Origin: a virus
Taxonomy: Duplodnaviria; Caudoviricetes
Strand: one strand, 5' to 3'
DNA length: 56,740 nt
IMG/VR virus record: IMGVR_UViG_3300032278_003763
Coordinates: 1-56,740 of that record
How positions within the stretch are numbered: position 1 is the stretch's first letter; each line of letters starts with the position of its first letter. A model generated the notes under the pieces. It saw only the letters and a list, made by a program, of their open reading frames with translations, did no database searches and was not told the origin of the DNA. Made by a program: the position numbers and the translations under genes. This document shows positions 1 through 56,740 of the stretch, in pieces.

Positions 1-2
1 AA

Positions 3-3000
3 GTTAGAGACGTGGCTAAAGCAGGTTTAGAAAAAAGCTTGACAAGAAATCTAGACGCTCTAAAGTCGTTGGTCGGCGCGCTCCCCGGCGGCGAAGCCGC
101 TCTCGCTGGATTGGAAAAAATTGAAGGCCAGATACCGGAAATAGCAGAAAAGAAATTATCCGCCAAACTTAGGGATGATGAAGATATTCTATCACAAATA
201 GAACAAAATATAGCTGACCTTGATGCCACCGTAAGAGAAGTCAATTTAACGCAAGATAATATATCAGACGCAATTAGAGAAGTCCTTGGTGACAAAGCCA
301 ACCTAATAACCGACCCATTAAGAGACATAGAGCAGGGCATCTTAATGGAACAAAAAAGCAAAGCCATTAGAGACCTTGAAGTAGGCACGCAAAGAGCGCA
401 GGCTGAAAAAAATGTACAGGAACAGAAAGCTGGGGCCAACTTTGAGGAGCTGAGAAAAAGCCTTCTTAACGCCATAAACTCGTTGGCAATGGACCCCGAT
501 GCACTGAAAGCGTTTGGTAATGCGATAAATATCCCCGATTTGTCGATGGAAAAGATTCAAGATTTGAGATTCAATCTTGTAGACTTCAAAAAGTTGCAGG
601 CGGGAGACTGGGCAAAGAAAGGGGCGGGACAAACGGGAATGACCGCAGAGTCCATAGAAAACTTTCGACTAGTAGACAAAATAATTACGAAGATTGTAGA
701 AGGCACCCCCGAGGCGATAATCTCTGGCGCCGCGAAAGCATTTGAGGCGACGGGACCAATGCAGTGGACATATGGCCGAGGCAACATGCAGTGGGCAGAT
801 GTGGGTACGAATGTAAAGATAAAAGACCGAGGTTACGAGCTAAGGCCTGCTTCCGCTGCATCGGCGGAAGGTGAAACAATAAGAACCCCGGGAAGCATGC
901 AAGATGTAACTTTTCCAATGAGAAACATATATACGGTTACCCCAGCGGAAATCATGAACTACTTCAGAGAGGCGGCCAACAAGGGGTTTAATGCCGAAGA
1001 AATGGTTCGAGCATTAAATTACGGAGCCGGTACGGGTCAGACTCAGCAGCTAGCGGGAGATAAAAGGGAGGTCGTTCGTGCATCCGACGCAAAGATCGCG
1101 GCGGCGCCGAACCCGTTTTTGCTCACCCAGCAATATACCGATGCCGCCACTACTTTACATCAAATTATGGACAAATTCACCGATGCGCTAGGACTCGAAG
1201 CCAAGGAGGATGGCTATGTGTCGATGGAATTCGCTCAGGCAAATAGCTACGTAAGAGCTTTAATGGAGGCTATCGCATCTAAGACCATTGGCGGCTCAGA
1301 AGCAGCGGGCGCTGCGAGAGTTTTTGAACAAAATGTCGAAGGGATATTCGGCAAGAATCCCGTAGGTGAGCAAAAAGTACTTAAAGAAAATTTAAACCTG
1401 CTTGCGTTATCTTTCCAACAGAGTGGTCATGATTTCAACGCAGTTCGCCAAGACTTAGGGAACACCGCGGCCAATATTAAGAACCTAAATACTGACTTTA
1501 AGAGCTCCTTCGAACAATGGGGAGATCAGTTTAAGCACGTCAACGACGCGGGCGACCGTTTAACCGGTTCGTTAGAAAATATATCCAGAGGCATCGATTT
1601 AAAACATGCACAACTAATGGCCGCGGGGGCACCCGATATAGCAGCGTCAGCATTAGAGGAATTTTGGACCGAAATAGATACGATTACGAAAAAAACGCGG
1701 ACTGGTCGTCCGGGCGGCAACAAACCTATCGGTCCGCGGAACGTAGAAGATACGCAAAGACTTGAGCAACATATAGAGTTAATGAGGCTCAAAACAGAAA
1801 TCGATACCAAACTCAGGGCGATAGATATGACTGACATGGACAAGCAAGATCCTAGGGATGTTATGAGTAGCGTCAAAGAAAATTTCCAAGTTTACGAAAA
1901 AATACTTGGAAAAAAATTCATGGAGCAAATTAAACCGGATGACTCGACCTCCGCCCAAATACAGGTTCAAAACCTGAAAAAACTGCTCGTGGAAAAAGAG
2001 ACGGCTACTCAGAAAAAAATTGAATTACAAAGGGGGAATCTCATAGGGTCAGGCGGCGAAGTTCTTTCGAAGACCGTGGACGCAACACAGAAAGGTGCAG
2101 ATTGGTATGAAGGCATAACGGCAGAAATGAATGCCAACTGGGCTAACCTAGAAAAAGGTTTGACTGATGCAGCTAAATACGACGCCGTGGTTGTAAGGTC
2201 TCAAGTAAATCACGCTCAGTCAATGAGGCTCCATACTGAGGCCTTGAAAAGGGACGCTATGTCAAAGAGCGATGAGCAAGCGAGAATCGCGGCGGAAGCG
2301 GCAAAGGAGCGTCAGAAGAAGGAAAACGATGCGCTAAGGAAACCCGTAACCCAGCTCAACAAGGTAGAGGCTCAAAATCGTTTGGCACTGCGCGAGCAGG
2401 AGATGAAAGAGCTAAGAGAGCGCAGAGGAAGAAGGACAACGGGTGTTTTTCAACATATTCCTGAGGAAAAGTTCAAAGAAGATCAAACGCTCGGCGCGCA
2501 GCATCCGCTGGTCAAAAAGGGCCTATATAAAGCTGGTTATAAAGCCAAAGCAGGAGAAGTTAAAAAAGGCACCGGGCTCGATCCGATGACGGGCCTACCC
2601 CTATCCATAGCGGATCCTGCTGTCGCTCGTACCGCATTAAGTTTAACTACGTCCGAAGCAACAGCCAAACAAGGGATGGCGGAAATAGTAAGGAGCGGTC
2701 ATTTGGTAAATGCTATTTCTGAATCGTATATAGAAAATATCCTTGCTACTCCCGCCGAAGCTTTGACTTGGGTTACTGAAGAATTAGAACGACTCGAGCT
2801 AGAGGCAACCGACGTAGGTAGAGCAGATATGCCCGAACTCAAAGCCAAGATCGCCGGATTAAAACTCAGGCAAGCCAAATTAAAGCAAGCCCCGAAAGAC
2901 ATTAGAGACCTCAAGGGCGTAGAGCTAATGAAAAAACACCCGGGCGAGTTAGTGTTCGAGGGACGCAGAAGAACTCCGAAACGGAACGAGGCTATGAGTT

Positions 3001-6000
3001 TTAAGTGGGATGCAATTAGGGCTCGGCAAGCAGCTGAACCCTTGTTAAAAGCCAGCCAAAAACATCAGAAAAACATGGCTGCTCGCAAGAAATGGGAGGA
3101 TCAAGCAGCGCCCGATTGGCAGGGGCCGGGAACGAGTAAAAAATACCAAGAGATGAAAGGGCCGATCGCTGCGCTTGAAAAGGTTCGTGATGAGGCAGGT
3201 CGAGGGATGGAGCGCATTAACAAAGCCTATGCAAAAGGAATGGAAACCTTGGTAAAGGAAACTCCACAAAAAGACCTTCCAAAAAATGTAGAGACTTATA
3301 CAAAAGCATGGGTCCCGGCAATTTCTGCTTCGACTGAGGCTTACAGAAAAGCAGATAAAGAGTACAAGGACCAAGTAAAACTTCAAAGTGAAGAGCTTAA
3401 GAGATTCCGCGCAGAAGGACACGTCCTTGCTCAGGCACAATACAACACGCGGGAAGACGCAGCCGACAGAGAAAAGGAAGAAACAGCTCGACTAGCTGAA
3501 ATCACTAAGTTAAAACAGGAACAAAGTGAGGCACACGCTCAATATCTCCAAAGGCCTCTGGTCCCGAGCCAGACCCCAAACGTTGAGGATTTTAGACAAA
3601 GAACCTCACCGCAGCTACCCGGCCTACGGAGAGGTCCACTTATTTTGCCTCATCATGAGGATCCTATTTTTGACGCCTTACAAGAAGCACGCGATCTACA
3701 AGCAGACGCGGTAATCGAGATTCTGAGAACACCGGGTTTGGATCCAAAAATGATAGACGACTTTACGGAACAATGGTACCAAGCGGTGGGCGAGATAAAG
3801 AAAAATCCAAAAGACAAACAAAAAATCCTCGACAAGCTCTTACTGGGGGTGCGCCAGCGCGGCAGTTCTTGGTCGAGGATCGGCAATATTGCTCTTGAGA
3901 GTACTGTAGATGCCCAGCAAACCTACTTTGATGCGCTGATAAAAACGTATGACATTCCCGTCACGAAAACGCAGCTTCATCCTACAACAGGCCTCCCGAC
4001 ATATAATCCGCTCGATTTAACAGCGTGGTTAGAAGCATCTGGCGGGGACAAGGGGCTCGACGTTGCGGAACTACTTAATGAGCATGGAAAGCTTGACTTT
4101 GAAAAATTGTTAGAAGCCATAAAAATAAAAGATAAAGAAAATTATGATGCTCTACTCAAGCAAAGGTCAGACCAAATAGAGAAGGTGAAAGACAAGCTCT
4201 GGACATTTACTCCAATAGCAAAAGAGGAAAAACTACAAAAAGACCTTGCAAAAACATGGCATGCAAAGAAAAAGCCTCTCGAACAGATGTTCCAAGACGT
4301 TTATAAGGACAATATACTCGACCCCTTGGTTGATTGGGGTAAATGGGGCGCAGAATTCGAAGGGGGGTCTTACGTACCCAGAACCTTCGACACTGCTCTA
4401 CCAAATATAGCTGCGGGAGAACAAAAATTCAAAGGCACTACCGAACAACGGGCGGCCTCCTACGAGATGAATCGAAAGTTCAATGTGGCAAAAACGCATG
4501 TACAAGCTAATATGAATGAGCTAAATAATGCAATTATGATGTATTACTCGCTGGGCGCAGATGATTTTGTCGAAACGCAAAAGCTCATGAACGATGACCT
4601 TAGAAAGAGCATTCAGGCGTATATAAAAGGGGAGGTGACTTGGCCTCAGTTCATGCAGCTGTTCAAGGCCACTACAAGAATAATCGACGAGAAGTTGATA
4701 AATCAAGAAGCAATAGGCTATAGAGAATACGAACAAAGGCTCCTAAATAGTATAAATTTACTAGATAAACTCGGCAGAGATACCTCTGAAAACTTCCAAA
4801 AATATTTAGATTCTATTATAAGTTTTAATGTTCATGATATGAATAAACTAGAGAGAGTCTTTAGGGAGCAAATCAGAAAGAGCGGTGACTATTCTCGTAA
4901 AGAATTCGAACCCGAATTTGATCTCGACGGCGTAAATACCTTGGGCAACGTTATTTCTTCGGCGCTAGGTAAATACTCTAAAGAGCTAAAGTCGGGAGAC
5001 ATAAGCAGAAAAGACTTTAGCGAGCTTGTAAACGACATGGTGCTCCTAGACACAACGATTAACAGGTATGTTAGAGAAAAGAGAGGCACAGTATCGGGTA
5101 TTCAAGAAGAAATCAAAAGACAGTTTGAGGGTCGGACAAAAATGGGTCGCTTCGACGAAGCTCAGGATCTTTATGGGCAGTTCAAAAAATGGATGGTTCA
5201 GCCCAAGAATGAAGAAGAAAAAACTTTAGACATACAAAGATCTTTTATGGAACAAGCCCGGGAAGTTGCCACGGGACAATTAGAGGTGTTCGAAATTCTA
5301 AACGAAAGTACCTTGGCGAATCTAGAGAAACTGAGAGAGGCTGGTTTAATTTCAGAGCAAGGGAAAGGCGGGCTCGTTGACATACAGAAACAAATAAATG
5401 CCCAAATAATGGCTAGAGAGATGGGCATCAAGGGAGGATCCATTACGCGCGGAACTGGAAAATATAAACATAGCGCGGCAGGTAAGGATAGAGAAATACA
5501 ACGTATAATGGCTAACCCCAATAGTGGCGCATTCGGTGATCCAAAGATGGCCGAAACCATATATAGATCACACCATCCCGGAATCAAAACAGCTGAACAA
5601 AGAAAATTTGAGGCTGAGCAGAGCTTAGGAAGAGAAGGCAAGGGGGCTCCGAAAAGGGGAGACTTTGGCCGGAAAGGGAAAGGGGCAAAATTATTCAAGG
5701 CAGCACAAAACGAATACGCTCTTAGAGTAAGAGAAAGGGTGGCGAAAGATTTTAGAGAGGAAACCAAAAAAATTACGATAGCGCCCACGGGCTGGAAGGG
5801 TTTCGATACGGCTAAGCTAAGAAGCGTCGCGGACCAAGGCCTTCAGATGATTCAAGACAAAATGATGCCCCCGCTCACAGCAACCACGGAAGAGACAGAG
5901 GCGGGAATAAAGGCATATTACTACAAAATGCCGGTGGAGGATAAGGATGGCAAAAAACAATGGAAATATATTAGAAACAAGGAAGACGCTTATAAGCAGG

Positions 6001-8798
6001 CCATGGCTGCGAGAAGGCAGCTAAGCAAGGAAGAAGAAGAAAATATTATAATGGAAACGAATCTCAGGTTACAGGATTCAATGACCGACAAAGAGTTTAC
6101 GAGCTTCTTGGAGTCGGATTTAGCTGCTGGGGGTGAGAGAGGAGAGCTTGCTGGCCTGTTTAGGGACGGTAAATTATCCAGACAAGGTTATCTGGAGGCA
6201 ATAGCCACCACGGATAATCTCGTTAAAACTAGAAACGAGTGGATAGCGGGAATGGCGAGCCAAGAACAATATTTAAATTCCATTATCCAAAAATATAACG
6301 ACAAGGCTAAGAACGCACGAACCCCTGAAGGTAGAAAGGCGATGAAAAAGCTCCAAGACGAATACATGAAAGCCTTGTATGCGCCACAAAACGCGACGGA
6401 CAAAATATTGGAGAAAGACGCGAGAGAGAGAAGTATGGGCGCACGTCTTACAGAGAAGCAGATGTATGGCACCCACGGTACCAACGCGTGGGGCGCCGAG
6501 GTGCGAACTTCGCCGGGCGCATATGCCCAAGCCGACAGGGATGCTAAAAGATACGAAGCGCTTCGTGCAGAAGGTAAAATCAGCACGGCTGCCGCTGGTG
6601 CCGCCAAGGCCGTTTCTGAAGACTATTGGACCATGCATGCGATGTGGGAAGATCAGAGAATTAGTTCTGAGGCTTTGAGGCAGGTGGCTGAGCGGGCTGT
6701 GCAAACTGCAAGAGAGACAGGCATGGCCATAGAAGAAGTTAAAAGGTTAGAAGCAACATTGTACCGTGACGCATACAAACGTACTGGTGAAGATGCTAGG
6801 CGAGGAAAATTCGATAGAAAAATGGAGCGTGTACCAAGACTGACTAAAGCGGAAAATGATGCGGTGTCAGCCCAAATTTCAGAACAAGAAGACAGGTTGG
6901 CGGGTTTTCGCCAAAGGGGAGAGATAAGCGACGAAGCTCAATCGGCTGGGTTTGGAATAATTACCGATAACGCAATAAATAAAAAGCTATATGAAACCGG
7001 CAAGATGGGTTCTAATGCTTTAGCAGAAGGCTCAATGGCTGGACTACAGACAGCTCGGCAATACGGATTAACAGAGAAGGAGCTGGGATATGATCCATAC
7101 CAAAAAGCACTAGGAGACAAGTTCAGATACAATGCTAAACAATGGACGGAAGACATGCAAGATATAGTCTTGCACGGCGTAGACGCACTCAGGGATAATA
7201 TGGCTGACGCATTCATGTCTATTATTGACGGAACCAAGGATGTTAAGGAGGCGTTTGCGGATTTAGCAGACGTAATGTTAAACGAGGTTACAAAAATGGT
7301 AATGCAGGCCGCAATATCATCCATGATGGGAGGAATAGGCGGCGGGATGCGGGCTCTGGGAGGAGGAAACAAGGGCGGACTAGTTCCTGAATTCAAAGAG
7401 GGTGGCGTCGTAAGGGCTGGAGGAAGCGGGGTCAGAGATGACATTTTGGCCAAGGTCCATAACAATGAGTATGTCATAAAACGTTCCTCTGTTTCTAAAT
7501 ATGGGCTACCTTTCTTGGATGCAATCAACCAAGGTAGCGTCGCTACTGCTGCTACGGGTGGTGGGATGCATGGAGGTTACCCATCAAGAGCGCCAGCTTA
7601 TGTGGCGCCTCCAGACGATGACTGGGAAGGAAGTTCTCTATGGGAAAATATTTTTGGTGGAGGATATAATGACCCTGATGATGAACCAGCCAGATTAGAA
7701 CAATCAAGGATTTATGCTCCGAAAGGAACGCTAATATCAGACCTTAAGCCAGAAGATCTAATTGACCCGCAGAAGGGACTAACGTCTCAGTACGAAGAGA
7801 GAAGAAGAGGTAAATCCGTAGACGCAATCTTAAGGAACGCAGTAATCTACGATAACGACCTGTTCCCTGACGAAATAAACCAAGACGTAAGCAAGATGAT
7901 GACCAGACGGTCTCTAATGGATGATCTAAATCCCAAAAATAGATTCCGTTTAGACAAAGAAAAAACCTTTTGGACTTATCAGGACAATTTACGTGCTGAC
8001 GAAGAAGCTTACCAAGAAGAGCTTAAACAGTACGAAGAATATAGACAGGGCCAAAAGAATAAAATGATGTTCAATATGGCCTCCCTTTTTGGAATGCATT
8101 ATGCTTATGGTAGCGGAAACCTGTTAGGAAAACCTTTTCAGGGTCCAATATGGCAAGGCAATACAGGCGGATTGATTCCCAAATATGCTAACGGCGGCCT
8201 CGCCGGATTCAATATAAGTGGGATTGCTAGTCTGTTCAGTGGGCTTTCCGCTTCGCCCAGCACAAGCAAGGGGCCCATGCCGTCTACCTATAGCCCGGGG
8301 TATTCCGGTTTCGGTCGTGGGGCCGCAGGGTTTGGCGGCTTTGATGAAGATCCTGCTCGCGCTCTATGGGAGAGAACCGGAAGCCCCATTCCTTATGCTA
8401 ATGGTGGTCCCCCTTCTCAAGGACACGCCTTGTTGACTGAAGGAGAATTTGTAATGAGCAGGGATGCTGTTAGAAAATATGGTATACCATTCATGGGCCA
8501 GCTTAACAACGGCACTTTGCCTAGAGCAGCTAATGGCGGGCTCATGGGTTCTAACGGGGGATCTATACTAAACCCGAGTACTGGCTCTAATATGTCTAAC
8601 ACCAACAACATTAATATAAGCGTAAGGGTTGATAGCAATGGCCGGGCCGCAGGCACGGTAAGCGGAGGAACAGCTGGAGAGGGACGAGAACTGGCAGGAT
8701 CCATAGAAGAAGCAGTAGTTAGGGTGCTTTCTTCTGAGATGCGACAAGGGGGCATCCTTGAGGGAGCCAAGCCAAACAGGTTTGGTACGACCGGCTAA
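3..8798 (+). CDS. Tail tape measure protein (5'-truncated; frame is open from the window edge, over 2,930 aa)
   Basis: Very long, helical, charged/Ala-rich ORF next to tail-tip genes. The C-terminus has typical TMP motifs (KEAFADLADVML, GGxV...DDILAK...NEYVIKRSSVSKYG, GEFVMSRDAVRKYG, NINISVRVD...EMRQGGIL). No stop lies between position 3 and the GTG at 12, so the true start is probably upstream. Confidence 0.85.
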   Translation, partial: VRDVAKAGLEKSLTRNLDALKSLVGALPGGEAALAGLEKIEGQIPEIAEKKLSAKLRDDEDILSQIEQNIADLDATVREVNLTQDNISDAIREVLGDKANLITDPLRDIEQGILMEQKSKAIRDLEVGTQRAQAEKNVQEQKAGANFEELRKSLLNAINSLAMDPDALKAFGNAINIPDLSMEKIQDLRFNLVDFKKLQAGDWAKKGAGQTGMTAESIENFRLVDKIITKIVEGTPEAIISGAAKAFEATGPMQWTYGRGNMQWADVGTNVKIKDRGYELRPASAASAEGETIRTPGSMQDVTFPMRNIYTVTPAEIMNYFREAANKGFNAEEMVRALNYGAGTGQTQQLAGDKREVVRASDAKIAAAPNPFLLTQQYTDAATTLHQIMDKFTDALGLEAKEDGYVSMEFAQANSYVRALMEAIASKTIGGSEAAGAARVFEQNVEGIFGKNPVGEQKVLKENLNLLALSFQQSGHDFNAVRQDLGNTAANIKNLNTDFKSSFEQWGDQFKHVNDAGDRLTGSLENISRGIDLKHAQLMAAGAPDIAASALEEFWTEIDTITKKTRTGRPGGNKPIGPRNVEDTQRLEQHIELMRLKTEIDTKLRAIDMTDMDKQDPRDVMSSVKENFQVYEKILGKKFMEQIKPDDSTSAQIQVQNLKKLLVEKETATQKKIELQRGNLIGSGGEVLSKTVDATQKGADWYEGITAEMNANWANLEKGLTDAAKYDAVVVRSQVNHAQSMRLHTEALKRDAMSKSDEQARIAAEAAKERQKKENDALRKPVTQLNKVEAQNRLALREQEMKELRERRGRRTTGVFQHIPEEKFKEDQTLGAQHPLVKKGLYKAGYKAKAGEVKKGTGLDPMTGLPLSIADPAVARTALSLTTSEATAKQGMAEIVRSGHLVNAISESYIENILATPAEALTWVTEELERLELEATDVGRADMPELKAKIAGLKLRQAKLKQAPKDIRDLKGVELMKKHPGELVFEGRRRTPKRNEAMSFKWDAIRARQAAEPLLKASQKHQKNMAARKKWEDQAAPDWQGPGTSKKYQEMKGPIAALEKVRDEAGRGMERINKAYAKGMETLVKETPQKDLPKNVETYTKAWVPAISASTEAYRKADKEYKDQVKLQSEELKRFRAEGHVLAQAQYNTREDAADREKEETARLAEITKLKQEQSEAHAQYLQRPLVPSQTPNVEDFRQRTSPQLPGLRRGPLILPHHEDPIFDALQEARDLQADAVIEILRTPGLDPKMIDDFTEQWYQAVGEIKKNPKDKQKILDKLLLGVRQRGSSWSRIGNIALESTVDAQQTYFDALIKTYDIPVTKTQLHPTTGLPTYNPLDLTAWLEASGGDKGLDVAELLNEHGKLDFEKLLEAIKIKDKENYDALLKQRSDQIEKVKDKLWTFTPIAKEEKLQKDLAKTWHAKKKPLEQMFQDVYKDNILDPLVDWGKWGAEFEGGSYVPRTFDTALPNIAAGEQKFKGTTEQRAASYEMNRKFNVAKTHVQANMNELNNAIMMYYSLGADDFVETQKLMNDDLRKSIQAYIKGEVTWPQFMQLFKATTRIIDEKLINQEAIGYREYEQRLLNSINLLDKLGRDTSENFQKYLDSIISFNVHDMNKLERVFREQIRKSGDYSRKEFEPEFDLDGVNTLGNVISSALGKYSKELKSGDISRKDFSELVNDMVLLDTTINRYVREKRGTVSGIQEEIKRQFEGRTKMGRFDEAQDLYGQFKKWMVQPKNEEEKTLDIQRSFMEQAREVATGQLEVFEILNESTLANLEKLREAGLISEQGKGGLVDIQKQINAQIMAREMGIKGGSITRGTGKYKHSAAGKDREIQRIMANPNSGAFGDPKMAETIYRSHHPGIKTAEQRKFEAEQSLGREGKGAPKRGDFGRKGKGAKLFKAAQNEYALRVRERVAKDFREETKKITIAPTGWKGFDTAKLRSVADQGLQMIQDKMMPPLTATTEETEAGIKAYYYKMPVEDKDGKKQWKYIRNKEDAYKQAMAARRQLSKEEEENIIMETNLRLQDSMTDKEFTSFLESDLAAGGERGELAGLFRDGKLSRQGYLEAIATTDNLVKTRNEWIAGMASQEQYLNSIIQKYNDKAKNARTPEGRKAMKKLQDEYMKALYAPQNATDKILEKDARERSMGARLTEKQMYGTHGTNAWGAEVRTSPGAYAQADRDAKRYEALRAEGKISTAAAGAAKAVSEDYWTMHAMWEDQRISSEALRQVAERAVQTARETGMAIEEVKRLEATLYRDAYKRTGEDARRGKFDRKMERVPRLTKAENDAVSAQISEQEDRLAGFRQRGEISDEAQSAGFGIITDNAINKKLYETGKMGSNALAEGSMAGLQTARQYGLTEKELGYDPYQKALGDKFRYNAKQWTEDMQDIVLHGVDALRDNMADAFMSIIDGTKDVKEAFADLADVMLNEVTKMVMQAAISSMMGGIGGGMRALGGGNKGGLVPEFKEGGVVRAGGSGVRDDILAKVHNNEYVIKRSSVSKYGLPFLDAINQGSVATAATGGGMHGGYPSRAPAYVAPPDDDWEGSSLWENIFGGGYNDPDDEPARLEQSRIYAPKGTLISDLKPEDLIDPQKGLTSQYEERRRGKSVDAILRNAVIYDNDLFPDEINQDVSKMMTRRSLMDDLNPKNRFRLDKEKTFWTYQDNLRADEEAYQEELKQYEEYRQGQKNKMMFNMASLFGMHYAYGSGNLLGKPFQGPIWQGNTGGLIPKYANGGLAGFNISGIASLFSGLSASPSTSKGPMPSTYSPGYSGFGRGAAGFGGFDEDPARALWERTGSPIPYANGGPPSQGHALLTEGEFVMSRDAVRKYGIPFMGQLNNGTLPRAANGGLMGSNGGSILNPSTGSNMSNTNNINISVRVDSNGRAAGTVSGGTAGEGRELAGSIEEAVVRVLSSEMRQGGILEGAKPNRFGTTG

Positions 8799-9664
8799 AG
8801 GTCTAATTCTGTTTTATCATACAGTTTTTTAATGGCTTCATCTATCTTAGAAATAGCTTCATTATATACTGCTTCGTTTTTACTTATGTTTCCTTTCATC
8901 AAGGGTATATTCAAATTGGGAGTAAAGTCTCTTATTACTTGATAAGTTGTATTAATTCTGTTCTCTCCGGGATGATTAATATTTAAAAGAATTTCCCATT
9001 TGTTAATAGATATTTTTCCTTTAATTAATTTGGGGGGCAAGGAGTTGTTTAGCTCTAGGTGAGTTTTGTTGTTTTCGCCGTCAATCCTAATGCTCTTTAC
9101 GCTCCTTTCTTCGATGGACCTGCTGTCTAACAATGTTACATTTAAAACTACCTCTGCGCTGTCTCCGGCGCCCGAAACCAGCCGAGTTCTTTCTGCTGGG
9201 GCTTCTATGTATACGCCTTTAGACTTGATCGTGAGAGCCTTTATTTCGCCCTGAGCGCCCACCTCAGCCACTTCTAGCTCCGTAGGGGTGTCGATGTCAT
9301 CTATGGCGCTATAGCTGCATACGCCGCCTTCTGGGCGCAGCAAATCCCCTTGCTTATAGCTTTTGCCAGCGGCGGCAATCGAAACGCTATCGACTTCATA
9401 TTTTTTATAAGAGAAGGCGATAACGTCGTTCATTGTTACATTTATCCCGACGTTATCGTCGATCACAAGCTCTGCTGGCGAAGCGACTGTTACGTCTTTT
9501 ATATAAAAAAACTTATTTTTGCCGATTACTGTATAAAAGTGATCATCGCCCTCAAGTATAACGTAGCTCCCGTTTCGTAGGGTGCCCCAATCAGCTTGAG
9601 ATGAGGCCACGAGGCGGTTTGAGTTTTTTAAAATAGAAGCTGTGTATCCAAATTGTTTAGCCAT
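8795..9664 (-). CDS. Hypothetical virion/tail-associated protein
   Basis: 289-aa beta-rich ORF, last gene of the tail-tip operon. Its SIAAAGKSYKQGD and ITIxxKGxY-type motifs resemble those seen in phage structural proteins. Confidence 0.6.
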   Translation of the reverse strand: MAKQFGYTASILKNSNRLVASSQADWGTLRNGSYVILEGDDHFYTVIGKNKFFYIKDVTVASPAELVIDDNVGINVTMNDVIAFSYKKYEVDSVSIAAAGKSYKQGDLLRPEGGVCSYSAIDDIDTPTELEVAEVGAQGEIKALTIKSKGVYIEAPAERTRLVSGAGDSAEVVLNVTLLDSRSIEERSVKSIRIDGENNKTHLELNNSLPPKLIKGKISINKWEILLNINHPGENRINTTYQVIRDFTPNLNIPLMKGNISKNEAVYNEAISKIDEAIKKLYDKTELDL

Positions 9665-9667
9665 TTT

Positions 9668-10474
9668 TTATTCCTTGTTTTCTGTTGTTAAATTTTTTAA
9701 ATATAAGTCATATATATTATACGTGTTTTCAAAGCCTTGCTCTAAATAGTGATATATATTATTTTCGGGTTCACTCGCTACCGCCCGAGCCTGCATGCCG
9801 TCTGCTTCTTCAGGGGGAGAGAGACTGACGATGGGAGCCTCCATGTATGAGCTACCGACCCGAACGGTTTTTATGTTAATTACTTTTCCGTCTTCGATTT
9901 CTGCTATAGCTTTCATTTGAAATCCCGGCACCTCATCTTTTTGAGGGGGGGCTATCGTTACGGTCGGTGGGTTGTCGTACCCAGAACCCGGGTTAGAAAC
10001 GTCTATATCAAACACATTGTCAAATACATTAAAGTTAAGTACTTTATTTGTTTCTTCGTATTCAAATTTTTCAGAATCAAATAGCTGAGGTATATCTCTT
10101 AAGTATTCCTTTATCTTTTTGATGTGTTGCGTGCAGTCAGGACATTCGCTTTCTAAGCTTATAAGAAACTGTATGTCTAGCTTGTTAAGGATAAGGTTTC
10201 TATGCTTTCTTATGGTATCTTTTTTTCTTTTTTTGATTTCTCCGAGCTCATTAATTAGACCTTTTTCTAAATCAAAGCTTTCTTGAAATGTGACGGGGGA
10301 ATAACTAGGATCATTAATAAAATAAGCTCTGTCTACATCGGGGGCCGATAGCCCTTCTAGCTCCATAGCCGTCTTAATGAAGTCTTCCGGCTCGCCACCG
10401 GAAGGGAGAGAAAAGGTCAGTTTCTCCCCCGTCTTTAGGACTATCATTAATACGTTGTTGTCTAAAGGCTTCAT
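9668..10474 (-). CDS. Hypothetical tail-associated protein (tail fibre assembly-like N-terminus, GSGY-PPTV repeat C-terminus)
   Basis: 268 aa, directly downstream of the gpJ-like gene. Contains IRKHRNLILNKLD...KEYLRDIPQ (Tfa-like) and NPGSGYDNPPTVTI / VGSSYMEAPIVSL repeats. Confidence 0.6.
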   Translation of the reverse strand: MKPLDNNVLMIVLKTGEKLTFSLPSGGEPEDFIKTAMELEGLSAPDVDRAYFINDPSYSPVTFQESFDLEKGLINELGEIKKRKKDTIRKHRNLILNKLDIQFLISLESECPDCTQHIKKIKEYLRDIPQLFDSEKFEYEETNKVLNFNVFDNVFDIDVSNPGSGYDNPPTVTIAPPQKDEVPGFQMKAIAEIEDGKVINIKTVRVGSSYMEAPIVSLSPPEEADGMQARAVASEPENNIYHYLEQGFENTYNIYDLYLKNLTTENKE

Positions 10475-10475
10475 C

Positions 10476-13400
10476 TTATTGATTGTAACTGTAGTCGTAA
10501 TTCGCTGGATTAAATCCAGATTCGTCGATATACCATGTGTAGCCCCAGTCAGTGAACATGGACATGTCTAACAATGGGGCAAGGGCTGGAGCCCCTCCTG
10601 TGGCTATGTTGCTGAAGGTCGCTGATTGATATTTTATGCTGTAGTCATTAGAGGAGGCAACCGCAAACAACGCTTCTTCCAAATAACTATCATCAATTAA
10701 CCTGCCCAAGTGTACGTCAAAGTATCTCTGCGTTTTTAGTAGTCCCCCAAAACCGGCGCCAAACCCAGCAGAGTGATGATTCCATACGCCGGGAATATTT
10801 TCAAAAAGATCGCCTTTTGCTACGTATGCCGGACTATCTTCCTGCGGTCTCCTTGCTAAATTCATCCATGTTTGAACCGTGTGTTTCGGAAATGCTAGAT
10901 TGCCTTGACCATCAAGGCTATCAAACGCCCACTCTCTTGCGAAGAAAAGACTTTTGTTAAGTAATTCTGGATCATTTGTAACAGCGCTATAATCTCCGGG
11001 CCAGCTTTCATATACGCCATTCCACGAATTAAAACCTATCACTGAGTATGGAGCAGGACGACCGGGTTCTCCGGAGGGTGGCAAATTATGTCTGTCAAAA
11101 TAACATCTGAATCTTCTGTATCCGTGAAGCGGCCTCGTAAGTTTTTGCCCCAATATATTGATAGATTCTTCTCCAAACTCATCATATGAACGGATATTTT
11201 CTAGGCCTGAAGACGGGGCGGGTATTCCCGTTTTGAGGCCCGTTAGATTTTGTCCTTCCCACCTATCTAGTTGGTTATCATAATATCTGGTATGTAAATC
11301 CGGCTTATGCCAATAATCTCCATAAGCTCCTGCAGCGCCGGCGAGTTTTTCTCCTTGAGTGAATCTGCAAACAGAACGAGAAAGCCAATAATCATTTGGA
11401 TAAATTGCATAAGTGGGGTTACCGTCCACGGTCTCAAGGCGTTCTACCATTTTGCACGTATAATCATAAAAGCCATCGAAAGCATAATAGTTATTTACGT
11501 CTTTTTTAGTTAGTACCCTAACCATACTTATGCCGTGTCCTTCCCATTGGCCATTTACGTTTAACCTTATCCACCACTGAAAAGGATTCATTCCGTGCGA
11601 GCTGAAGTATTTGCTCGGATAAACACAGACAGCATCGTTTCCGTTTATGTCGGGAGCTGGATTACCTGTGGTGTTACATCCCGGAATAATATCACTTGCC
11701 CCACCGACGCCAGTCGCCGGTCTAGCAAAAGCCACGTATTGTCCTGCGTCATAATTCGCATCCCCATCATCTTTTCTGGCCTTATCAAACTTATCATAAA
11801 ATGATGCCGCCATATAATATTTCATTGTATAATTTATGTCGATAGGCATAGGGTTTCCGTCACCAGCATCAGGATTATTCATTGGCGTGAGCATTAACGG
11901 GTCTGCCCCCACCCATTGGGCTTCATGAGCTTCGAACGGAACTTCTACTATCTGTCTTTGGGCTATTTCAACATCATCAACAATCCCGGCCTTCCTGCCA
12001 GCATGGTCTGGAGTACCATGTTGGCCACCAATAAAATCTCCTGTGTCAAAACCGCTTGCAGACAAATACAGCGTCCCGCCTGCTAGGTCTTTCCAGTAAT
12101 TATTTCTTATATCTAAATATATTAGCCCGTCTGAAGTAATATGTTGCTGCGTACACACTTTGTCCCCCCCAAAACAGCTACCCGGCCTCGTGCCGTGCAT
12201 TACGCGCGGGGTGAGATTAAATCCGGAAGGTCTTGGGTCATGAACTTCTAATATATCGTAGCCGTCGCAAGTCGCTCCGGCAGTATATAGGCAGGATCCG
12301 GTAGACGAATTATTTGGGTAAATTTCTAAAGAATTGGGATCTATCGCCTCTACTACTACGTCATAATGTCTGAAAGGACCGCCTTGGATTTCTTTATTGA
12401 GGTCGAAATGAAAACTGAATTGATTTTCTCCTACTATCCTTGAGAGGCGTACGTCAGTGTGGTTAGGCCCCGCCGTCCAAGGTACGTTAGATGCGCTGGG
12501 TTTACGTATGGTAACTTTATATTCCAAGGGCAAGGTGTATGCCCCTGCGTAAGCGTGGGTTGCTCTCCAAGTAAAATTATGATCCTTGCCTTGGGGGTCC
12601 GCAATAAAATAAGGCTTAGCTCCTGCGCCAGCAGAGCCTTCTTCGCTTTGGTTGCTCTTCAGCCTTAACGAATCAATAACTACGTCTCTTACTGGATAAT
12701 GGTCTTCTACGTCTTCAGAGCTTATTTTGTGATTGCTAGAATATATTCCGACATTGTTTACAGCGTAAGCTAACGCATGATACGTTTTATCGTTATGTCG
12801 TGGTATAAAAGTCCCTGATGAAAAATTGGTATTGTTTGACTTTAAAATCCTGCCTTCTTTAAATTGATCCCGGGGCACGCTCGAGCCCTCTTTGAAGTCT
12901 TCGGTCGAAAACGCAGAGCCTGTTTTTGCCCATACTTGATAATAATAAGTAGTTCCTATAGTGGCGGGAGAAGGTTGTTCTACTTTCCATACTAGCTGTT
13001 TAGTGCTAGAGTCTGACCCGTCTGGCTTCTTAAGAAATTCGTCATATAAATCTAAGCTTACCGGATCGGGGGGCGCAGCAGCACTCGAAGCCGTACTTGG
13101 GCTAGCGGGAGTGAAAACTATCCCCTCGTCTACTGCTGCAAATTTGCCTGAATGGAACTTGGCCGCTTCAACAGCAAACCGGAGAGAGTCTTCGTCTTCT
13201 TTTACGTTTATTATTCTATAATGTTCTGGTTCATAGGAATCCGCTTTTTCTAACGTCCAAACTAGCTGTTCTGGCGCTTGTATGTTCGGCGACACATCTT
13301 CATCACCAGTCACATTAAATAACGATGTATCAAAAGTGCCTTCCGGGTACTTTATGACTGTCCCATATATTGGCCCGTCGGACCCACCACCACCGGGCGC

Positions 13401-15581
13401 AACTGCCGATCCACTGCCTATAATAGTATTATAAACAGAAACGCCAGCAGTATTAGAAGTATGAAACTTGAAAGACTGGACATGGCTCCTTCTTATATCT
13501 GGAATATCAGAAGAATCAAATGGGTCTGCTGGCACCCCCTTAACCAAAGAAGTGTCAAAAAAGTAGCTCGGAGTGGTAAGACTTAGAATGTAGTTAGAGC
13601 TTTCTTCTGCCGCAACCCTATCTAAAAATACACCAGTTACGCCGGCAGATACGGTACGCCCACCTTCTGTGCCCAAGCCTTTATACTTGTCTGCTATTTT
13701 AACTAAGTCCCCGGGCCTGAGAAGCATTCCTTCCCCGCCGCAAGTGAATGAAACCACATCCGTTTCCCAATTGTCCGTATACAATAGCCATCTTCCTAAT
13801 CTTATTGCTTGTCCCCGGCTAGTGCATCCGAATGCCGTGACTTCTTTTTCTCTTATTCCGTATTTTCTTATAGCTTCTGAGTCTTCTACGTATTCTATGG
13901 CTGGCTTATAAAAATTTGTTTTTTCATTATACCTGACTAAGCATACAGACGGCCTTACTTTCTTGGAGGTGGAGCTATAATTGAAATTTCCATCTAACAC
14001 ATTGCCGTTAGTAAATTGTAAGACGGGTTCTCTGGGGCTATCTTGAGTAGCTTGGATAGATCCTACTCCGTAATATAACATGCCCCTAAAAATACTGGCA
14101 AAGTCTTTGAGTACTTTATAAGCTTCTTCTCTAGTGTTGATCAGCACGTTGCAGCTGAATCTAGGCTCGTATCCCCCTTCCCCATTGTCGACTAAAACGT
14201 CACAGTATTGTCCTATTTTATATAGTGTCCACTTATCGACCAATACGTCGGGTACATATTTGCCTAAACCATATCTTTTGTTTGTTATTAAGTCATAAAA
14301 TATCCAAGCGGGGTTGTCTGTCCATTTTAAATCCCAACTTCCATTTTCATTCGTTTGAAAATCTCCCTCCCAAGGAACATATGCGGGTGGATCGCCTGCT
14401 GTCGAGTAGGATCTAGTTTCAGGGTCGTAACCAACTGGGACTTTCACCTTTTGAAGGCGCATGTCAAATGCCCTATTCGGAACCTGACCAAAATAATCAG
14501 ATCTGAATAAACAAGAAACCAAAGAGGAGTTTGGATAAGAAAATCCTTGTTCATAAAATTCAGTTATTGTATCTATGAAACTTTGGTTAGTTATGTTAAA
14601 AGTAATGCTGTCAGCGGTTAATCTTTTTACTCTAATTTCCCAGCCTTTTAGGTGTTCGGTTGTGTCTGCTGTCAGGGAAAAAGAGACAGTGTGCATGTAG
14701 GCTTGACTTAATAATCCTTGTATGCCTAATCTATCGCTCGAGACATCTGTCCATTGGTCGGTGTCTGGTTGAGATCCTAAGGGGTATTCATAAATAGGTC
14801 TATACTCTATGGCAAAATTAAGGTTTGATCCAACTATTTGTCCTTGCTCGTCTTGTTCAAATTCATCTCCATATTTTGTATAGCTTAAAGCTGGAATTCT
14901 GAAGTTTATAGCGAGTTTATTACATTCAGGATTTATAATTCTGTAGACCTTTGGGTAATATACGTTGGCCGAATCGTCTACAACTGAAGCATTTGCGTTT
15001 GGGTCTCTATCCGGTCCGTATAGCCTTTCGCTAATTGTCCTAGTTCTGGAGGGTCTGGACTCTTGGACGTTATTCAAAAACTGGTCATTGGGACCTATAC
15101 CCGAAGCTGCTCCGTCAAAAGTAGAGACCCCAACTTGTTGGTAGTTTAATTGTCCTTTTTCATTAGCTACCGGAGTTTCATTAAAATATACTGATCGTAA
15201 CCAAGGATGGAGCGTAGTGGTTACTCCGTCGCCCGTTTCCCATTCCTGAAAATCCATTGTTCTATAACCAATTTCGCCGATTACCCCAAAGGGCTCATAA
15301 TCTCCGCTAACCAACCCATCTATGGGTCCTTCGGATATTAAATCTAAGGTTTGTATGTTGGTTCTAGAGGTATAGTAGCCCGTAAAATCTACTACTCCGT
15401 CGTCATCTGTGTCAATTGCTCCAGAAACGAGCCCTTCTTCGTAACCACTAGGCCTGTAATTAATCCCGCTCGTGCCGGCCGAGTTCATATTTGTGGAACT
15501 AATTAAATTATCAACAGAATAGGCCGCGTCTTGAATAAACAAGCCGTTGGGCACTACGCTACCATTTATATTCGTTGACAT
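10476..15581 (-). CDS. Tail tip / central tail fibre protein (lambda gpJ-like)
   Basis: 1701 aa with gpJ motifs DLISEGPIDGLV, WTDNPAWIFYDLITNKRYGLG, DKWTLYKIGQYCD, EPRFSCNV, FGCTSRGQAIRLGRW and LRPGDLVKIAD. Confidence 0.93.
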   Translation of the reverse strand: MSTNINGSVVPNGLFIQDAAYSVDNLISSTNMNSAGTSGINYRPSGYEEGLVSGAIDTDDDGVVDFTGYYTSRTNIQTLDLISEGPIDGLVSGDYEPFGVIGEIGYRTMDFQEWETGDGVTTTLHPWLRSVYFNETPVANEKGQLNYQQVGVSTFDGAASGIGPNDQFLNNVQESRPSRTRTISERLYGPDRDPNANASVVDDSANVYYPKVYRIINPECNKLAINFRIPALSYTKYGDEFEQDEQGQIVGSNLNFAIEYRPIYEYPLGSQPDTDQWTDVSSDRLGIQGLLSQAYMHTVSFSLTADTTEHLKGWEIRVKRLTADSITFNITNQSFIDTITEFYEQGFSYPNSSLVSCLFRSDYFGQVPNRAFDMRLQKVKVPVGYDPETRSYSTAGDPPAYVPWEGDFQTNENGSWDLKWTDNPAWIFYDLITNKRYGLGKYVPDVLVDKWTLYKIGQYCDVLVDNGEGGYEPRFSCNVLINTREEAYKVLKDFASIFRGMLYYGVGSIQATQDSPREPVLQFTNGNVLDGNFNYSSTSKKVRPSVCLVRYNEKTNFYKPAIEYVEDSEAIRKYGIREKEVTAFGCTSRGQAIRLGRWLLYTDNWETDVVSFTCGGEGMLLRPGDLVKIADKYKGLGTEGGRTVSAGVTGVFLDRVAAEESSNYILSLTTPSYFFDTSLVKGVPADPFDSSDIPDIRRSHVQSFKFHTSNTAGVSVYNTIIGSGSAVAPGGGGSDGPIYGTVIKYPEGTFDTSLFNVTGDEDVSPNIQAPEQLVWTLEKADSYEPEHYRIINVKEDEDSLRFAVEAAKFHSGKFAAVDEGIVFTPASPSTASSAAAPPDPVSLDLYDEFLKKPDGSDSSTKQLVWKVEQPSPATIGTTYYYQVWAKTGSAFSTEDFKEGSSVPRDQFKEGRILKSNNTNFSSGTFIPRHNDKTYHALAYAVNNVGIYSSNHKISSEDVEDHYPVRDVVIDSLRLKSNQSEEGSAGAGAKPYFIADPQGKDHNFTWRATHAYAGAYTLPLEYKVTIRKPSASNVPWTAGPNHTDVRLSRIVGENQFSFHFDLNKEIQGGPFRHYDVVVEAIDPNSLEIYPNNSSTGSCLYTAGATCDGYDILEVHDPRPSGFNLTPRVMHGTRPGSCFGGDKVCTQQHITSDGLIYLDIRNNYWKDLAGGTLYLSASGFDTGDFIGGQHGTPDHAGRKAGIVDDVEIAQRQIVEVPFEAHEAQWVGADPLMLTPMNNPDAGDGNPMPIDINYTMKYYMAASFYDKFDKARKDDGDANYDAGQYVAFARPATGVGGASDIIPGCNTTGNPAPDINGNDAVCVYPSKYFSSHGMNPFQWWIRLNVNGQWEGHGISMVRVLTKKDVNNYYAFDGFYDYTCKMVERLETVDGNPTYAIYPNDYWLSRSVCRFTQGEKLAGAAGAYGDYWHKPDLHTRYYDNQLDRWEGQNLTGLKTGIPAPSSGLENIRSYDEFGEESINILGQKLTRPLHGYRRFRCYFDRHNLPPSGEPGRPAPYSVIGFNSWNGVYESWPGDYSAVTNDPELLNKSLFFAREWAFDSLDGQGNLAFPKHTVQTWMNLARRPQEDSPAYVAKGDLFENIPGVWNHHSAGFGAGFGGLLKTQRYFDVHLGRLIDDSYLEEALFAVASSNDYSIKYQSATFSNIATGGAPALAPLLDMSMFTDWGYTWYIDESGFNPANYDYSYNQ

Positions 15582-15582
15582 A

Positions 15583-16206
15583 TTATCTTTGCCTACCTGC
15601 GTCTCTTGTTAAAATTTCGTAAACATCATAAGAAGACTGTATTACTTGGCTCCCCACCATTAGTCTACCGTACCCTATGGGAACCGGTCCGCCTTCATTT
15701 AGCACGTTAACGGGACCGCTAAATAAGTAAGAGTTTGCCAACGTTGCTGGGTCAGAATTGGGATTGATTATCTGGCGTTGATCTGGTCTAGTTGGTGGTT
15801 CAGAAAGAGAATTTGAAAGAGCGTAACTCAACAAGGTTATTGCCATCAAAGTGGTGGTTGGGGTCGCCCCGAATATGAAGAACGCTGCGCTAGCTAAGAA
15901 CGCAAAGACTGATCCTTCAAATTCAGGTACGATATCTATGCTTTCCAAGTTGCTCATTTTTAAAAAGACAGCATTATCTTGAGATCTGTCGTCTTCTATC
16001 TCGAATTCTTTTTTATTTATTAAGATGCCAAATTTCATTCTCTTTCTATCGAAATCATAAAAGGTCTTATTCAGTTTCTGATCCGTCAGAGTATTGATAG
16101 CGTGTAGCGCCTCGCTAATGCTAGAAACGCACAGGTTCCATTCTCTCTTTCCCATTTTTTCTCCTAGCGCCCCGTGGAGAGTTACTTTTACTTTTGTTTC
16201 TTGCAT
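15583..16206 (-). CDS. Tail assembly protein I (lambda gpI-like)
   Basis: Ubiquitin-like N-terminus (VTLHGALGEKMG...EALHAI) and C-terminal SYLFSGPVN...GGPVPIGYGRLMVGSQVI. Lies between the K and J genes. Confidence 0.9.
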   Translation of the reverse strand: MQETKVKVTLHGALGEKMGKREWNLCVSSISEALHAINTLTDQKLNKTFYDFDRKRMKFGILINKKEFEIEDDRSQDNAVFLKMSNLESIDIVPEFEGSVFAFLASAAFFIFGATPTTTLMAITLLSYALSNSLSEPPTRPDQRQIINPNSDPATLANSYLFSGPVNVLNEGGPVPIGYGRLMVGSQVIQSSYDVYEILTRDAGRQR

Positions 16207-16565
16207 TTTGGTCTGTACTCTTTAAATTGATCTGTTTCTATATGATATAATATAGCGTCTATTTTTTGCTCGTTGCTTACCGCTTTGTCTGCCTCAGAGA
16301 ACTCTGGTTCTCCTTGCGGGTGAGAATGGTAAACTGCGAATATCTTACCTACGGAAGTGGCAATAAGATATTCCTCCGCGGATATTTTATAAAAATTTGC
16401 TTTATCTTCTGCTGAATTATGGCACTTAAAAACTTCGACGTCGTGGTCGCTGTTTAACAATACGAGGCCACAACATTCAAACGGCAGTTCTTCTAAGGCG
16501 TGGTGCCTTATTATGTGCTGAAGCTTCTTGGTCTGCTCTAGCTGAAATTCATTTGTTGTTATCAT
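16188..16565 (-). CDS. Tail assembly protein K-like JAB/MPN metalloprotease (no NlpC/P60 domain)
   Basis: ECCG and YHSHP...FSEAD JAMM motifs; only 125 aa. Confidence 0.88.
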   Translation of the reverse strand: MITTNEFQLEQTKKLQHIIRHHALEELPFECCGLVLLNSDHDVEVFKCHNSAEDKANFYKISAEEYLIATSVGKIFAVYHSHPQGEPEFSEADKAVSNEQKIDAILYHIETDQFKEYRPKCKKQK

Positions 16566-17761
16566 AATACAGATATTTTTGTATTGGTTCCCGGAAAACC
16601 CCCGAAAGGCAGATATTCGTGTGCCGCCTCTCTATCGTCGGTGCCACAGGTTGCGTTTGTGCACCTCTTGGCTGTCCCAGTACTCCCCCATCTTAGCTCG
16701 CACCCTGCTAAAGTTTTCGAGCATTGATCGGGTTCCCAATACCTTCCGTTTGGGGGCGCAAAAGCTGGAGGCACATAGTTTACGTTGGAGTCTTCAGAGT
16801 CTCCTTTGCATACAAAATAATATTTAATATCATTTTTTGTGATAAATACTACGTCGCCTATCACATACGGATTTGAAGGTGACTCCGTCCCTCTAGTTCT
16901 ATCATATTCGCCTTCGAATGTCGAATTTAAAACTCTTCCTACCGCTGCTGGATCATAAGAAGAATCAAGATCTTCTGAAAAAACCTCTGCGATGGTTTTA
17001 TTGTCCGCATTGGCTACTGGCGGAGCAAAATCTGGCAAATGCTCGTCTTCTCCGAAAATGTTTTTCTGGTCATCTCCATCTGTCGGCCCCCCAGTATAAG
17101 CCTTGTGCTCATAACAGCAGCCTTCTCCTCTATACGTCCAAGGACATCTGGTTGATAAGACTAATCTCCCGGGCAATTGAAGATTCTCTAAGTCAATCAT
17201 GCTTGAAAGTTCAAATTGGATTGTGTTTTTATTTTCTACCGATTTTCTTTCTATAAAGTAAATGTCTCTAGGAAATTCTGCTAGTATATCCTCCTCTTCG
17301 CCCACGTTTTCCATATTGTCGTTATCGCCTTTGTCTAAAAATCTAGCAAATGTTCTGATCCTAGTCACCTTCGCTCCGACTAAATGATTAAGCTCTCTGA
17401 ATGCTTCTTTTAAAAGAGTAAGCGCGTTTTCTCCCGCGTGTTGTTCCATGCCTTCTTGCGAGGTTATCGTCAATAATGGTTGTGGCAAAGCTCCTCCGCC
17501 AGCATATTCAAAGTTGTTAGCGGTAATCGGTGACGAATAATAAGTTTTTCCTTGAAATTTCAACTCTTGACCCTTGAGGTTTTCCATGTTATGAAATCTA
17601 AAAGGTATGCTGTAATCGTAATCGGTTGTGCGATTTAACGTAAAGTCTCGAGCTATATCTTTAACGTCTATTTCGTAAAGAGTAATCAGCGCAGAGGGCG
17701 AAAGACTAAGGGCTTCCGTAGACACTCTTTTAAAAGTTTTTTTTGCGTTATCTTTATTCAT
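16562..17761 (-). CDS. Minor tail protein L (lambda gpL-like, Fe-S cysteines)
   Basis: LITLYEID, GAKVTRIRTFARFLD, IQFELSS, LPGR...CPWTYRGEGC, DQCSKTLAGCELRW and LPFGGFPG motifs. Confidence 0.92.
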   Translation of the reverse strand: MNKDNAKKTFKRVSTEALSLSPSALITLYEIDVKDIARDFTLNRTTDYDYSIPFRFHNMENLKGQELKFQGKTYYSSPITANNFEYAGGGALPQPLLTITSQEGMEQHAGENALTLLKEAFRELNHLVGAKVTRIRTFARFLDKGDNDNMENVGEEEDILAEFPRDIYFIERKSVENKNTIQFELSSMIDLENLQLPGRLVLSTRCPWTYRGEGCCYEHKAYTGGPTDGDDQKNIFGEDEHLPDFAPPVANADNKTIAEVFSEDLDSSYDPAAVGRVLNSTFEGEYDRTRGTESPSNPYVIGDVVFITKNDIKYYFVCKGDSEDSNVNYVPPAFAPPNGRYWEPDQCSKTLAGCELRWGSTGTAKRCTNATCGTDDREAAHEYLPFGGFPGTNTKISVL

Positions 17762-18297
17762 TACGGTACCTGTTCAAACCCCGTCGATATATTGTAAGAG
17801 TCATTGAACTCCATGCTCGTTGTCCATTCTCTGCAAATAAATTTTCTTATGTTTTGGTGGGGAGAAGGAGGGACGAAGAAAAAATCATCTACCCCCGCTT
17901 TTGAGTCTAAAAAATGAGAGATAGCCGTGGCTTCTTTCTCGTTTCTTCCGTCAAAATTGAGATTTATATGAAGGAGGTTATTGAAAACTCCATCTTTAAA
18001 TCTTTGTTCGTACCCATCTCCATACTGTATAGATTTCACTTTAGGCTTATTGGCAGAAGACATCCCATAAGAAGGCTTCCAAAAGAAATAGGGTTTTGTC
18101 GAGGTGGGAGGAGCGCTATGAGTACTTAGGGCGGCAGTGATAACCCCTCCCCAGTTAGAAGAAGGATGTTCTGGTTCTACATTTTTGGCTACGTCTCTTA
18201 ACGCGTACCAATAGAAACCTTCGTGTTTCACTATGTCATTTTCGACGAACGGGCCGAGGGTGCTGGTCCAGTCCGGTATGTTGTAAATTGATGCCAT
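17761..18297 (-). CDS. Minor tail protein M (lambda gpM-like) with an N-terminal carbohydrate-binding-like module
   Basis: PKVKSIQYGDGYEQR...FLDSKAG..FFFVPP...FICREW...FEQVP, plus an extra ~50-aa W/Y-rich N-terminal module. Confidence 0.9.
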   Translation of the reverse strand: MASIYNIPDWTSTLGPFVENDIVKHEGFYWYALRDVAKNVEPEHPSSNWGGVITAALSTHSAPPTSTKPYFFWKPSYGMSSANKPKVKSIQYGDGYEQRFKDGVFNNLLHINLNFDGRNEKEATAISHFLDSKAGVDDFFFVPPSPHQNIRKFICREWTTSMEFNDSYNISTGFEQVP

Positions 18298-18326
18298 ATA
18301 CCTTAATCCTTTTGCCTTTTATTTAT

Positions 18327-18364
18327 TTACACTTTGACTGAGGCTTTATCGTAGTGTAATCATT
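18327..18364. promoter_or_regulatory. Back-to-back divergent AGTGTAA motifs (putative phage late promoters)
   Basis: TTACACT at 18327-18333 (AGTGTAA on -) faces the tail operon. AGTGTAATCATT at 18353-18364 faces gene 18418. The same motif recurs at 31706 and 44567. Confidence 0.6.
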
Positions 18365-18417
18365 ATAAAGTTTTTTTATTTTTTTTATAAAAAATAGCTT
18401 TTTAAGGGAAAAAGGAT

Positions 18418-19452
18418 ATGGTTTATAGCTCAAGAAACGTTTCTGTTTTACTAAATAGCACGGGGGTATTCGCTACGGAAGCCTCGGTTAGCTCCGCGTC
18501 TAATATCTCTCCCAATTACCATATAGATAAACGTATCGCTACCGAGTATTACTTGACTGACGGTCCTAATGGTACCCTTTCTTTGTCTTACTTCATGACG
18601 GGAGAAGATCCTCTACTATCCTGTGTTGATAATGAGTTTATTAATATAAGTGGAAATTTCGCTGGTTTATATTTTAACTCAGGAAAATTAACCAGTTATA
18701 GTATTTCTGTGGGCCCAAGCCAAGCTCTAATTGGCCAAGCGGAAGTAGCGTTTTACGAGCAATTAAAGGGCTCTTTTTCTCCCAGAAAAAACGAGATACC
18801 AAATGCCGAGGTTCTTTCTTCTGATAACGTAGGGATAATTTACGACGGTTCTATCGTAGATTCTTCTTCATACGGCGGACACTCCGTTTTAGATTTTTCT
18901 TATGATTGTAAAATTATAGCTGCTCCTCAATACACCGTGCATGACACAGGAACGGACTTGGCGGCGGATAAGATAATCATGGGCAGAAAAGAAGTCGGGT
19001 TCTCTTTTTCAACCCACGAATTGGATATCGATTTACCACCTACAGGTAAAAAAGAAAAATTTGAGATTCAAATACAAGATAACGCTGGAGCACTCAAAGA
19101 GAGCTTGCGAATTAATGGCATGGTAAACGATGAAAATATTTCTGTCGGGGGCGGTGGAGAATTGATGGTTAAAAATGTTTCTATTTCTCAAGGGCACCTT
19201 GGTTTAGATCCTACAATCAGTTCTCTCAATCCTAATGACGGCCCTATCGCCACCTTGGTTACGGGAACCGGAACCAATCTTTCTAACACTAGGGGAGTAG
19301 AATTATCTAATGTTCCTGTCGGCTTCACCGTAAACTCTGATACCGAAGTAGAGTTTACTATACCTGCTGAGCCCAGCGGCATAAGCGGCCCAGTAAGAAT
19401 AATCACTGAGGGCGGCGAAGTTCTATCGACCCAGCTTTTTACTGTAACTTAG
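18418..19452 (+). CDS. Putative tail structural protein with a C-terminal IPT/TIG (Ig-like) domain
   Basis: Beta-rich body and a C-terminal PTISSLNPNDGPIATLVTGTGTNL...FTVNSDTEVEFTIP...SGPVRIIT segment matching the IPT/TIG pattern. Confidence 0.65.
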   Translation: MVYSSRNVSVLLNSTGVFATEASVSSASNISPNYHIDKRIATEYYLTDGPNGTLSLSYFMTGEDPLLSCVDNEFINISGNFAGLYFNSGKLTSYSISVGPSQALIGQAEVAFYEQLKGSFSPRKNEIPNAEVLSSDNVGIIYDGSIVDSSSYGGHSVLDFSYDCKIIAAPQYTVHDTGTDLAADKIIMGRKEVGFSFSTHELDIDLPPTGKKEKFEIQIQDNAGALKESLRINGMVNDENISVGGGGELMVKNVSISQGHLGLDPTISSLNPNDGPIATLVTGTGTNLSNTRGVELSNVPVGFTVNSDTEVEFTIPAEPSGISGPVRIITEGGEVLSTQLFTVT

Positions 19453-20161
19453 TCTTTTTTGTCTTGGCTTTTTTAAGTCTTTCTATCAATTCGAAGACCT
19501 TGATCTTGGGAATGTCGCCAATCGAGCCGAGCCCATTTGCATTATCGTAGCCTTCTTTGACTAGCTTATTTTTAATGATCTCGAAAGATAAACCTTTCTC
19601 CTTCATCAGAGTCATAAGAATAGTTTTGGGGTCAGTTTGGCTTGCTTGGTTCTCTTCAGCAAGGAATTTGACGCTGCCTAACTCTTCCTGAGCAACGATA
19701 TTAATTCTAAGAAAATTTCTAACGCATCTTACGAAGGCTCTATTCTCTGCTATCGGACCAAGAAAATGTTTCGCAAAATCTTTAGTATTGTTTGGAGACG
19801 CGTCTCCGATGGCCGAGAACGTAACGACGTGTCCTTCTGTTTCATAGTTGGGGAGCCAAGTGATCGTACATGTCGCAACCACGTAGTCCGGGGTTGGAGA
19901 AACCACGACGTAAGTAACGTCTGTGTAACCGCGTATTTGAGCTAGCTCTTTAATCCCTCCCAGTAAAATTATAAGCTGGCTATCGCTTAATTTGGAAACG
20001 TCTGTCTCTTTGGTTCTGTCTCTGTTTGGAACGAGGAACTCGGGTTTTACCATTTTCCGCCAGTCGACTAAACCGTCTTCCGTAAAAATATAATCTATAG
20101 ATTTGCTGGTGATAAGACCATTGTCGTCTCTTGCGACTTTATTTACCTTGGTTTTGCTCAT
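19439..20161 (-). CDS. Putative single-strand annealing protein (Rad52/Erf-like)
   Basis: GIKELAQIRG...VVATCTITW...FSAIGDASP...AENRAFVRCVRNFLRI beta-beta-beta-alpha core with a short helical C-terminal domain. Confidence 0.5.
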   Translation of the reverse strand: MSKTKVNKVARDDNGLITSKSIDYIFTEDGLVDWRKMVKPEFLVPNRDRTKETDVSKLSDSQLIILLGGIKELAQIRGYTDVTYVVVSPTPDYVVATCTITWLPNYETEGHVVTFSAIGDASPNNTKDFAKHFLGPIAENRAFVRCVRNFLRINIVAQEELGSVKFLAEENQASQTDPKTILMTLMKEKGLSFEIIKNKLVKEGYDNANGLGSIGDIPKIKVFELIERLKKAKTKKTKLQ

Positions 20162-20167
20162 ATAGAT

Positions 20168-20196
20168 ACGTTACGACAGGTTTATCGTTAGGGCAA
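20168..20196 (-). promoter_or_regulatory. sigma70-type promoter (TTGCCC-17-TAACGT), predicted leaderless transcript
   Basis: -35 at 20196-20191, -10 at 20173-20168, A-rich UP region; ATG 6 nt after the -10. Confidence 0.55.
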
Positions 20197-20211
20197 GCTT
20201 TTTTTAAAAAA

Positions 20212-21393
20212 TCAAACCCTTTCAAAAAGAATGTAATGATCATGCTCTTTCCAAAAGAGCTCGTTATCTATTACTTTTTGGGGCGAATGATTGCCCAAGC
20301 TTTCTACGGTCAAGCCTTCTTCCATCGAGGCTAAATTAAGATATATGTCGCCATCATTTATCAAATACTTTGCGCTTCTGTAAAAGAGCTTGTTCATGTC
20401 TTTGTCCTTTAAGAACTCTAAATCTTCTTTCTTCCCGCCCTTTTCCTTGTGTATTCTTCCATAGTCTAGGTACTCTAGTTTTAGATCGTTGATTTGCTTT
20501 TCGTCCTCTATCTCTGTCAAGAGTAAGCACTGTATGCCTTCATCAAACAGCTCTTCCACGTATTTTTTGTCGTGCTTGTCGGTTAGCATGTAAACGAACT
20601 GGGGTATTCTGCTTCTAAAGTTCTTGATTAGGTTTATGTTGATGGGTCTGTCTGTTATGATTGAGCAGCTGCATGACATTAGTTGGTTATACAGCGCTGA
20701 CTCATCAAACTTTTTGTCCATTCTCACTATAAGTGAGTCTACGGTAAGGTTCGATATATCTATAGGTTTACTAGGTATGGATTCTATTTGAGAATTGCTA
20801 TATTTTTCTCCTACGTAAAGGGTTTTGTATGGAAACTCCAAATCTATGTCTAACAAAGAGCAAACGCTTTTCGCTATTTCTTCAGGGTATATGCTGTTGA
20901 TTGTCTTTGGGTTCTCCTCCGCTGTATAGGAGTATTTATTTCCTTCTAATTTTGGCAAAAGAGCTAAAAAGTTTTCGTCCGTCTCGTATGGGCCATTGGT
21001 CTCAGGTGGACTTTCGGAGAAGAGCGCGATAGTCTTCTTGCGTAGCGCAGAAGAGAGCTGCGCGCTAAAACTATTAACGCATAAATGCAACAAAGAGTTT
21101 CTAATAATGTAACTAGACTGATTTACTGTTAGCTTTCCTAATATAGGAATGCAGGTCTCGATTATCGGGTCTTGGGCCCTGCCCATTTGAACTATAGAAA
21201 TCCCCTGCTTTTGGAGTGCGGGCAAAATTATCCTAATGAATTCTGTCCAATAGTCATATGTTCTCGATTGAGAATTATCGAACGGATAAAAAGAAATAAA
21301 GTTATCCACGTCTAGAGGGTGGTATTTCTCTAGCAAAAACGGTTTGTCTATCTTAGCTCCGCACTCAAGCGCAAATGATTCTAAAAAATGCAT
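20212..21393 (-). CDS. Glycosyltransferase family 9-like protein
   Basis: IVQMG...LGKLTVNQSSYIIRNSLLHLCVNSFSAQLSSALRKKTIALFS resembles the GT9 (heptosyltransferase) C-terminal motif, in degenerate form. Confidence 0.6.
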   Translation of the reverse strand: MHFLESFALECGAKIDKPFLLEKYHPLDVDNFISFYPFDNSQSRTYDYWTEFIRIILPALQKQGISIVQMGRAQDPIIETCIPILGKLTVNQSSYIIRNSLLHLCVNSFSAQLSSALRKKTIALFSESPPETNGPYETDENFLALLPKLEGNKYSYTAEENPKTINSIYPEEIAKSVCSLLDIDLEFPYKTLYVGEKYSNSQIESIPSKPIDISNLTVDSLIVRMDKKFDESALYNQLMSCSCSIITDRPININLIKNFRSRIPQFVYMLTDKHDKKYVEELFDEGIQCLLLTEIEDEKQINDLKLEYLDYGRIHKEKGGKKEDLEFLKDKDMNKLFYRSAKYLINDGDIYLNLASMEEGLTVESLGNHSPQKVIDNELFWKEHDHYILFERV

Positions 21394-21394
21394 A

Positions 21395-21739
21395 TTATTC
21401 TTCCATAGCCTTGTTAACTAGCCCGTATAATAATAGGCCTAATACATTATGAAGTGGTAAAAGATATATATTATTCACCGACAGTGATGAGACCAACGAG
21501 AGCCACACCGACAAGCATAACGGGCATGTTATTAGCCTTATTAAGAAACATGAAAAATTTTTAAGTAAAAAATCTTGGTATGTATCTACCGGATTTTTCT
21601 TAAGCCTCTCTTCATAAACGTGAATATAGAAAAGGTTGCCTAATCCAAAAAGCTTGGCATATTCTTCGAAGGCACTACTCCTAAACCAAACCAAAAGGAT
21701 CAAGCTAACCAGTGACGCTGGCAGCAAAATTTCTACCAT
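21395..21739 (-). CDS. Small membrane protein with a CxxC motif (DUF1360-like)
   Basis: Hydrophobic segments and LITCPLCLSVW. Confidence 0.55.
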   Translation of the reverse strand: MVEILLPASLVSLILLVWFRSSAFEEYAKLFGLGNLFYIHVYEERLKKNPVDTYQDFLLKNFSCFLIRLITCPLCLSVWLSLVSSLSVNNIYLLPLHNVLGLLLYGLVNKAMEE

Positions 21740-21990
21740 GTCTCCGAGTAGTCCTCTTTAGGAACAACTTTTTCATATATGTTTTGGGGCCTCCCCGTCG
21801 AGCCGGGCTTTTTGCCTACTTGACGTATTCGTCCTTCGTTCATCCCTTCTCTTAACTTTAGGTGGACTAGGACATTGGAAGGAGGATTTGGCATAGAAGC
21901 GATTACATCCTTAACTGTGAAAGCTGCGTCAGGCCAAGAAATATCAATCTTAGGACGCCCTCTTCTTTTTGGGCTATGTTCAGTACTCAT
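21733..21990 (-). CDS. Small DNA-binding protein (AT-hook-like GRP motifs, winged-helix-like)
   Basis: KRRGRPK, FTVKDV...VHLKLRE and TGRPQNIY. Confidence 0.55.
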   Translation of the reverse strand: MSTEHSPKRRGRPKIDISWPDAAFTVKDVIASMPNPPSNVLVHLKLREGMNEGRIRQVGKKPGSTGRPQNIYEKVVPKEDYSETW

Positions 21991-22072
21991 ACGTAACTAT
22001 GATGAGTTATTTTAAAATAAGATTCAAGTTTTTTTTGTTGAAAGTCTGTTTTTTATATAAGATGTTAAAGTA

Positions 22073-22480
22073 ATGACTGTATTAGAAGCATCCGGCTCAA
22101 TCTACGAATGGTATCAACAGCATGACAGCTTCGTCTTGGAAGACAATCTCAAGGACGTGGCGCCCAATTCTAGCTCAATTGAAAAAGATAAAGCCGCCCT
22201 GTGGTGCGCTCTTCTTGACTTTGAAAAAATGGAAATGGTGAATTCCTGCGAAATAGACGGCAGAAGATATTGGATACTGAGAAAAGGTTTCGACTCATTC
22301 GAGCAAACCGTCGTAATTACCCCAATGGTCGCTGTGACTATAGCGGGCATGGTTAATACTTACTGTGATTCTCTAGAAGTAGACTCAGAAAAAGCGGATC
22401 CTGCAAACATAGAAGAAAAAGACATCAAAAATTTACTATTCATCTTGAACCAGTCTCTTGGTATGAGTGAAAAAAATTAA
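22073..22480 (+). CDS. Hypothetical protein
   Basis: 135-aa ORF divergent from 21990, with protein-like composition. Confidence 0.7.
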   Translation: MTVLEASGSIYEWYQQHDSFVLEDNLKDVAPNSSSIEKDKAALWCALLDFEKMEMVNSCEIDGRRYWILRKGFDSFEQTVVITPMVAVTIAGMVNTYCDSLEVDSEKADPANIEEKDIKNLLFILNQSLGMSEKN

Positions 22481-22509
22481 TTGACATCTTCTCGTTTTGG
22501 ACTAAGACT
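22481..22509 (+). promoter_or_regulatory. sigma70-type promoter (perfect TTGACA; TAAGAC(T) -10)
   Basis: TTGACA at 22481-22486 preceded by an A-tract; -10-like element 16-17 nt downstream. Confidence 0.5.
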
Positions 22510-22514
22510 GTCAT

Positions 22515-22875
22515 AGTTCTTTTTAAATAGCGGTGTACAGCGCGAGAAACGTTAAGACACCTAAAGCCCGTTAAAAGGCACCAATCGAGTTAGCCTAATA
22601 AGCTACACGTTACTGCGGGAGCGCGCGGCGGTTGAGATTGGAGATATCCTGAAACTTCAACCCTACTTAAAGGGAAAGCTGGGAGTCAAAGCCAAAAAAT
22701 AAGTTCCACCGCTTAAGTAAAAAGATTAAACATAGCACAGATGGTTGCGAGCTAGGCTAAAAGAGGCCGATGCGAAGGACTGAAGCAGGTATCTTGTGAT
22801 TAAAATATGACTGTTTTTTAATAGGGCTCCTTTTCTTAACCATTTCCTTAAGGGAAAAGAAAGCTGGGAGTCAGA
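22515..22875 (+). ncRNA. Candidate structured non-coding RNA or long 5' leader
   Basis: The longest gene-free gap in the window. It has its own promoter, several complementary segments (22529-35/22707-13, 22590-97/22753-60, 22630-36/22656-62, 22825-30/22867-72) and a 15-bp direct repeat. Confidence 0.5.
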
Positions 22876-22887
22876 GACGACCAAAAA

Positions 22888-23484
22888 ATGAGAAAAAAAT
22901 ATGTGATTGGATTAAGTGGATTAGCGAAATCAGGAAAAGATTTATTCTATAAAATACTTTCAAGGCAGATAAAAATTAAGCGTCACGCTCTTGCGGACGA
23001 ATTAAAATTTGCCCTCCGAGAAAGAATTCTTAAGGAGGACGATATAGACATACTGGACTGTTCCTCCGACCAAAAAGACATCGTAAGGCCAAAGTTGGTA
23101 GAGTATGCAAAGAAAGTAAGGTTTTCTTCTAAGGGAAGACATTGGATCGAGACGCTTAACAATAAAATTCTTCCTGTCAGCGAGTCGATTTGCGTCACAG
23201 ACGTAAGGTATGATGATTATGAAAATGATGAGGTTCATTGGCTAAAAAATGAACTTAATGGAATTCTCGTCCATATCTCCAAGTACGAAATTTTAAATAA
23301 TAATAAAAAGTTATTTTTTGAAGCCCCGAATGAAGAAGAGCGTCGTAATAACCCGAAACTAAGAGATAAAGCCGACTATATCGTTGAATGGCCTATCTCT
23401 AGCAAGCAAGACCCCGAAGAGATGGAGAAAGAATTAGAACCTTATGTCTCAGAATTCGTCGGTTGGCTTAGAAAAAGAAGATGA
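22888..23484 (+). CDS. Deoxynucleoside monophosphate kinase (T4 gp1-like)
   Basis: P-loop IGLSGLAKSGKD, ALADELK and VTDVRY...NE motifs. Confidence 0.8.
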   Translation: MRKKYVIGLSGLAKSGKDLFYKILSRQIKIKRHALADELKFALRERILKEDDIDILDCSSDQKDIVRPKLVEYAKKVRFSSKGRHWIETLNNKILPVSESICVTDVRYDDYENDEVHWLKNELNGILVHISKYEILNNNKKLFFEAPNEEERRNNPKLRDKADYIVEWPISSKQDPEEMEKELEPYVSEFVGWLRKRR

Positions 23485-24070
23485 TCCGTCTTTGGTTAAG
23501 AATGTCGTCGATAAGGCCTGTGAGGCTAGTCTCCTCGAGTTGATTACTAGACATGAAAGACTTTATTATAAAGTGAGTCAAAAATACTCTTCTTATAACA
23601 GCCGTCACGGCATACCCCTAGACGACATTTCTGATGACAAGTTTTTTATTATCTATAGAGCCATATTAGCCTTTGATCCGTCGAAGAATGTTAAATTCTC
23701 CACGTGGTTGGGAAACTTTGTCAGATACCACTCCCTCAATCACATAAATAAGAGCAGTAAATTTGTTAAAACCGAAGAAAGTTCTTTAGAGTATCTTCTC
23801 AATAGCAAGTCTGCTGAAAAGCATGAAAATCTAAAGCTAAAAGAAGAAAATGAATTTGTTTTTAATATTCTTAAACAGCTTAAAGACAAGAGGATACATC
23901 TGGTTTTTCGCCTCAGATACTTTTCGGGAGAAAAGAAAATGACTTGGGCGAGGATAGCCAAGAGATTAAGCGTAAGCACCCAGACAGCTATTAACCTACA
24001 TGATAAGGGTAAAAAAGTCTTAGTTAAGAAATACAACACCAAGAATGCGAATTGTTTAGATAGAGTCTAA
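23444..24070 (+). CDS. Phage-encoded sigma70-family RNA polymerase sigma factor
   Basis: Region 2 (LLELITRHERLYYKV...RAILAFDPSKNVKFSTWL) and region 4 HTH (VFRLRYF...MTWARIAKRLSVSTQTAINLHDKG). Confidence 0.85.
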   Translation: MSQNSSVGLEKEDDPSLVKNVVDKACEASLLELITRHERLYYKVSQKYSSYNSRHGIPLDDISDDKFFIIYRAILAFDPSKNVKFSTWLGNFVRYHSLNHINKSSKFVKTEESSLEYLLNSKSAEKHENLKLKEENEFVFNILKQLKDKRIHLVFRLRYFSGEKKMTWARIAKRLSVSTQTAINLHDKGKKVLVKKYNTKNANCLDRV

Positions 24071-24078
24071 AAAAAAAC

Positions 24079-24107
24079 TTGACATCAACAGAGCGAGCCA
24101 TTACGTT
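24079..24107 (+). promoter_or_regulatory. sigma70-type promoter TTGACA-17-TACGTT
   Basis: Perfect -35, 17-nt spacer, TAnnnT -10 and upstream A-tract; ATG 9 nt downstream. Confidence 0.7.
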
Positions 24108-24116
24108 AACCCTAGT

Positions 24117-24464
24117 ATGAGCGATAATAATACACAGCAGCAAACACAACAGCAATCCGATTGGCAAAAGAGAGAGCTCGGCGCCCTTTGGCTAAAACAA
24201 AGCAAGACTCAGAAATATTTTTCTGGTCACGTAAAAATCGATGACGGTTTTGGTGGCGAAAAGTCTGTCAATTTAGTAGTGTTCTCCAACAGGAACAAGA
24301 CTAAGCCTAACCAACCCGACTTTAGAATTTACCGTTCTAAAGAGAGAAACGAAGAGGCTCAAGAGACTCAAGAGGTCGCAGACGCACAGCCGTCTGCCGT
24401 CCCAGCAATGTCTACCGACTCCGATTCTAATTCTGATCAACAGAAGGAAGAAGAATTGCTGTAG
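24117..24464 (+). CDS. DUF736-like putative ssDNA-binding protein with an acidic tail
   Basis: ELGALWLKQSK..YFSG...NKTKPNQPDFRIY followed by an acidic, disordered C-terminus. Confidence 0.6.
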   Translation: MSDNNTQQQTQQQSDWQKRELGALWLKQSKTQKYFSGHVKIDDGFGGEKSVNLVVFSNRNKTKPNQPDFRIYRSKERNEEAQETQEVADAQPSAVPAMSTDSDSNSDQQKEEELL

Positions 24465-25543
24465 TGAGAGTAGCATTCAATGTTCCTCTTAACGGGGTCT
24501 CCTTTGGGCAGGTTGCGACAGCCTTGCTCAGGGAGGCCCGCGCAAGTTCTATCGATCCGCTGATCTTTAACATCGGCGATTCGGTAGATTTATCTACTCA
24601 GGGGGCCGACAAAGACTTTAATGAATGGATAAACAATTTGCTTCTTCGCGCTCCATCAGAACACGACAGAAATGATCCTACGTTTAAGATATGGCACCTT
24701 AGAGGATCATTAGAGTCTTTTAGCAAAGAGCAGACCGTTCTTTCTTTTTATGAATTAGATTCCCCTACCGAGCCCGAACTCAACATGGTTAGGAACAATA
24801 GGACCATCTTCTCTTCGGAGCATACGGTAGAAGTTTTCTCTAGCATGGGGGCATCATCCCATTACGTACCCTTAGCTTTCGATCATCATAATTTTAAAAG
24901 AAAAGACAAAAAATACTTTGTTGATGACAGAATAGTGTTTAATCTTTGCGGAAAATTTGAAAAAAGAAAACATCATCCCAAGATTCTGAACGCTTGGGCC
25001 AAAAAATATGGCAACAATAATAAGTATTTCTTGCAGTGTGCATTATATAATGGGTTTCTGTCTAACGAAGACAACCACAAGTGCATCGCTAATTCCCTAG
25101 AGGGAAAAAAATATTCCAACATACAAATACTGCACCCCATGGCCAGAAACTCCATGTATAACGACTTTCTGAATTCTGCAAATATTATTATAGGCATGTC
25201 TGGTGGAGAGGGTTGGGGGTTACCAGAATTTCATTCTGTTGCGCTTGGCAAACATGGTGTTATACTTGACGCCCACGCTTATAAATCATGGGCAAATACA
25301 GACAACGCTGTGATGGTGGAATCCTCCGGCAAAATAGACGCAGCCGATGGAGTCTTTTTTAAACAGGGAGAATTATTTAATCAAGGACAATTATTTGATT
25401 GGGACGAAGACGATTTTCTAGATGGCTGCGAGGAAGCTATCAAGAGACACGAAGCCAACCCCGTAAACGAAGCCGGCCTGAAGTTACAGGAAAAATTCAC
25501 CTACGCTAAAACCTTAGAAGGTATACTTAAAGTCATGGAGTAA
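24464..25543 (+). CDS. Glycosyltransferase (GT-B, family 4-like)
   Basis: GKFEKRKHH and SGGEGWGLPEFHSVALG (variant of the E-x7-E motif). Confidence 0.8.
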   Translation: MRVAFNVPLNGVSFGQVATALLREARASSIDPLIFNIGDSVDLSTQGADKDFNEWINNLLLRAPSEHDRNDPTFKIWHLRGSLESFSKEQTVLSFYELDSPTEPELNMVRNNRTIFSSEHTVEVFSSMGASSHYVPLAFDHHNFKRKDKKYFVDDRIVFNLCGKFEKRKHHPKILNAWAKKYGNNNKYFLQCALYNGFLSNEDNHKCIANSLEGKKYSNIQILHPMARNSMYNDFLNSANIIIGMSGGEGWGLPEFHSVALGKHGVILDAHAYKSWANTDNAVMVESSGKIDAADGVFFKQGELFNQGQLFDWDEDDFLDGCEEAIKRHEANPVNEAGLKLQEKFTYAKTLEGILKVME

Positions 25544-25545
25544 AT

Positions 25546-25917
25546 ATGCCCACCTATCTTTTTATACATCCAGACACAGAAGAGGAAAAAGAGGTCATTC
25601 AAAGAATGAACGACGTTCATGCCTATGTAGACGAAAAGGGAATTGAATGGCGAAGGCTTTATACCCCCACCAACTTTACCATAGATGGGAAGGTCAATCC
25701 CATGAGTTCTAAAGAGTTTGTCGAAAAAACTAGAAACAAAAAAAATACAGTCGGAGACATAATGGACATGGCTAAAGAAGCCAGCGAGCAGAGAATACAA
25801 AAAGAGGGTCACGACTCAGTCAAAGACAAATATTTTGATGAATACGCAAAAAAGCGTAAAGGGAAAAGACATCTACAAGATCCGAAAAGGGTCGGTTCCT
25901 TTCTCGGCGGGGCATGA
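25546..25917 (+). CDS. FmdB-like zinc-ribbon protein (Cys ligands absent)
   Basis: N-terminal MPTYLF.HPDTEE...M.D....WRRLY pattern. Confidence 0.5.
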   Translation: MPTYLFIHPDTEEEKEVIQRMNDVHAYVDEKGIEWRRLYTPTNFTIDGKVNPMSSKEFVEKTRNKKNTVGDIMDMAKEASEQRIQKEGHDSVKDKYFDEYAKKRKGKRHLQDPKRVGSFLGGA

Positions 25918-26018
25918 TTACACGCGAAAGAACTTGACAAAAAATTTTTCTTCCATCTCTTTTTTTTTCTTTTTTTTAGCCTCGAAATGATGTAATATTT
26001 ACTACTGCGGTAACCGAG

Positions 26019-28475
26019 ATGGCTTCTGATATTTCACACGTTAAAAAGAGGAATGGTAGGCTCCAAGAGCTAGACATTAACAAGATCAACCTATGCGCTC
26101 AAAGAGCCTGCGAGGGGTTAGCTGACGTTTCTGCCAGCGAAGTTGTCATAGATGCAAACGTAGAGCTTTATGAAAAAATCCCCACTAAAGACATAGACAA
26201 AGCTCTAATCATGTCTGCGAGAGGCAAGATAGAAAAAGAACCAAACTATTCTCACGTGGCAGCCAGACTACTGCTTGGAAACATACACAAGGAAGTATCT
26301 GGAACTAGCGTCGATAAAGACGCTTTTGATCACCAGTATAGATTATCTTTTATTAAGAATATAAAACTCTTATCTAAAGAAGGCATGCTTAGTGAAAAGC
26401 TGCTCACGTTCGATCTAAAAAAACTTTCTGAAGCGCTAGATTTAACCCGCGACTTCAAATTCAAGTACCTCGGCCTGCAAACTTTATATGATAGATATTT
26501 TTTGCACATTGATGGTCGGAGAATGGAATCTCCTCAGTCGTTTTGGATGAGGGTAGCCATGGGGCTCTCCCTAAACGAGAAAGATAAAGAAAGGAGATGC
26601 ATACAATTTTATAATGCTATTTCTCAATTTTTAGTTTGCCCCTCCACCCCTACCCTTTTTAATAGTGGCAGCACGAGGAGTCAGCTTAGCTCTTGCTACC
26701 TTAATACGTTTGATGATTCTATCGATGGGATTTTTGAGGGAGCATGGCAAGAAGCAAGAAAATCTAAGTTCGCAGGGGGCTTAGGTTTTGATGTGTCGAA
26801 CTTTAGGTCAGCAGGTTCGCACATAAAGAGCACGAATGGAACATCTAGCGGCCTTATACCTTGGCTCAAAATTTTTAACGACCTTCTCGTAGCGGTTAAT
26901 CAAGGAGGCAAACGTCCCGGCGCAGGCTGTGCTTATCTTGAGCCTTGGCATTTGGATATTGAAGAATTTCTCGACCTAAAAAAGAACACTGGCGACGAGA
27001 GGCGTCGTTGCCATGACATGAATACAGCCAACTGGATTCCTGATTTATTTTTTCGTAAAGTTCAAGCTGATGATGACTGGTATTTATTTTCTCCTTCTGA
27101 CGCCCGAGACCTTCACTGTCTTTGCGGGGGAGACTTTGATAAAGCATATAAAAAATACTGTAAATTAGCAGACGAAGGAGAAATCACCAACTTCAAGACC
27201 CTAAAAGCTAAAGACCTTTGGAAAAAAATGCTTAGGAGCCTTTTCGAAACCGGTCACCCTTGGATGACCTTCAAAGATAATGCAAATTTTCGTTACTCCA
27301 ACAAGCACGAAGGCGTTATTAATAGCTCTAATCTTTGCACAGAAATTTTCTTACATACTAAGCCCTCTCTTTTTAAGGACGGGAAAAAGGCAGAGATAGG
27401 AGAAACGGCAGTATGCAATTTAAGCTCTATCAACCTTAAAGAGCACCTAAAAGACAATGGCAAATTAGATTTTAAATTACTAGGAAGAAGTATAGCTACC
27501 CAGATGAGGATGCTCGACAATGTAATTGATTTAAATTTTTACCCTACCGAAGAAGCGAAAAAGGCGAACTTGGCCCATCGCCCCGTTGGGGCGGGGACCA
27601 TGGGTTGGGCGGACGTTTTTTATTCTTACGAATTAAATTTTTCATCAGACGATGCGGTGAAGTTTTCTGACGAGTTGTATGAGTTCATTTCCTACCAGTG
27701 TATTTTAAATTCCTCCAAACTCTCTAAAGAAAGAGAAGAATACAGCACTTATAATGGGTCACTGTGGAGCCAAAACATTTTACCTATTGACACTTACAAG
27801 CATTTGATGGATTATTTAGGTGAAAAACCTATAGCGCATAGAGGAAAAAAATATGCTCCTGAAGTGGATTGGAAAATTGTTCGTGACCATATACGAGAGC
27901 ACGGTATGCGTAATAGCAATACTATGGCTATTGCTCCTACTGCCACCATATCTTACATTCAGGGTTGCTCTCCCTCTGTTGAGCCTGATTTTTCTACATT
28001 GTTCGTCTACGAAAATAAGTCGGGAAATTTAGTCGTAGTAAACGAGTGGTTCATTAGAGAATGTAAGAATCTTGGGGTTTGGAACCAATCTCTAGTAGAC
28101 ATGCTTAAATCAGTAAATGGAGATCTTAGCAGGCTAAACGGGGAACTGCCAGAAGACGTCAAGTCTAGATACAGGACCGCGTTCGATCATGATCAGTTTA
28201 AGCTAATAGATAGCGCTGCCGCAAGACAAAAATGGATTGACATGGGACAGTCGTTGAACCTGTTCAACAACAGCACTTCATTAAAATACTTGAATGATTT
28301 GTATATGCATGCTAGAGTTAGAGGGTTAAAGAGTACCTATTATTTAAGGAATAAGAGTGCAAGCGAAATTGAGAAATCTACGGTGGTGGGTGTCACTAGT
28401 GATAGTGAGTCAGGTGATACTGATACTCCTAAGGCTTGCAACGTTTTAGATCCGACATGTGAGAGTTGCCAATGA
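26019..28475 (+). CDS. nrdA: Ribonucleoside-diphosphate reductase class I alpha subunit
   Basis: ATP-cone (VKKRNG), SPTLFN-type PSTPTLFNSG, LSSCY, NQGGKRPGA, SNLCTEI, VCNL, IAPTATIS, KSTYYLR and a C-terminal Cys pair (CESCQ). Confidence 0.97.
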   Translation: MASDISHVKKRNGRLQELDINKINLCAQRACEGLADVSASEVVIDANVELYEKIPTKDIDKALIMSARGKIEKEPNYSHVAARLLLGNIHKEVSGTSVDKDAFDHQYRLSFIKNIKLLSKEGMLSEKLLTFDLKKLSEALDLTRDFKFKYLGLQTLYDRYFLHIDGRRMESPQSFWMRVAMGLSLNEKDKERRCIQFYNAISQFLVCPSTPTLFNSGSTRSQLSSCYLNTFDDSIDGIFEGAWQEARKSKFAGGLGFDVSNFRSAGSHIKSTNGTSSGLIPWLKIFNDLLVAVNQGGKRPGAGCAYLEPWHLDIEEFLDLKKNTGDERRRCHDMNTANWIPDLFFRKVQADDDWYLFSPSDARDLHCLCGGDFDKAYKKYCKLADEGEITNFKTLKAKDLWKKMLRSLFETGHPWMTFKDNANFRYSNKHEGVINSSNLCTEIFLHTKPSLFKDGKKAEIGETAVCNLSSINLKEHLKDNGKLDFKLLGRSIATQMRMLDNVIDLNFYPTEEAKKANLAHRPVGAGTMGWADVFYSYELNFSSDDAVKFSDELYEFISYQCILNSSKLSKEREEYSTYNGSLWSQNILPIDTYKHLMDYLGEKPIAHRGKKYAPEVDWKIVRDHIREHGMRNSNTMAIAPTATISYIQGCSPSVEPDFSTLFVYENKSGNLVVVNEWFIRECKNLGVWNQSLVDMLKSVNGDLSRLNGELPEDVKSRYRTAFDHDQFKLIDSAAARQKWIDMGQSLNLFNNSTSLKYLNDLYMHARVRGLKSTYYLRNKSASEIEKSTVVGVTSDSESGDTDTPKACNVLDPTCESCQ

Positions 28476-28678
28476 CTGACAAAGAATTTGAAAAAGTGAC
28501 AGAGAATTTAGCAGATAAAGCTAAAGCGGCAGGATATAATGACCTTGCTATAGTTTTATATGTCTATTTGGGGTCGGAAAAGGTTGGCATGGGCAGTGAA
28601 TTCGCTAGATATTGTCAACGCTTTGCTGAAGAAGGCAAAAGGCAAATAGAATTACTCAAAAACAGAAGAAATAACTAA
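28472..28678 (+). CDS. Hypothetical protein
   Basis: ATG at 28472 overlaps the nrdA stop (ATGA coupling). Confidence 0.65.
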   Translation: MTDKEFEKVTENLADKAKAAGYNDLAIVLYVYLGSEKVGMGSEFARYCQRFAEEGKRQIELLKNRRNN

Positions 28679-28686
28679 TAAACGAG

Positions 28687-28890
28687 ATGGGAGTCGTTCA
28701 AAAAAAATTATCCAAAGCGGAAATCGGGAAAGACAGAGGGTCTTTCGTTGATTTCGAGATGAACGAAAACGGAATTGTACATATTCAAAACAAAACGTGG
28801 AGAATTGAAATGGAAACCCAAGAATTCGTCGAATTCGCTACGGCCTGTGTCAAAGCGGGAAACAAACTAAAGGAATTGAAGGGGGTATAG
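28687..28890 (+). CDS. Small hypothetical protein, paralog of 30209-30406
   Basis: IVHIQNKTWRIEMETQEFVEFATAC aligns with IHIHYKNFRLDYTIEEFLNFSNAC. Confidence 0.65.
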   Translation: MGVVQKKLSKAEIGKDRGSFVDFEMNENGIVHIQNKTWRIEMETQEFVEFATACVKAGNKLKELKGV

Positions 28891-28891
28891 C

Positions 28892-29500
28892 GTGCCAGCT
28901 GGGGAAATAGAAGTATTAGAAAAGGTTATGACCTCTATAGCCGAAACGATAGACGATTTCGTGATACTGTCTGTACATGACGATGTTGACATTTTAGTCC
29001 CGAAGGACCACAAGCCGGTAGTCATAGAGATTTTGGAGAGTTTTGGATTCGAAGGACACGTTAATGGGAGCCCGAAGTGTTTGTATTATGCAGAGCCACC
29101 CATTCAATACTATGACTCTAACAAATGCCATATAGACCTGCAAACAGGGCTATACTACAAAGGGATAGAGCCAAACATTCTTGTCCCGATTGACATTAAA
29201 TTTCAAGAATATGCATACAGTACGCGCGTGAAAACGAATGACACGTGGAGATACAGGCTATCACCAGAATCGAACGTGGTTCACACCACCTGCAGAATGA
29301 TCTTTGATAAAAGGCAAGAAGATACGCCTCCCCACTATAGAAAAAGGCTGGAAAAGGCCTTAAATCTATCTAATAAATCAGAACTCAAGCTCGTATTTGA
29401 CATGGCCTTATTTAAGTTTGGGGAAAAGGCGTTAGAGCTAGTGACGAAAGGGGAATTAGATAATTTATTTCAGGAATACATCAGCTATGGAGACTATTAA
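28892..29500 (+). CDS. Putative nucleotidyltransferase-fold protein
   Basis: DDVDILVP (DxD) with a downstream HIDLQ strand and a helical C-terminal lobe. Confidence 0.55.
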   Translation: MPAGEIEVLEKVMTSIAETIDDFVILSVHDDVDILVPKDHKPVVIEILESFGFEGHVNGSPKCLYYAEPPIQYYDSNKCHIDLQTGLYYKGIEPNILVPIDIKFQEYAYSTRVKTNDTWRYRLSPESNVVHTTCRMIFDKRQEDTPPHYRKRLEKALNLSNKSELKLVFDMALFKFGEKALELVTKGELDNLFQEYISYGDY

Positions 29501-30230
29501 GCCTCAGAAAAGAAAGAGAAGCATTTATACTTCTGCGCGTGGGTGGTCTCCTACAGAATTTACTGTCGAGTATTCGGTCGGAGCCGTTTGCTCGTACAGA
29601 GGACCATTACTTTATGAGGTTTGGAAAGACGGTGAGGGCCTCTTATATTGGGTGATATTAAACCAAGTCGTCGATCATCATGTTCTAGAAGATTCGTCCT
29701 TGATAGAGCGAATACTAAAATACTCCCAAGAAGACAATTGGGTCGTTGAGACTTTTCTTATCGAAGAAAATTGCTGTATAACAAAATTTTATCCTAATTA
29801 TTTTCCTGTTTTTATCAACAATTCCCACGAACCTTTATACGGTAAGAAAAAAAGAGAAGAGAGAGAGCAAGCTAGGGTTTCTTATTTTACTGATCAAAAC
29901 AGAAAAGATTTTCGTCTTAAGGCTATAGATCAATATAAGATGTTTTCGGATCGTACAAACTGTTTTTTTGAAGACGTTGCAATCAATAATTTTTTAGCTT
30001 CCGAAGACTTTAAAGATATTAAAATCATCGACGTGTGTTCTATACAGCCGGGCCATATCACAGACCAAGTAGCCAAGGTAGACTCAAATAATGACCGGGT
30101 TTTGCGGGTGATGTCGCAATGGGATACAGTCTTAACTCGTGAACCTTGCTTTGACAAGACTCCCCCAGACGTTGTTCGTTGGACGAAAGACTATAAGGAA
30201 TTTAGAAAATGGCTATTAATACAGGAGTAA
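29487..30230 (+). CDS. Hypothetical protein with protein-kinase-like catalytic motifs
   Basis: FFEDVAINNFL (DxxxxN loop) followed by IKIIDVCS (DFG-equivalent). Confidence 0.4.
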   Translation: METIKPQKRKRSIYTSARGWSPTEFTVEYSVGAVCSYRGPLLYEVWKDGEGLLYWVILNQVVDHHVLEDSSLIERILKYSQEDNWVVETFLIEENCCITKFYPNYFPVFINNSHEPLYGKKKREEREQARVSYFTDQNRKDFRLKAIDQYKMFSDRTNCFFEDVAINNFLASEDFKDIKIIDVCSIQPGHITDQVAKVDSNNDRVLRVMSQWDTVLTREPCFDKTPPDVVRWTKDYKEFRKWLLIQE

Positions 30231-30406
30231 TCATTTTAGAGAATAAAGATCTTGTCTACACTAAGCCTAGTTGCAGATTAGAGATTGAAGATAACATAGG
30301 AGAAGGCATACATATCCATTATAAAAATTTTAGGCTTGACTATACAATCGAGGAATTCCTCAATTTTTCTAACGCGTGTGAGGAGGCCTTAGCATCAATC
30401 AAATGA
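30209..30406 (+). CDS. Small hypothetical protein, paralog of 28687-28890
   Basis: IEDNIGEGIHIHYKNFRLDYTIEEF; overlaps both neighbouring genes. Confidence 0.65.
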   Translation: MAINTGVIILENKDLVYTKPSCRLEIEDNIGEGIHIHYKNFRLDYTIEEFLNFSNACEEALASIK

Positions 30407-31413
30407 GCAAGACTGGTTTAATATTGGAAGAGCACGTTACGGGGGTTAATCAGATTTTACCTCATAAGCATCAATTTGCTTGGGATCTATTTCTGAAGGG
30501 CGTTGCAAACAATTGGTCTCCAGCAGAGGTAAACATGACCGAGGACGTTGACCAGTGGAAAAGCGGTGCTCTTACGGATGATGAAAAGCTACTTGTTAAA
30601 CGCTGTTTAGGTTTTTTTGCAGGCACGGAGTCTTTAGTAGGGAATAATTTGCTGTTAACAGTTAACAGGTGGGTGACTGATGCGGAGTGCAGTCAATATA
30701 TACTCAGGCAGGCCTACGAAGAATCTTTACACAACTGGACTATCGTTACCTGTTGCGACAGCTACGGATTGAAGGTGTCAGAGGTCTACGAGGCCTATTT
30801 GAATATCCCCAGCATCAAAGCCAAGGACGATTTTTTAATGGAGATAACGACTGATGTTAATAGACAAGATTTTTCGACGAGAACCACGGAAGGCAAGAGA
30901 GAATTTCTTCGCAACTTAATTACTTATTATATGGTATGTGAAGGCACGTTTTTCTTTAGCGGCTTCGCTATGCTATTGGCCTTAGGCAGACAAAATAAAC
31001 TCCCCGGCCTGTCTGATCAAATTCGATATACCCTAAGAGACGAGAGTTTGCACATACAGTTTGGAACTTACCTAATCAATACGATAAAAGAGCAATACCC
31101 ATCGGTGTGGACAAAGAAATTTGAGCAAGAGACCGTTGAGCACATAAAGAAAGCGGTAGAGCTCGAAGTCCAATATGCACATGACGTTCTTCCTCGGGGT
31201 ATTTTGGGATTAAATGCTGACATGTTTGTCGATTATATGAAATATATAGGCAATCGGCGGTTAGAGAGCATTGATATAGACTTTCGTTTCGATAGCGACG
31301 ACAACCCATTTCCTTGGTTATCAGAAGTGGTAGATATAGGCGCAATGACTAACTTTTTCGAAAGAAAGGTCAAAGATTATCAAAGCTCAGGGGTTTTAGA
31401 AGACGATTTTTAA
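30403..31413 (+). CDS. nrdB: Ribonucleotide reductase beta subunit, class Ic-like (radical Tyr absent)
   Basis: Ferritin-fold ligands E76, E107xxH110, EGTFFFSGF and DESLH, plus C-terminal NFFERKVKDY. Ile114 sits at the radical-Tyr position. Confidence 0.93.
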   Translation: MSKTGLILEEHVTGVNQILPHKHQFAWDLFLKGVANNWSPAEVNMTEDVDQWKSGALTDDEKLLVKRCLGFFAGTESLVGNNLLLTVNRWVTDAECSQYILRQAYEESLHNWTIVTCCDSYGLKVSEVYEAYLNIPSIKAKDDFLMEITTDVNRQDFSTRTTEGKREFLRNLITYYMVCEGTFFFSGFAMLLALGRQNKLPGLSDQIRYTLRDESLHIQFGTYLINTIKEQYPSVWTKKFEQETVEHIKKAVELEVQYAHDVLPRGILGLNADMFVDYMKYIGNRRLESIDIDFRFDSDDNPFPWLSEVVDIGAMTNFFERKVKDYQSSGVLEDDF

Positions 31414-31423
31414 TTTTTTTTTC

Positions 31424-31451
31424 TTGAATTTTTATGAAAGTATACTACTCT
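31424..31451 (+). promoter_or_regulatory. Possible sigma70-type promoter (TTGAAT-16-TACTCT)
   Basis: Lies upstream of the lipoprotein gene 31468. Confidence 0.4.
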
Positions 31452-31467
31452 TAGACAGTTCTAAACA

Positions 31468-31650
31468 ATGAAAACATTAGTAACATTAACAGTAGGGGCA
31501 CTGCTTTTCGCAGTGTCAGGTTGTTCGAGTACAGTAGCACTTGGCCCACAGGCGAACAAGGACCAAGTCGTCGGTGCCAGCTTAGGGGCAGACGGAGCAA
31601 GCGTTACCGTCCCCCTCCTAAAAGCTACGGTCGGTAAAGATTCTGACTAA
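31468..31650 (+). CDS. Small lipoprotein
   Basis: MK, a hydrophobic core and the lipobox VSG-C19. Confidence 0.75.
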   Translation: MKTLVTLTVGALLFAVSGCSSTVALGPQANKDQVVGASLGADGASVTVPLLKATVGKDSD

Positions 31651-31670
31651 AAGCGACAGGTAAAAACACG

Positions 31671-31699
31671 CCCTTACGTTTTACGTAAGGGTTTTTTTT
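31671..31699 (+). terminator. Rho-independent terminator
   Basis: Perfect 9-bp stem CCCTTACGT-TTT-ACGTAAGGG followed by T8. Confidence 0.9.
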
Positions 31700-31705
31700 A
31701 TATCA

Positions 31706-31713
31706 AGTGTAAT
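31706..31713 (+). promoter_or_regulatory. AGTGTAAT motif (putative late promoter)
   Basis: Immediately after the terminator and 7 nt before ATG 31721. Confidence 0.55.
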
Positions 31714-31720
31714 AACAGCC

Positions 31721-31828
31721 ATGGATACAGAGACTGTTGTGGCCTATTTAATCATATTCTGTCCGATTGCCATGCTTATAGGAGTATCCATATGGCTAGC
31801 TTGGAAAGATAAGGATAGATTCGACTAA
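31721..31828 (+). CDS. 35-aa single-pass membrane peptide (not in ORF track)
   Basis: MDTETVVAYLIIFCPIAMLIGVSIWLAWKDKDRFD*: one TM helix with a charged tail, preceded by the motif above. Confidence 0.6.
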   Translation: MDTETVVAYLIIFCPIAMLIGVSIWLAWKDKDRFD

Positions 31829-31847
31829 GCTTTATGTAAAAACTATT

Positions 31848-32132
31848 ATGGATTACCAAATTCTTGTAAATATTTCGGTCGGAATCATAACGCTCATGGG
31901 TGGGTGGATTTTTAAGATGATTCTTGGGACTCTAAACGAAATCAAGGGCGAGCACCACGACCTAATGAAAAATCACCATGCAGATATCGACAAACTAAGA
32001 GAAAAGCACACGCAATTAGCCCTTTCTCTTCCCAAAGAATATGTTAGTAGGGAAGACTTCAAGATGTTCTCCGAAAGGATGAATGACAGATTCGATCGCT
32101 TGGAAGAAAAAATAGACAGTCTTAAGGGTTAA
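31848..32132 (+). CDS. Membrane-anchored coiled-coil protein (holin-like candidate)
   Basis: N-terminal TM (ILVNISVGIITLMGGWIF) and coiled coil ending EYVSREDF...RFDRLEEKID; TGTAAA lies 7 nt upstream. Confidence 0.55.
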   Translation: MDYQILVNISVGIITLMGGWIFKMILGTLNEIKGEHHDLMKNHHADIDKLREKHTQLALSLPKEYVSREDFKMFSERMNDRFDRLEEKIDSLKG

Positions 32133-32138
32133 AATTTC

Positions 32139-32167
32139 TTGATTTTCTTTTATGGTTAAGCTAAAAT
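32139..32167 (+). promoter_or_regulatory. sigma70-type promoter TTGATT-17-TAAAAT driving the glycan cluster
   Basis: Near-consensus elements; ATG 32174 is 6 nt after the -10 (leaderless geometry). Confidence 0.65.
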
Positions 32168-32173
32168 TTGACC

Positions 32174-32905
32174 ATGAAGAACTTTGTGCCTAGGGTTTCC
32201 CTTATCACCTCCGTGTTTAAGGGGGAGCAGTTTATAAAAGAATTTTTTGTCGATATAACCAGACAGACTATCTTTTCTGACTGTCAGCTGGTTTTAGTTG
32301 CCCCAGAATTAGCTGACGACGCCCCAGAGAGAGCGGCCATAGACATCTATACTTCTAAATATGAGAATATCAAATTTATAGAACTAGAATCAGACCCCGG
32401 CATTTATGAATGCTGGAACATAGGTATAAGAGCTTCTTCCTCTCGGTATATTACTAACGCAAACCTAGACGACAGAAAGCATCCTTGTTTTTTGGAAAGG
32501 CTTTGGCTTGAGTTAGAAACTCATCAGGACGTAGATTTAGTTTATGCGCCCTGCTTAATGACGACCACGCCAAATGAATCTTTTGAGTTTAATTCGTCGA
32601 GAAACATATACCCCTGTTATGAGTTTGATGGAGTGAGGGGGTTATTGAAACACAACTCTCCTCATTGTAATCCCATGTGGAGGAGGAGCCTACACGAAGA
32701 ATATGGCTTTTTTGATAAAGAGTTCAGGTCTGCTGGGGATCACGAAATGTGGCTTAGGGCGGTTTCTCAGGGGTCAATATTTAAGCAGGTCAAACAGCCA
32801 TTGTCCTTATATTATTTTAACCCCAAGGGCATATCAACCAACCCCGAACATAACGTGTGGAAGGCGGAAGAAGAAAGACTAGTAAGAGAAAAATATATAC
32901 AATGA
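32174..32905 (+). CDS. Glycosyltransferase family 2
   Basis: VSLITSVF, GIYECWNIGI, YITNANLDD, PMWRRSLH and GDHEMWLR. Confidence 0.88.
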   Translation: MKNFVPRVSLITSVFKGEQFIKEFFVDITRQTIFSDCQLVLVAPELADDAPERAAIDIYTSKYENIKFIELESDPGIYECWNIGIRASSSRYITNANLDDRKHPCFLERLWLELETHQDVDLVYAPCLMTTTPNESFEFNSSRNIYPCYEFDGVRGLLKHNSPHCNPMWRRSLHEEYGFFDKEFRSAGDHEMWLRAVSQGSIFKQVKQPLSLYYFNPKGISTNPEHNVWKAEEERLVREKYIQ

Positions 32906-33717
32906 TATTAGTAACGGTAACCAATCAGAATTTTGCTGCTTCTACTTTTAATTTAATAGAAAGCTATAAGTATTTTTCTTTTGATAAGCACATAGTAGTT
33001 TACGATTTTGGGCTTAATAAAACCTCTGTAGATCTTTTAAATAAAACTTATGGAGATCAAATTTCAGTAAAAAGCGTTGAGCCTGTTTGTCCTCATTCTC
33101 ACAAGCCTAGGACTTTTTTTTATAAGACTTTCGCTATTAAAGGGGCTTCTGAGCTAGGCGAGGACTTTATTTATTCAGACGCCGCCAACGCTTTCGTAGC
33201 TGAGTCTACCCACCTTTATGAAGACGTTAAAAAACAGGGAAGGCTTTTCTTACCCTATACAGCGGAGGGCCTTACCAACAAATACTGGACGACTCAAAAA
33301 TGTTTTACCAAAATGGGTTGCGATAGCCCAGAGTATTACAACGCGCCCCAATATTGGGCTGGTTTTCAGGCTTATTTAAGCAACCAGAATAATAAAGATT
33401 TTATATCTGAGATGTATGACTACATGCTTGATCCGGATATCGCCGAGCCAGACACAACTGTGAGCAGGCCAGATGGACAGGGCAACCCATGCATAGAGCA
33501 CAGGCAGGACCAATCAGTGTTGTCCTTGCTTATCAAAAAATGGGAGTGGGATCAAAAGTATGATGAAACAATAAATAATCGATACGGGGACGTTTCGACG
33601 TTTTCTGATTGGGAAAATGATTTTGATTACGACCTAGACAGCATAGTCTTATCAGCAAGATTTTCGAAGTTCGGGCACTGTAGATATGTAAAGCCGGAGA
33701 TTTTACAGAAATTATGA
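32902..33717 (+). CDS. Putative GT-A fold glycosyltransferase
   Basis: VVYDFGL, FFYK, IYSDA, QYWAG and EHRQDQSVLSLL. The ATG at 32902 overlaps the upstream stop. Confidence 0.65.
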   Translation: MILVTVTNQNFAASTFNLIESYKYFSFDKHIVVYDFGLNKTSVDLLNKTYGDQISVKSVEPVCPHSHKPRTFFYKTFAIKGASELGEDFIYSDAANAFVAESTHLYEDVKKQGRLFLPYTAEGLTNKYWTTQKCFTKMGCDSPEYYNAPQYWAGFQAYLSNQNNKDFISEMYDYMLDPDIAEPDTTVSRPDGQGNPCIEHRQDQSVLSLLIKKWEWDQKYDETINNRYGDVSTFSDWENDFDYDLDSIVLSARFSKFGHCRYVKPEILQKL

Positions 33718-34439
33718 GCAAGGAGAAGGGCATAGTGTTCGTGACTCACTTGGGGGTAGGCGATCAGATAATATGTAACGGCATTGTCGTCAATTTATTG
33801 AAAGATTATGACGAAGTCATCCTACCCATAACGTCACGGACGTTGTGTTCGATTGAGAGGATGTATAAAGGGTTAAACGTTAGGTGCATTGACGGTAATA
33901 CGGACGACGACGTTACGTCTATCATACGCAAGCTTCAGTCCGAAGGATATAGTTTTTTAAAAATTGGGGCGTGGGGTGACCATTTTATGGTGGACGACAT
34001 GCCTTTCTCTGAGTCTTTTTATGACCAAGCAGGGATACCTTTTAGCGAGTCCTTTGACTCTTTTCATTTGATTAGAAACGAGGAAGAAGAAGAGAGTCTG
34101 TACAACCGCTATCAACCATCGGGTAAATATGCGTTTTTGCATCAAGATTCGCCTAGAGGACTTAACGTGTCATTTGATAAACACGCGCCAACCGAGGGCT
34201 TAGCTGTTGTTGAGCCCGACTTCAATTTGGAGAAGCCGTCTTCGGACTATTGTAAACTGATAGAGGGGGCTGAGGAAGTACATTGCATAGATAGTTCTTT
34301 CGCTCTTTTAATAGATAGACTGCCCGAAACACCAAACCAAAAACTGTTTTTACATAGATATGTAAGATGGGATAGCTCGAAGGGGAACCAGCAAGGCGCA
34401 CCGACGACTTACAGGAAGCCTTGGGAAGTAATTTTATAA
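33714..34439 (+). CDS. Putative glycosyltransferase (GT-B-like)
   Basis: HLGVGDQIICNG and IEGAEEVHCIDSSF motifs; lies within the operon. Confidence 0.55.
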   Translation: MSKEKGIVFVTHLGVGDQIICNGIVVNLLKDYDEVILPITSRTLCSIERMYKGLNVRCIDGNTDDDVTSIIRKLQSEGYSFLKIGAWGDHFMVDDMPFSESFYDQAGIPFSESFDSFHLIRNEEEEESLYNRYQPSGKYAFLHQDSPRGLNVSFDKHAPTEGLAVVEPDFNLEKPSSDYCKLIEGAEEVHCIDSSFALLIDRLPETPNQKLFLHRYVRWDSSKGNQQGAPTTYRKPWEVIL

Positions 34440-34465
34440 TAGACTTCTTTAAACAAATATATATT

Positions 34466-35236
34466 ATGAATATGAGCAAGAAGATATTAGTAGTGTCTCA
34501 CGAAAGGGCTGGCACGCATTTCTTAATTAACTCTTTGGCTTGCAATTTTGGTTTAGAGTTCATGCCTAGAAACATCCCCGTACTAAGTCAGAACGCGCAA
34601 GCTTCAGCAGGCGGGCCAGAAGACTACCAAAAACTTACAGCGTTATTCCTAGAAGGTTTAGCTTCCGAAGCTTACAGCCCCACTAAAGAAGTGGTTTTTA
34701 AAAGTCATCATGACATTTTTTATTATGAGTCAATCCCTCAAGAGTTTCTTGAAGAAAATTTTATAATTTTTTATATACATAGAGAAGTTAAAGATACCAT
34801 GAATAGCTTATGGTACTACTTCAGAAGCAATCACCATCAGGGAGACTTTGTCCCTACTGAGGACCCGGAGGAGTTCCCCTTCTATGAAAAGCCTTCCAAG
34901 CATGTTTTTGATAGAGACTATTCTTATCTAGAAGCGAACAATTTAGTGGAAAGATGGAAATATCACCACGAAGGATGGATGGATTCTAGCCTCCCCTCTC
35001 TTAAGATTTCTTACGAAGAGCTACATTCTGATTTTAATGGCAGTTTAGACCAAGTAGCAGGCGTTCTTAATCTAGATAAGACTTCTTGGCATCGGCCCGG
35101 ATTACGTGAGTTTGTGTCTCATAGCCCTTGGAGGGGAGCTATCGGAGATTGGGTGAATTTATTCTCGGAAGAAACCGGAGGGAAAATAGACGCAATAGTT
35201 AACGATGAAAATATCAGTAGGTACAATATTATTTAA
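34466..35236 (+). CDS. Sulfotransferase (Sulfotransfer_1-like)
   Basis: 5'-PSB-like SHERAGTHFL, KSH, 3'-PB YIHREVKDTMNS, SYEEL and RGAIGDWVNLFS. Confidence 0.85.
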   Translation: MNMSKKILVVSHERAGTHFLINSLACNFGLEFMPRNIPVLSQNAQASAGGPEDYQKLTALFLEGLASEAYSPTKEVVFKSHHDIFYYESIPQEFLEENFIIFYIHREVKDTMNSLWYYFRSNHHQGDFVPTEDPEEFPFYEKPSKHVFDRDYSYLEANNLVERWKYHHEGWMDSSLPSLKISYEELHSDFNGSLDQVAGVLNLDKTSWHRPGLREFVSHSPWRGAIGDWVNLFSEETGGKIDAIVNDENISRYNII

Positions 35237-36062
35237 CGCGGAGTCGTGTTTACCCAAAAACATGCTTAACGCGTGGCTTGCGCAAGCTTATGATATAGCA
35301 GACCAAATTCTCATAACCGAAGGAGCCACAAGAGCCAAGAACCATTATTTCGATGGGGACGCTTCTTCTATGACCGAAGACGGAAAGTCTACAGACGAAA
35401 CCATAGAAATAATCAGAAGCTTTCCTGATCCAGAAAGAAAAATTTTACTTTTTCAAAGTAATGATTTTTGGGACGGTAAGACTACGATGTGTAACGCTTG
35501 GAATGATCACGTTACTGGTGATTACTTATGGTTCATATCCAGCGACGAATTTTACTTAGAGGAAGATATAGGAAAGATATTGAAGCTATTAGAAGACGAA
35601 GAGCCGGACCAAGTAGACTTTTTTGCCGATCATTTTTGGGGCGATTTTAATCATTGCGTTGATGAAAGAATGGACGGTTCTTGGGGTAACGATATCCCTT
35701 GGGAGAGAATTTTTAAACATATTCCGGGCTCTAAGTGGGAGAGACATGAGCCGCCTAGATATCTCCATCCAGACGGAGCCCTGACCATAGACAAAAAATT
35801 GATGGACAAATACAAAACGCTGGCTATGGGAATTAAGCTAAAGCATTATGCTTATGTGTGCGAACAGCAAGTAGATTTTAAAACAAAGTTTTATAAAGAT
35901 CAATCATGCAGGAGACTGTGGGACGAGTGGCAAAAAGATCACGAGGTAAGGATTGTTCAAGGCTCCAAAACGTTTAAATACTCTTCGGCTCACCCAGAGA
36001 GCATAAGGAATTATGTTATTCCATTAATCCACGATGAAAAAAAAAGTAATAGTAGCGGGTAA
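35205..36062 (+). CDS. Glycosyltransferase family 2-like
   Basis: ILITEGA...STDETIEII, YLWFISSDEFY and KHYAY. Confidence 0.75.
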   Translation: MKISVGTILFNAESCLPKNMLNAWLAQAYDIADQILITEGATRAKNHYFDGDASSMTEDGKSTDETIEIIRSFPDPERKILLFQSNDFWDGKTTMCNAWNDHVTGDYLWFISSDEFYLEEDIGKILKLLEDEEPDQVDFFADHFWGDFNHCVDERMDGSWGNDIPWERIFKHIPGSKWERHEPPRYLHPDGALTIDKKLMDKYKTLAMGIKLKHYAYVCEQQVDFKTKFYKDQSCRRLWDEWQKDHEVRIVQGSKTFKYSSAHPESIRNYVIPLIHDEKKSNSSG

Positions 36063-36660
36063 AGGCATACTCGCCATCGAAGTTGCGGATTGGTTTTTGC
36101 AAACAGAGAACTATGACCTGTCCGAGGTAGTTCCCGTCGTGCCTGAGCCAGACTGGTGCGACAGCTTATCCAAATGGGGCCGGGAAAAGAAAGTGTCCGT
36201 CATTAAATCAGGAGACCACAGAAAGTGCAAAACTAAAGATGTAGATTTATTTGTTTCTGTTTTCTACGACAAGATAATCAAAAAAGATTTTATAGATTCA
36301 TGCCGCAAGATTATAAACATTCATAACGGACCGCTGCCCCTTTACAGGGGGGTCAGGCCGATAAATTGGGCCCTGAAGAACAAGGAAAGCTCTCACGGCG
36401 TGACTATACACGAAATCACCCCCGGGATAGATGATGGGCCCATATACGGACAAGTTATTTACCCCATTTATCCAGAAGAAGAAGTGGAAGACGTTTATCT
36501 TAAGTCTCTGGGCTATGCTTTCGCTTTGTTCTCGGACGTGATCTCGAAGATAGATTTAATCGATGCTGTTCCTCAGAGGGGAGACTCTTCTTACTACTCA
36601 ATAAAGGACGATGCCCGCCTCGGCGACAGGAAAGACTGGAGGAGAACTAGGGAAGAATGA
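36034..36660 (+). CDS. Sugar N-formyltransferase (formyl_trans_N)
   Basis: INIHNGPLPLYRG..PINWAL and GVTIHEITPGIDDGPI; lacks the Fmt C-terminal domain; nucleotide-sugar context. Confidence 0.85.
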   Translation: MKKKVIVAGKGILAIEVADWFLQTENYDLSEVVPVVPEPDWCDSLSKWGREKKVSVIKSGDHRKCKTKDVDLFVSVFYDKIIKKDFIDSCRKIINIHNGPLPLYRGVRPINWALKNKESSHGVTIHEITPGIDDGPIYGQVIYPIYPEEEVEDVYLKSLGYAFALFSDVISKIDLIDAVPQRGDSSYYSIKDDARLGDRKDWRRTREE

Positions 36661-37529
36661 AAATAGGAATAATAGGTTTAGGGTATTGGGGGAAAAATAT
36701 TTTTAACGTCCTTTCTAAGACGGACCACGAGTTAATCTTGTGCGACCCCTTTTTGACCAATAAGGATCCTTATTCGGGGTATTCATTTCGTGAGGATTAT
36801 AGACTGCTCAATTGTGACGTAGTCTTTGTCATTACCCCGACCTCGACACACCATGAGGTGTGCAAGTATTTTTTATCTGAAGGCACTTCCGTCTTCTGTG
36901 AAAAGCCGTTGTGCCTATCTGTTGAAGAAGTGGAAGATCTATATAAGACCGCGGAAAACAACCAGTGTTATCTTATGACTGATTGGATTTTCTCCTTTAA
37001 TGATGAGCTTAATTTTATCAAATCAGAGTTTGAGAGCGGAGAATTTGGAGGCATTAAGAGCGCTTTTTGCGAGAGACTGAACCTAGGGCCAGTGAGAACT
37101 GACACCAACGCTCGTTGGGATTTAAGTTCTCACGATGTTTCAATAATCACTTATCTTTTTAATGAAATGCCTCATCGTGTTTGTTGGCTGGATACGCGCA
37201 GAAATCCGTCGTCTCAGCTATGCGATACAAGCATTGGCGTCATAACATATAGTAATTTTTATGCTTCGATTCATTCTAGCTGGGAGTACGAAAAAAAGAG
37301 AAGCAGGAAGCTAACGTTTGAGTTTGATCATTGCGTGGTCGAGTGGGACGACGCTGAGAGAACTGTAAAGCGGGACGGAATTATCATAGCAAAAGAATTA
37401 TCCGACACTTCTCCTTTGGAGTATTCTATTTCGTCTTTTCTTTCTATAGAATCAATGCTTTACAGGTTTCAAAAGGAATTAACTTATAAAACCACTTTAA
37501 TTTTATGCAGGTCAAGTTTAACAATCTAA
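36657..37529 (+). CDS. Gfo/Idh/MocA-family NAD-dependent oxidoreductase
   Basis: IGIIGLGYWG, VFCEKPL and WDLSSHD. Confidence 0.9.
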   Translation: MKIGIIGLGYWGKNIFNVLSKTDHELILCDPFLTNKDPYSGYSFREDYRLLNCDVVFVITPTSTHHEVCKYFLSEGTSVFCEKPLCLSVEEVEDLYKTAENNQCYLMTDWIFSFNDELNFIKSEFESGEFGGIKSAFCERLNLGPVRTDTNARWDLSSHDVSIITYLFNEMPHRVCWLDTRRNPSSQLCDTSIGVITYSNFYASIHSSWEYEKKRSRKLTFEFDHCVVEWDDAERTVKRDGIIIAKELSDTSPLEYSISSFLSIESMLYRFQKELTYKTTLILCRSSLTI

Positions 37530-38617
37530 ATAAGCAGTGGGAGGAAGTGGAGCCTATAGTCGCTAAGAGACTTGCTCACGTACATAAACACTCTTCTTAT
37601 ATCCTAGGCGAGGACGTCGCTGTCTTCGAAGAAAATTTTGCCTCCTTTCTCGGCGTCAAATATGCTGTTGGAGTTTCTTCCGGGCTTGACGCTCTGAAGA
37701 TAGGGCTGAGGGCTTTAAATAAAGACGAGGAAGATACCGTCGTCTTCATGCCGGCAAACACCTTCATAGCCACAGCTATTTCTGCCGAGCTAGCTTATCC
37801 TCGCGCCAAAATAATGCTTGTTGATTGTGATAAATATTTTCAAATTAGCATAGAAGATTTAGAAGATAAAATTGAGAAAAATTTAAAATTTAAAAATAAA
37901 ATAATTATTCCTGTTCATTTATATGGGTGCACAGTGGATGCTGTTGGAATAAAAAGGCTAGCAAGGAAATATAAATGTGACATTATTGAGGACGCCTCGC
38001 AATCCCACGGATCGCAATTTAGCGACGGGAGCTTCACTGGAACCTTAGGCAAGTGCGCCGCATTTTCTTTGTATCCGGGTAAAAATTTAGGTGCGGCAGG
38101 AGACGCGGGCATAATTGTTACAAACAATAAAAGGCTTTACGAAAAGATGCTGTCCTTGAGAAACTATGGGTCTGTAGAAAAATATATCCACAAAGACTTT
38201 GGGTACAACAATAGGCTAGATACAATCCAAGCCGTGATCTTAGACGAAAAACTCAAAAAATTGACGAGCTGGAATCATAACAGAAATGATGCCGCCCAGA
38301 TGTATCTAAGAGAGATAGACAACGAACTGGTTAAATTACCAGAAACTCCTAGCTACTGCGGCTTTAACAGTTATCATGTATTTCCGGTCATTTGCGAGAG
38401 GAGAAGAGAGTTACAATTAAAACTAAATGGTGGCGGTGTTGAGACAGGGATTCATTATCCCGTACCCATAGAGCTAAGCCCGCCGTACAAGAGACTGAGG
38501 GCTCGCAGTAAAAATACTAGATTTTTTAGCGAGAACATCTTAAGCTTACCCATACATCCTTTTATGAGGAATAAAGAGATTGCTCATGTTTGTAAATTAA
38601 TTAACGACTTTAGATGA
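37505..38617 (+). CDS. DegT/DnrJ/EryC1/StrS-family PLP sugar aminotransferase
   Basis: VSSGLDAL, PVHLYG, EDASQSHG, FSLYPGKNLGAAGDAG, NNRLDTIQA and IHYPVP. Confidence 0.95.
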   Translation: MQVKFNNLNKQWEEVEPIVAKRLAHVHKHSSYILGEDVAVFEENFASFLGVKYAVGVSSGLDALKIGLRALNKDEEDTVVFMPANTFIATAISAELAYPRAKIMLVDCDKYFQISIEDLEDKIEKNLKFKNKIIIPVHLYGCTVDAVGIKRLARKYKCDIIEDASQSHGSQFSDGSFTGTLGKCAAFSLYPGKNLGAAGDAGIIVTNNKRLYEKMLSLRNYGSVEKYIHKDFGYNNRLDTIQAVILDEKLKKLTSWNHNRNDAAQMYLREIDNELVKLPETPSYCGFNSYHVFPVICERRRELQLKLNGGGVETGIHYPVPIELSPPYKRLRARSKNTRFFSENILSLPIHPFMRNKEIAHVCKLINDFR

Positions 38618-39582
38618 AAAACTCAGACAAAATATTTGTAGCTGGCCACGACGGCATGGTCGGTTCCGCGATAGTAAGAAAGTTGAGAGCGAAAGGACAT
38701 CACGACAACGTCTTTACTGTGCCTCACGAAGACGTAGACTTAACCAGACAAGATCAAACGGAGGACCTTTTCGAAAGGCTGAAGCCAGACATAGTTGTCA
38801 ATTGCGCGGCAAAAGTAGGCGGAATTCACGCCAACAATACCTATAGAGCGGAGTTCATATACGAGAACCTGCAGATACAAAGCAACATCGTACATAGTTC
38901 TTATAAAGCCGGAGTCGAGAAGCTGTTATTCTTGGGTAGTTCTTGTATATACCCTAAGTTCGCAGACCAGCCCATTAAGGAGGAGTATCTGCTTTCTTCT
39001 CCGCTGGAAGACACCAACGAGCCATACGCTATAGCCAAGATAGCGGGCGTCAAAATGTGTGAGAGCTATAATAGGCAGCATGGGTGTAATTTCGTTTCGG
39101 TTATGCCCACTAATTTATATGGGCCATACGACAATTACCACCCAGAGAATTCTCACGTTTTTCCTGCTTTCATTAGGAGATTCCATGAGGCGTACGTTTA
39201 CAATAGCAAGAACGTAAAGTGCTGGGGCACGGGTAGAGCTAAGAGGGAGTTCTTACATGTTGACGAGTTAGCAGATGCTTGCTTTTTTATTCTTGAGAAT
39301 GTAAATGCTGAAGATTTGAGTAGACAAGGAATTTCTCACCTTAATATAGGTACCGGCCAAGACATATCCTTACATGATCTTGCGTACCTGATTGCTGACG
39401 CTAGTAAATATGAAGGCGCGATAACCTTTGACCTAGATAAACCAGACGGGACGCTAAGAAAGCTGTTGGATGTCTCCAGACTAAAAGACCTTGGTTGGAC
39501 GAATAAGACCTCTTTGATCGACGGGATTATTTCTACCTGCGAATGGTATAAGGAAAATAAAGACACATGGAAAAAGATATAA
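38614..39582 (+). CDS. fcl: GDP-L-fucose synthase
   Basis: AGHDGMVGSA, AAKVGGIHAN, LGSSCIYP, YAIAK, MPTNLYG, WGTG...REFLHVD and KPDG. Confidence 0.95.
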   Translation: MKNSDKIFVAGHDGMVGSAIVRKLRAKGHHDNVFTVPHEDVDLTRQDQTEDLFERLKPDIVVNCAAKVGGIHANNTYRAEFIYENLQIQSNIVHSSYKAGVEKLLFLGSSCIYPKFADQPIKEEYLLSSPLEDTNEPYAIAKIAGVKMCESYNRQHGCNFVSVMPTNLYGPYDNYHPENSHVFPAFIRRFHEAYVYNSKNVKCWGTGRAKREFLHVDELADACFFILENVNAEDLSRQGISHLNIGTGQDISLHDLAYLIADASKYEGAITFDLDKPDGTLRKLLDVSRLKDLGWTNKTSLIDGIISTCEWYKENKDTWKKI

Positions 39583-40664
39583 TTAAAAAAGTGTTGGTTA
39601 CAGGCGTGCTTGGTCAAGACGGAGCGAACATGTGCGAGCTCTTACTCGGAGAGATGAATAAGCTCGGGACGATGAAAGTATTTGGCATGGCGAGAAGATT
39701 ATCTAATCCTAATTATGTAAATTGTAAATCTTTTTTGAGTCACCCCGACTTTCAATTGGTTTACGGAGATCTTTCGGACGAGGTGAGCATAAACAGATTG
39801 GTTCAGGAAATACAACCAGATTATTTTATCAATTTCGCAGCCAATTCTTTCGTAGGTTGTTCGTGGGGTATGCCGCTTCAGGTTTTTGACGTTAACAGCC
39901 TCGGCGTCTTAAGATGCTTAGAGGCAGTTAAGAACTACAAGCCGGACTGCCGGTTTTATAGCGCTGGCAGCAGCGAACAGTTCGGTGACGTAGACTATTC
40001 TCCTCAAGACTTAAACCATCCTTTTAAACCAAGAAGCCCTTACGGCGCTTCTAAATGTGCGGCGCATCACATCATAAAGGTGTACAGAGATTCTTACGAT
40101 ATGTATGCAGTACAAGGGGTACTTTTTAATCACGAAGGCACTAAGCGTGGAGAGGAATTCGTGACAAGAAAAATTTCAAAAGGCGTAGCTAGGATATATA
40201 GCGAAATTAAAAACGTGAACAACTGGAGAGGGCGTCACGGGGTGGCTGCAGAATTTGACCCAATCGAATTAGGAAACCTTGATTCTAAAAGAGACTGGAG
40301 CGACAGCGAGGATTTTATGAAAGGCGTTTGGCTTATGCTGAACCAAGGAGAACCCAAGGACTATCTCTTAGCAAGCGGAAAGACCCATTCCATAAGAGAG
40401 TTCGTAGAGGAGGCTTTCTCCGCGCTAGGCCTTGAAGGTCATTGGGAGGGCGAAGGCTTAGAAGAAAGATACGTGGGTTCCGGTGGTAAGTATAAATATG
40501 TCTTCGTAAAGGTTAATCCAGACTTTTATAGACCTGCGGAGATAGAGATATTGCATGGGGATCCCTCCTCGGCTAAGGAAGAGCTTGGGTGGTCTCCCGA
40601 GATTTCGTTTGATGATTTAGTCAAAAAGATGGTTAGACATGATCTAAAACTTTTACAGAACTAA
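39567..40664 (+). CDS. gmd: GDP-mannose 4,6-dehydratase
   Basis: VTGVLGQDG, PRSPYGASK, LFNHE...FVTRKI, LGNLDSKRDW and RPAE. Confidence 0.95.
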   Translation: MEKDIIKKVLVTGVLGQDGANMCELLLGEMNKLGTMKVFGMARRLSNPNYVNCKSFLSHPDFQLVYGDLSDEVSINRLVQEIQPDYFINFAANSFVGCSWGMPLQVFDVNSLGVLRCLEAVKNYKPDCRFYSAGSSEQFGDVDYSPQDLNHPFKPRSPYGASKCAAHHIIKVYRDSYDMYAVQGVLFNHEGTKRGEEFVTRKISKGVARIYSEIKNVNNWRGRHGVAAEFDPIELGNLDSKRDWSDSEDFMKGVWLMLNQGEPKDYLLASGKTHSIREFVEEAFSALGLEGHWEGEGLEERYVGSGGKYKYVFVKVNPDFYRPAEIEILHGDPSSAKEELGWSPEISFDDLVKKMVRHDLKLLQN

Positions 40665-41014
40665 TGAACGCAATTGGGGAGATGATGAAGATAGGCGTAT
40701 CTAAAGGGTTTGCGTTCCATCTTTTGAAAAAGTACCCAAAGGACTTGAAGAAGAAAATAGAGTTCTTTAAGTGGCTTCTTAAAGAGAAGAAGGCTTATTC
40801 TCACAACTATTTCGTTAAGATAGTTGAAAATGGTGCCAGCGGATATTATTTTGATGAGTTTTTGCAACACAAACGGGACGGGGAAGCCATAAAAAAACTC
40901 AAAGACGTTGCTAAGAAGGGACTGATTAGGCGCGAGGTTGGGAAAGAGAAGATAGGACAAGACAAGACGGTAAGAAGAAAGAAAAATATTTTTAATTTTA
41001 TTAACAATGAGTAA
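40664..41014 (+). CDS. Hypothetical basic protein
   Basis: 116-aa ORF translationally coupled to gmd and recA. Confidence 0.6.
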   Translation: MNAIGEMMKIGVSKGFAFHLLKKYPKDLKKKIEFFKWLLKEKKAYSHNYFVKIVENGASGYYFDEFLQHKRDGEAIKKLKDVAKKGLIRREVGKEKIGQDKTVRRKKNIFNFINNE

Positions 41015-42095
41015 AGAAAAGAAATCAGAAACCTCTCCCTTGAGCCAGATAGAAGCCTATCTGCAGCAGCACAAGGGTGACCATTACAATTTTGAAGAGC
41101 AGCGCGACTATACTATTTCTAGCGGAAGCCTTCTATTGGATATCGAGATGGGCGGAGGCATTAAGCCCGGCGTTGTGCGGGCCTCAGGAGTCACTGAGGG
41201 AGGCAAAACCTCTTGTGGCCTCGCTTTCGCCAAAAACTTTCAGAAGATGGACAACAGTATGGTTATCTACGTTAAGGCCGAAGGCAGATTGTCCGATGAC
41301 CTAATCGAAAGAATGGGTATAGATATCTCGCAAGACAAGTGGTTCGTTTTTAAGTGCAATGTTTATGAAACGGTTATTAACTTAATGAGGCAGATGGTGA
41401 AAGATAATCCTTCTGATACTCGGTATATGTTTATCATAGATTCTATGGATGCTTTGATTCCTCGGGGAGACCTAGAGAAAGGTTCAGAAGAGGCGTTGAA
41501 AGTGGGAGGGGGAGCGTTATTAAGTTCAGATTTTTTACGTAGGATGGCTTTGGGTCTAGCTACTAGGGGGCACGTATGTTATATGATTTCACAAGTGCGT
41601 AGCACGATCAAGATTAATCCATATGAGAAAACCACTCCTCAGGTAACGAACGCTTCGGGAGGCAACGCGGCTTTACATTATAGTGATTGGATTTTAGAGT
41701 TTCAACCGCGATACAACAAGGACGTAATCACCTCTGGAGCCAAGGGTAAAGAAGACATACTTGGACATTGGTGCAAGGTGACCTTTAGAAAAACGCCTAA
41801 TGAAAAGACCGGCGTTAGCGTAAGGTATCCTGTTAGATATGGTAGGGTAAACGGCAAGAGTATCTGGGTAGAGAAAGAGGTTGTTGATATGATGCTGGCT
41901 TGGGACATGGCCACGGCAAAAGGCGCGTGGGTTACTATTTCTGATGAGATTATTGAAGAAGTACAAGAGAAAATTGGCTTAGAGTTCAAGAAGCAGCATC
42001 AAGGGATGGATAACTTGAGCAAGTATTTCGAAGAGAATAAAGAGGTAGGTAAATATATGTTTCATAAATTCAGGGAAGCGCTCAAAAGGTCATGA
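41007..42095 (+). CDS. recA: RecA/UvsX-like recombinase
   Basis: SSGSLLLDIEMGGG, Walker A GVTEGGKTS, Walker B FIIDSMDAL, ISQVR, SGGNAALHYS and KGAWV. Confidence 0.88.
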   Translation: MSKEKKSETSPLSQIEAYLQQHKGDHYNFEEQRDYTISSGSLLLDIEMGGGIKPGVVRASGVTEGGKTSCGLAFAKNFQKMDNSMVIYVKAEGRLSDDLIERMGIDISQDKWFVFKCNVYETVINLMRQMVKDNPSDTRYMFIIDSMDALIPRGDLEKGSEEALKVGGGALLSSDFLRRMALGLATRGHVCYMISQVRSTIKINPYEKTTPQVTNASGGNAALHYSDWILEFQPRYNKDVITSGAKGKEDILGHWCKVTFRKTPNEKTGVSVRYPVRYGRVNGKSIWVEKEVVDMMLAWDMATAKGAWVTISDEIIEEVQEKIGLEFKKQHQGMDNLSKYFEENKEVGKYMFHKFREALKRS

Positions 42096-42841
42096 TTTCC
42101 CTGAAGCATAAGTTTCTTTTTATTCACCCCCCAAAGACAGCAGGCACCAGCATAGAGCAGGCTCTAATTGAACATTGTGAATTCATAGATTCTAAATTCC
42201 GGACGGTAGGGAGAAACCCTTTACCAATAAGGAGTCAGATGTATAGAGGGAGAAATACGAAACACTGGACCCCAAGATACTACTCGAACAATTTTGATAC
42301 TAGGGGGTTCTTCAAGTTTGCTAGCATAAGAAATCCTTGGGATAGGTTTGTGTCTTATTTCTTTATGTTAACCAAAGAGCCTTGGGTGCGTGAAAATTTT
42401 CATGAATTTATTGTTCAGTGCAAAAACGACTTTACCAATACTAGATTTTCTTTTTATAGGGGCGAGGAACTCCCTTCCCATGTTCCTGAAGAAGACGAGC
42501 ATTGGATGCCTTTAGCAATGACTGGTCGGTGTGTGGATTATGACAGATGGGATTTTCGGAGTTGTCATAAAATGCTTTTGATAAACCAAACCAGAGAAGG
42601 AGAAGAGATGGACCATTTTATCAGGTTCCATAATTTGCAAGGAGACTTTGATGAGGCTTGTGATAGGATAGGAATATCTCGGAAGAAGCTTCCTCACCAT
42701 GGAAATGGAAGAGCGCCCGTAGAAAATGGGATGGGCTACACCAAACATTATACTGAATATTATGATGACGAATTAATAGAAATCGTTGCCAAAAACTATA
42801 AAGATGATATAGATTATTTTGGTTTTAAATTTGGAGAGTAA
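42092..42841 (+). CDS. Sulfotransferase (Sulfotransfer_2-like)
   Basis: FIHPPKTAGTS, IRNPWDRFVSYF, IRFHNLQGDF and YKDDIDYFGF. Confidence 0.88.
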   Translation: MISLKHKFLFIHPPKTAGTSIEQALIEHCEFIDSKFRTVGRNPLPIRSQMYRGRNTKHWTPRYYSNNFDTRGFFKFASIRNPWDRFVSYFFMLTKEPWVRENFHEFIVQCKNDFTNTRFSFYRGEELPSHVPEEDEHWMPLAMTGRCVDYDRWDFRSCHKMLLINQTREGEEMDHFIRFHNLQGDFDEACDRIGISRKKLPHHGNGRAPVENGMGYTKHYTEYYDDELIEIVAKNYKDDIDYFGFKFGE

Positions 42842-42843
42842 TA

Positions 42844-43527
42844 ATGATAAGTTTTGAAAAACGTTTTATTTTTGTGCACACTCCCAGAACTGGTGGGACG
42901 AGCATGGAAGAAGCCTTGATGGAAAGTGTCCGAGATTGTGATATACATGATGGCACTAGGCACTGGCCCTTAATAGCTTACAATAGTTCTTGGGCCAAAC
43001 TTCAAACCGGCGCTCGGTGGAATAGTTCTCTAAAGTCTGGGGACACGGTCCCCTTGTATGTTGAGTCGAAGAATTTGATTGATGACTACTTTAAGTTCAC
43101 TGTGGTTAGGAATCCTTGGGACAGAATGCTTTCGTATTTTTTGCATCTTAATGGAGGGTTTGACGAAAGGTTATTTCCCAAAATGATCAGGTTGGCTGGC
43201 AAGTCTGGAGAAGGATTTTATCCTTTCGTTAATAGAGAAAGACATAACCTTGGAGAGGACGACATCTTCCGCGTCAATTTTCAAAGTTGTCATAGCATGG
43301 CCCACAATAAAGACGGAGCTAACTCTATTGACTTTATATTGAGATTTGAAAACCTTCAAGAAGATTACGACGCCCTGTGCGATAAGATCGGGATAGAGAG
43401 AACAGAGCTTCCTCACCACAATAAGTCTGATCGGGGTCACTATAGAGACTACTATAAAAAAAGAGAGATAGATATCGTTCGCAAGAACCTTAGACAGGAT
43501 ATAAAAAAATATGGCTACGAATTTTGA
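42844..43527 (+). CDS. Sulfotransferase (Sulfotransfer_2-like), tandem paralog
   Basis: FVHTPRTGGTS, VRNPWDRMLSYF, LRFENLQEDY and DIKKYGYEF. Confidence 0.88.
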   Translation: MISFEKRFIFVHTPRTGGTSMEEALMESVRDCDIHDGTRHWPLIAYNSSWAKLQTGARWNSSLKSGDTVPLYVESKNLIDDYFKFTVVRNPWDRMLSYFLHLNGGFDERLFPKMIRLAGKSGEGFYPFVNRERHNLGEDDIFRVNFQSCHSMAHNKDGANSIDFILRFENLQEDYDALCDKIGIERTELPHHNKSDRGHYRDYYKKREIDIVRKNLRQDIKKYGYEF

Positions 43528-44143
43528 TCAAAAGAAATGGTGGGAATATGTTGGAAGCCACCCGGACATAAAGGGCACAAAAACCCACATATGGACACCC
43601 CATAAAGAAGGCGGGGCTTGGCAGGCTACGCCTATATACGAACCCCACCTAAAGATACTAAAGGAGAACATAAAGTTTGACAAGGTTTTAGACTTTGGTT
43701 GCGGTTTAGGTCGCAACTTTCCGACCCTAGAGGCTCTCTTTGAAGAAATACACGGGTTTGATACCTGCCCAATGGTTGACAAGCTCGTCTCAATTCATGA
43801 GGAAGAGGGGCTTGGATACGAATTGCTTACCTGTGATTGGGACGCCCACAAAGATAACGTGTTCGATTGTGTTTTCGAATGCACGGTTCTTCAACACATA
43901 CCAACGGAAGAGGTGAAGTCCAGATTAAAAGACATTAGTCAAATGACAGAGTATTTAGTTGGTAATTTTCGCAGCTTTAATGACCAAAACAGAGACTTCA
44001 AGCAGAACTTTGGCGGCCACAATATGATGCAGTTAGTTGAGGAAGTTGACGCTTTTGATATTGTTGACTGCTCTATAGACCCTTGGTCTGCGGCTACGCT
44101 AATGGATGATACGCACTACAACATTCTTCTGAAGTCAAAGTGA
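43511..44143 (+). CDS. Class I SAM-dependent methyltransferase
   Basis: VLDFGCGLGR and FDCVFECTVLQHIP. Confidence 0.88.
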   Translation: MATNFDQKKWWEYVGSHPDIKGTKTHIWTPHKEGGAWQATPIYEPHLKILKENIKFDKVLDFGCGLGRNFPTLEALFEEIHGFDTCPMVDKLVSIHEEEGLGYELLTCDWDAHKDNVFDCVFECTVLQHIPTEEVKSRLKDISQMTEYLVGNFRSFNDQNRDFKQNFGGHNMMQLVEEVDAFDIVDCSIDPWSAATLMDDTHYNILLKSK

Positions 44144-44556
44144 GGTTATATAATATACATGGGAAGCTCGTTAGTAAAAACGTCTCGAAATACTTAATTA
44201 AATGGGACGGAAAGTCTCGTTCGAATATACAGTTCAAAACCAAGCAGTTTCTTAAAAAGCATTGGAGCAATCAAATAGTTTACGAGGAGTTTCCTGTATA
44301 TGGTACCAGAATGAAGGTAGACATACTAAACGCTACAAAAAAGATAGCAATAGAGGTCCAAGGACGTCAACATACTAGCTTTAATAAATTTTTTCACGGC
44401 AACTCCAGACTAAAATACCTAGAGTCAATTAAGAGAGACTTTCAGAAGAGAGAATGGCTCAAAAAAAACGGCTTTCAGGTAGTAGAAATAGAAGAAGATG
44501 AGGTAAAAAAGCTTTCTGTTTCCTTTTTTTTAAAATTCTTTAATATAAACGTATAA
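44140..44556 (+). CDS. DUF559/Vsr-like PD-(D/E)xK endonuclease
   Basis: EEFPV...VDILN...IAIEVQGRQH...RDFQKREWLKKNGFQVVEI. Confidence 0.8.
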   Translation: MRLYNIHGKLVSKNVSKYLIKWDGKSRSNIQFKTKQFLKKHWSNQIVYEEFPVYGTRMKVDILNATKKIAIEVQGRQHTSFNKFFHGNSRLKYLESIKRDFQKREWLKKNGFQVVEIEEDEVKKLSVSFFLKFFNINV

Positions 44557-44566
44557 TCCCAATAAC

Positions 44567-44578
44567 AGTGTAATCATT
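44567..44578 (+). promoter_or_regulatory. AGTGTAATCATT motif (putative late promoter of the giant gene)
   Basis: 12/12 identical to 18353-18364. Confidence 0.6.
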
Positions 44579-44584
44579 CACAAT

Positions 44585-44734
44585 AGGTGTGTCGGTGACA
44601 CCTTTAAGGCGACGGGCGAGTGAAATGTTGAGGGATTTAGGATTTTTTTGTCATTTTTTCAGGAAGGTGAGCCCTTTTGGGGCTCATCATCGCTTCTTTG
44701 TCGCCCCATCATTTCAGACGGGGGGGAATAACTA
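44585..44734 (+). promoter_or_regulatory. Structured 5' leader of the giant gene
   Basis: Hairpins AGGTGT/ACACCT and TGAGCCC/GGGCTCA, crossing pairings GGCGAC/GTCGCC and TGAAATG/CATTTCA, then a G-rich RBS-like run before ATG 44735. Confidence 0.45.
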
Positions 44735-47700
44735 ATGCCTTACTATTCAAGGGTGCTGCACGGGGCGAGTATGCCGCCAATTGAGCTGCAAAGTTGCATG
44801 GCCAGCATGTTGGACTGCCCTCTGGTTGGCGGTTCGGACACGGACCCATGTGGTAACACTGCGTGGATTGAGCCTGTTACCGTTTATTGGGATAGTAGTG
44901 AGGGTGGTAACGCCACCTTGCCGGATGTTGGCCAGACTCTTTATTGTGACGATCAAGATTCGTATGCGTATGCAGTCAATAGTTATTTTGATGATATGGA
45001 CGGAAATGGCTGTTGCGACTGTCAGGATGCTGGCTTCACTACGATGATAAATTCAGACGTAGATCATTTTTTGGCTTCTGGCAATGAAGATGGTTATTTT
45101 TTCATGCAGTCGGATGACGACGGAACTAATACAACGGAGAGTTGGGAGATAGGAACTGATTCGACGTTTAATTCTGTAAGCTCTTGTTCTGGCACTCCGA
45201 CACCAACACCTAGTCCATCACCATCACCGACGCCGTCGCCGTCACCGTCACCGACACCGTCATCTACGCCCTGTTATACTGCTGAGACAGCTCACGTTTC
45301 TTATTATGATGAGTCCAACGGCTACTTGAAATATGCTAATAACTCTAGCGGAAGTTGGGTAGACACGACCGTTTCCGATACCGCTACGGATGGATTTTAT
45401 ACTTCTATTGCTATTGACAGTAGTGGTAAAGTGCACATAAGTCATCACGAAGAGTACCGTTCCCTTCGATATACAACTAATACTAGCGGGAGTTGGGTTA
45501 CCACAGAGGTAGACGGCAATGATGTCACTGGTAAGTGGACATCCATTGTTGTAGATAGCAACGACAACCCACACATAATTTATGTAAGCGAAGAGGATCA
45601 GGAGGTTAAGCACGCCACGTGCTCGTCGGACACCTCTGTCGCCGGCAACTGGACAATTGAAACGGCTTTTTCGGGGGTTGAGCCCAAGTGGGCTTCTGTT
45701 GCTATTGCTGATGATTATCTTTATCTCAGTTTTGCTGACGATGGTATGCTTGTCACAGCTACCAATTTCGGTGGAGGTGGTTGGGTTTCCGAGCCCTTAT
45801 TTTCCGAAGGTCTATACTCATCGATAACTTTAATAAAAGACGGTAGTGATATATGGCAACGGCATATAAGCCATGTTGATTCTAGCACCGGATATCTTAG
45901 ATATACGTATAGCCACGGATCTTCTAGTTGGTCGGTGGAGAATATAGATACTACTGTATATACAACATATACTTCGATTGCTGCTGCTTCAGACGGCTCC
46001 CTTCACATATCTTATGGGGACGAGGATAATTATGCACTTAAATATGCCACGAATGAACATGATGGTACGAATTGGATAATAGAAACAGTTGATGATGGTG
46101 ACGCTGGAAGCAATACTGTTGGCGAATGGAGCTCTATCGCTGTAGATGGGAACAACGTTGTTTATATTTCTTATTATGATGATACAAATGCAAACATAAA
46201 GGTCGCCGATAACCATTGTGGTTGGAGCATTCAAATTGCAGACGATGAGGATTTGGAGAGCGGTGATACCGTAGGACGATACACCTCTTTAGCTCTTGGC
46301 GCCGGCGGTGCTACCGATACGCCTACACCATCACCTAGCCCTAGCCCTACGCCATCGCCGTCACCAACGCCTACGCCCTCGCCGTCACCAACGCCTACGC
46401 CCTCGCCGTCACCAACGCCTACTCCTTCGCCGTCACCAACGCCTACTCCTTCGCCGTCACCAACGCCTACTCCTTCGCCGTCACCAACGCCTACTCCTTC
46501 GCCGTCACCAACGCCTACGCCATCACCGTCAGCTACTGCGTCACCGTCACCGACGCCTACTCCTTCGCCTTCGCCTTCGTCGATATGCCCACCCACGGTT
46601 TACGCCTACGGCTTCCAAGCTCCCAACGCTCACTTTAATGGCACTTGGCAAATAATTAGTGTCATTGTTAATGGTCGTGAGGTTTATCGAACCGGCTCGC
46701 CCGGTGCGTATTGGTATATGTGGTACGGCGTCGGTGGATGGAAAATGGGCAATTTGGTAACTGCTGATTGTTCGATGGATACCGACGAAAGTTGTCCGGA
46801 ATCAATTAGCGCAGGAGACTGGGGGGCGTGTGGTGGCACGACAACCACAGGCACTGGGACACCATCACCTAGTCCGTCACCGACGCCGACGCCGTCGCCT
46901 AGCCCGACGTCGGAGGGTGATGATGGATGTGATGGGTGTGTAGACGTGACTGGATTTGATGCGGTAGCTAATGGAACCCTAAATGGAGTTTATACAAGGG
47001 GGGCTTCGCTCTGGTATGGAAAACCGTATTGGGAGAAGGGCACCAATGGTACGGGGTTTGCTTACGCATATATTTATTATAATCCAGCGAATAGTAGATG
47101 GGAAATAAGTTACGCTACTTTTTATGATAATGGCATCGGTGTCGCTTGGTGGGCGACACAAGACACTGATCAAGCTTGCCCGTTCTCAAATTTAGACGGT
47201 TGGACTTCTAGCGGTAATGTTGGAGGCACCCCACTCTTAGCGACGAATAGTTGTCCGACTGAGACCCCTACTCCGTCGCCGTCACCGTCTCCTAGTCCGT
47301 CGCCCTCGCCATCAGCTACTGCGTCACCGTCACCAACTCCCACGCCCTCGCCATCAGCGACGGCGGGGGGTTGCCAAGGATGCGAAGACCCCGAGTATCC
47401 GGGGACATATGCCGCATTGTGGAATTATCCTAATTTTATTGATTACTGCGATGGAGATGGTCCAACTATAGCTTGTTACAAAGGTAGGTGCTATAGATGT
47501 ACTGAGTATGTAGGACCGAACGGCGCCAACAACTTACCCCCAGATCAGACAGATAAATGGGTGATAGATGATTGTTGTGATGGTTCGTCTTGCTGCCCGA
47601 CTGGGTCACCGACTCCTACGCCGTCACCGTCACCATCACCCACGGCATCATGCGATGGTGAGACATGCGGAGACTTTTTCTCTTGGGTGAGCTGGGAAGG

Positions 47701-50700
47701 TCTCAATGAAAATAGAGATTATAGTAGTCCGATAGGTCATCATATTTGTTACGATGATAAGTGCTATGAATTAATAGGAGCGCATGGAGCAAATGCGGGT
47801 GGTCAGCAATACGAGCCGGGGGTAGATGGGTCAGAGGCTTATTGGAAAGAGGATATTTGTTGTACTGAATTAGCTTGTTGTCCGACGAACACTCCGACGC
47901 CGTCACCATCGCCGTCACCATCGCCGTCGCTCTCTACCCCAATAAAAGTTCCAATCACTTTATATGCTAAATCTAGATCACGACTTAACCCTCCCGGGAA
48001 AGATCCAGAATTTGTATACTTTGGTTATCAAGAGGGAACGGAAGAAACCCTGACTTGTTGTAGTCTGGGCAGTTTATCTACGACTGTTTACTATTTTGAT
48101 GATCCAGACGAAAATCTTCGAACAGGGGTGACTTCGGGCACAAAACTATATTTAAATTCGGTCCTTGACGATTATACAAGAGCCGAAAGCCTTCAATTGG
48201 CTGCGCCAGACCCCTCACCTGAAGATAACCTGTTCCTCATAGAAGGCGATCAGTATGTTATAATTGGATTGTCCGGTGATGACATAATCGTAGATGAGAT
48301 AGACGATTGTATGTGTCCGACCGAGACCCCTACTCCGTCGCCGTCGGCCACCGCGTCACCTACCCCATCACCATCAGCTACCGCGTCACCGTCACCGTCA
48401 GCCACCGGGTCGCCATCTCCATCGCCTAGCCCGACTCCTTCTTGCCCGGCTTGCGACATAGGACCTTACAACCCAAATGAATGTCTATATCTTACGGGCG
48501 CGGACGGGTCTGATGCAGCTCGAGTTTGTCATGATGGGATTTGTTATATAGCTGCCGTCCCCAATGGTTCTTGTGTTAGAAGCCAATGGGATGATCCGGA
48601 TTATCCGTACGTGGGTTCTTCTATGTGGCTTGATTCATCATCTCGCTATGCTCTTGAGCAGCTAAAGAAAAATGATGGTGAGACTTTATATACCGCGGAG
48701 CAGGTTGATACAATAATATTTGAGTTAGAATGCTGCAGCGGTAGCTGCTGTGGAACACCGTCGCCGTCACCGTCACCGTCACCATCAAGCACGCCAGAGG
48801 ATCAGGATCAGGCCTCTGTTGAATGTCTGGGCTGTGGCGAGTTAGATATTTTGCCTTGGAACGACAGCCAACCGGTCGATTACGAAGTCCAGATTGCCGA
48901 CCCAGATACTGGAGAATTTCCTCAGACTTACGTATGCCATAATGGTAAGGGTTATAGACTCTTAGAGAGCAACTCTTCTCAGGAAGGAGCCGGGAATTAT
49001 CCTTATGCTGTGCCCGGTGAGGACGATTCGATGTTCTGGCTCGAGGACGAATGCGCTAATCTTTGTTGTCCTACGTCAACCCCGTCACCAACCCCGTCAG
49101 CAACGCCTAGTCCGTCGCCAACGGTGACCCCCACCGCAACGCCAGAGCCGGGCGTGGTTTGGAAGGTAAAATTGTGCGTAGGTAGTCAATCGGTGTCCTT
49201 TTTCAGATTCCCTGACGATTTTGACCCTGACTCGGAATTCGTAAGATTGACCGCCGTGGGTGCTGAGTCCGGTTATTGCTATGAAATAGAGGGTGGGGCG
49301 GGAGCAGACCATGCTGAATATGAGGCTTGGGAAGCTCAAGGCAATACGGTAGTCGAAATAAAAGGTAGCGAATGGGGAATTAAAGAATTCGATAGCTGCA
49401 AAGAGTGCGTTTATGGGAGAATGGTCGAATGGACTGCTTGCTCGGGTGAAATTAATTATGTTTTTGTTGGGGATAATTCTTGGCAACCCGCAGCGGGAGA
49501 TCAGACTACTTGGAGTAATCTACAAGGTTTTAAATCAGATCATATACCGGGAGATGAGGGTGTGGATACTTGGACGGTAAGTCATAGTGGCGCGCTTGCG
49601 CAGGGCCGAACCAACACGTGTTACAAGGTCGCTTATATACCCCCCTCGCATGATGATTATAGCGCAGGCTTTCCTATAGCTTTAAATAACTATAGGGACA
49701 CCGGCTTTACTTATGCTTTTGATAACCAAGTTAATGAAAGCATGCTCAATTGGTGGCAAAGCGGCGCGGAAGGCCCGCCCAAGTATCAAGATGTACATGA
49801 TGTCTGCGAAGATTGGTGGCAGTGTGCTAAAAGAATTTACAGACATATCGATTTTAGTTTTAGTTGTGATACCGGTCAGTGGATTGACCCCGACAACCAA
49901 GAAGCCGGAGTTGTAGCCGAAGGACCAGTAGGCAGCCCCGAAACTGCCGCTTGGAAACCTAAATTGTGGCTTAACGGCGGTGCCGATTTCACCGGATTTG
50001 CAGAGTGCTCTCTCCCCACTCTGGTTACAGAGGGATGGCACCACCATCTCACAGAGTATGATGCTGATGGTAAAGCCGAAATTATTTGGTATAGATATAC
50101 TTGGCCGGTTAGATATAACCAAAATTTTGTAACTTATCAGGGCGGCGTCCCTACGGTCACGAATAAACATGATCAAAAATGGGGTAACGTTGGGCCTCAC
50201 GTAGGATGCGCTGACATTAATGATAAGGCAACGGCAGCCGATGCGGGATTGACTGAAGGTGAGAAAATTGTAAAGGATGTATCAACAGACCCAGCCGAAT
50301 ACGATGGCACAGAACAGACAGAGAAACTTAATATCATAGCGGGTCTAGATTCAAAATTTAAATTTAGAGAAATTTATCAGAATAATGGGCAAAATTATTG
50401 GAGAACAGTCGTTCCATCCGAGTGTCAGCTAACCACACAGACGACGCCCACGCCGACGCCTACACCCTCTCCCAGCGTAGAGCCGGCGGGAGCTAATTAT
50501 TATTTACTTACTCCTTGTGGACAAACAATAGGAACAATAGACTTTAATAGTTCTTATATAACTAAATTTAAAACCAATGTAGACCTTGATGATAAAAATA
50601 ATAGGGTAATTAAAATTAGCTCTAATTTTTTCCCGCTAAGAGTAGATAGTTATTCTTTACCAAGCAACATTTATAATGGTCCATGCGTAAAAGTACAAAA

Positions 50701-53700
50701 GATAACCCAGTCAGAGTACGACACTCCCGGTGGAGGACAAAGGGTAGATGGAACACTAAACAAGTACCTCCCCTCCTTTGGGTTCGAAGACACGAGTGGG
50801 ACAGAAGAAGAAGATTTAACGACACTGTGCAATCTATGCGTTAATACAACCGAAAGCGAAATACGCGTAAGATTAATAGAGTGCGGCACGTCTAGCGCCA
50901 AAGAATTCATATTAAGAGCTGACCCAAATAATCTTTTAACACACTTACCTAATAATGTAGTAAATGCAATTAGATTTAATTCTCCTAACCCTTACGTTAT
51001 AAAGGCTTATCAAGCAGTATACACACAGGGCGGCTTGCTGAACGCCCTTACTCTAGTGGATCAAGTTGCCAGTTTAGCTACCGCCGCCTGTTATACCGCT
51101 GTTCAAGAGATTGTCGACACTACCTATACTATTAATGATTATATATATCTTCTTGATGAAGGCGTTAATTGTTTGGATAGAGACTGTTTAGAGAGCACTC
51201 TCTCCGAACAGTTGGGGTGCGAAGAAGGTGCATCTCACGTAGTCAGAAACAAAACCCCGCAACAGTCTTGCGTAGATGGTTACGCAGAGTATGTAAACTC
51301 CATAGATGATGGAAGTGATGAAATCATAAGTTATGGGCAGTTTGTTTCTCAGGAGTGTGAATGCGTTGGGGGAGAAATTCCTTTAGTCCCGACATTACCT
51401 GCCGAATTGGAATGTTGGAGCGAACACATTCAGTATGAAGATAAAGCGAAAGTCTGTTTTAACAGTTCGGTTTATATAGCGTATAACTCAAGCGTGAGTA
51501 TCCCTCCGGCGGGAACTGCTGAGTCGGTTTTGTTTTGGACAGAGTCAACGGTACCAGAATACATAGATCTCTGCCCCAAGGATTGTCCAGATGTTGGACC
51601 TACCGCATCACCATCGCCGTCACCATCGCCGTCGCCATCACCGTCGCCGTCGTCTATTTCTCCTCCTCCTTTACCTCCGGTTGGGCCTACGCCTACCGCT
51701 ACGCCTACGCCATCACCGTCAGCTGAAGCACCGGATTTTGATTGTCCTAGCGTTAGAGTTGCTGACTCACCGTATCCTGAGATTAATCAATGTTATACAT
51801 TCTCTCAAGGCGCGTTCTACGGGGAGAACAATGATTCGCTTATAATGTGGAAGATCCATTTGTTTCAAGGTGAGAGATGGGTTATATCCAAGTACGATTC
51901 TCTGAATAATGCAGCTGGATGGGTTCCCCATCACGTTGCTAGATATAATACTCACTATGGTTATGACTTTCGGACGCCGACTCAAAATCCCGTGCCGGGA
52001 GATTGGATGGGTGGCGGCGAGTGTCCTCACGAAAAAATTGAGATAATGGATACCAACGGCTCGTACCTCGCGAACAACTGGGGCGCGACGTATCTTAGTG
52101 GTGAGATAACTGTCACTGAAGGCTGTCCGACTGGGTCGCCATCGCCAACGCCATCGCCGTCAGCCACTGCGTCACCGTCACCTAGCGCTACTGCGTCGCC
52201 ATCAGCTACCGCGTCACCGTCACCAACGCCGACGCCATCACCGTCAGCTACCCCGCTAGCTGAGACCCCTACTCCGTCGCCGTCACCATCGCCGTCTCCC
52301 AGCCCGTCAGCCACTGCGTCGCCGTCAGCTACTGCGTCACCGTCACCTAGCGCTACTGCGTCGCCGTCAGCTACTGCGTCACCGTCGCCGTCGCCATCGC
52401 CTACGCCGGGTTCACCTTTAACTTGTGCTGAAGCAGACATAACAACCTTCATAAAAGACAGCGTCGAAGAAAATAATGCAGTTTTCATTGGTGAAAGCCA
52501 CGGAATGATGTCTACACTGAGGTACCTGACAGATAAGACGACTGATATTTTGCCTCCGGTGGCCAACGAAGAAGCCATCCACTATTCGCGAGTTTTCTTC
52601 ACCGAGCTTCTTTATTCTGGCGACTCGAGCACAAAGATCGTATCCGACTACCAAGCGAAGGTGTCGGCCCTTGGCATACTGGCTAGTCAAGGGACTCCGG
52701 AACAATGCGCCTTGATAGAGTCACTGAAAGATCGAGGAGTCGATCAGCAGGAAGCACTCTGTTGCCACAATGCTTGGACACCGGCAGAGGACCGTCCTGA
52801 TGCCACCTTGCCCGAAGAAGGTTTTGCAATGGAGATGGTTAAGCTGATAGAATCAGTTACGCTTGCGGGTATTGAAGTCTTAGGTGTTGAAACACCTCCC
52901 TCGGACCCGGCTTACATTTTGGCAGGCAGAACAACCCCCACAGGGGTAGTAGCCCGAAACAACCAATGGGCGGCCGTCATTAATAAATGGTTGGAGGAAG
53001 AAAATGACTGGCGCACCTTCAACGCTCCGCTGATGGGGGAGCCTACGTTTATTATTCATGGTGGCTCGGATCACGGTAGCGAAGGGAGAGTGCCGACCGA
53101 TACTGGTGTAGATCAGATGATTTTTAAGGACGGGGTATCATCCGACGCGGGTGGCCACATGGATATAGACTCTTTTGATTTTCGGTTTCCTTCGTGTCCT
53201 GAGGCAATCGCTGCAAGGTTTGGGATTGATCCCGCTGCATATGGTCCATGGGCTGGGATACCAGCCGCTGAGCTGGATGGCGAGGGGTACAAGTATGGTC
53301 TTGCCAGAATGTCCTCCAGCAGCGGTGGCAATGATCATGCTCCTGCAAACTTCGATACGGGGCTTGGTCCGTACGAAGAAGGACCCTGTATGTGTTTGTG
53401 GGAAAACGATGGGCGTTTAAACCAAGGAAACTATGATCAGACCCAAGACGCGTCAAGTGATTATATAGTTTTCATAAACGTATGTTCTGAAGATGGTCTT
53501 TCTTATGTTAATTATGATTGTACTACCCATAGTCATCCATACGACGAACCGAATTGTCCAACCGGCACAGCGACACCGACACCGTCTCCTAGTCCGTCGC
53601 CGTCACCATCAGCCACTGCGTCACCGTCACCGTCACCGTCACCGTCACCATCATCTACCGCGCCGGAGACTGTTTTTCTATATAAATTTGCTCTTGCTGA

Positions 53701-56700
53701 AGTGTCCGCATCTGATGCTAAATATGTTTGGCAGTCGCGTGTAGATGGAGCTCCAGAGTGTCTTGATCCGCAAAGCGTTACCAGAGGCAAATGGCTAGTA
53801 AGCAAAGATCCGACATCAGGAGAATGCATATTTGAATATTATTATGAAGATTTAGATAAGCTAATACCAGATGGCGCTGAAACCGAATGCATAGACGACG
53901 GGGTAAATGTCTTTTCGTTGGCCCCCCAAATACCGTTTGCGCAAAACCCTTACGTATTAGAGCCGTTTTTAATTAATGTTGATGGTTCTCTCAATGTAAA
54001 CTCTATCCCTTCAGAGATTAAGACTTTCATAGAGGATAAATGCTCGGACATTCTGCCTCCTGACGGGCCGACAGATACCCCAACGCCGTCGCCATCAGCA
54101 ACACCGAAAGGAGATTATTGCGGAGTTAGATTTAGAGTAGGAATAGAGGTTGATGATTGGGATCCTCAAGAAACCAAGGTTTGGCATCCCGCGAGCGAGT
54201 CTTGGGTACTTAATCCAAATTCGAGCTCGGTTCTTTTTGGGGGGGACCCAGCAACTCGTTATTACAAAACTTTTGGCATTGGCATGTCAGCACAGGATCC
54301 ACCGGAGGTGATGATCCCGGGGCCGTATGATGATAATGGGGTACTTGGAGAACTTATATGCACAGAAAAATTTCATAATTGGGAGTTTATTAAAGAGTCT
54401 GGCGGAGGACCCCAAGGTGAAGATATATGTTACTTTGAAAAAATACTTCCAGTTGTTACAGACGAGCAAGATGGTTTAGGTCGCATTGAACTATGCCAAG
54501 GCGAGTTTTGTACTAAGGAGGGCATAGACTTAGAGCGCTTGTCTTCTTTTGGCGAGATTTATGAAAATCATAAGGGGGAGATTAGATTAACTAGAAGTCT
54601 TCTTTGGGGAATATCTAAGGCCCTATCGAAACATTGGATGGTTGATGAGAATGATGAGTTGGATTCATTATATGGACAAGTTAGAGATGCTATAGCTCCA
54701 GATTATTCTTCAAAGGAAGGTGGCTTTTTCGAGTTTAAGCTTCAGGGCGATGTTCAAAATGGTTTTGATAGTGGTGGTTGGACTCTTTCAGAAGAGGGTC
54801 TTATAAGAACGGTTTATAAATGGTGGCAGGGTTTCGCCATCGGTACGGACGCGACAGGACTTGCGTGGGCAATCAAGAACAATCGGGTTTGGATTTCCGA
54901 AAACATGGGGCAATTGGCTTTCGACTGGATGACAAGACACGGTAAATCCGTTCCTCATGCGGGGGTCGATGCTTTGTATGATTATAGTGACCTTCCTGTT
55001 ATTGGTGGTTTACCGGGAATATCAAAGGCGACAAATCCTGCTCTTTCTTATAATGAAAAATGGAACGGATTAATCTTAGCCCGTATACATCCGGGTGGGG
55101 CTATTGATGATGACCGGGAGACTTGGCATGGCAAGTGTCTTTCTACAGCAACGCCATCGCCATCACCGTCGCCGTCAGCTACTGCGTCACCGTCAGCTAC
55201 CGCATCGCCATCACCGTCAGCTACCGCATCGCCATCACCGTCAGCTACCGCATCGCCATCACCGTCAGCTACTGCGTCACCGTCGCCATCACCCTGTGGT
55301 ACTGCAACGCCGTCACCGTCAGCTACTGCGTCACCGTCAGCTACCGCGTCACCGTCACCATCGCCATCGCCATCACCGTCAGCTACCGCGCTAGCATGTC
55401 AGCGTATTCCAATTAAAGTAGTTTATGATGTATTTCAGTTCAATAAGTCGCAAGGAACTAATCCTGTTCAGACAGGTATATATTCAGGATTTAGTGGTAA
55501 AGATCAGGCCTGTGATGCAGACGAGTTCCCGACTATAACCGTCTATACTGACACTTTAATAAATGGCGTTCTTGATGGGGGGGAAATTCTTTATAAAAAC
55601 TGTGAACTTGAGGATACTTCGCCTGCTCTTCTAAGCGATCAGATTGCCGGCCCCGAAGAAAAGTGGTATAAAGTTCTTGAGATAAACGATGTTAGAGTGG
55701 GTGGACAAGCCTCGCAGAATGAGTCGATGTATATGTCTGTTAGACTGCATGTTGGCATAGCGGGTGCCGTTGATACCCTCAAAGTGGAGGAAGCCGACGT
55801 GTGTGCTACCCCATCACCATCACCGTCTCCTAGTCCATCACCGTCAGCTACTGCGTCGCCATCACCGTCGCCGTCAGCTAGTCCATCACCGTCAGCTACT
55901 GCGTCGCCATCACCGTCAGCTACCGCGTCGCCGTCGCCGTCAGGCACTCCGTCACCATCGCCGTCAGGCACTCCGTCACCGTCGCCGTCAGGCACTCCGT
56001 CACCATCGCCGTCAGGTACCGCGTCACCGTCACCGTCAGCTACCGCATCGCCATCACCGTCAGCTACCGCATCGCCATCACCGTCAGCTACCGCGTCACC
56101 GTCACCGTCTCCTAGTCCGTCGCCGTCAATTACTGCGACACCATCACCGTCGCCTACCGGTACGCCGTCGCCGTCAGCTACTGCGTCACCGTCGCCAACT
56201 CCCACGCCGTCGCCATCACCCTGTGGTACTGCAACGCCGTCACCGTCAGCCACTGCGTCGCCGTCAGCTACTGCGTCGCCGTCGCCGTCAGCTACTGCGT
56301 CGCCGTCGCCAACTCCCTCGCCGTCGCCATCACCCTGTGGTACTGCAACGCCGTCACCGTCAGCCACTGCGTCGCCGTCAGCTACCGCGTCACCATCGCC
56401 GTCTCCTAGCCCGTCGCCATCACCGTCAGCTACTGCGTCGCCATCACCGTCAGCTACCGCGTCGCCGTCGCCGTCAGCTACTGCGTCGCCATCACCGTCA
56501 GCTACTGCGTCGCCATCACCGTCAGCTACTGCGTCGCCGTCACCGTCAGCTACTGCGTCACCGTCACCGTCAGCTACTGCGTCACCGTCACCGTCAGCTA
56601 CTGCGTCACCGTCGCCGTCAGCTACTGCGTCACCGTCGCCGTCAGCTACTGCGTCACCGTCACCGTCAGCTACCGCGTCGCCAACGCCAACACCGTCGTC

Positions 56701-56740
56701 ATCACCGTCAGCTACTGCGTCACCGTCACCGTCAGCTACT
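44735..56740 (+). CDS. Giant modular Cys-rich protein with mucin-like S/P/T/A linkers (at least 4,002 aa, 3'-truncated; putative virion fibre/adhesin)
   Basis: ATG at 44735 ([21 protein letters not shown]...). Frame +2 read open in every segment I translated, up to the last codon (...[13 protein letters not shown]). Its absence from the ORF track is consistent with there being no stop in the window. Confidence 0.92.
46367..46510 (+). repeat. 24-bp tandem repeat x6 (TPTPSPSP)
   Basis: acgcctacgccctcgccgtcacca x2, then acgcctactccttcgccgtcacca x4. Confidence 0.9.
52127..52417 (+). repeat. Low-complexity S/P/T/A coding linker repeat
   Basis: Degenerate tcgccgtcagctactgcg / tcaccg units. Confidence 0.85.
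55140..55390 (+). repeat. Low-complexity SPSATA coding linker repeat
   Basis: Repeated tcgccatcaccgtcagctaccgca units. Confidence 0.85.
55805..56740 (+). repeat. Long SPSPSATA tandem repeat tract (over 900 bp, runs off the window)
   Basis: Mostly 24-bp units of the form tc(a/g)cc(a/g)tc(a/g)ccgtcagctac(t/c)gcg. Confidence 0.9.

Follow-up and report, generated by a model that had tools for sequence, protein, structure and literature searches.

The giant open reading frame and its modules

The window, i.e., the whole stretch of 56,740 nucleotides that was analysed, is a fragment of the genome of an uncultured marine siphovirus. Its last 12 kb are occupied by a giant ORF (44735..56740, + strand; 4002 aa), which starts with an ATG preceded by a G-rich Shine-Dalgarno-like run and whose 3' end is cut by the end of the contig. 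The first-pass annotation had described it as a hidden frame, open from the ATG at 44735 to the window end for 4,002 codons. Full translation of frame +2 gave 0 in-frame stops, as compared to 169-344 in the five other frames of the same stretch, and the composition-based probability that the frame would stay open for so long is about 1e-84. The relative synonymous codon usage of the globular codons correlates with that of 12 other genes of the window (r = 0.78 vs. -0.02 and 0.40 for the two shifted frames), and the per-domain codon score was higher in frame than in both shifted frames in 14 of the 16 domains. The scores of D13, D3 and D1 were atypical; in GC3 and codon use, however, the domains broadly resemble the phage. 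The stretch thus represents the beginning (4,002 codons) of a real phage gene of at least 12 kb, which lacks its 3' end because the contig breaks within the last SPSATA repeat.

A beads-on-a-string layout had also been reported, and our own segmentation gave the same picture: 16 globular domains alternate with 16 linkers (all on the + strand), and the 16 linker positions given earlier all fall within 11 nt of the starts that we determined. The N-terminal domain D1 (44735..45187, aa 1-151) is acidic, contains 8 Cys and no signal-like hydrophobic stretch. It is followed by D2 (45272..46318, aa 180-528), a predicted beta-propeller with a lectin/sialidase-like fold. D3 (46583..46846, aa 617-704) and D4 (46913..47263, aa 727-843) are paralogues (E 7.8e-5); D12 (51725..52126, aa 2331-2464; 134 aa) is only 12% identical to D3 (alignment A3), and all-against-all BLASTP of the domains gave no pairwise match of D12 to D3 or D4. 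Family A2 comprises the small domains D5 (47366..47596, aa 878-954; 10 Cys) and D6 (47651..47890, aa 973-1052; 8 Cys), together with D8 (48443..48751, aa 1237-1339; 10 Cys, with an insertion) and D9 (48797..49069, aa 1355-1445; 6 Cys), and the C-terminal ~85 aa of D11 (51341-51595) align with it. The small Cys modules show a non-significant resemblance to CBM5/12 (chitin-binding-domain core motif, 1ed7; E 0.29). D7 (47930..48325, aa 1066-1197) and D16 (55391..55804, aa 3553-3690) are weak paralogues (E 0.016). Orphans are D10 (49124..50440, aa 1464-1902; 439 aa, 12 Cys), D11 (50477..51595, aa 1915-2287; 373 aa, 16 Cys), D14 (53666..54076, aa 2978-3114) and D15 (54107..55141, aa 3125-3469; 345 aa), the last with zero matches among 1.84 billion representative proteins. 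D13 (52418..53557, aa 2562-2941) is of the alpha/beta type, carries GESHG and GGSDHG motifs and has two distant relatives (P0003 and P0004); its resemblance to ChaN/Tiki is a sub-threshold lead, with a poor structure model (pLDDT 32.7).

Usable relatives were absent for 15 of the 16 domains (all but D2) in every library searched. None of the 16 matched PHROGs, and hence no phage structural family, nor did any match NCBIfam or rise above threshold in Pfam, where no Ig-like family was found in the ORF. Pfam and NCBIfam likewise gave no glycoside hydrolase, lyase or recognised CBM family.

The linkers are made of Pro, Thr and Ser, in part with Ala, and amount to 868 residues in all. Linker 1 (45188..45271, 28 aa) is of the PTPS type and linker 2 (46319..46582, 88 aa) is a 24-nt tandem array with 96% matches. 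They are followed by linkers 3 (46847..46912, 22 aa), 4 (47264..47365, 34 aa), 5 (47597..47650, 18 aa), 6 (47891..47929, 13 aa), 7 (48326..48442, 39 aa), 8 (48752..48796, 15 aa), 9 (49070..49123, 18 aa), 10 (50441..50476, 12 aa) and 11 (51596..51724, 43 aa), the last with an ISPPPLPPV insert. Linker 12 (52127..52417, 97 aa) is of the SPSATA type, as is linker 15 (55142..55390, 83 aa), which contains one Cys; linkers 13 (53558..53665, 36 aa) and 14 (54077..54106, 10 aa) lie between them. The drift in composition noticed earlier was reproduced (Ala 0-13% in linkers 1-11 vs. 16-22% in linkers 12, 15 and 16). The terminal linker (linker 16, 55805..56740) had been said to exceed 300 aa and measures at least 312 aa (aa 3691-4002) before it runs off the contig; it has a 24-nt period (38.6 copies, 77% matches) and only three non-linker residues (I3799, C3830 and C3868). 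Altogether, the linkers contain 432 Ser/Thr in a Pro-rich context, and such residues are typical O-glycosylation substrates.

The giant protein appears to be of an extracellular type, considering that Cys makes up 3.6% of its residues (1.2% in other ORFs), that the number of Cys is even in 15 of the 16 domains, that a Cys lies within about 10 residues of the N-terminal boundary in 13 domains and of the C-terminal one in 14, that all 16 domains have an acidic net charge, and that hydropathy is low (19-aa windows never above 1.38). No signal peptide or membrane segment was found in it, and it is therefore not expected to be exported by a living cell.

The D2 propeller and the region upstream

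D2 contains seven repeats of the type '(Y/W)(T/S)S(I/L)A...H(I)S(Y)...LKYA...W', and its structure was predicted with a pLDDT of 87.6 and a pTM of 0.88. The best full-length matches of the model are the Photorhabdus PLL/PHL lectins (TM 0.68-0.72, 338-349 aligned columns), followed by sialidases, glycoside hydrolases and fungal fucose lectins. On the basis of this model, D2 is a seven-bladed beta-propeller with a fold like that of sugar-binding lectins and sialidases, the likeness to PLL/PHL being at the fold level only (12-15% identity). Its 583 sequence relatives are joined with PKD, Ig, Fn3, BNR_4 and T9SS domains. In the four other viral contigs that were found (three distinct contexts), the D2-like propeller gene always falls within a module of head or tail genes; one such ORF has a tail-protein PHROG match of its own, and the top BFVD matches of D2 include large proteins of Bacillus phage G. 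Propellers serve many functions, which limits the inference of sugar binding from the fold.

The giant gene lies outside the recognisable tail module, after nucleotide-metabolism and sugar genes and about 26 kb from the tail-tip genes. The glycan block (32168..44143, + strand; about 12 kb) encodes two GT2 glycosyltransferases, three sulfotransferases, a formyltransferase, a GFO/IDH/MocA oxidoreductase, a methyltransferase, a DegT/PseC-like aminotransferase, and GDP-L-fucose-synthase-like and GDP-mannose-4,6-dehydratase-like proteins, with a RecA-like gene inside it (41007-42095). It ends 590 nt before the giant ORF, with an HNH gene alone between. A similar arrangement was found at locus L001, the only one found with a D13 homologue, where GT2/GT92-like genes and sulfotransferases (29-46% identical to those of the window) lie directly upstream of three PT-linker proteins, and a neighbouring tagged protein has an HExxH motif. 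At loci L002 and L003, glycosyltransferase-like genes adjoin the propeller genes.

About 180 nt before the start codon there is a sigma-70-like promoter candidate, TTTAAA-17-TATAAT (44529..44557, + strand), by consensus match only (10/12 positions). The leader contains a 7-bp GC-rich hairpin, TGAGCCC / GGGCTCA (44668..44686, + strand), which is not followed by a T run and gave no terminator call. The first-pass annotation had pointed to a 12-bp motif common to the giant gene and a tail-region gene, from which it argued for a late structural product. The 12-mer AGTGTAATCATT (44567..44578, + strand) does have a second exact copy at 18353-18364, but this copy precedes a + strand TIG-domain ORF (18418-19452) adjoining the tail block rather than a recognised tail gene. 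The motif is at chance level: about 1.1 shared exact 12-mers are expected, 8 sites are found with up to 2 mismatches, whereas shuffled sequences have 5.8 on average and attain 8 in 22 of 100 cases, and the pairwise local score, in one of 18 comparisons, was equalled in 6 of 200 shuffles. Identity between the two sites ends at 12 nt, and within the 12-mer there is a -10-like TGTAAT, which is also found ahead of the RNR gene. In the form given, the case for a late structural product is therefore not supported. As a whole, the earlier observation of a giant beads-on-a-string ORF is confirmed in every checkable detail, and its interpretation is partly supported.

Possible function and integrity of the assembly

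There is about an even chance, in our judgement, that the gene encodes a long, flexible fibre that binds glycans multivalently and is probably attached to the virion, its linkers being maybe O-glycosylated. Sixteen independently folding modules on one very long, acidic, Cys-rich chain would act outside the cell, where glycans of the host envelope or of marine particles would be probed by the D2 propeller, by the five small modules of the disulfide type and by the other domains. Reach would come from the PT/SPSATA spacers and would be roughly 250-300 nm when they are extended (an estimate from residue counts). A glycan-binding role is suggested by the match of the D2 fold to lectins and sialidases and by the domains joined to its relatives. 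A structural role is our best guess from the sequence, because D2-like domains occur in virion modules and no secretion signal was found; the fibre would most likely be virion-borne, or otherwise released at lysis.

Several observations speak against a fibre. Fibres usually dock via the N-terminal domain, and D1 is without relatives. The gene lies apart from the recognisable tail module. The domain families recognised by PHROGs, Pfam and NCBIfam are all missing, D2 is lectin-like at the fold level only, and both the CBM5/12 and the ChaN/Tiki resemblances are below significance.

The linker Ser/Thr may be O-glycosylated by enzymes that the phage itself encodes in the block of GDP-fucose, amino-sugar, glycosyltransferase and sulfotransferase genes, the glycan being perhaps sulfated and methylated, and this would make the linkers stiff, protease-resistant and mucin-like. 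This action on the giant protein is proposed because of the vicinity of the block, the parallel at L001 and two precedents, namely phage virion glycosylation (PMC12619734, citing Freeman et al. 2023) and the frequent glycosylation of cellulase linkers (PMC3490864). Gene adjacency is no proof of a substrate relationship. Alternatively, and this bears on the glycosylation part only, the fibre may be virion-borne or extracellular with plain, unglycosylated spacers, whereas the sugar block modifies phage DNA or the host envelope (serotype conversion, superinfection exclusion). We regard this as possible, though somewhat doubtful. DNA modification and host serotype conversion are the other established uses of phage glycosyltransferase clusters (PMC12619734), RecA-like and HNH genes lie within or beside the block, and the action of its enzymes on protein is a prediction; yet glycosyltransferases and homologous sulfotransferases precede PT-linker proteins again at L001, glycosyltransferase-like genes adjoin propeller genes at L002 and L003, and the linkers are rich in typical O-glycosylation substrates.

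The product of a real gene might also be no part of the virion. This giant modular protein would be synthesised late and either set free at lysis or retained on cell debris, and it could serve as a multi-enzyme or multi-binding 'toolbox' for polysaccharides, particles or neighbouring cells, like bacterial modular carbohydrate-active enzymes. Secreted modular glycoside hydrolases do have such an architecture, in which PT linkers connect larger domains and small modules rich in Cys (PMC3490864), and the position among non-structural genes, the zero structural PHROG matches, the possibly enzyme-like D13 and the HExxH motif at L001 point the same way. We consider this unlikely, since a living cell would not be expected to export the protein, glycoside hydrolase, lyase and recognised CBM families were not detected, and the D2-like propellers of other phages sit in structural modules.

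Parts of the stretch are present in 20 marine, seawater and one vent metagenome runs. Run X1, which may be the source sample, contains 0.95 of the sampled words, and X2-X4, from another study, contain 0.63-0.48, with 26-29 of 30 bins covered at similar low depth. Six of the 15 internal linkers are bridged with zero mismatches by contigs from runs of the two studies (linker 3 in X1; 4 in X1, X2 and X4; 5 in X1 and X2; 6 and 8 in X2; 10 in X1 and X3), at least four of them in the second study. A misassembly of separate loci had been considered earlier; the contigs gave no sign of a mis-join where they bridge linkers, but nine internal linkers (1, 2, 7, 9 and 11-15) have no bridge in any listed contig, which, together with the atypical codon scores of D13, D3 and D1, counts against the fibre explanation. 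It is nevertheless very improbable that separate PT-linker genes, of the phage or of co-occurring organisms, were partly fused at similar repeat DNA: the contig does terminate within a repeat, joining via coding PT repeats would preserve the frame automatically, linkers 15 and 16 share an exact word of 67 nt and X1 shows several low-depth joints between linkers, but these joints have short sides (20-42 nt, depth 2-4.7), no other pair of linkers has an exact word of more than 35 nt in common, which is below ordinary read length, all parts occur together in X2-X4, and the domains are broadly phage-like in GC3 and codon use.

Comparison with known systems

The Photorhabdus PLL/PHL lectins are seven-bladed, and the D2 model superposes on them over its whole length (PDB 6rgg, 8q83, 5mxf and others). 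There is, however, no sequence-level family match, and D2 is a single module within a chain of 4,000 aa. The giant virus Mimivirus carries glycosylated surface fibrils, with a surface fibre protein next to a glycan pathway of its own, and T4 Hoc is an Ig-like decoration protein with weak multivalent adhesion to glycans; the likeness of the fibre proposed here to both is conceptual, apart from sequence or fold.

Bacterial cellulases and chitinases, whose linkers are often glycosylated (PMC3490864), also carry globular modules on PT/S-rich spacers, with small disulfide-type domains beside larger ones, and the non-significant chitin-binding-domain hint fits with them. They have two to four modules with respect to sixteen or more here, and the giant ORF is phage-encoded, without signal peptide or recognised GH/CBM family. 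The glycosylated virion proteins of mycobacteriophages would be alike in principle, with phage-encoded glycosyltransferases acting on structural proteins of the same phage; there, capsid and tail-tube subunits bear the glycans at their C-termini (Freeman et al. 2023, cited in PMC12619734). In our case a separate giant protein rich in linkers would be the substrate, and the predicted block includes sulfotransferases. In size class, the giant ORF is comparable to other tailed-phage virion proteins, i.e., the N4-like virion RNA polymerase (~3,500 aa; PMC13434306) and the P23-45 tape measure (5,002 aa; PMC10770324). Both of these are single-function proteins with recognisable homology, whereas the giant ORF consists of unrelated small modules on low-complexity spacers.

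The giant open reading frame and its modules

On the plus strand of the window, a reading frame starts at ATG 44735 and stays open to the end of the contig at 56740, giving 4,002 amino acids with an open 3' end. No stop was encountered on full translation of its 4,002 codons, as compared to 169-344 stops when these 12,006 nt are read in any of the other five frames, and from base composition the chance of an open frame of this length is about 1e-84. The synonymous codon usage of the 3,134 globular codons correlated with that of 12 other genes of the window with r = 0.78 in frame, as compared to -0.02 and 0.40 in the two shifted frames; when scored domain by domain, the in-frame codon score was higher than both shifted scores in 14 of the 16 domains.

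Segmentation by a simple composition rule divided the product into 16 globular segments (D1 to D16, 77-439 aa) and 16 linkers. The first-pass annotation had proposed this open frame and 16 linker positions, and the segmentation placed every linker start within 11 nt of the position predicted there. It had also described a drift of linker composition from PTPS to SPSATA and a last linker of more than 300 residues, and both descriptions hold: Ala accounts for 0-13% of linkers 1-11 as compared to 16-22% of linkers 12, 15 and 16, and the terminal linker measures 312 aa and continues past the end of the window. Taken together, the linkers comprise 868 residues, 840 of which are P, S, T or A (298 P, 285 S, 147 T and 110 A). 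These Pro/Thr/Ser-rich spacers between folded modules correspond to the PT linkers of modular carbohydrate-active enzymes, and the long Ser/Thr/Pro-rich tandem repeats, with 432 Ser/Thr among the 868 linker residues, are of the mucin-like type. The DNA of the terminal linker is a 24-nt period array of 38.6 copies with 77% matches. Single Cys codons occur in a recurring motif inside the last linkers, at 55295, 56222 and 56336 (C3521, C3830 and C3868), and these isolated, odd cysteines could form inter-chain disulfides. We regard the gene and its architecture as established.

The globular parts are strongly acidic (482 D+E vs. 174 K+R), all 16 domains being net negative, and the giant protein contains 3.6% Cys with respect to 1.2% in other ORFs. 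The number of cysteines is even in 15 of the 16 domains, and a Cys is found no more than about 10 residues from the boundary at the N-terminal end of 13 domains and at the C-terminal end of 14. Hydropathy scans, which are not dedicated predictors, revealed neither a transmembrane-like window (the 19-aa value never exceeds 1.38) nor an N-terminal secretion signal (the maximum 15-aa value in the first 60 residues is 1.04). This pattern is that of disulfide-stapled extracellular modules in a protein without Sec export.

Some of the modules are weakly related to each other: D3 to D4, D7 to D16, and D5, D6 and D9 among themselves, with D8 and the D11 C-terminus joining the latter group more weakly. 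In the alignment of these five small Cys-rich modules, six columns are invariant (C, D, C, Y, W and C). Their profile gave 1ed7, the chitin-binding domain of chitinase A1, against PDB sequences with a non-significant E value of 0.29, and no Pfam match at E<=0.1 assigned any of the five to CBM5/12; the likeness to a chitin-binding domain is therefore kept as a possible resemblance only.

Outside the family of D2, the domains appear isolated. None of the 16 scored above threshold in Pfam, where two sub-threshold matches were obtained, nor matched PHROGs at E<=0.01 or NCBIfam, and no recognised catalytic (GH, PL or CE) or carbohydrate-binding (CBM) family was found in the giant ORF by searching the 16 domains against Pfam and NCBIfam. 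A tblastn search of residues 1-3000 against 50,697 phage records gave no match. PDB sequences gave 24 matches to the whole protein at E<=1; in every case the strongest part of the match falls on linker 2 or the terminal linker, and low complexity therefore accounts for them. For D10-D11 no relative was detected among proteins of 2,201-7,004 aa, and among shorter proteins the only match was a 100%-identical 400-aa fragment; D10 gave nothing in the Atlas. An exhaustive phmmer search of D13-D15 against 1.84 billion representative proteins returned 16 matches at E<=1e-3, of which none reached E<=1e-10; D14 and D15 had no match, and globular D13 was touched only by two distant relatives, P0003 (E 5.7e-9) and P0004, while the other matches centred on the linker that follows it. 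No relative was found in reference prokaryote genomes with the D13 alignment, and viral contigs searched with D13, D1-D2, an upstream sulfotransferase, the J-like protein of the window and P0003 yielded no result. As judged from these searches, 15 of the 16 domains lack usable relatives.

D13 carries the motifs GESHG and GGSDHG, both conserved in P0003, and GxxH motifs of this kind are those that we take to define the ChaN/Tiki/EreA-like superfamily. D13 itself matched neither PF04187 nor any other Pfam family at E<=0.1, whereas P0003 gave a sub-threshold match to PF04187 (E 0.0086, 16.5 bits, cut-off 27.7). The Atlas feature score of D13 was 0.90 to ChaN and 0.89 to HopBA1 clusters, its profile gave 0 matches to PDB sequences, and the AF2 model, built from 3 sequences, was unusable (pLDDT 32.7). 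A ChaN/Tiki-type domain is therefore a possible identity, to be taken as a lead only.

D2 has 583 relatives at E<=1e-3, the best one 38% identical (E 2e-101), from uncultured bacteria and archaea, in which it is fused to PKD, Ig-like, Fn3, BNR_4 and T9SS-sorting domains. Many of them have a precomputed match to PF15892 (BNR_4), while D2 itself gave only a sub-threshold PknH_C match in Pfam. Its sequence contains seven repeats, and the AF2 model obtained from 83 sequences (pLDDT 87.6, pTM 0.88) has 27 strands. Foldseek ranked the Photorhabdus PLL/PHL lectins, bound to fucosides and other sugars, first among the full-length matches (TM 0.68-0.72, 12-15% identity), followed by sialidases, a pseudaminidase, glycoside hydrolases and fungal fucose lectins; among viral models, large Bacillus phage G proteins came out on top together with those of uncultured marine viruses. 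D2 is thus predicted to be a beta-propeller of about seven blades, and we take this modelled fold as established.

The reading with the best support, to which we give an even chance, is that the giant protein works outside the cell as a long, flexible, multivalent glycan-binding fibre, which would probably be mounted on the virion and whose linkers might be O-glycosylated. Its glycan binding, virion attachment and glycosylation are what we infer.

Neighbouring genes and the place of the giant protein

The 12 kb upstream of the giant ORF are occupied by a block of glycan genes (32168-44143, plus strand). It encodes two GT2 glycosyltransferases, three sulfotransferases (one Sulfotransfer_1 and two Sulfotransfer_2), a formyltransferase, a DegT/PseC-like aminotransferase, a methyltransferase and a GFO/IDH/MocA oxidoreductase of the UDP-GlcNAc-3-dehydrogenase-like type, together with a GDP-L-fucose-synthase-like gene (457 bits, cut-off 500) and a GDP-mannose-4,6-dehydratase-like gene (331 bits, cut-off 415). 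The presence of three sulfotransferases and of fucose synthesis in one phage gene block seems noteworthy to us. A GT9-like gene and one more glycosyltransferase lie elsewhere in the window, the glycan genes outside the main block being at 20212-21393 (minus strand) and 24464-25543 (plus strand). Judging from these families, the phage would make GDP-fucose and an amino or formamido sugar and would transfer them, with sulfation and methylation of the product.

The sole locus found with a relative of D13 was L001, which encodes P0003. By BLASTP, P0003 is 26% identical to D13 over 375 aa, with E values of 1e-23 in the 16-domain database and 1.9e-16 among the window proteins. Its upstream genes are GT2/GT92-like and sulfotransferase genes, the latter 29-46% identical to those of the window. 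Three consecutive ORFs without signal peptides follow (7037-8746, 8819-10096 and 10093-11823; 569, 425 and 576 aa), each with PT-rich stretches and a shared C-terminal tag, DPH(I/V)TTFFGEKYDM; they differ at their N-terminal heads, one of which contains an HExxH motif (HEIIH) and another of which is D13-like. L001 appears to represent a comparable system in unfused form. The tag, which may serve in docking or processing and which we take to resemble the 'GDPH...TF.G..Y' start of von Willebrand D domains, was found neither in the window, where the C-terminus of the giant ORF is missing, nor in viral contigs, and its core was not found in reference genome contigs.

The sugar block may have nothing to do with the giant protein. 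Serotype conversion and DNA modification are among the roles of phage glycosyltransferases listed in PMC12619734. An unrelated block of this kind is a real possibility, if a less than even one, and it concerns the glycosylation part of the proposed fibre only; on the other hand, L001 repeats the layout, which makes a coincidental link between glycan block and linker protein less likely.

With regard to the virion, the contig begins inside a 5'-truncated tape-measure-like ORF of at least 2,931 aa (3..8798, plus strand) with matches to tape-measure PHROGs. Tail length follows a rule of about 1.5 Å per tape-measure residue, and this ORF would imply a tail of at least 440 nm. The minus strand carries a lambda-type tail-tip block with minor tail proteins and a tail assembly protein (PHROGs), including a J-like central fibre of 1,701 aa (10476-15581, PHROG E 2.9e-148). 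The tape-measure-like ORF converges on these minus-strand genes and overlaps the end of ORF 8795-9664 by 4 nt, a head-on layout that is unusual for a lambda-like tail module. Beside the tail block, a TIG/IPT-domain protein (18418-19452, plus strand) and two ORFs downstream of the J-like gene with Ig-like-type matches to fibre and decoration PHROGs (8795-10474, minus strand) are candidates for further surface-decoration proteins. Additional genes recognised by PHROGs are a dNMP kinase, a sigma factor and both RNR subunits; no tRNA gene was found in the window. A RecA/UvsX-like recombinase gene lies inside the sugar block (41007-42095, plus strand) and an HNH/DUF559-like endonuclease gene between this block and the giant ORF (44140-44556, plus strand), and they may be a trace of mobile-element activity in the surroundings of the giant gene. 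Identity to phages of Pseudomonadota is only 30-34% for the J-like and L-like proteins, the best identity of RNR is 46%, and no close relative of the phage was found in the viral contig collection.

The first-pass annotation had also interpreted a 12-bp motif, shared by the upstream regions of the giant gene and of a tail-region gene, as the sign of a late structural product. The 12-mer AGTGTAATCATT is indeed present at 44567 and 18353, but at a level that does not exceed chance: some 1.1 12-mers would be shared at random, the motif is no commoner than in shuffles when up to 2 mismatches are allowed, the pair shows no similarity beyond the 12 nt, and 6 out of 200 shuffles attained its score, this being one of 18 comparisons. 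A similar TGTAAT element also precedes an RNR gene, and a motif search over 10 intergenic regions gave only the bare 12-mer and T-rich tracts. The motif is therefore silent on late expression. A sigma-70-like promoter candidate was identified at 44529-44557. The 178-nt leader contains a 7-bp GC-rich hairpin, TGAGCCC-TTTTG-GGGCTCA (44668-44686, plus strand), about 50 nt before the start of the giant ORF; no T run follows it and no terminator was called.

Four viral contigs encode a D2-like propeller, two of them with the same ORF layout, so that three distinct contexts are represented. The propeller gene of L002 lies between a major head protein and a virion structural protein and beside a glycosyltransferase (region 7916-11059). 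Both L003 and L004 carry the propeller in a 1,364-aa ORF directly after a tape-measure-like gene, with a sialyltransferase-like gene in the module (L003, 5563-13738), and in L005 the propeller ORF itself matches a tail-protein PHROG. The occurrence of this propeller in structural modules of other phages is established. D2 is the one domain that they have in common with the giant protein, and PT linkers are absent from all of them.

A giant protein that is released at lysis and is not part of the virion seems rather unlikely to us. Disulfide-type modules without Sec export fit release by lysis for a free protein as well as for a virion-bound one. The giant ORF follows the metabolic and sugar genes at about 26 kb from the tail-tip genes, and its downstream neighbours are cut off because the contig ends inside it.

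Recurrence in metagenomes and assembly across the linkers

The source assembly consists of this one contig, and parts of its last 10 kb were found in 20 public runs from seawater, marine plankton, marine and, in one case, hydrothermal-vent metagenomes. A study is named for 8 of these 20 runs, and five studies are represented among the 8; no RNA run is among the sequencing runs listed as holding the stretch. Run X1 holds 0.95 of the sampled words and is possibly the source sample, and X2-X4, all from a study other than that of X1, hold 0.63-0.48. Recurrence in marine metagenomes of several studies is established and indicates a real, widespread phage and not a one-off artefact.

Continuity of the frame alone is weak evidence for a single gene, because a join through coding PT repeats preserves the frame automatically. 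Bridging was counted among the listed pieces of X1-X4 contigs (k = 31) placed on 44500-55830. Contigs without mismatches bridge linkers 3, 4 and 5 (X1, 46523-47927), linkers 4, 5 and 6 (X2, 47077-48208), linker 4 (X4, 47232-47624), linker 8 (X2, 48426-49018) and linker 10 (X1, 49090-51652), the last one being bridged also by an X3 contig (50081-50979) with one differing letter. Six of the 15 internal linkers are thus bridged among the pieces listed with no sign of a mis-join, whereas linkers 1, 2, 7, 9 and 11-15 are not, as expected with k = 31 contigs; the first-pass annotation had named a misassembly of separate loci as refuting the single ORF. Coverage extended to 26, 29 and 28 of 30 bins in X2, X3 and X4, respectively, at low and similar depth, while X1 and X2 leave parts of the giant ORF without cover. 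In X1, a few joints between linkers are of low depth; their sides are short (20-42 nt), and they appear to be cross-matches of one repeat with another. No exact word common to two different linkers is longer than 35 nt, apart from one of 67 nt that linkers 15 and 16 share, and whole linkers are only 60-75% identical; the GC3 and codon scores of the domains are similar to the rest of the phage, D13, D3 and D1 being the most atypical. On the strength of the bridging, shared-word and codon data, a chimeric frame is very unlikely, with some chance of it left at the nine unbridged junctions; repeat copy numbers in the long arrays are uncertain.

In X2 and X4, a contig agrees with the window up to 45267, in linker 1, and then diverges for 118-255 nt as a loose end, which could stem from strain variation after D1 or from a different PT-linker gene. 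Scanning metagenomes with D15-D16 for a continuation of the giant gene returned nothing. The 5'-open ORF at the start of the contig (3..8798) was ruled out as such a continuation, since it lies in another frame and encodes the tape-measure-like protein; the SPSATA repeat is simply where the contig broke.

The proposed fibre and known systems

Phage adhesins of modular build, PT linkers and the glycosylation of phage virions are already known, each on its own. In open-access PMC and bioRxiv, searches on giant linker-rich or mucin-like phage proteins yielded no account of a phage gene with at least 4,000 codons in which 16 modules, 15 of them lacking usable relatives, are strung on PT/SPSATA spacers downstream of a fucose/sulfotransferase block. 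With at least 4,002 codons, the gene ranks in size with the largest phage proteins named in the literature consulted; the ORFs of P-SS2 that appear in the excerpted part of its source (PMC2784084) reach only 1,886 aa. The giant protein would offer studies of glycan binding a lectin-like propeller and a set of novel small domains with disulfide bonds. If it is a virion fibre, it would illustrate how a marine siphovirus can unite numerous unrelated binding modules by flexible spacers and so search dilute seawater for hosts or particles. If the neighbouring fucose and sulfotransferase genes decorate its linkers, sulfated mucin-like structures would be added to phage virion glycosylation, of which mycobacteriophages have so far been the known case.

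A bolder reading, which we consider improbable though worth stating, is that of a mucin-like, fucose-containing, sulfated fibre, in which the giant protein would be the scaffold and the upstream block would decorate several hundred Ser/Thr residues, so that the virion would combine a sulfated glycan coat with a lectin-like array; L001 would then be a related, unfused version with a shared docking tag. Such a fibre might allow attachment to algal or particle mucus, or it might act as a shield. The mucin-like phage fibre so proposed would be a counterpart of the glycosylated fibrils of giant viruses.
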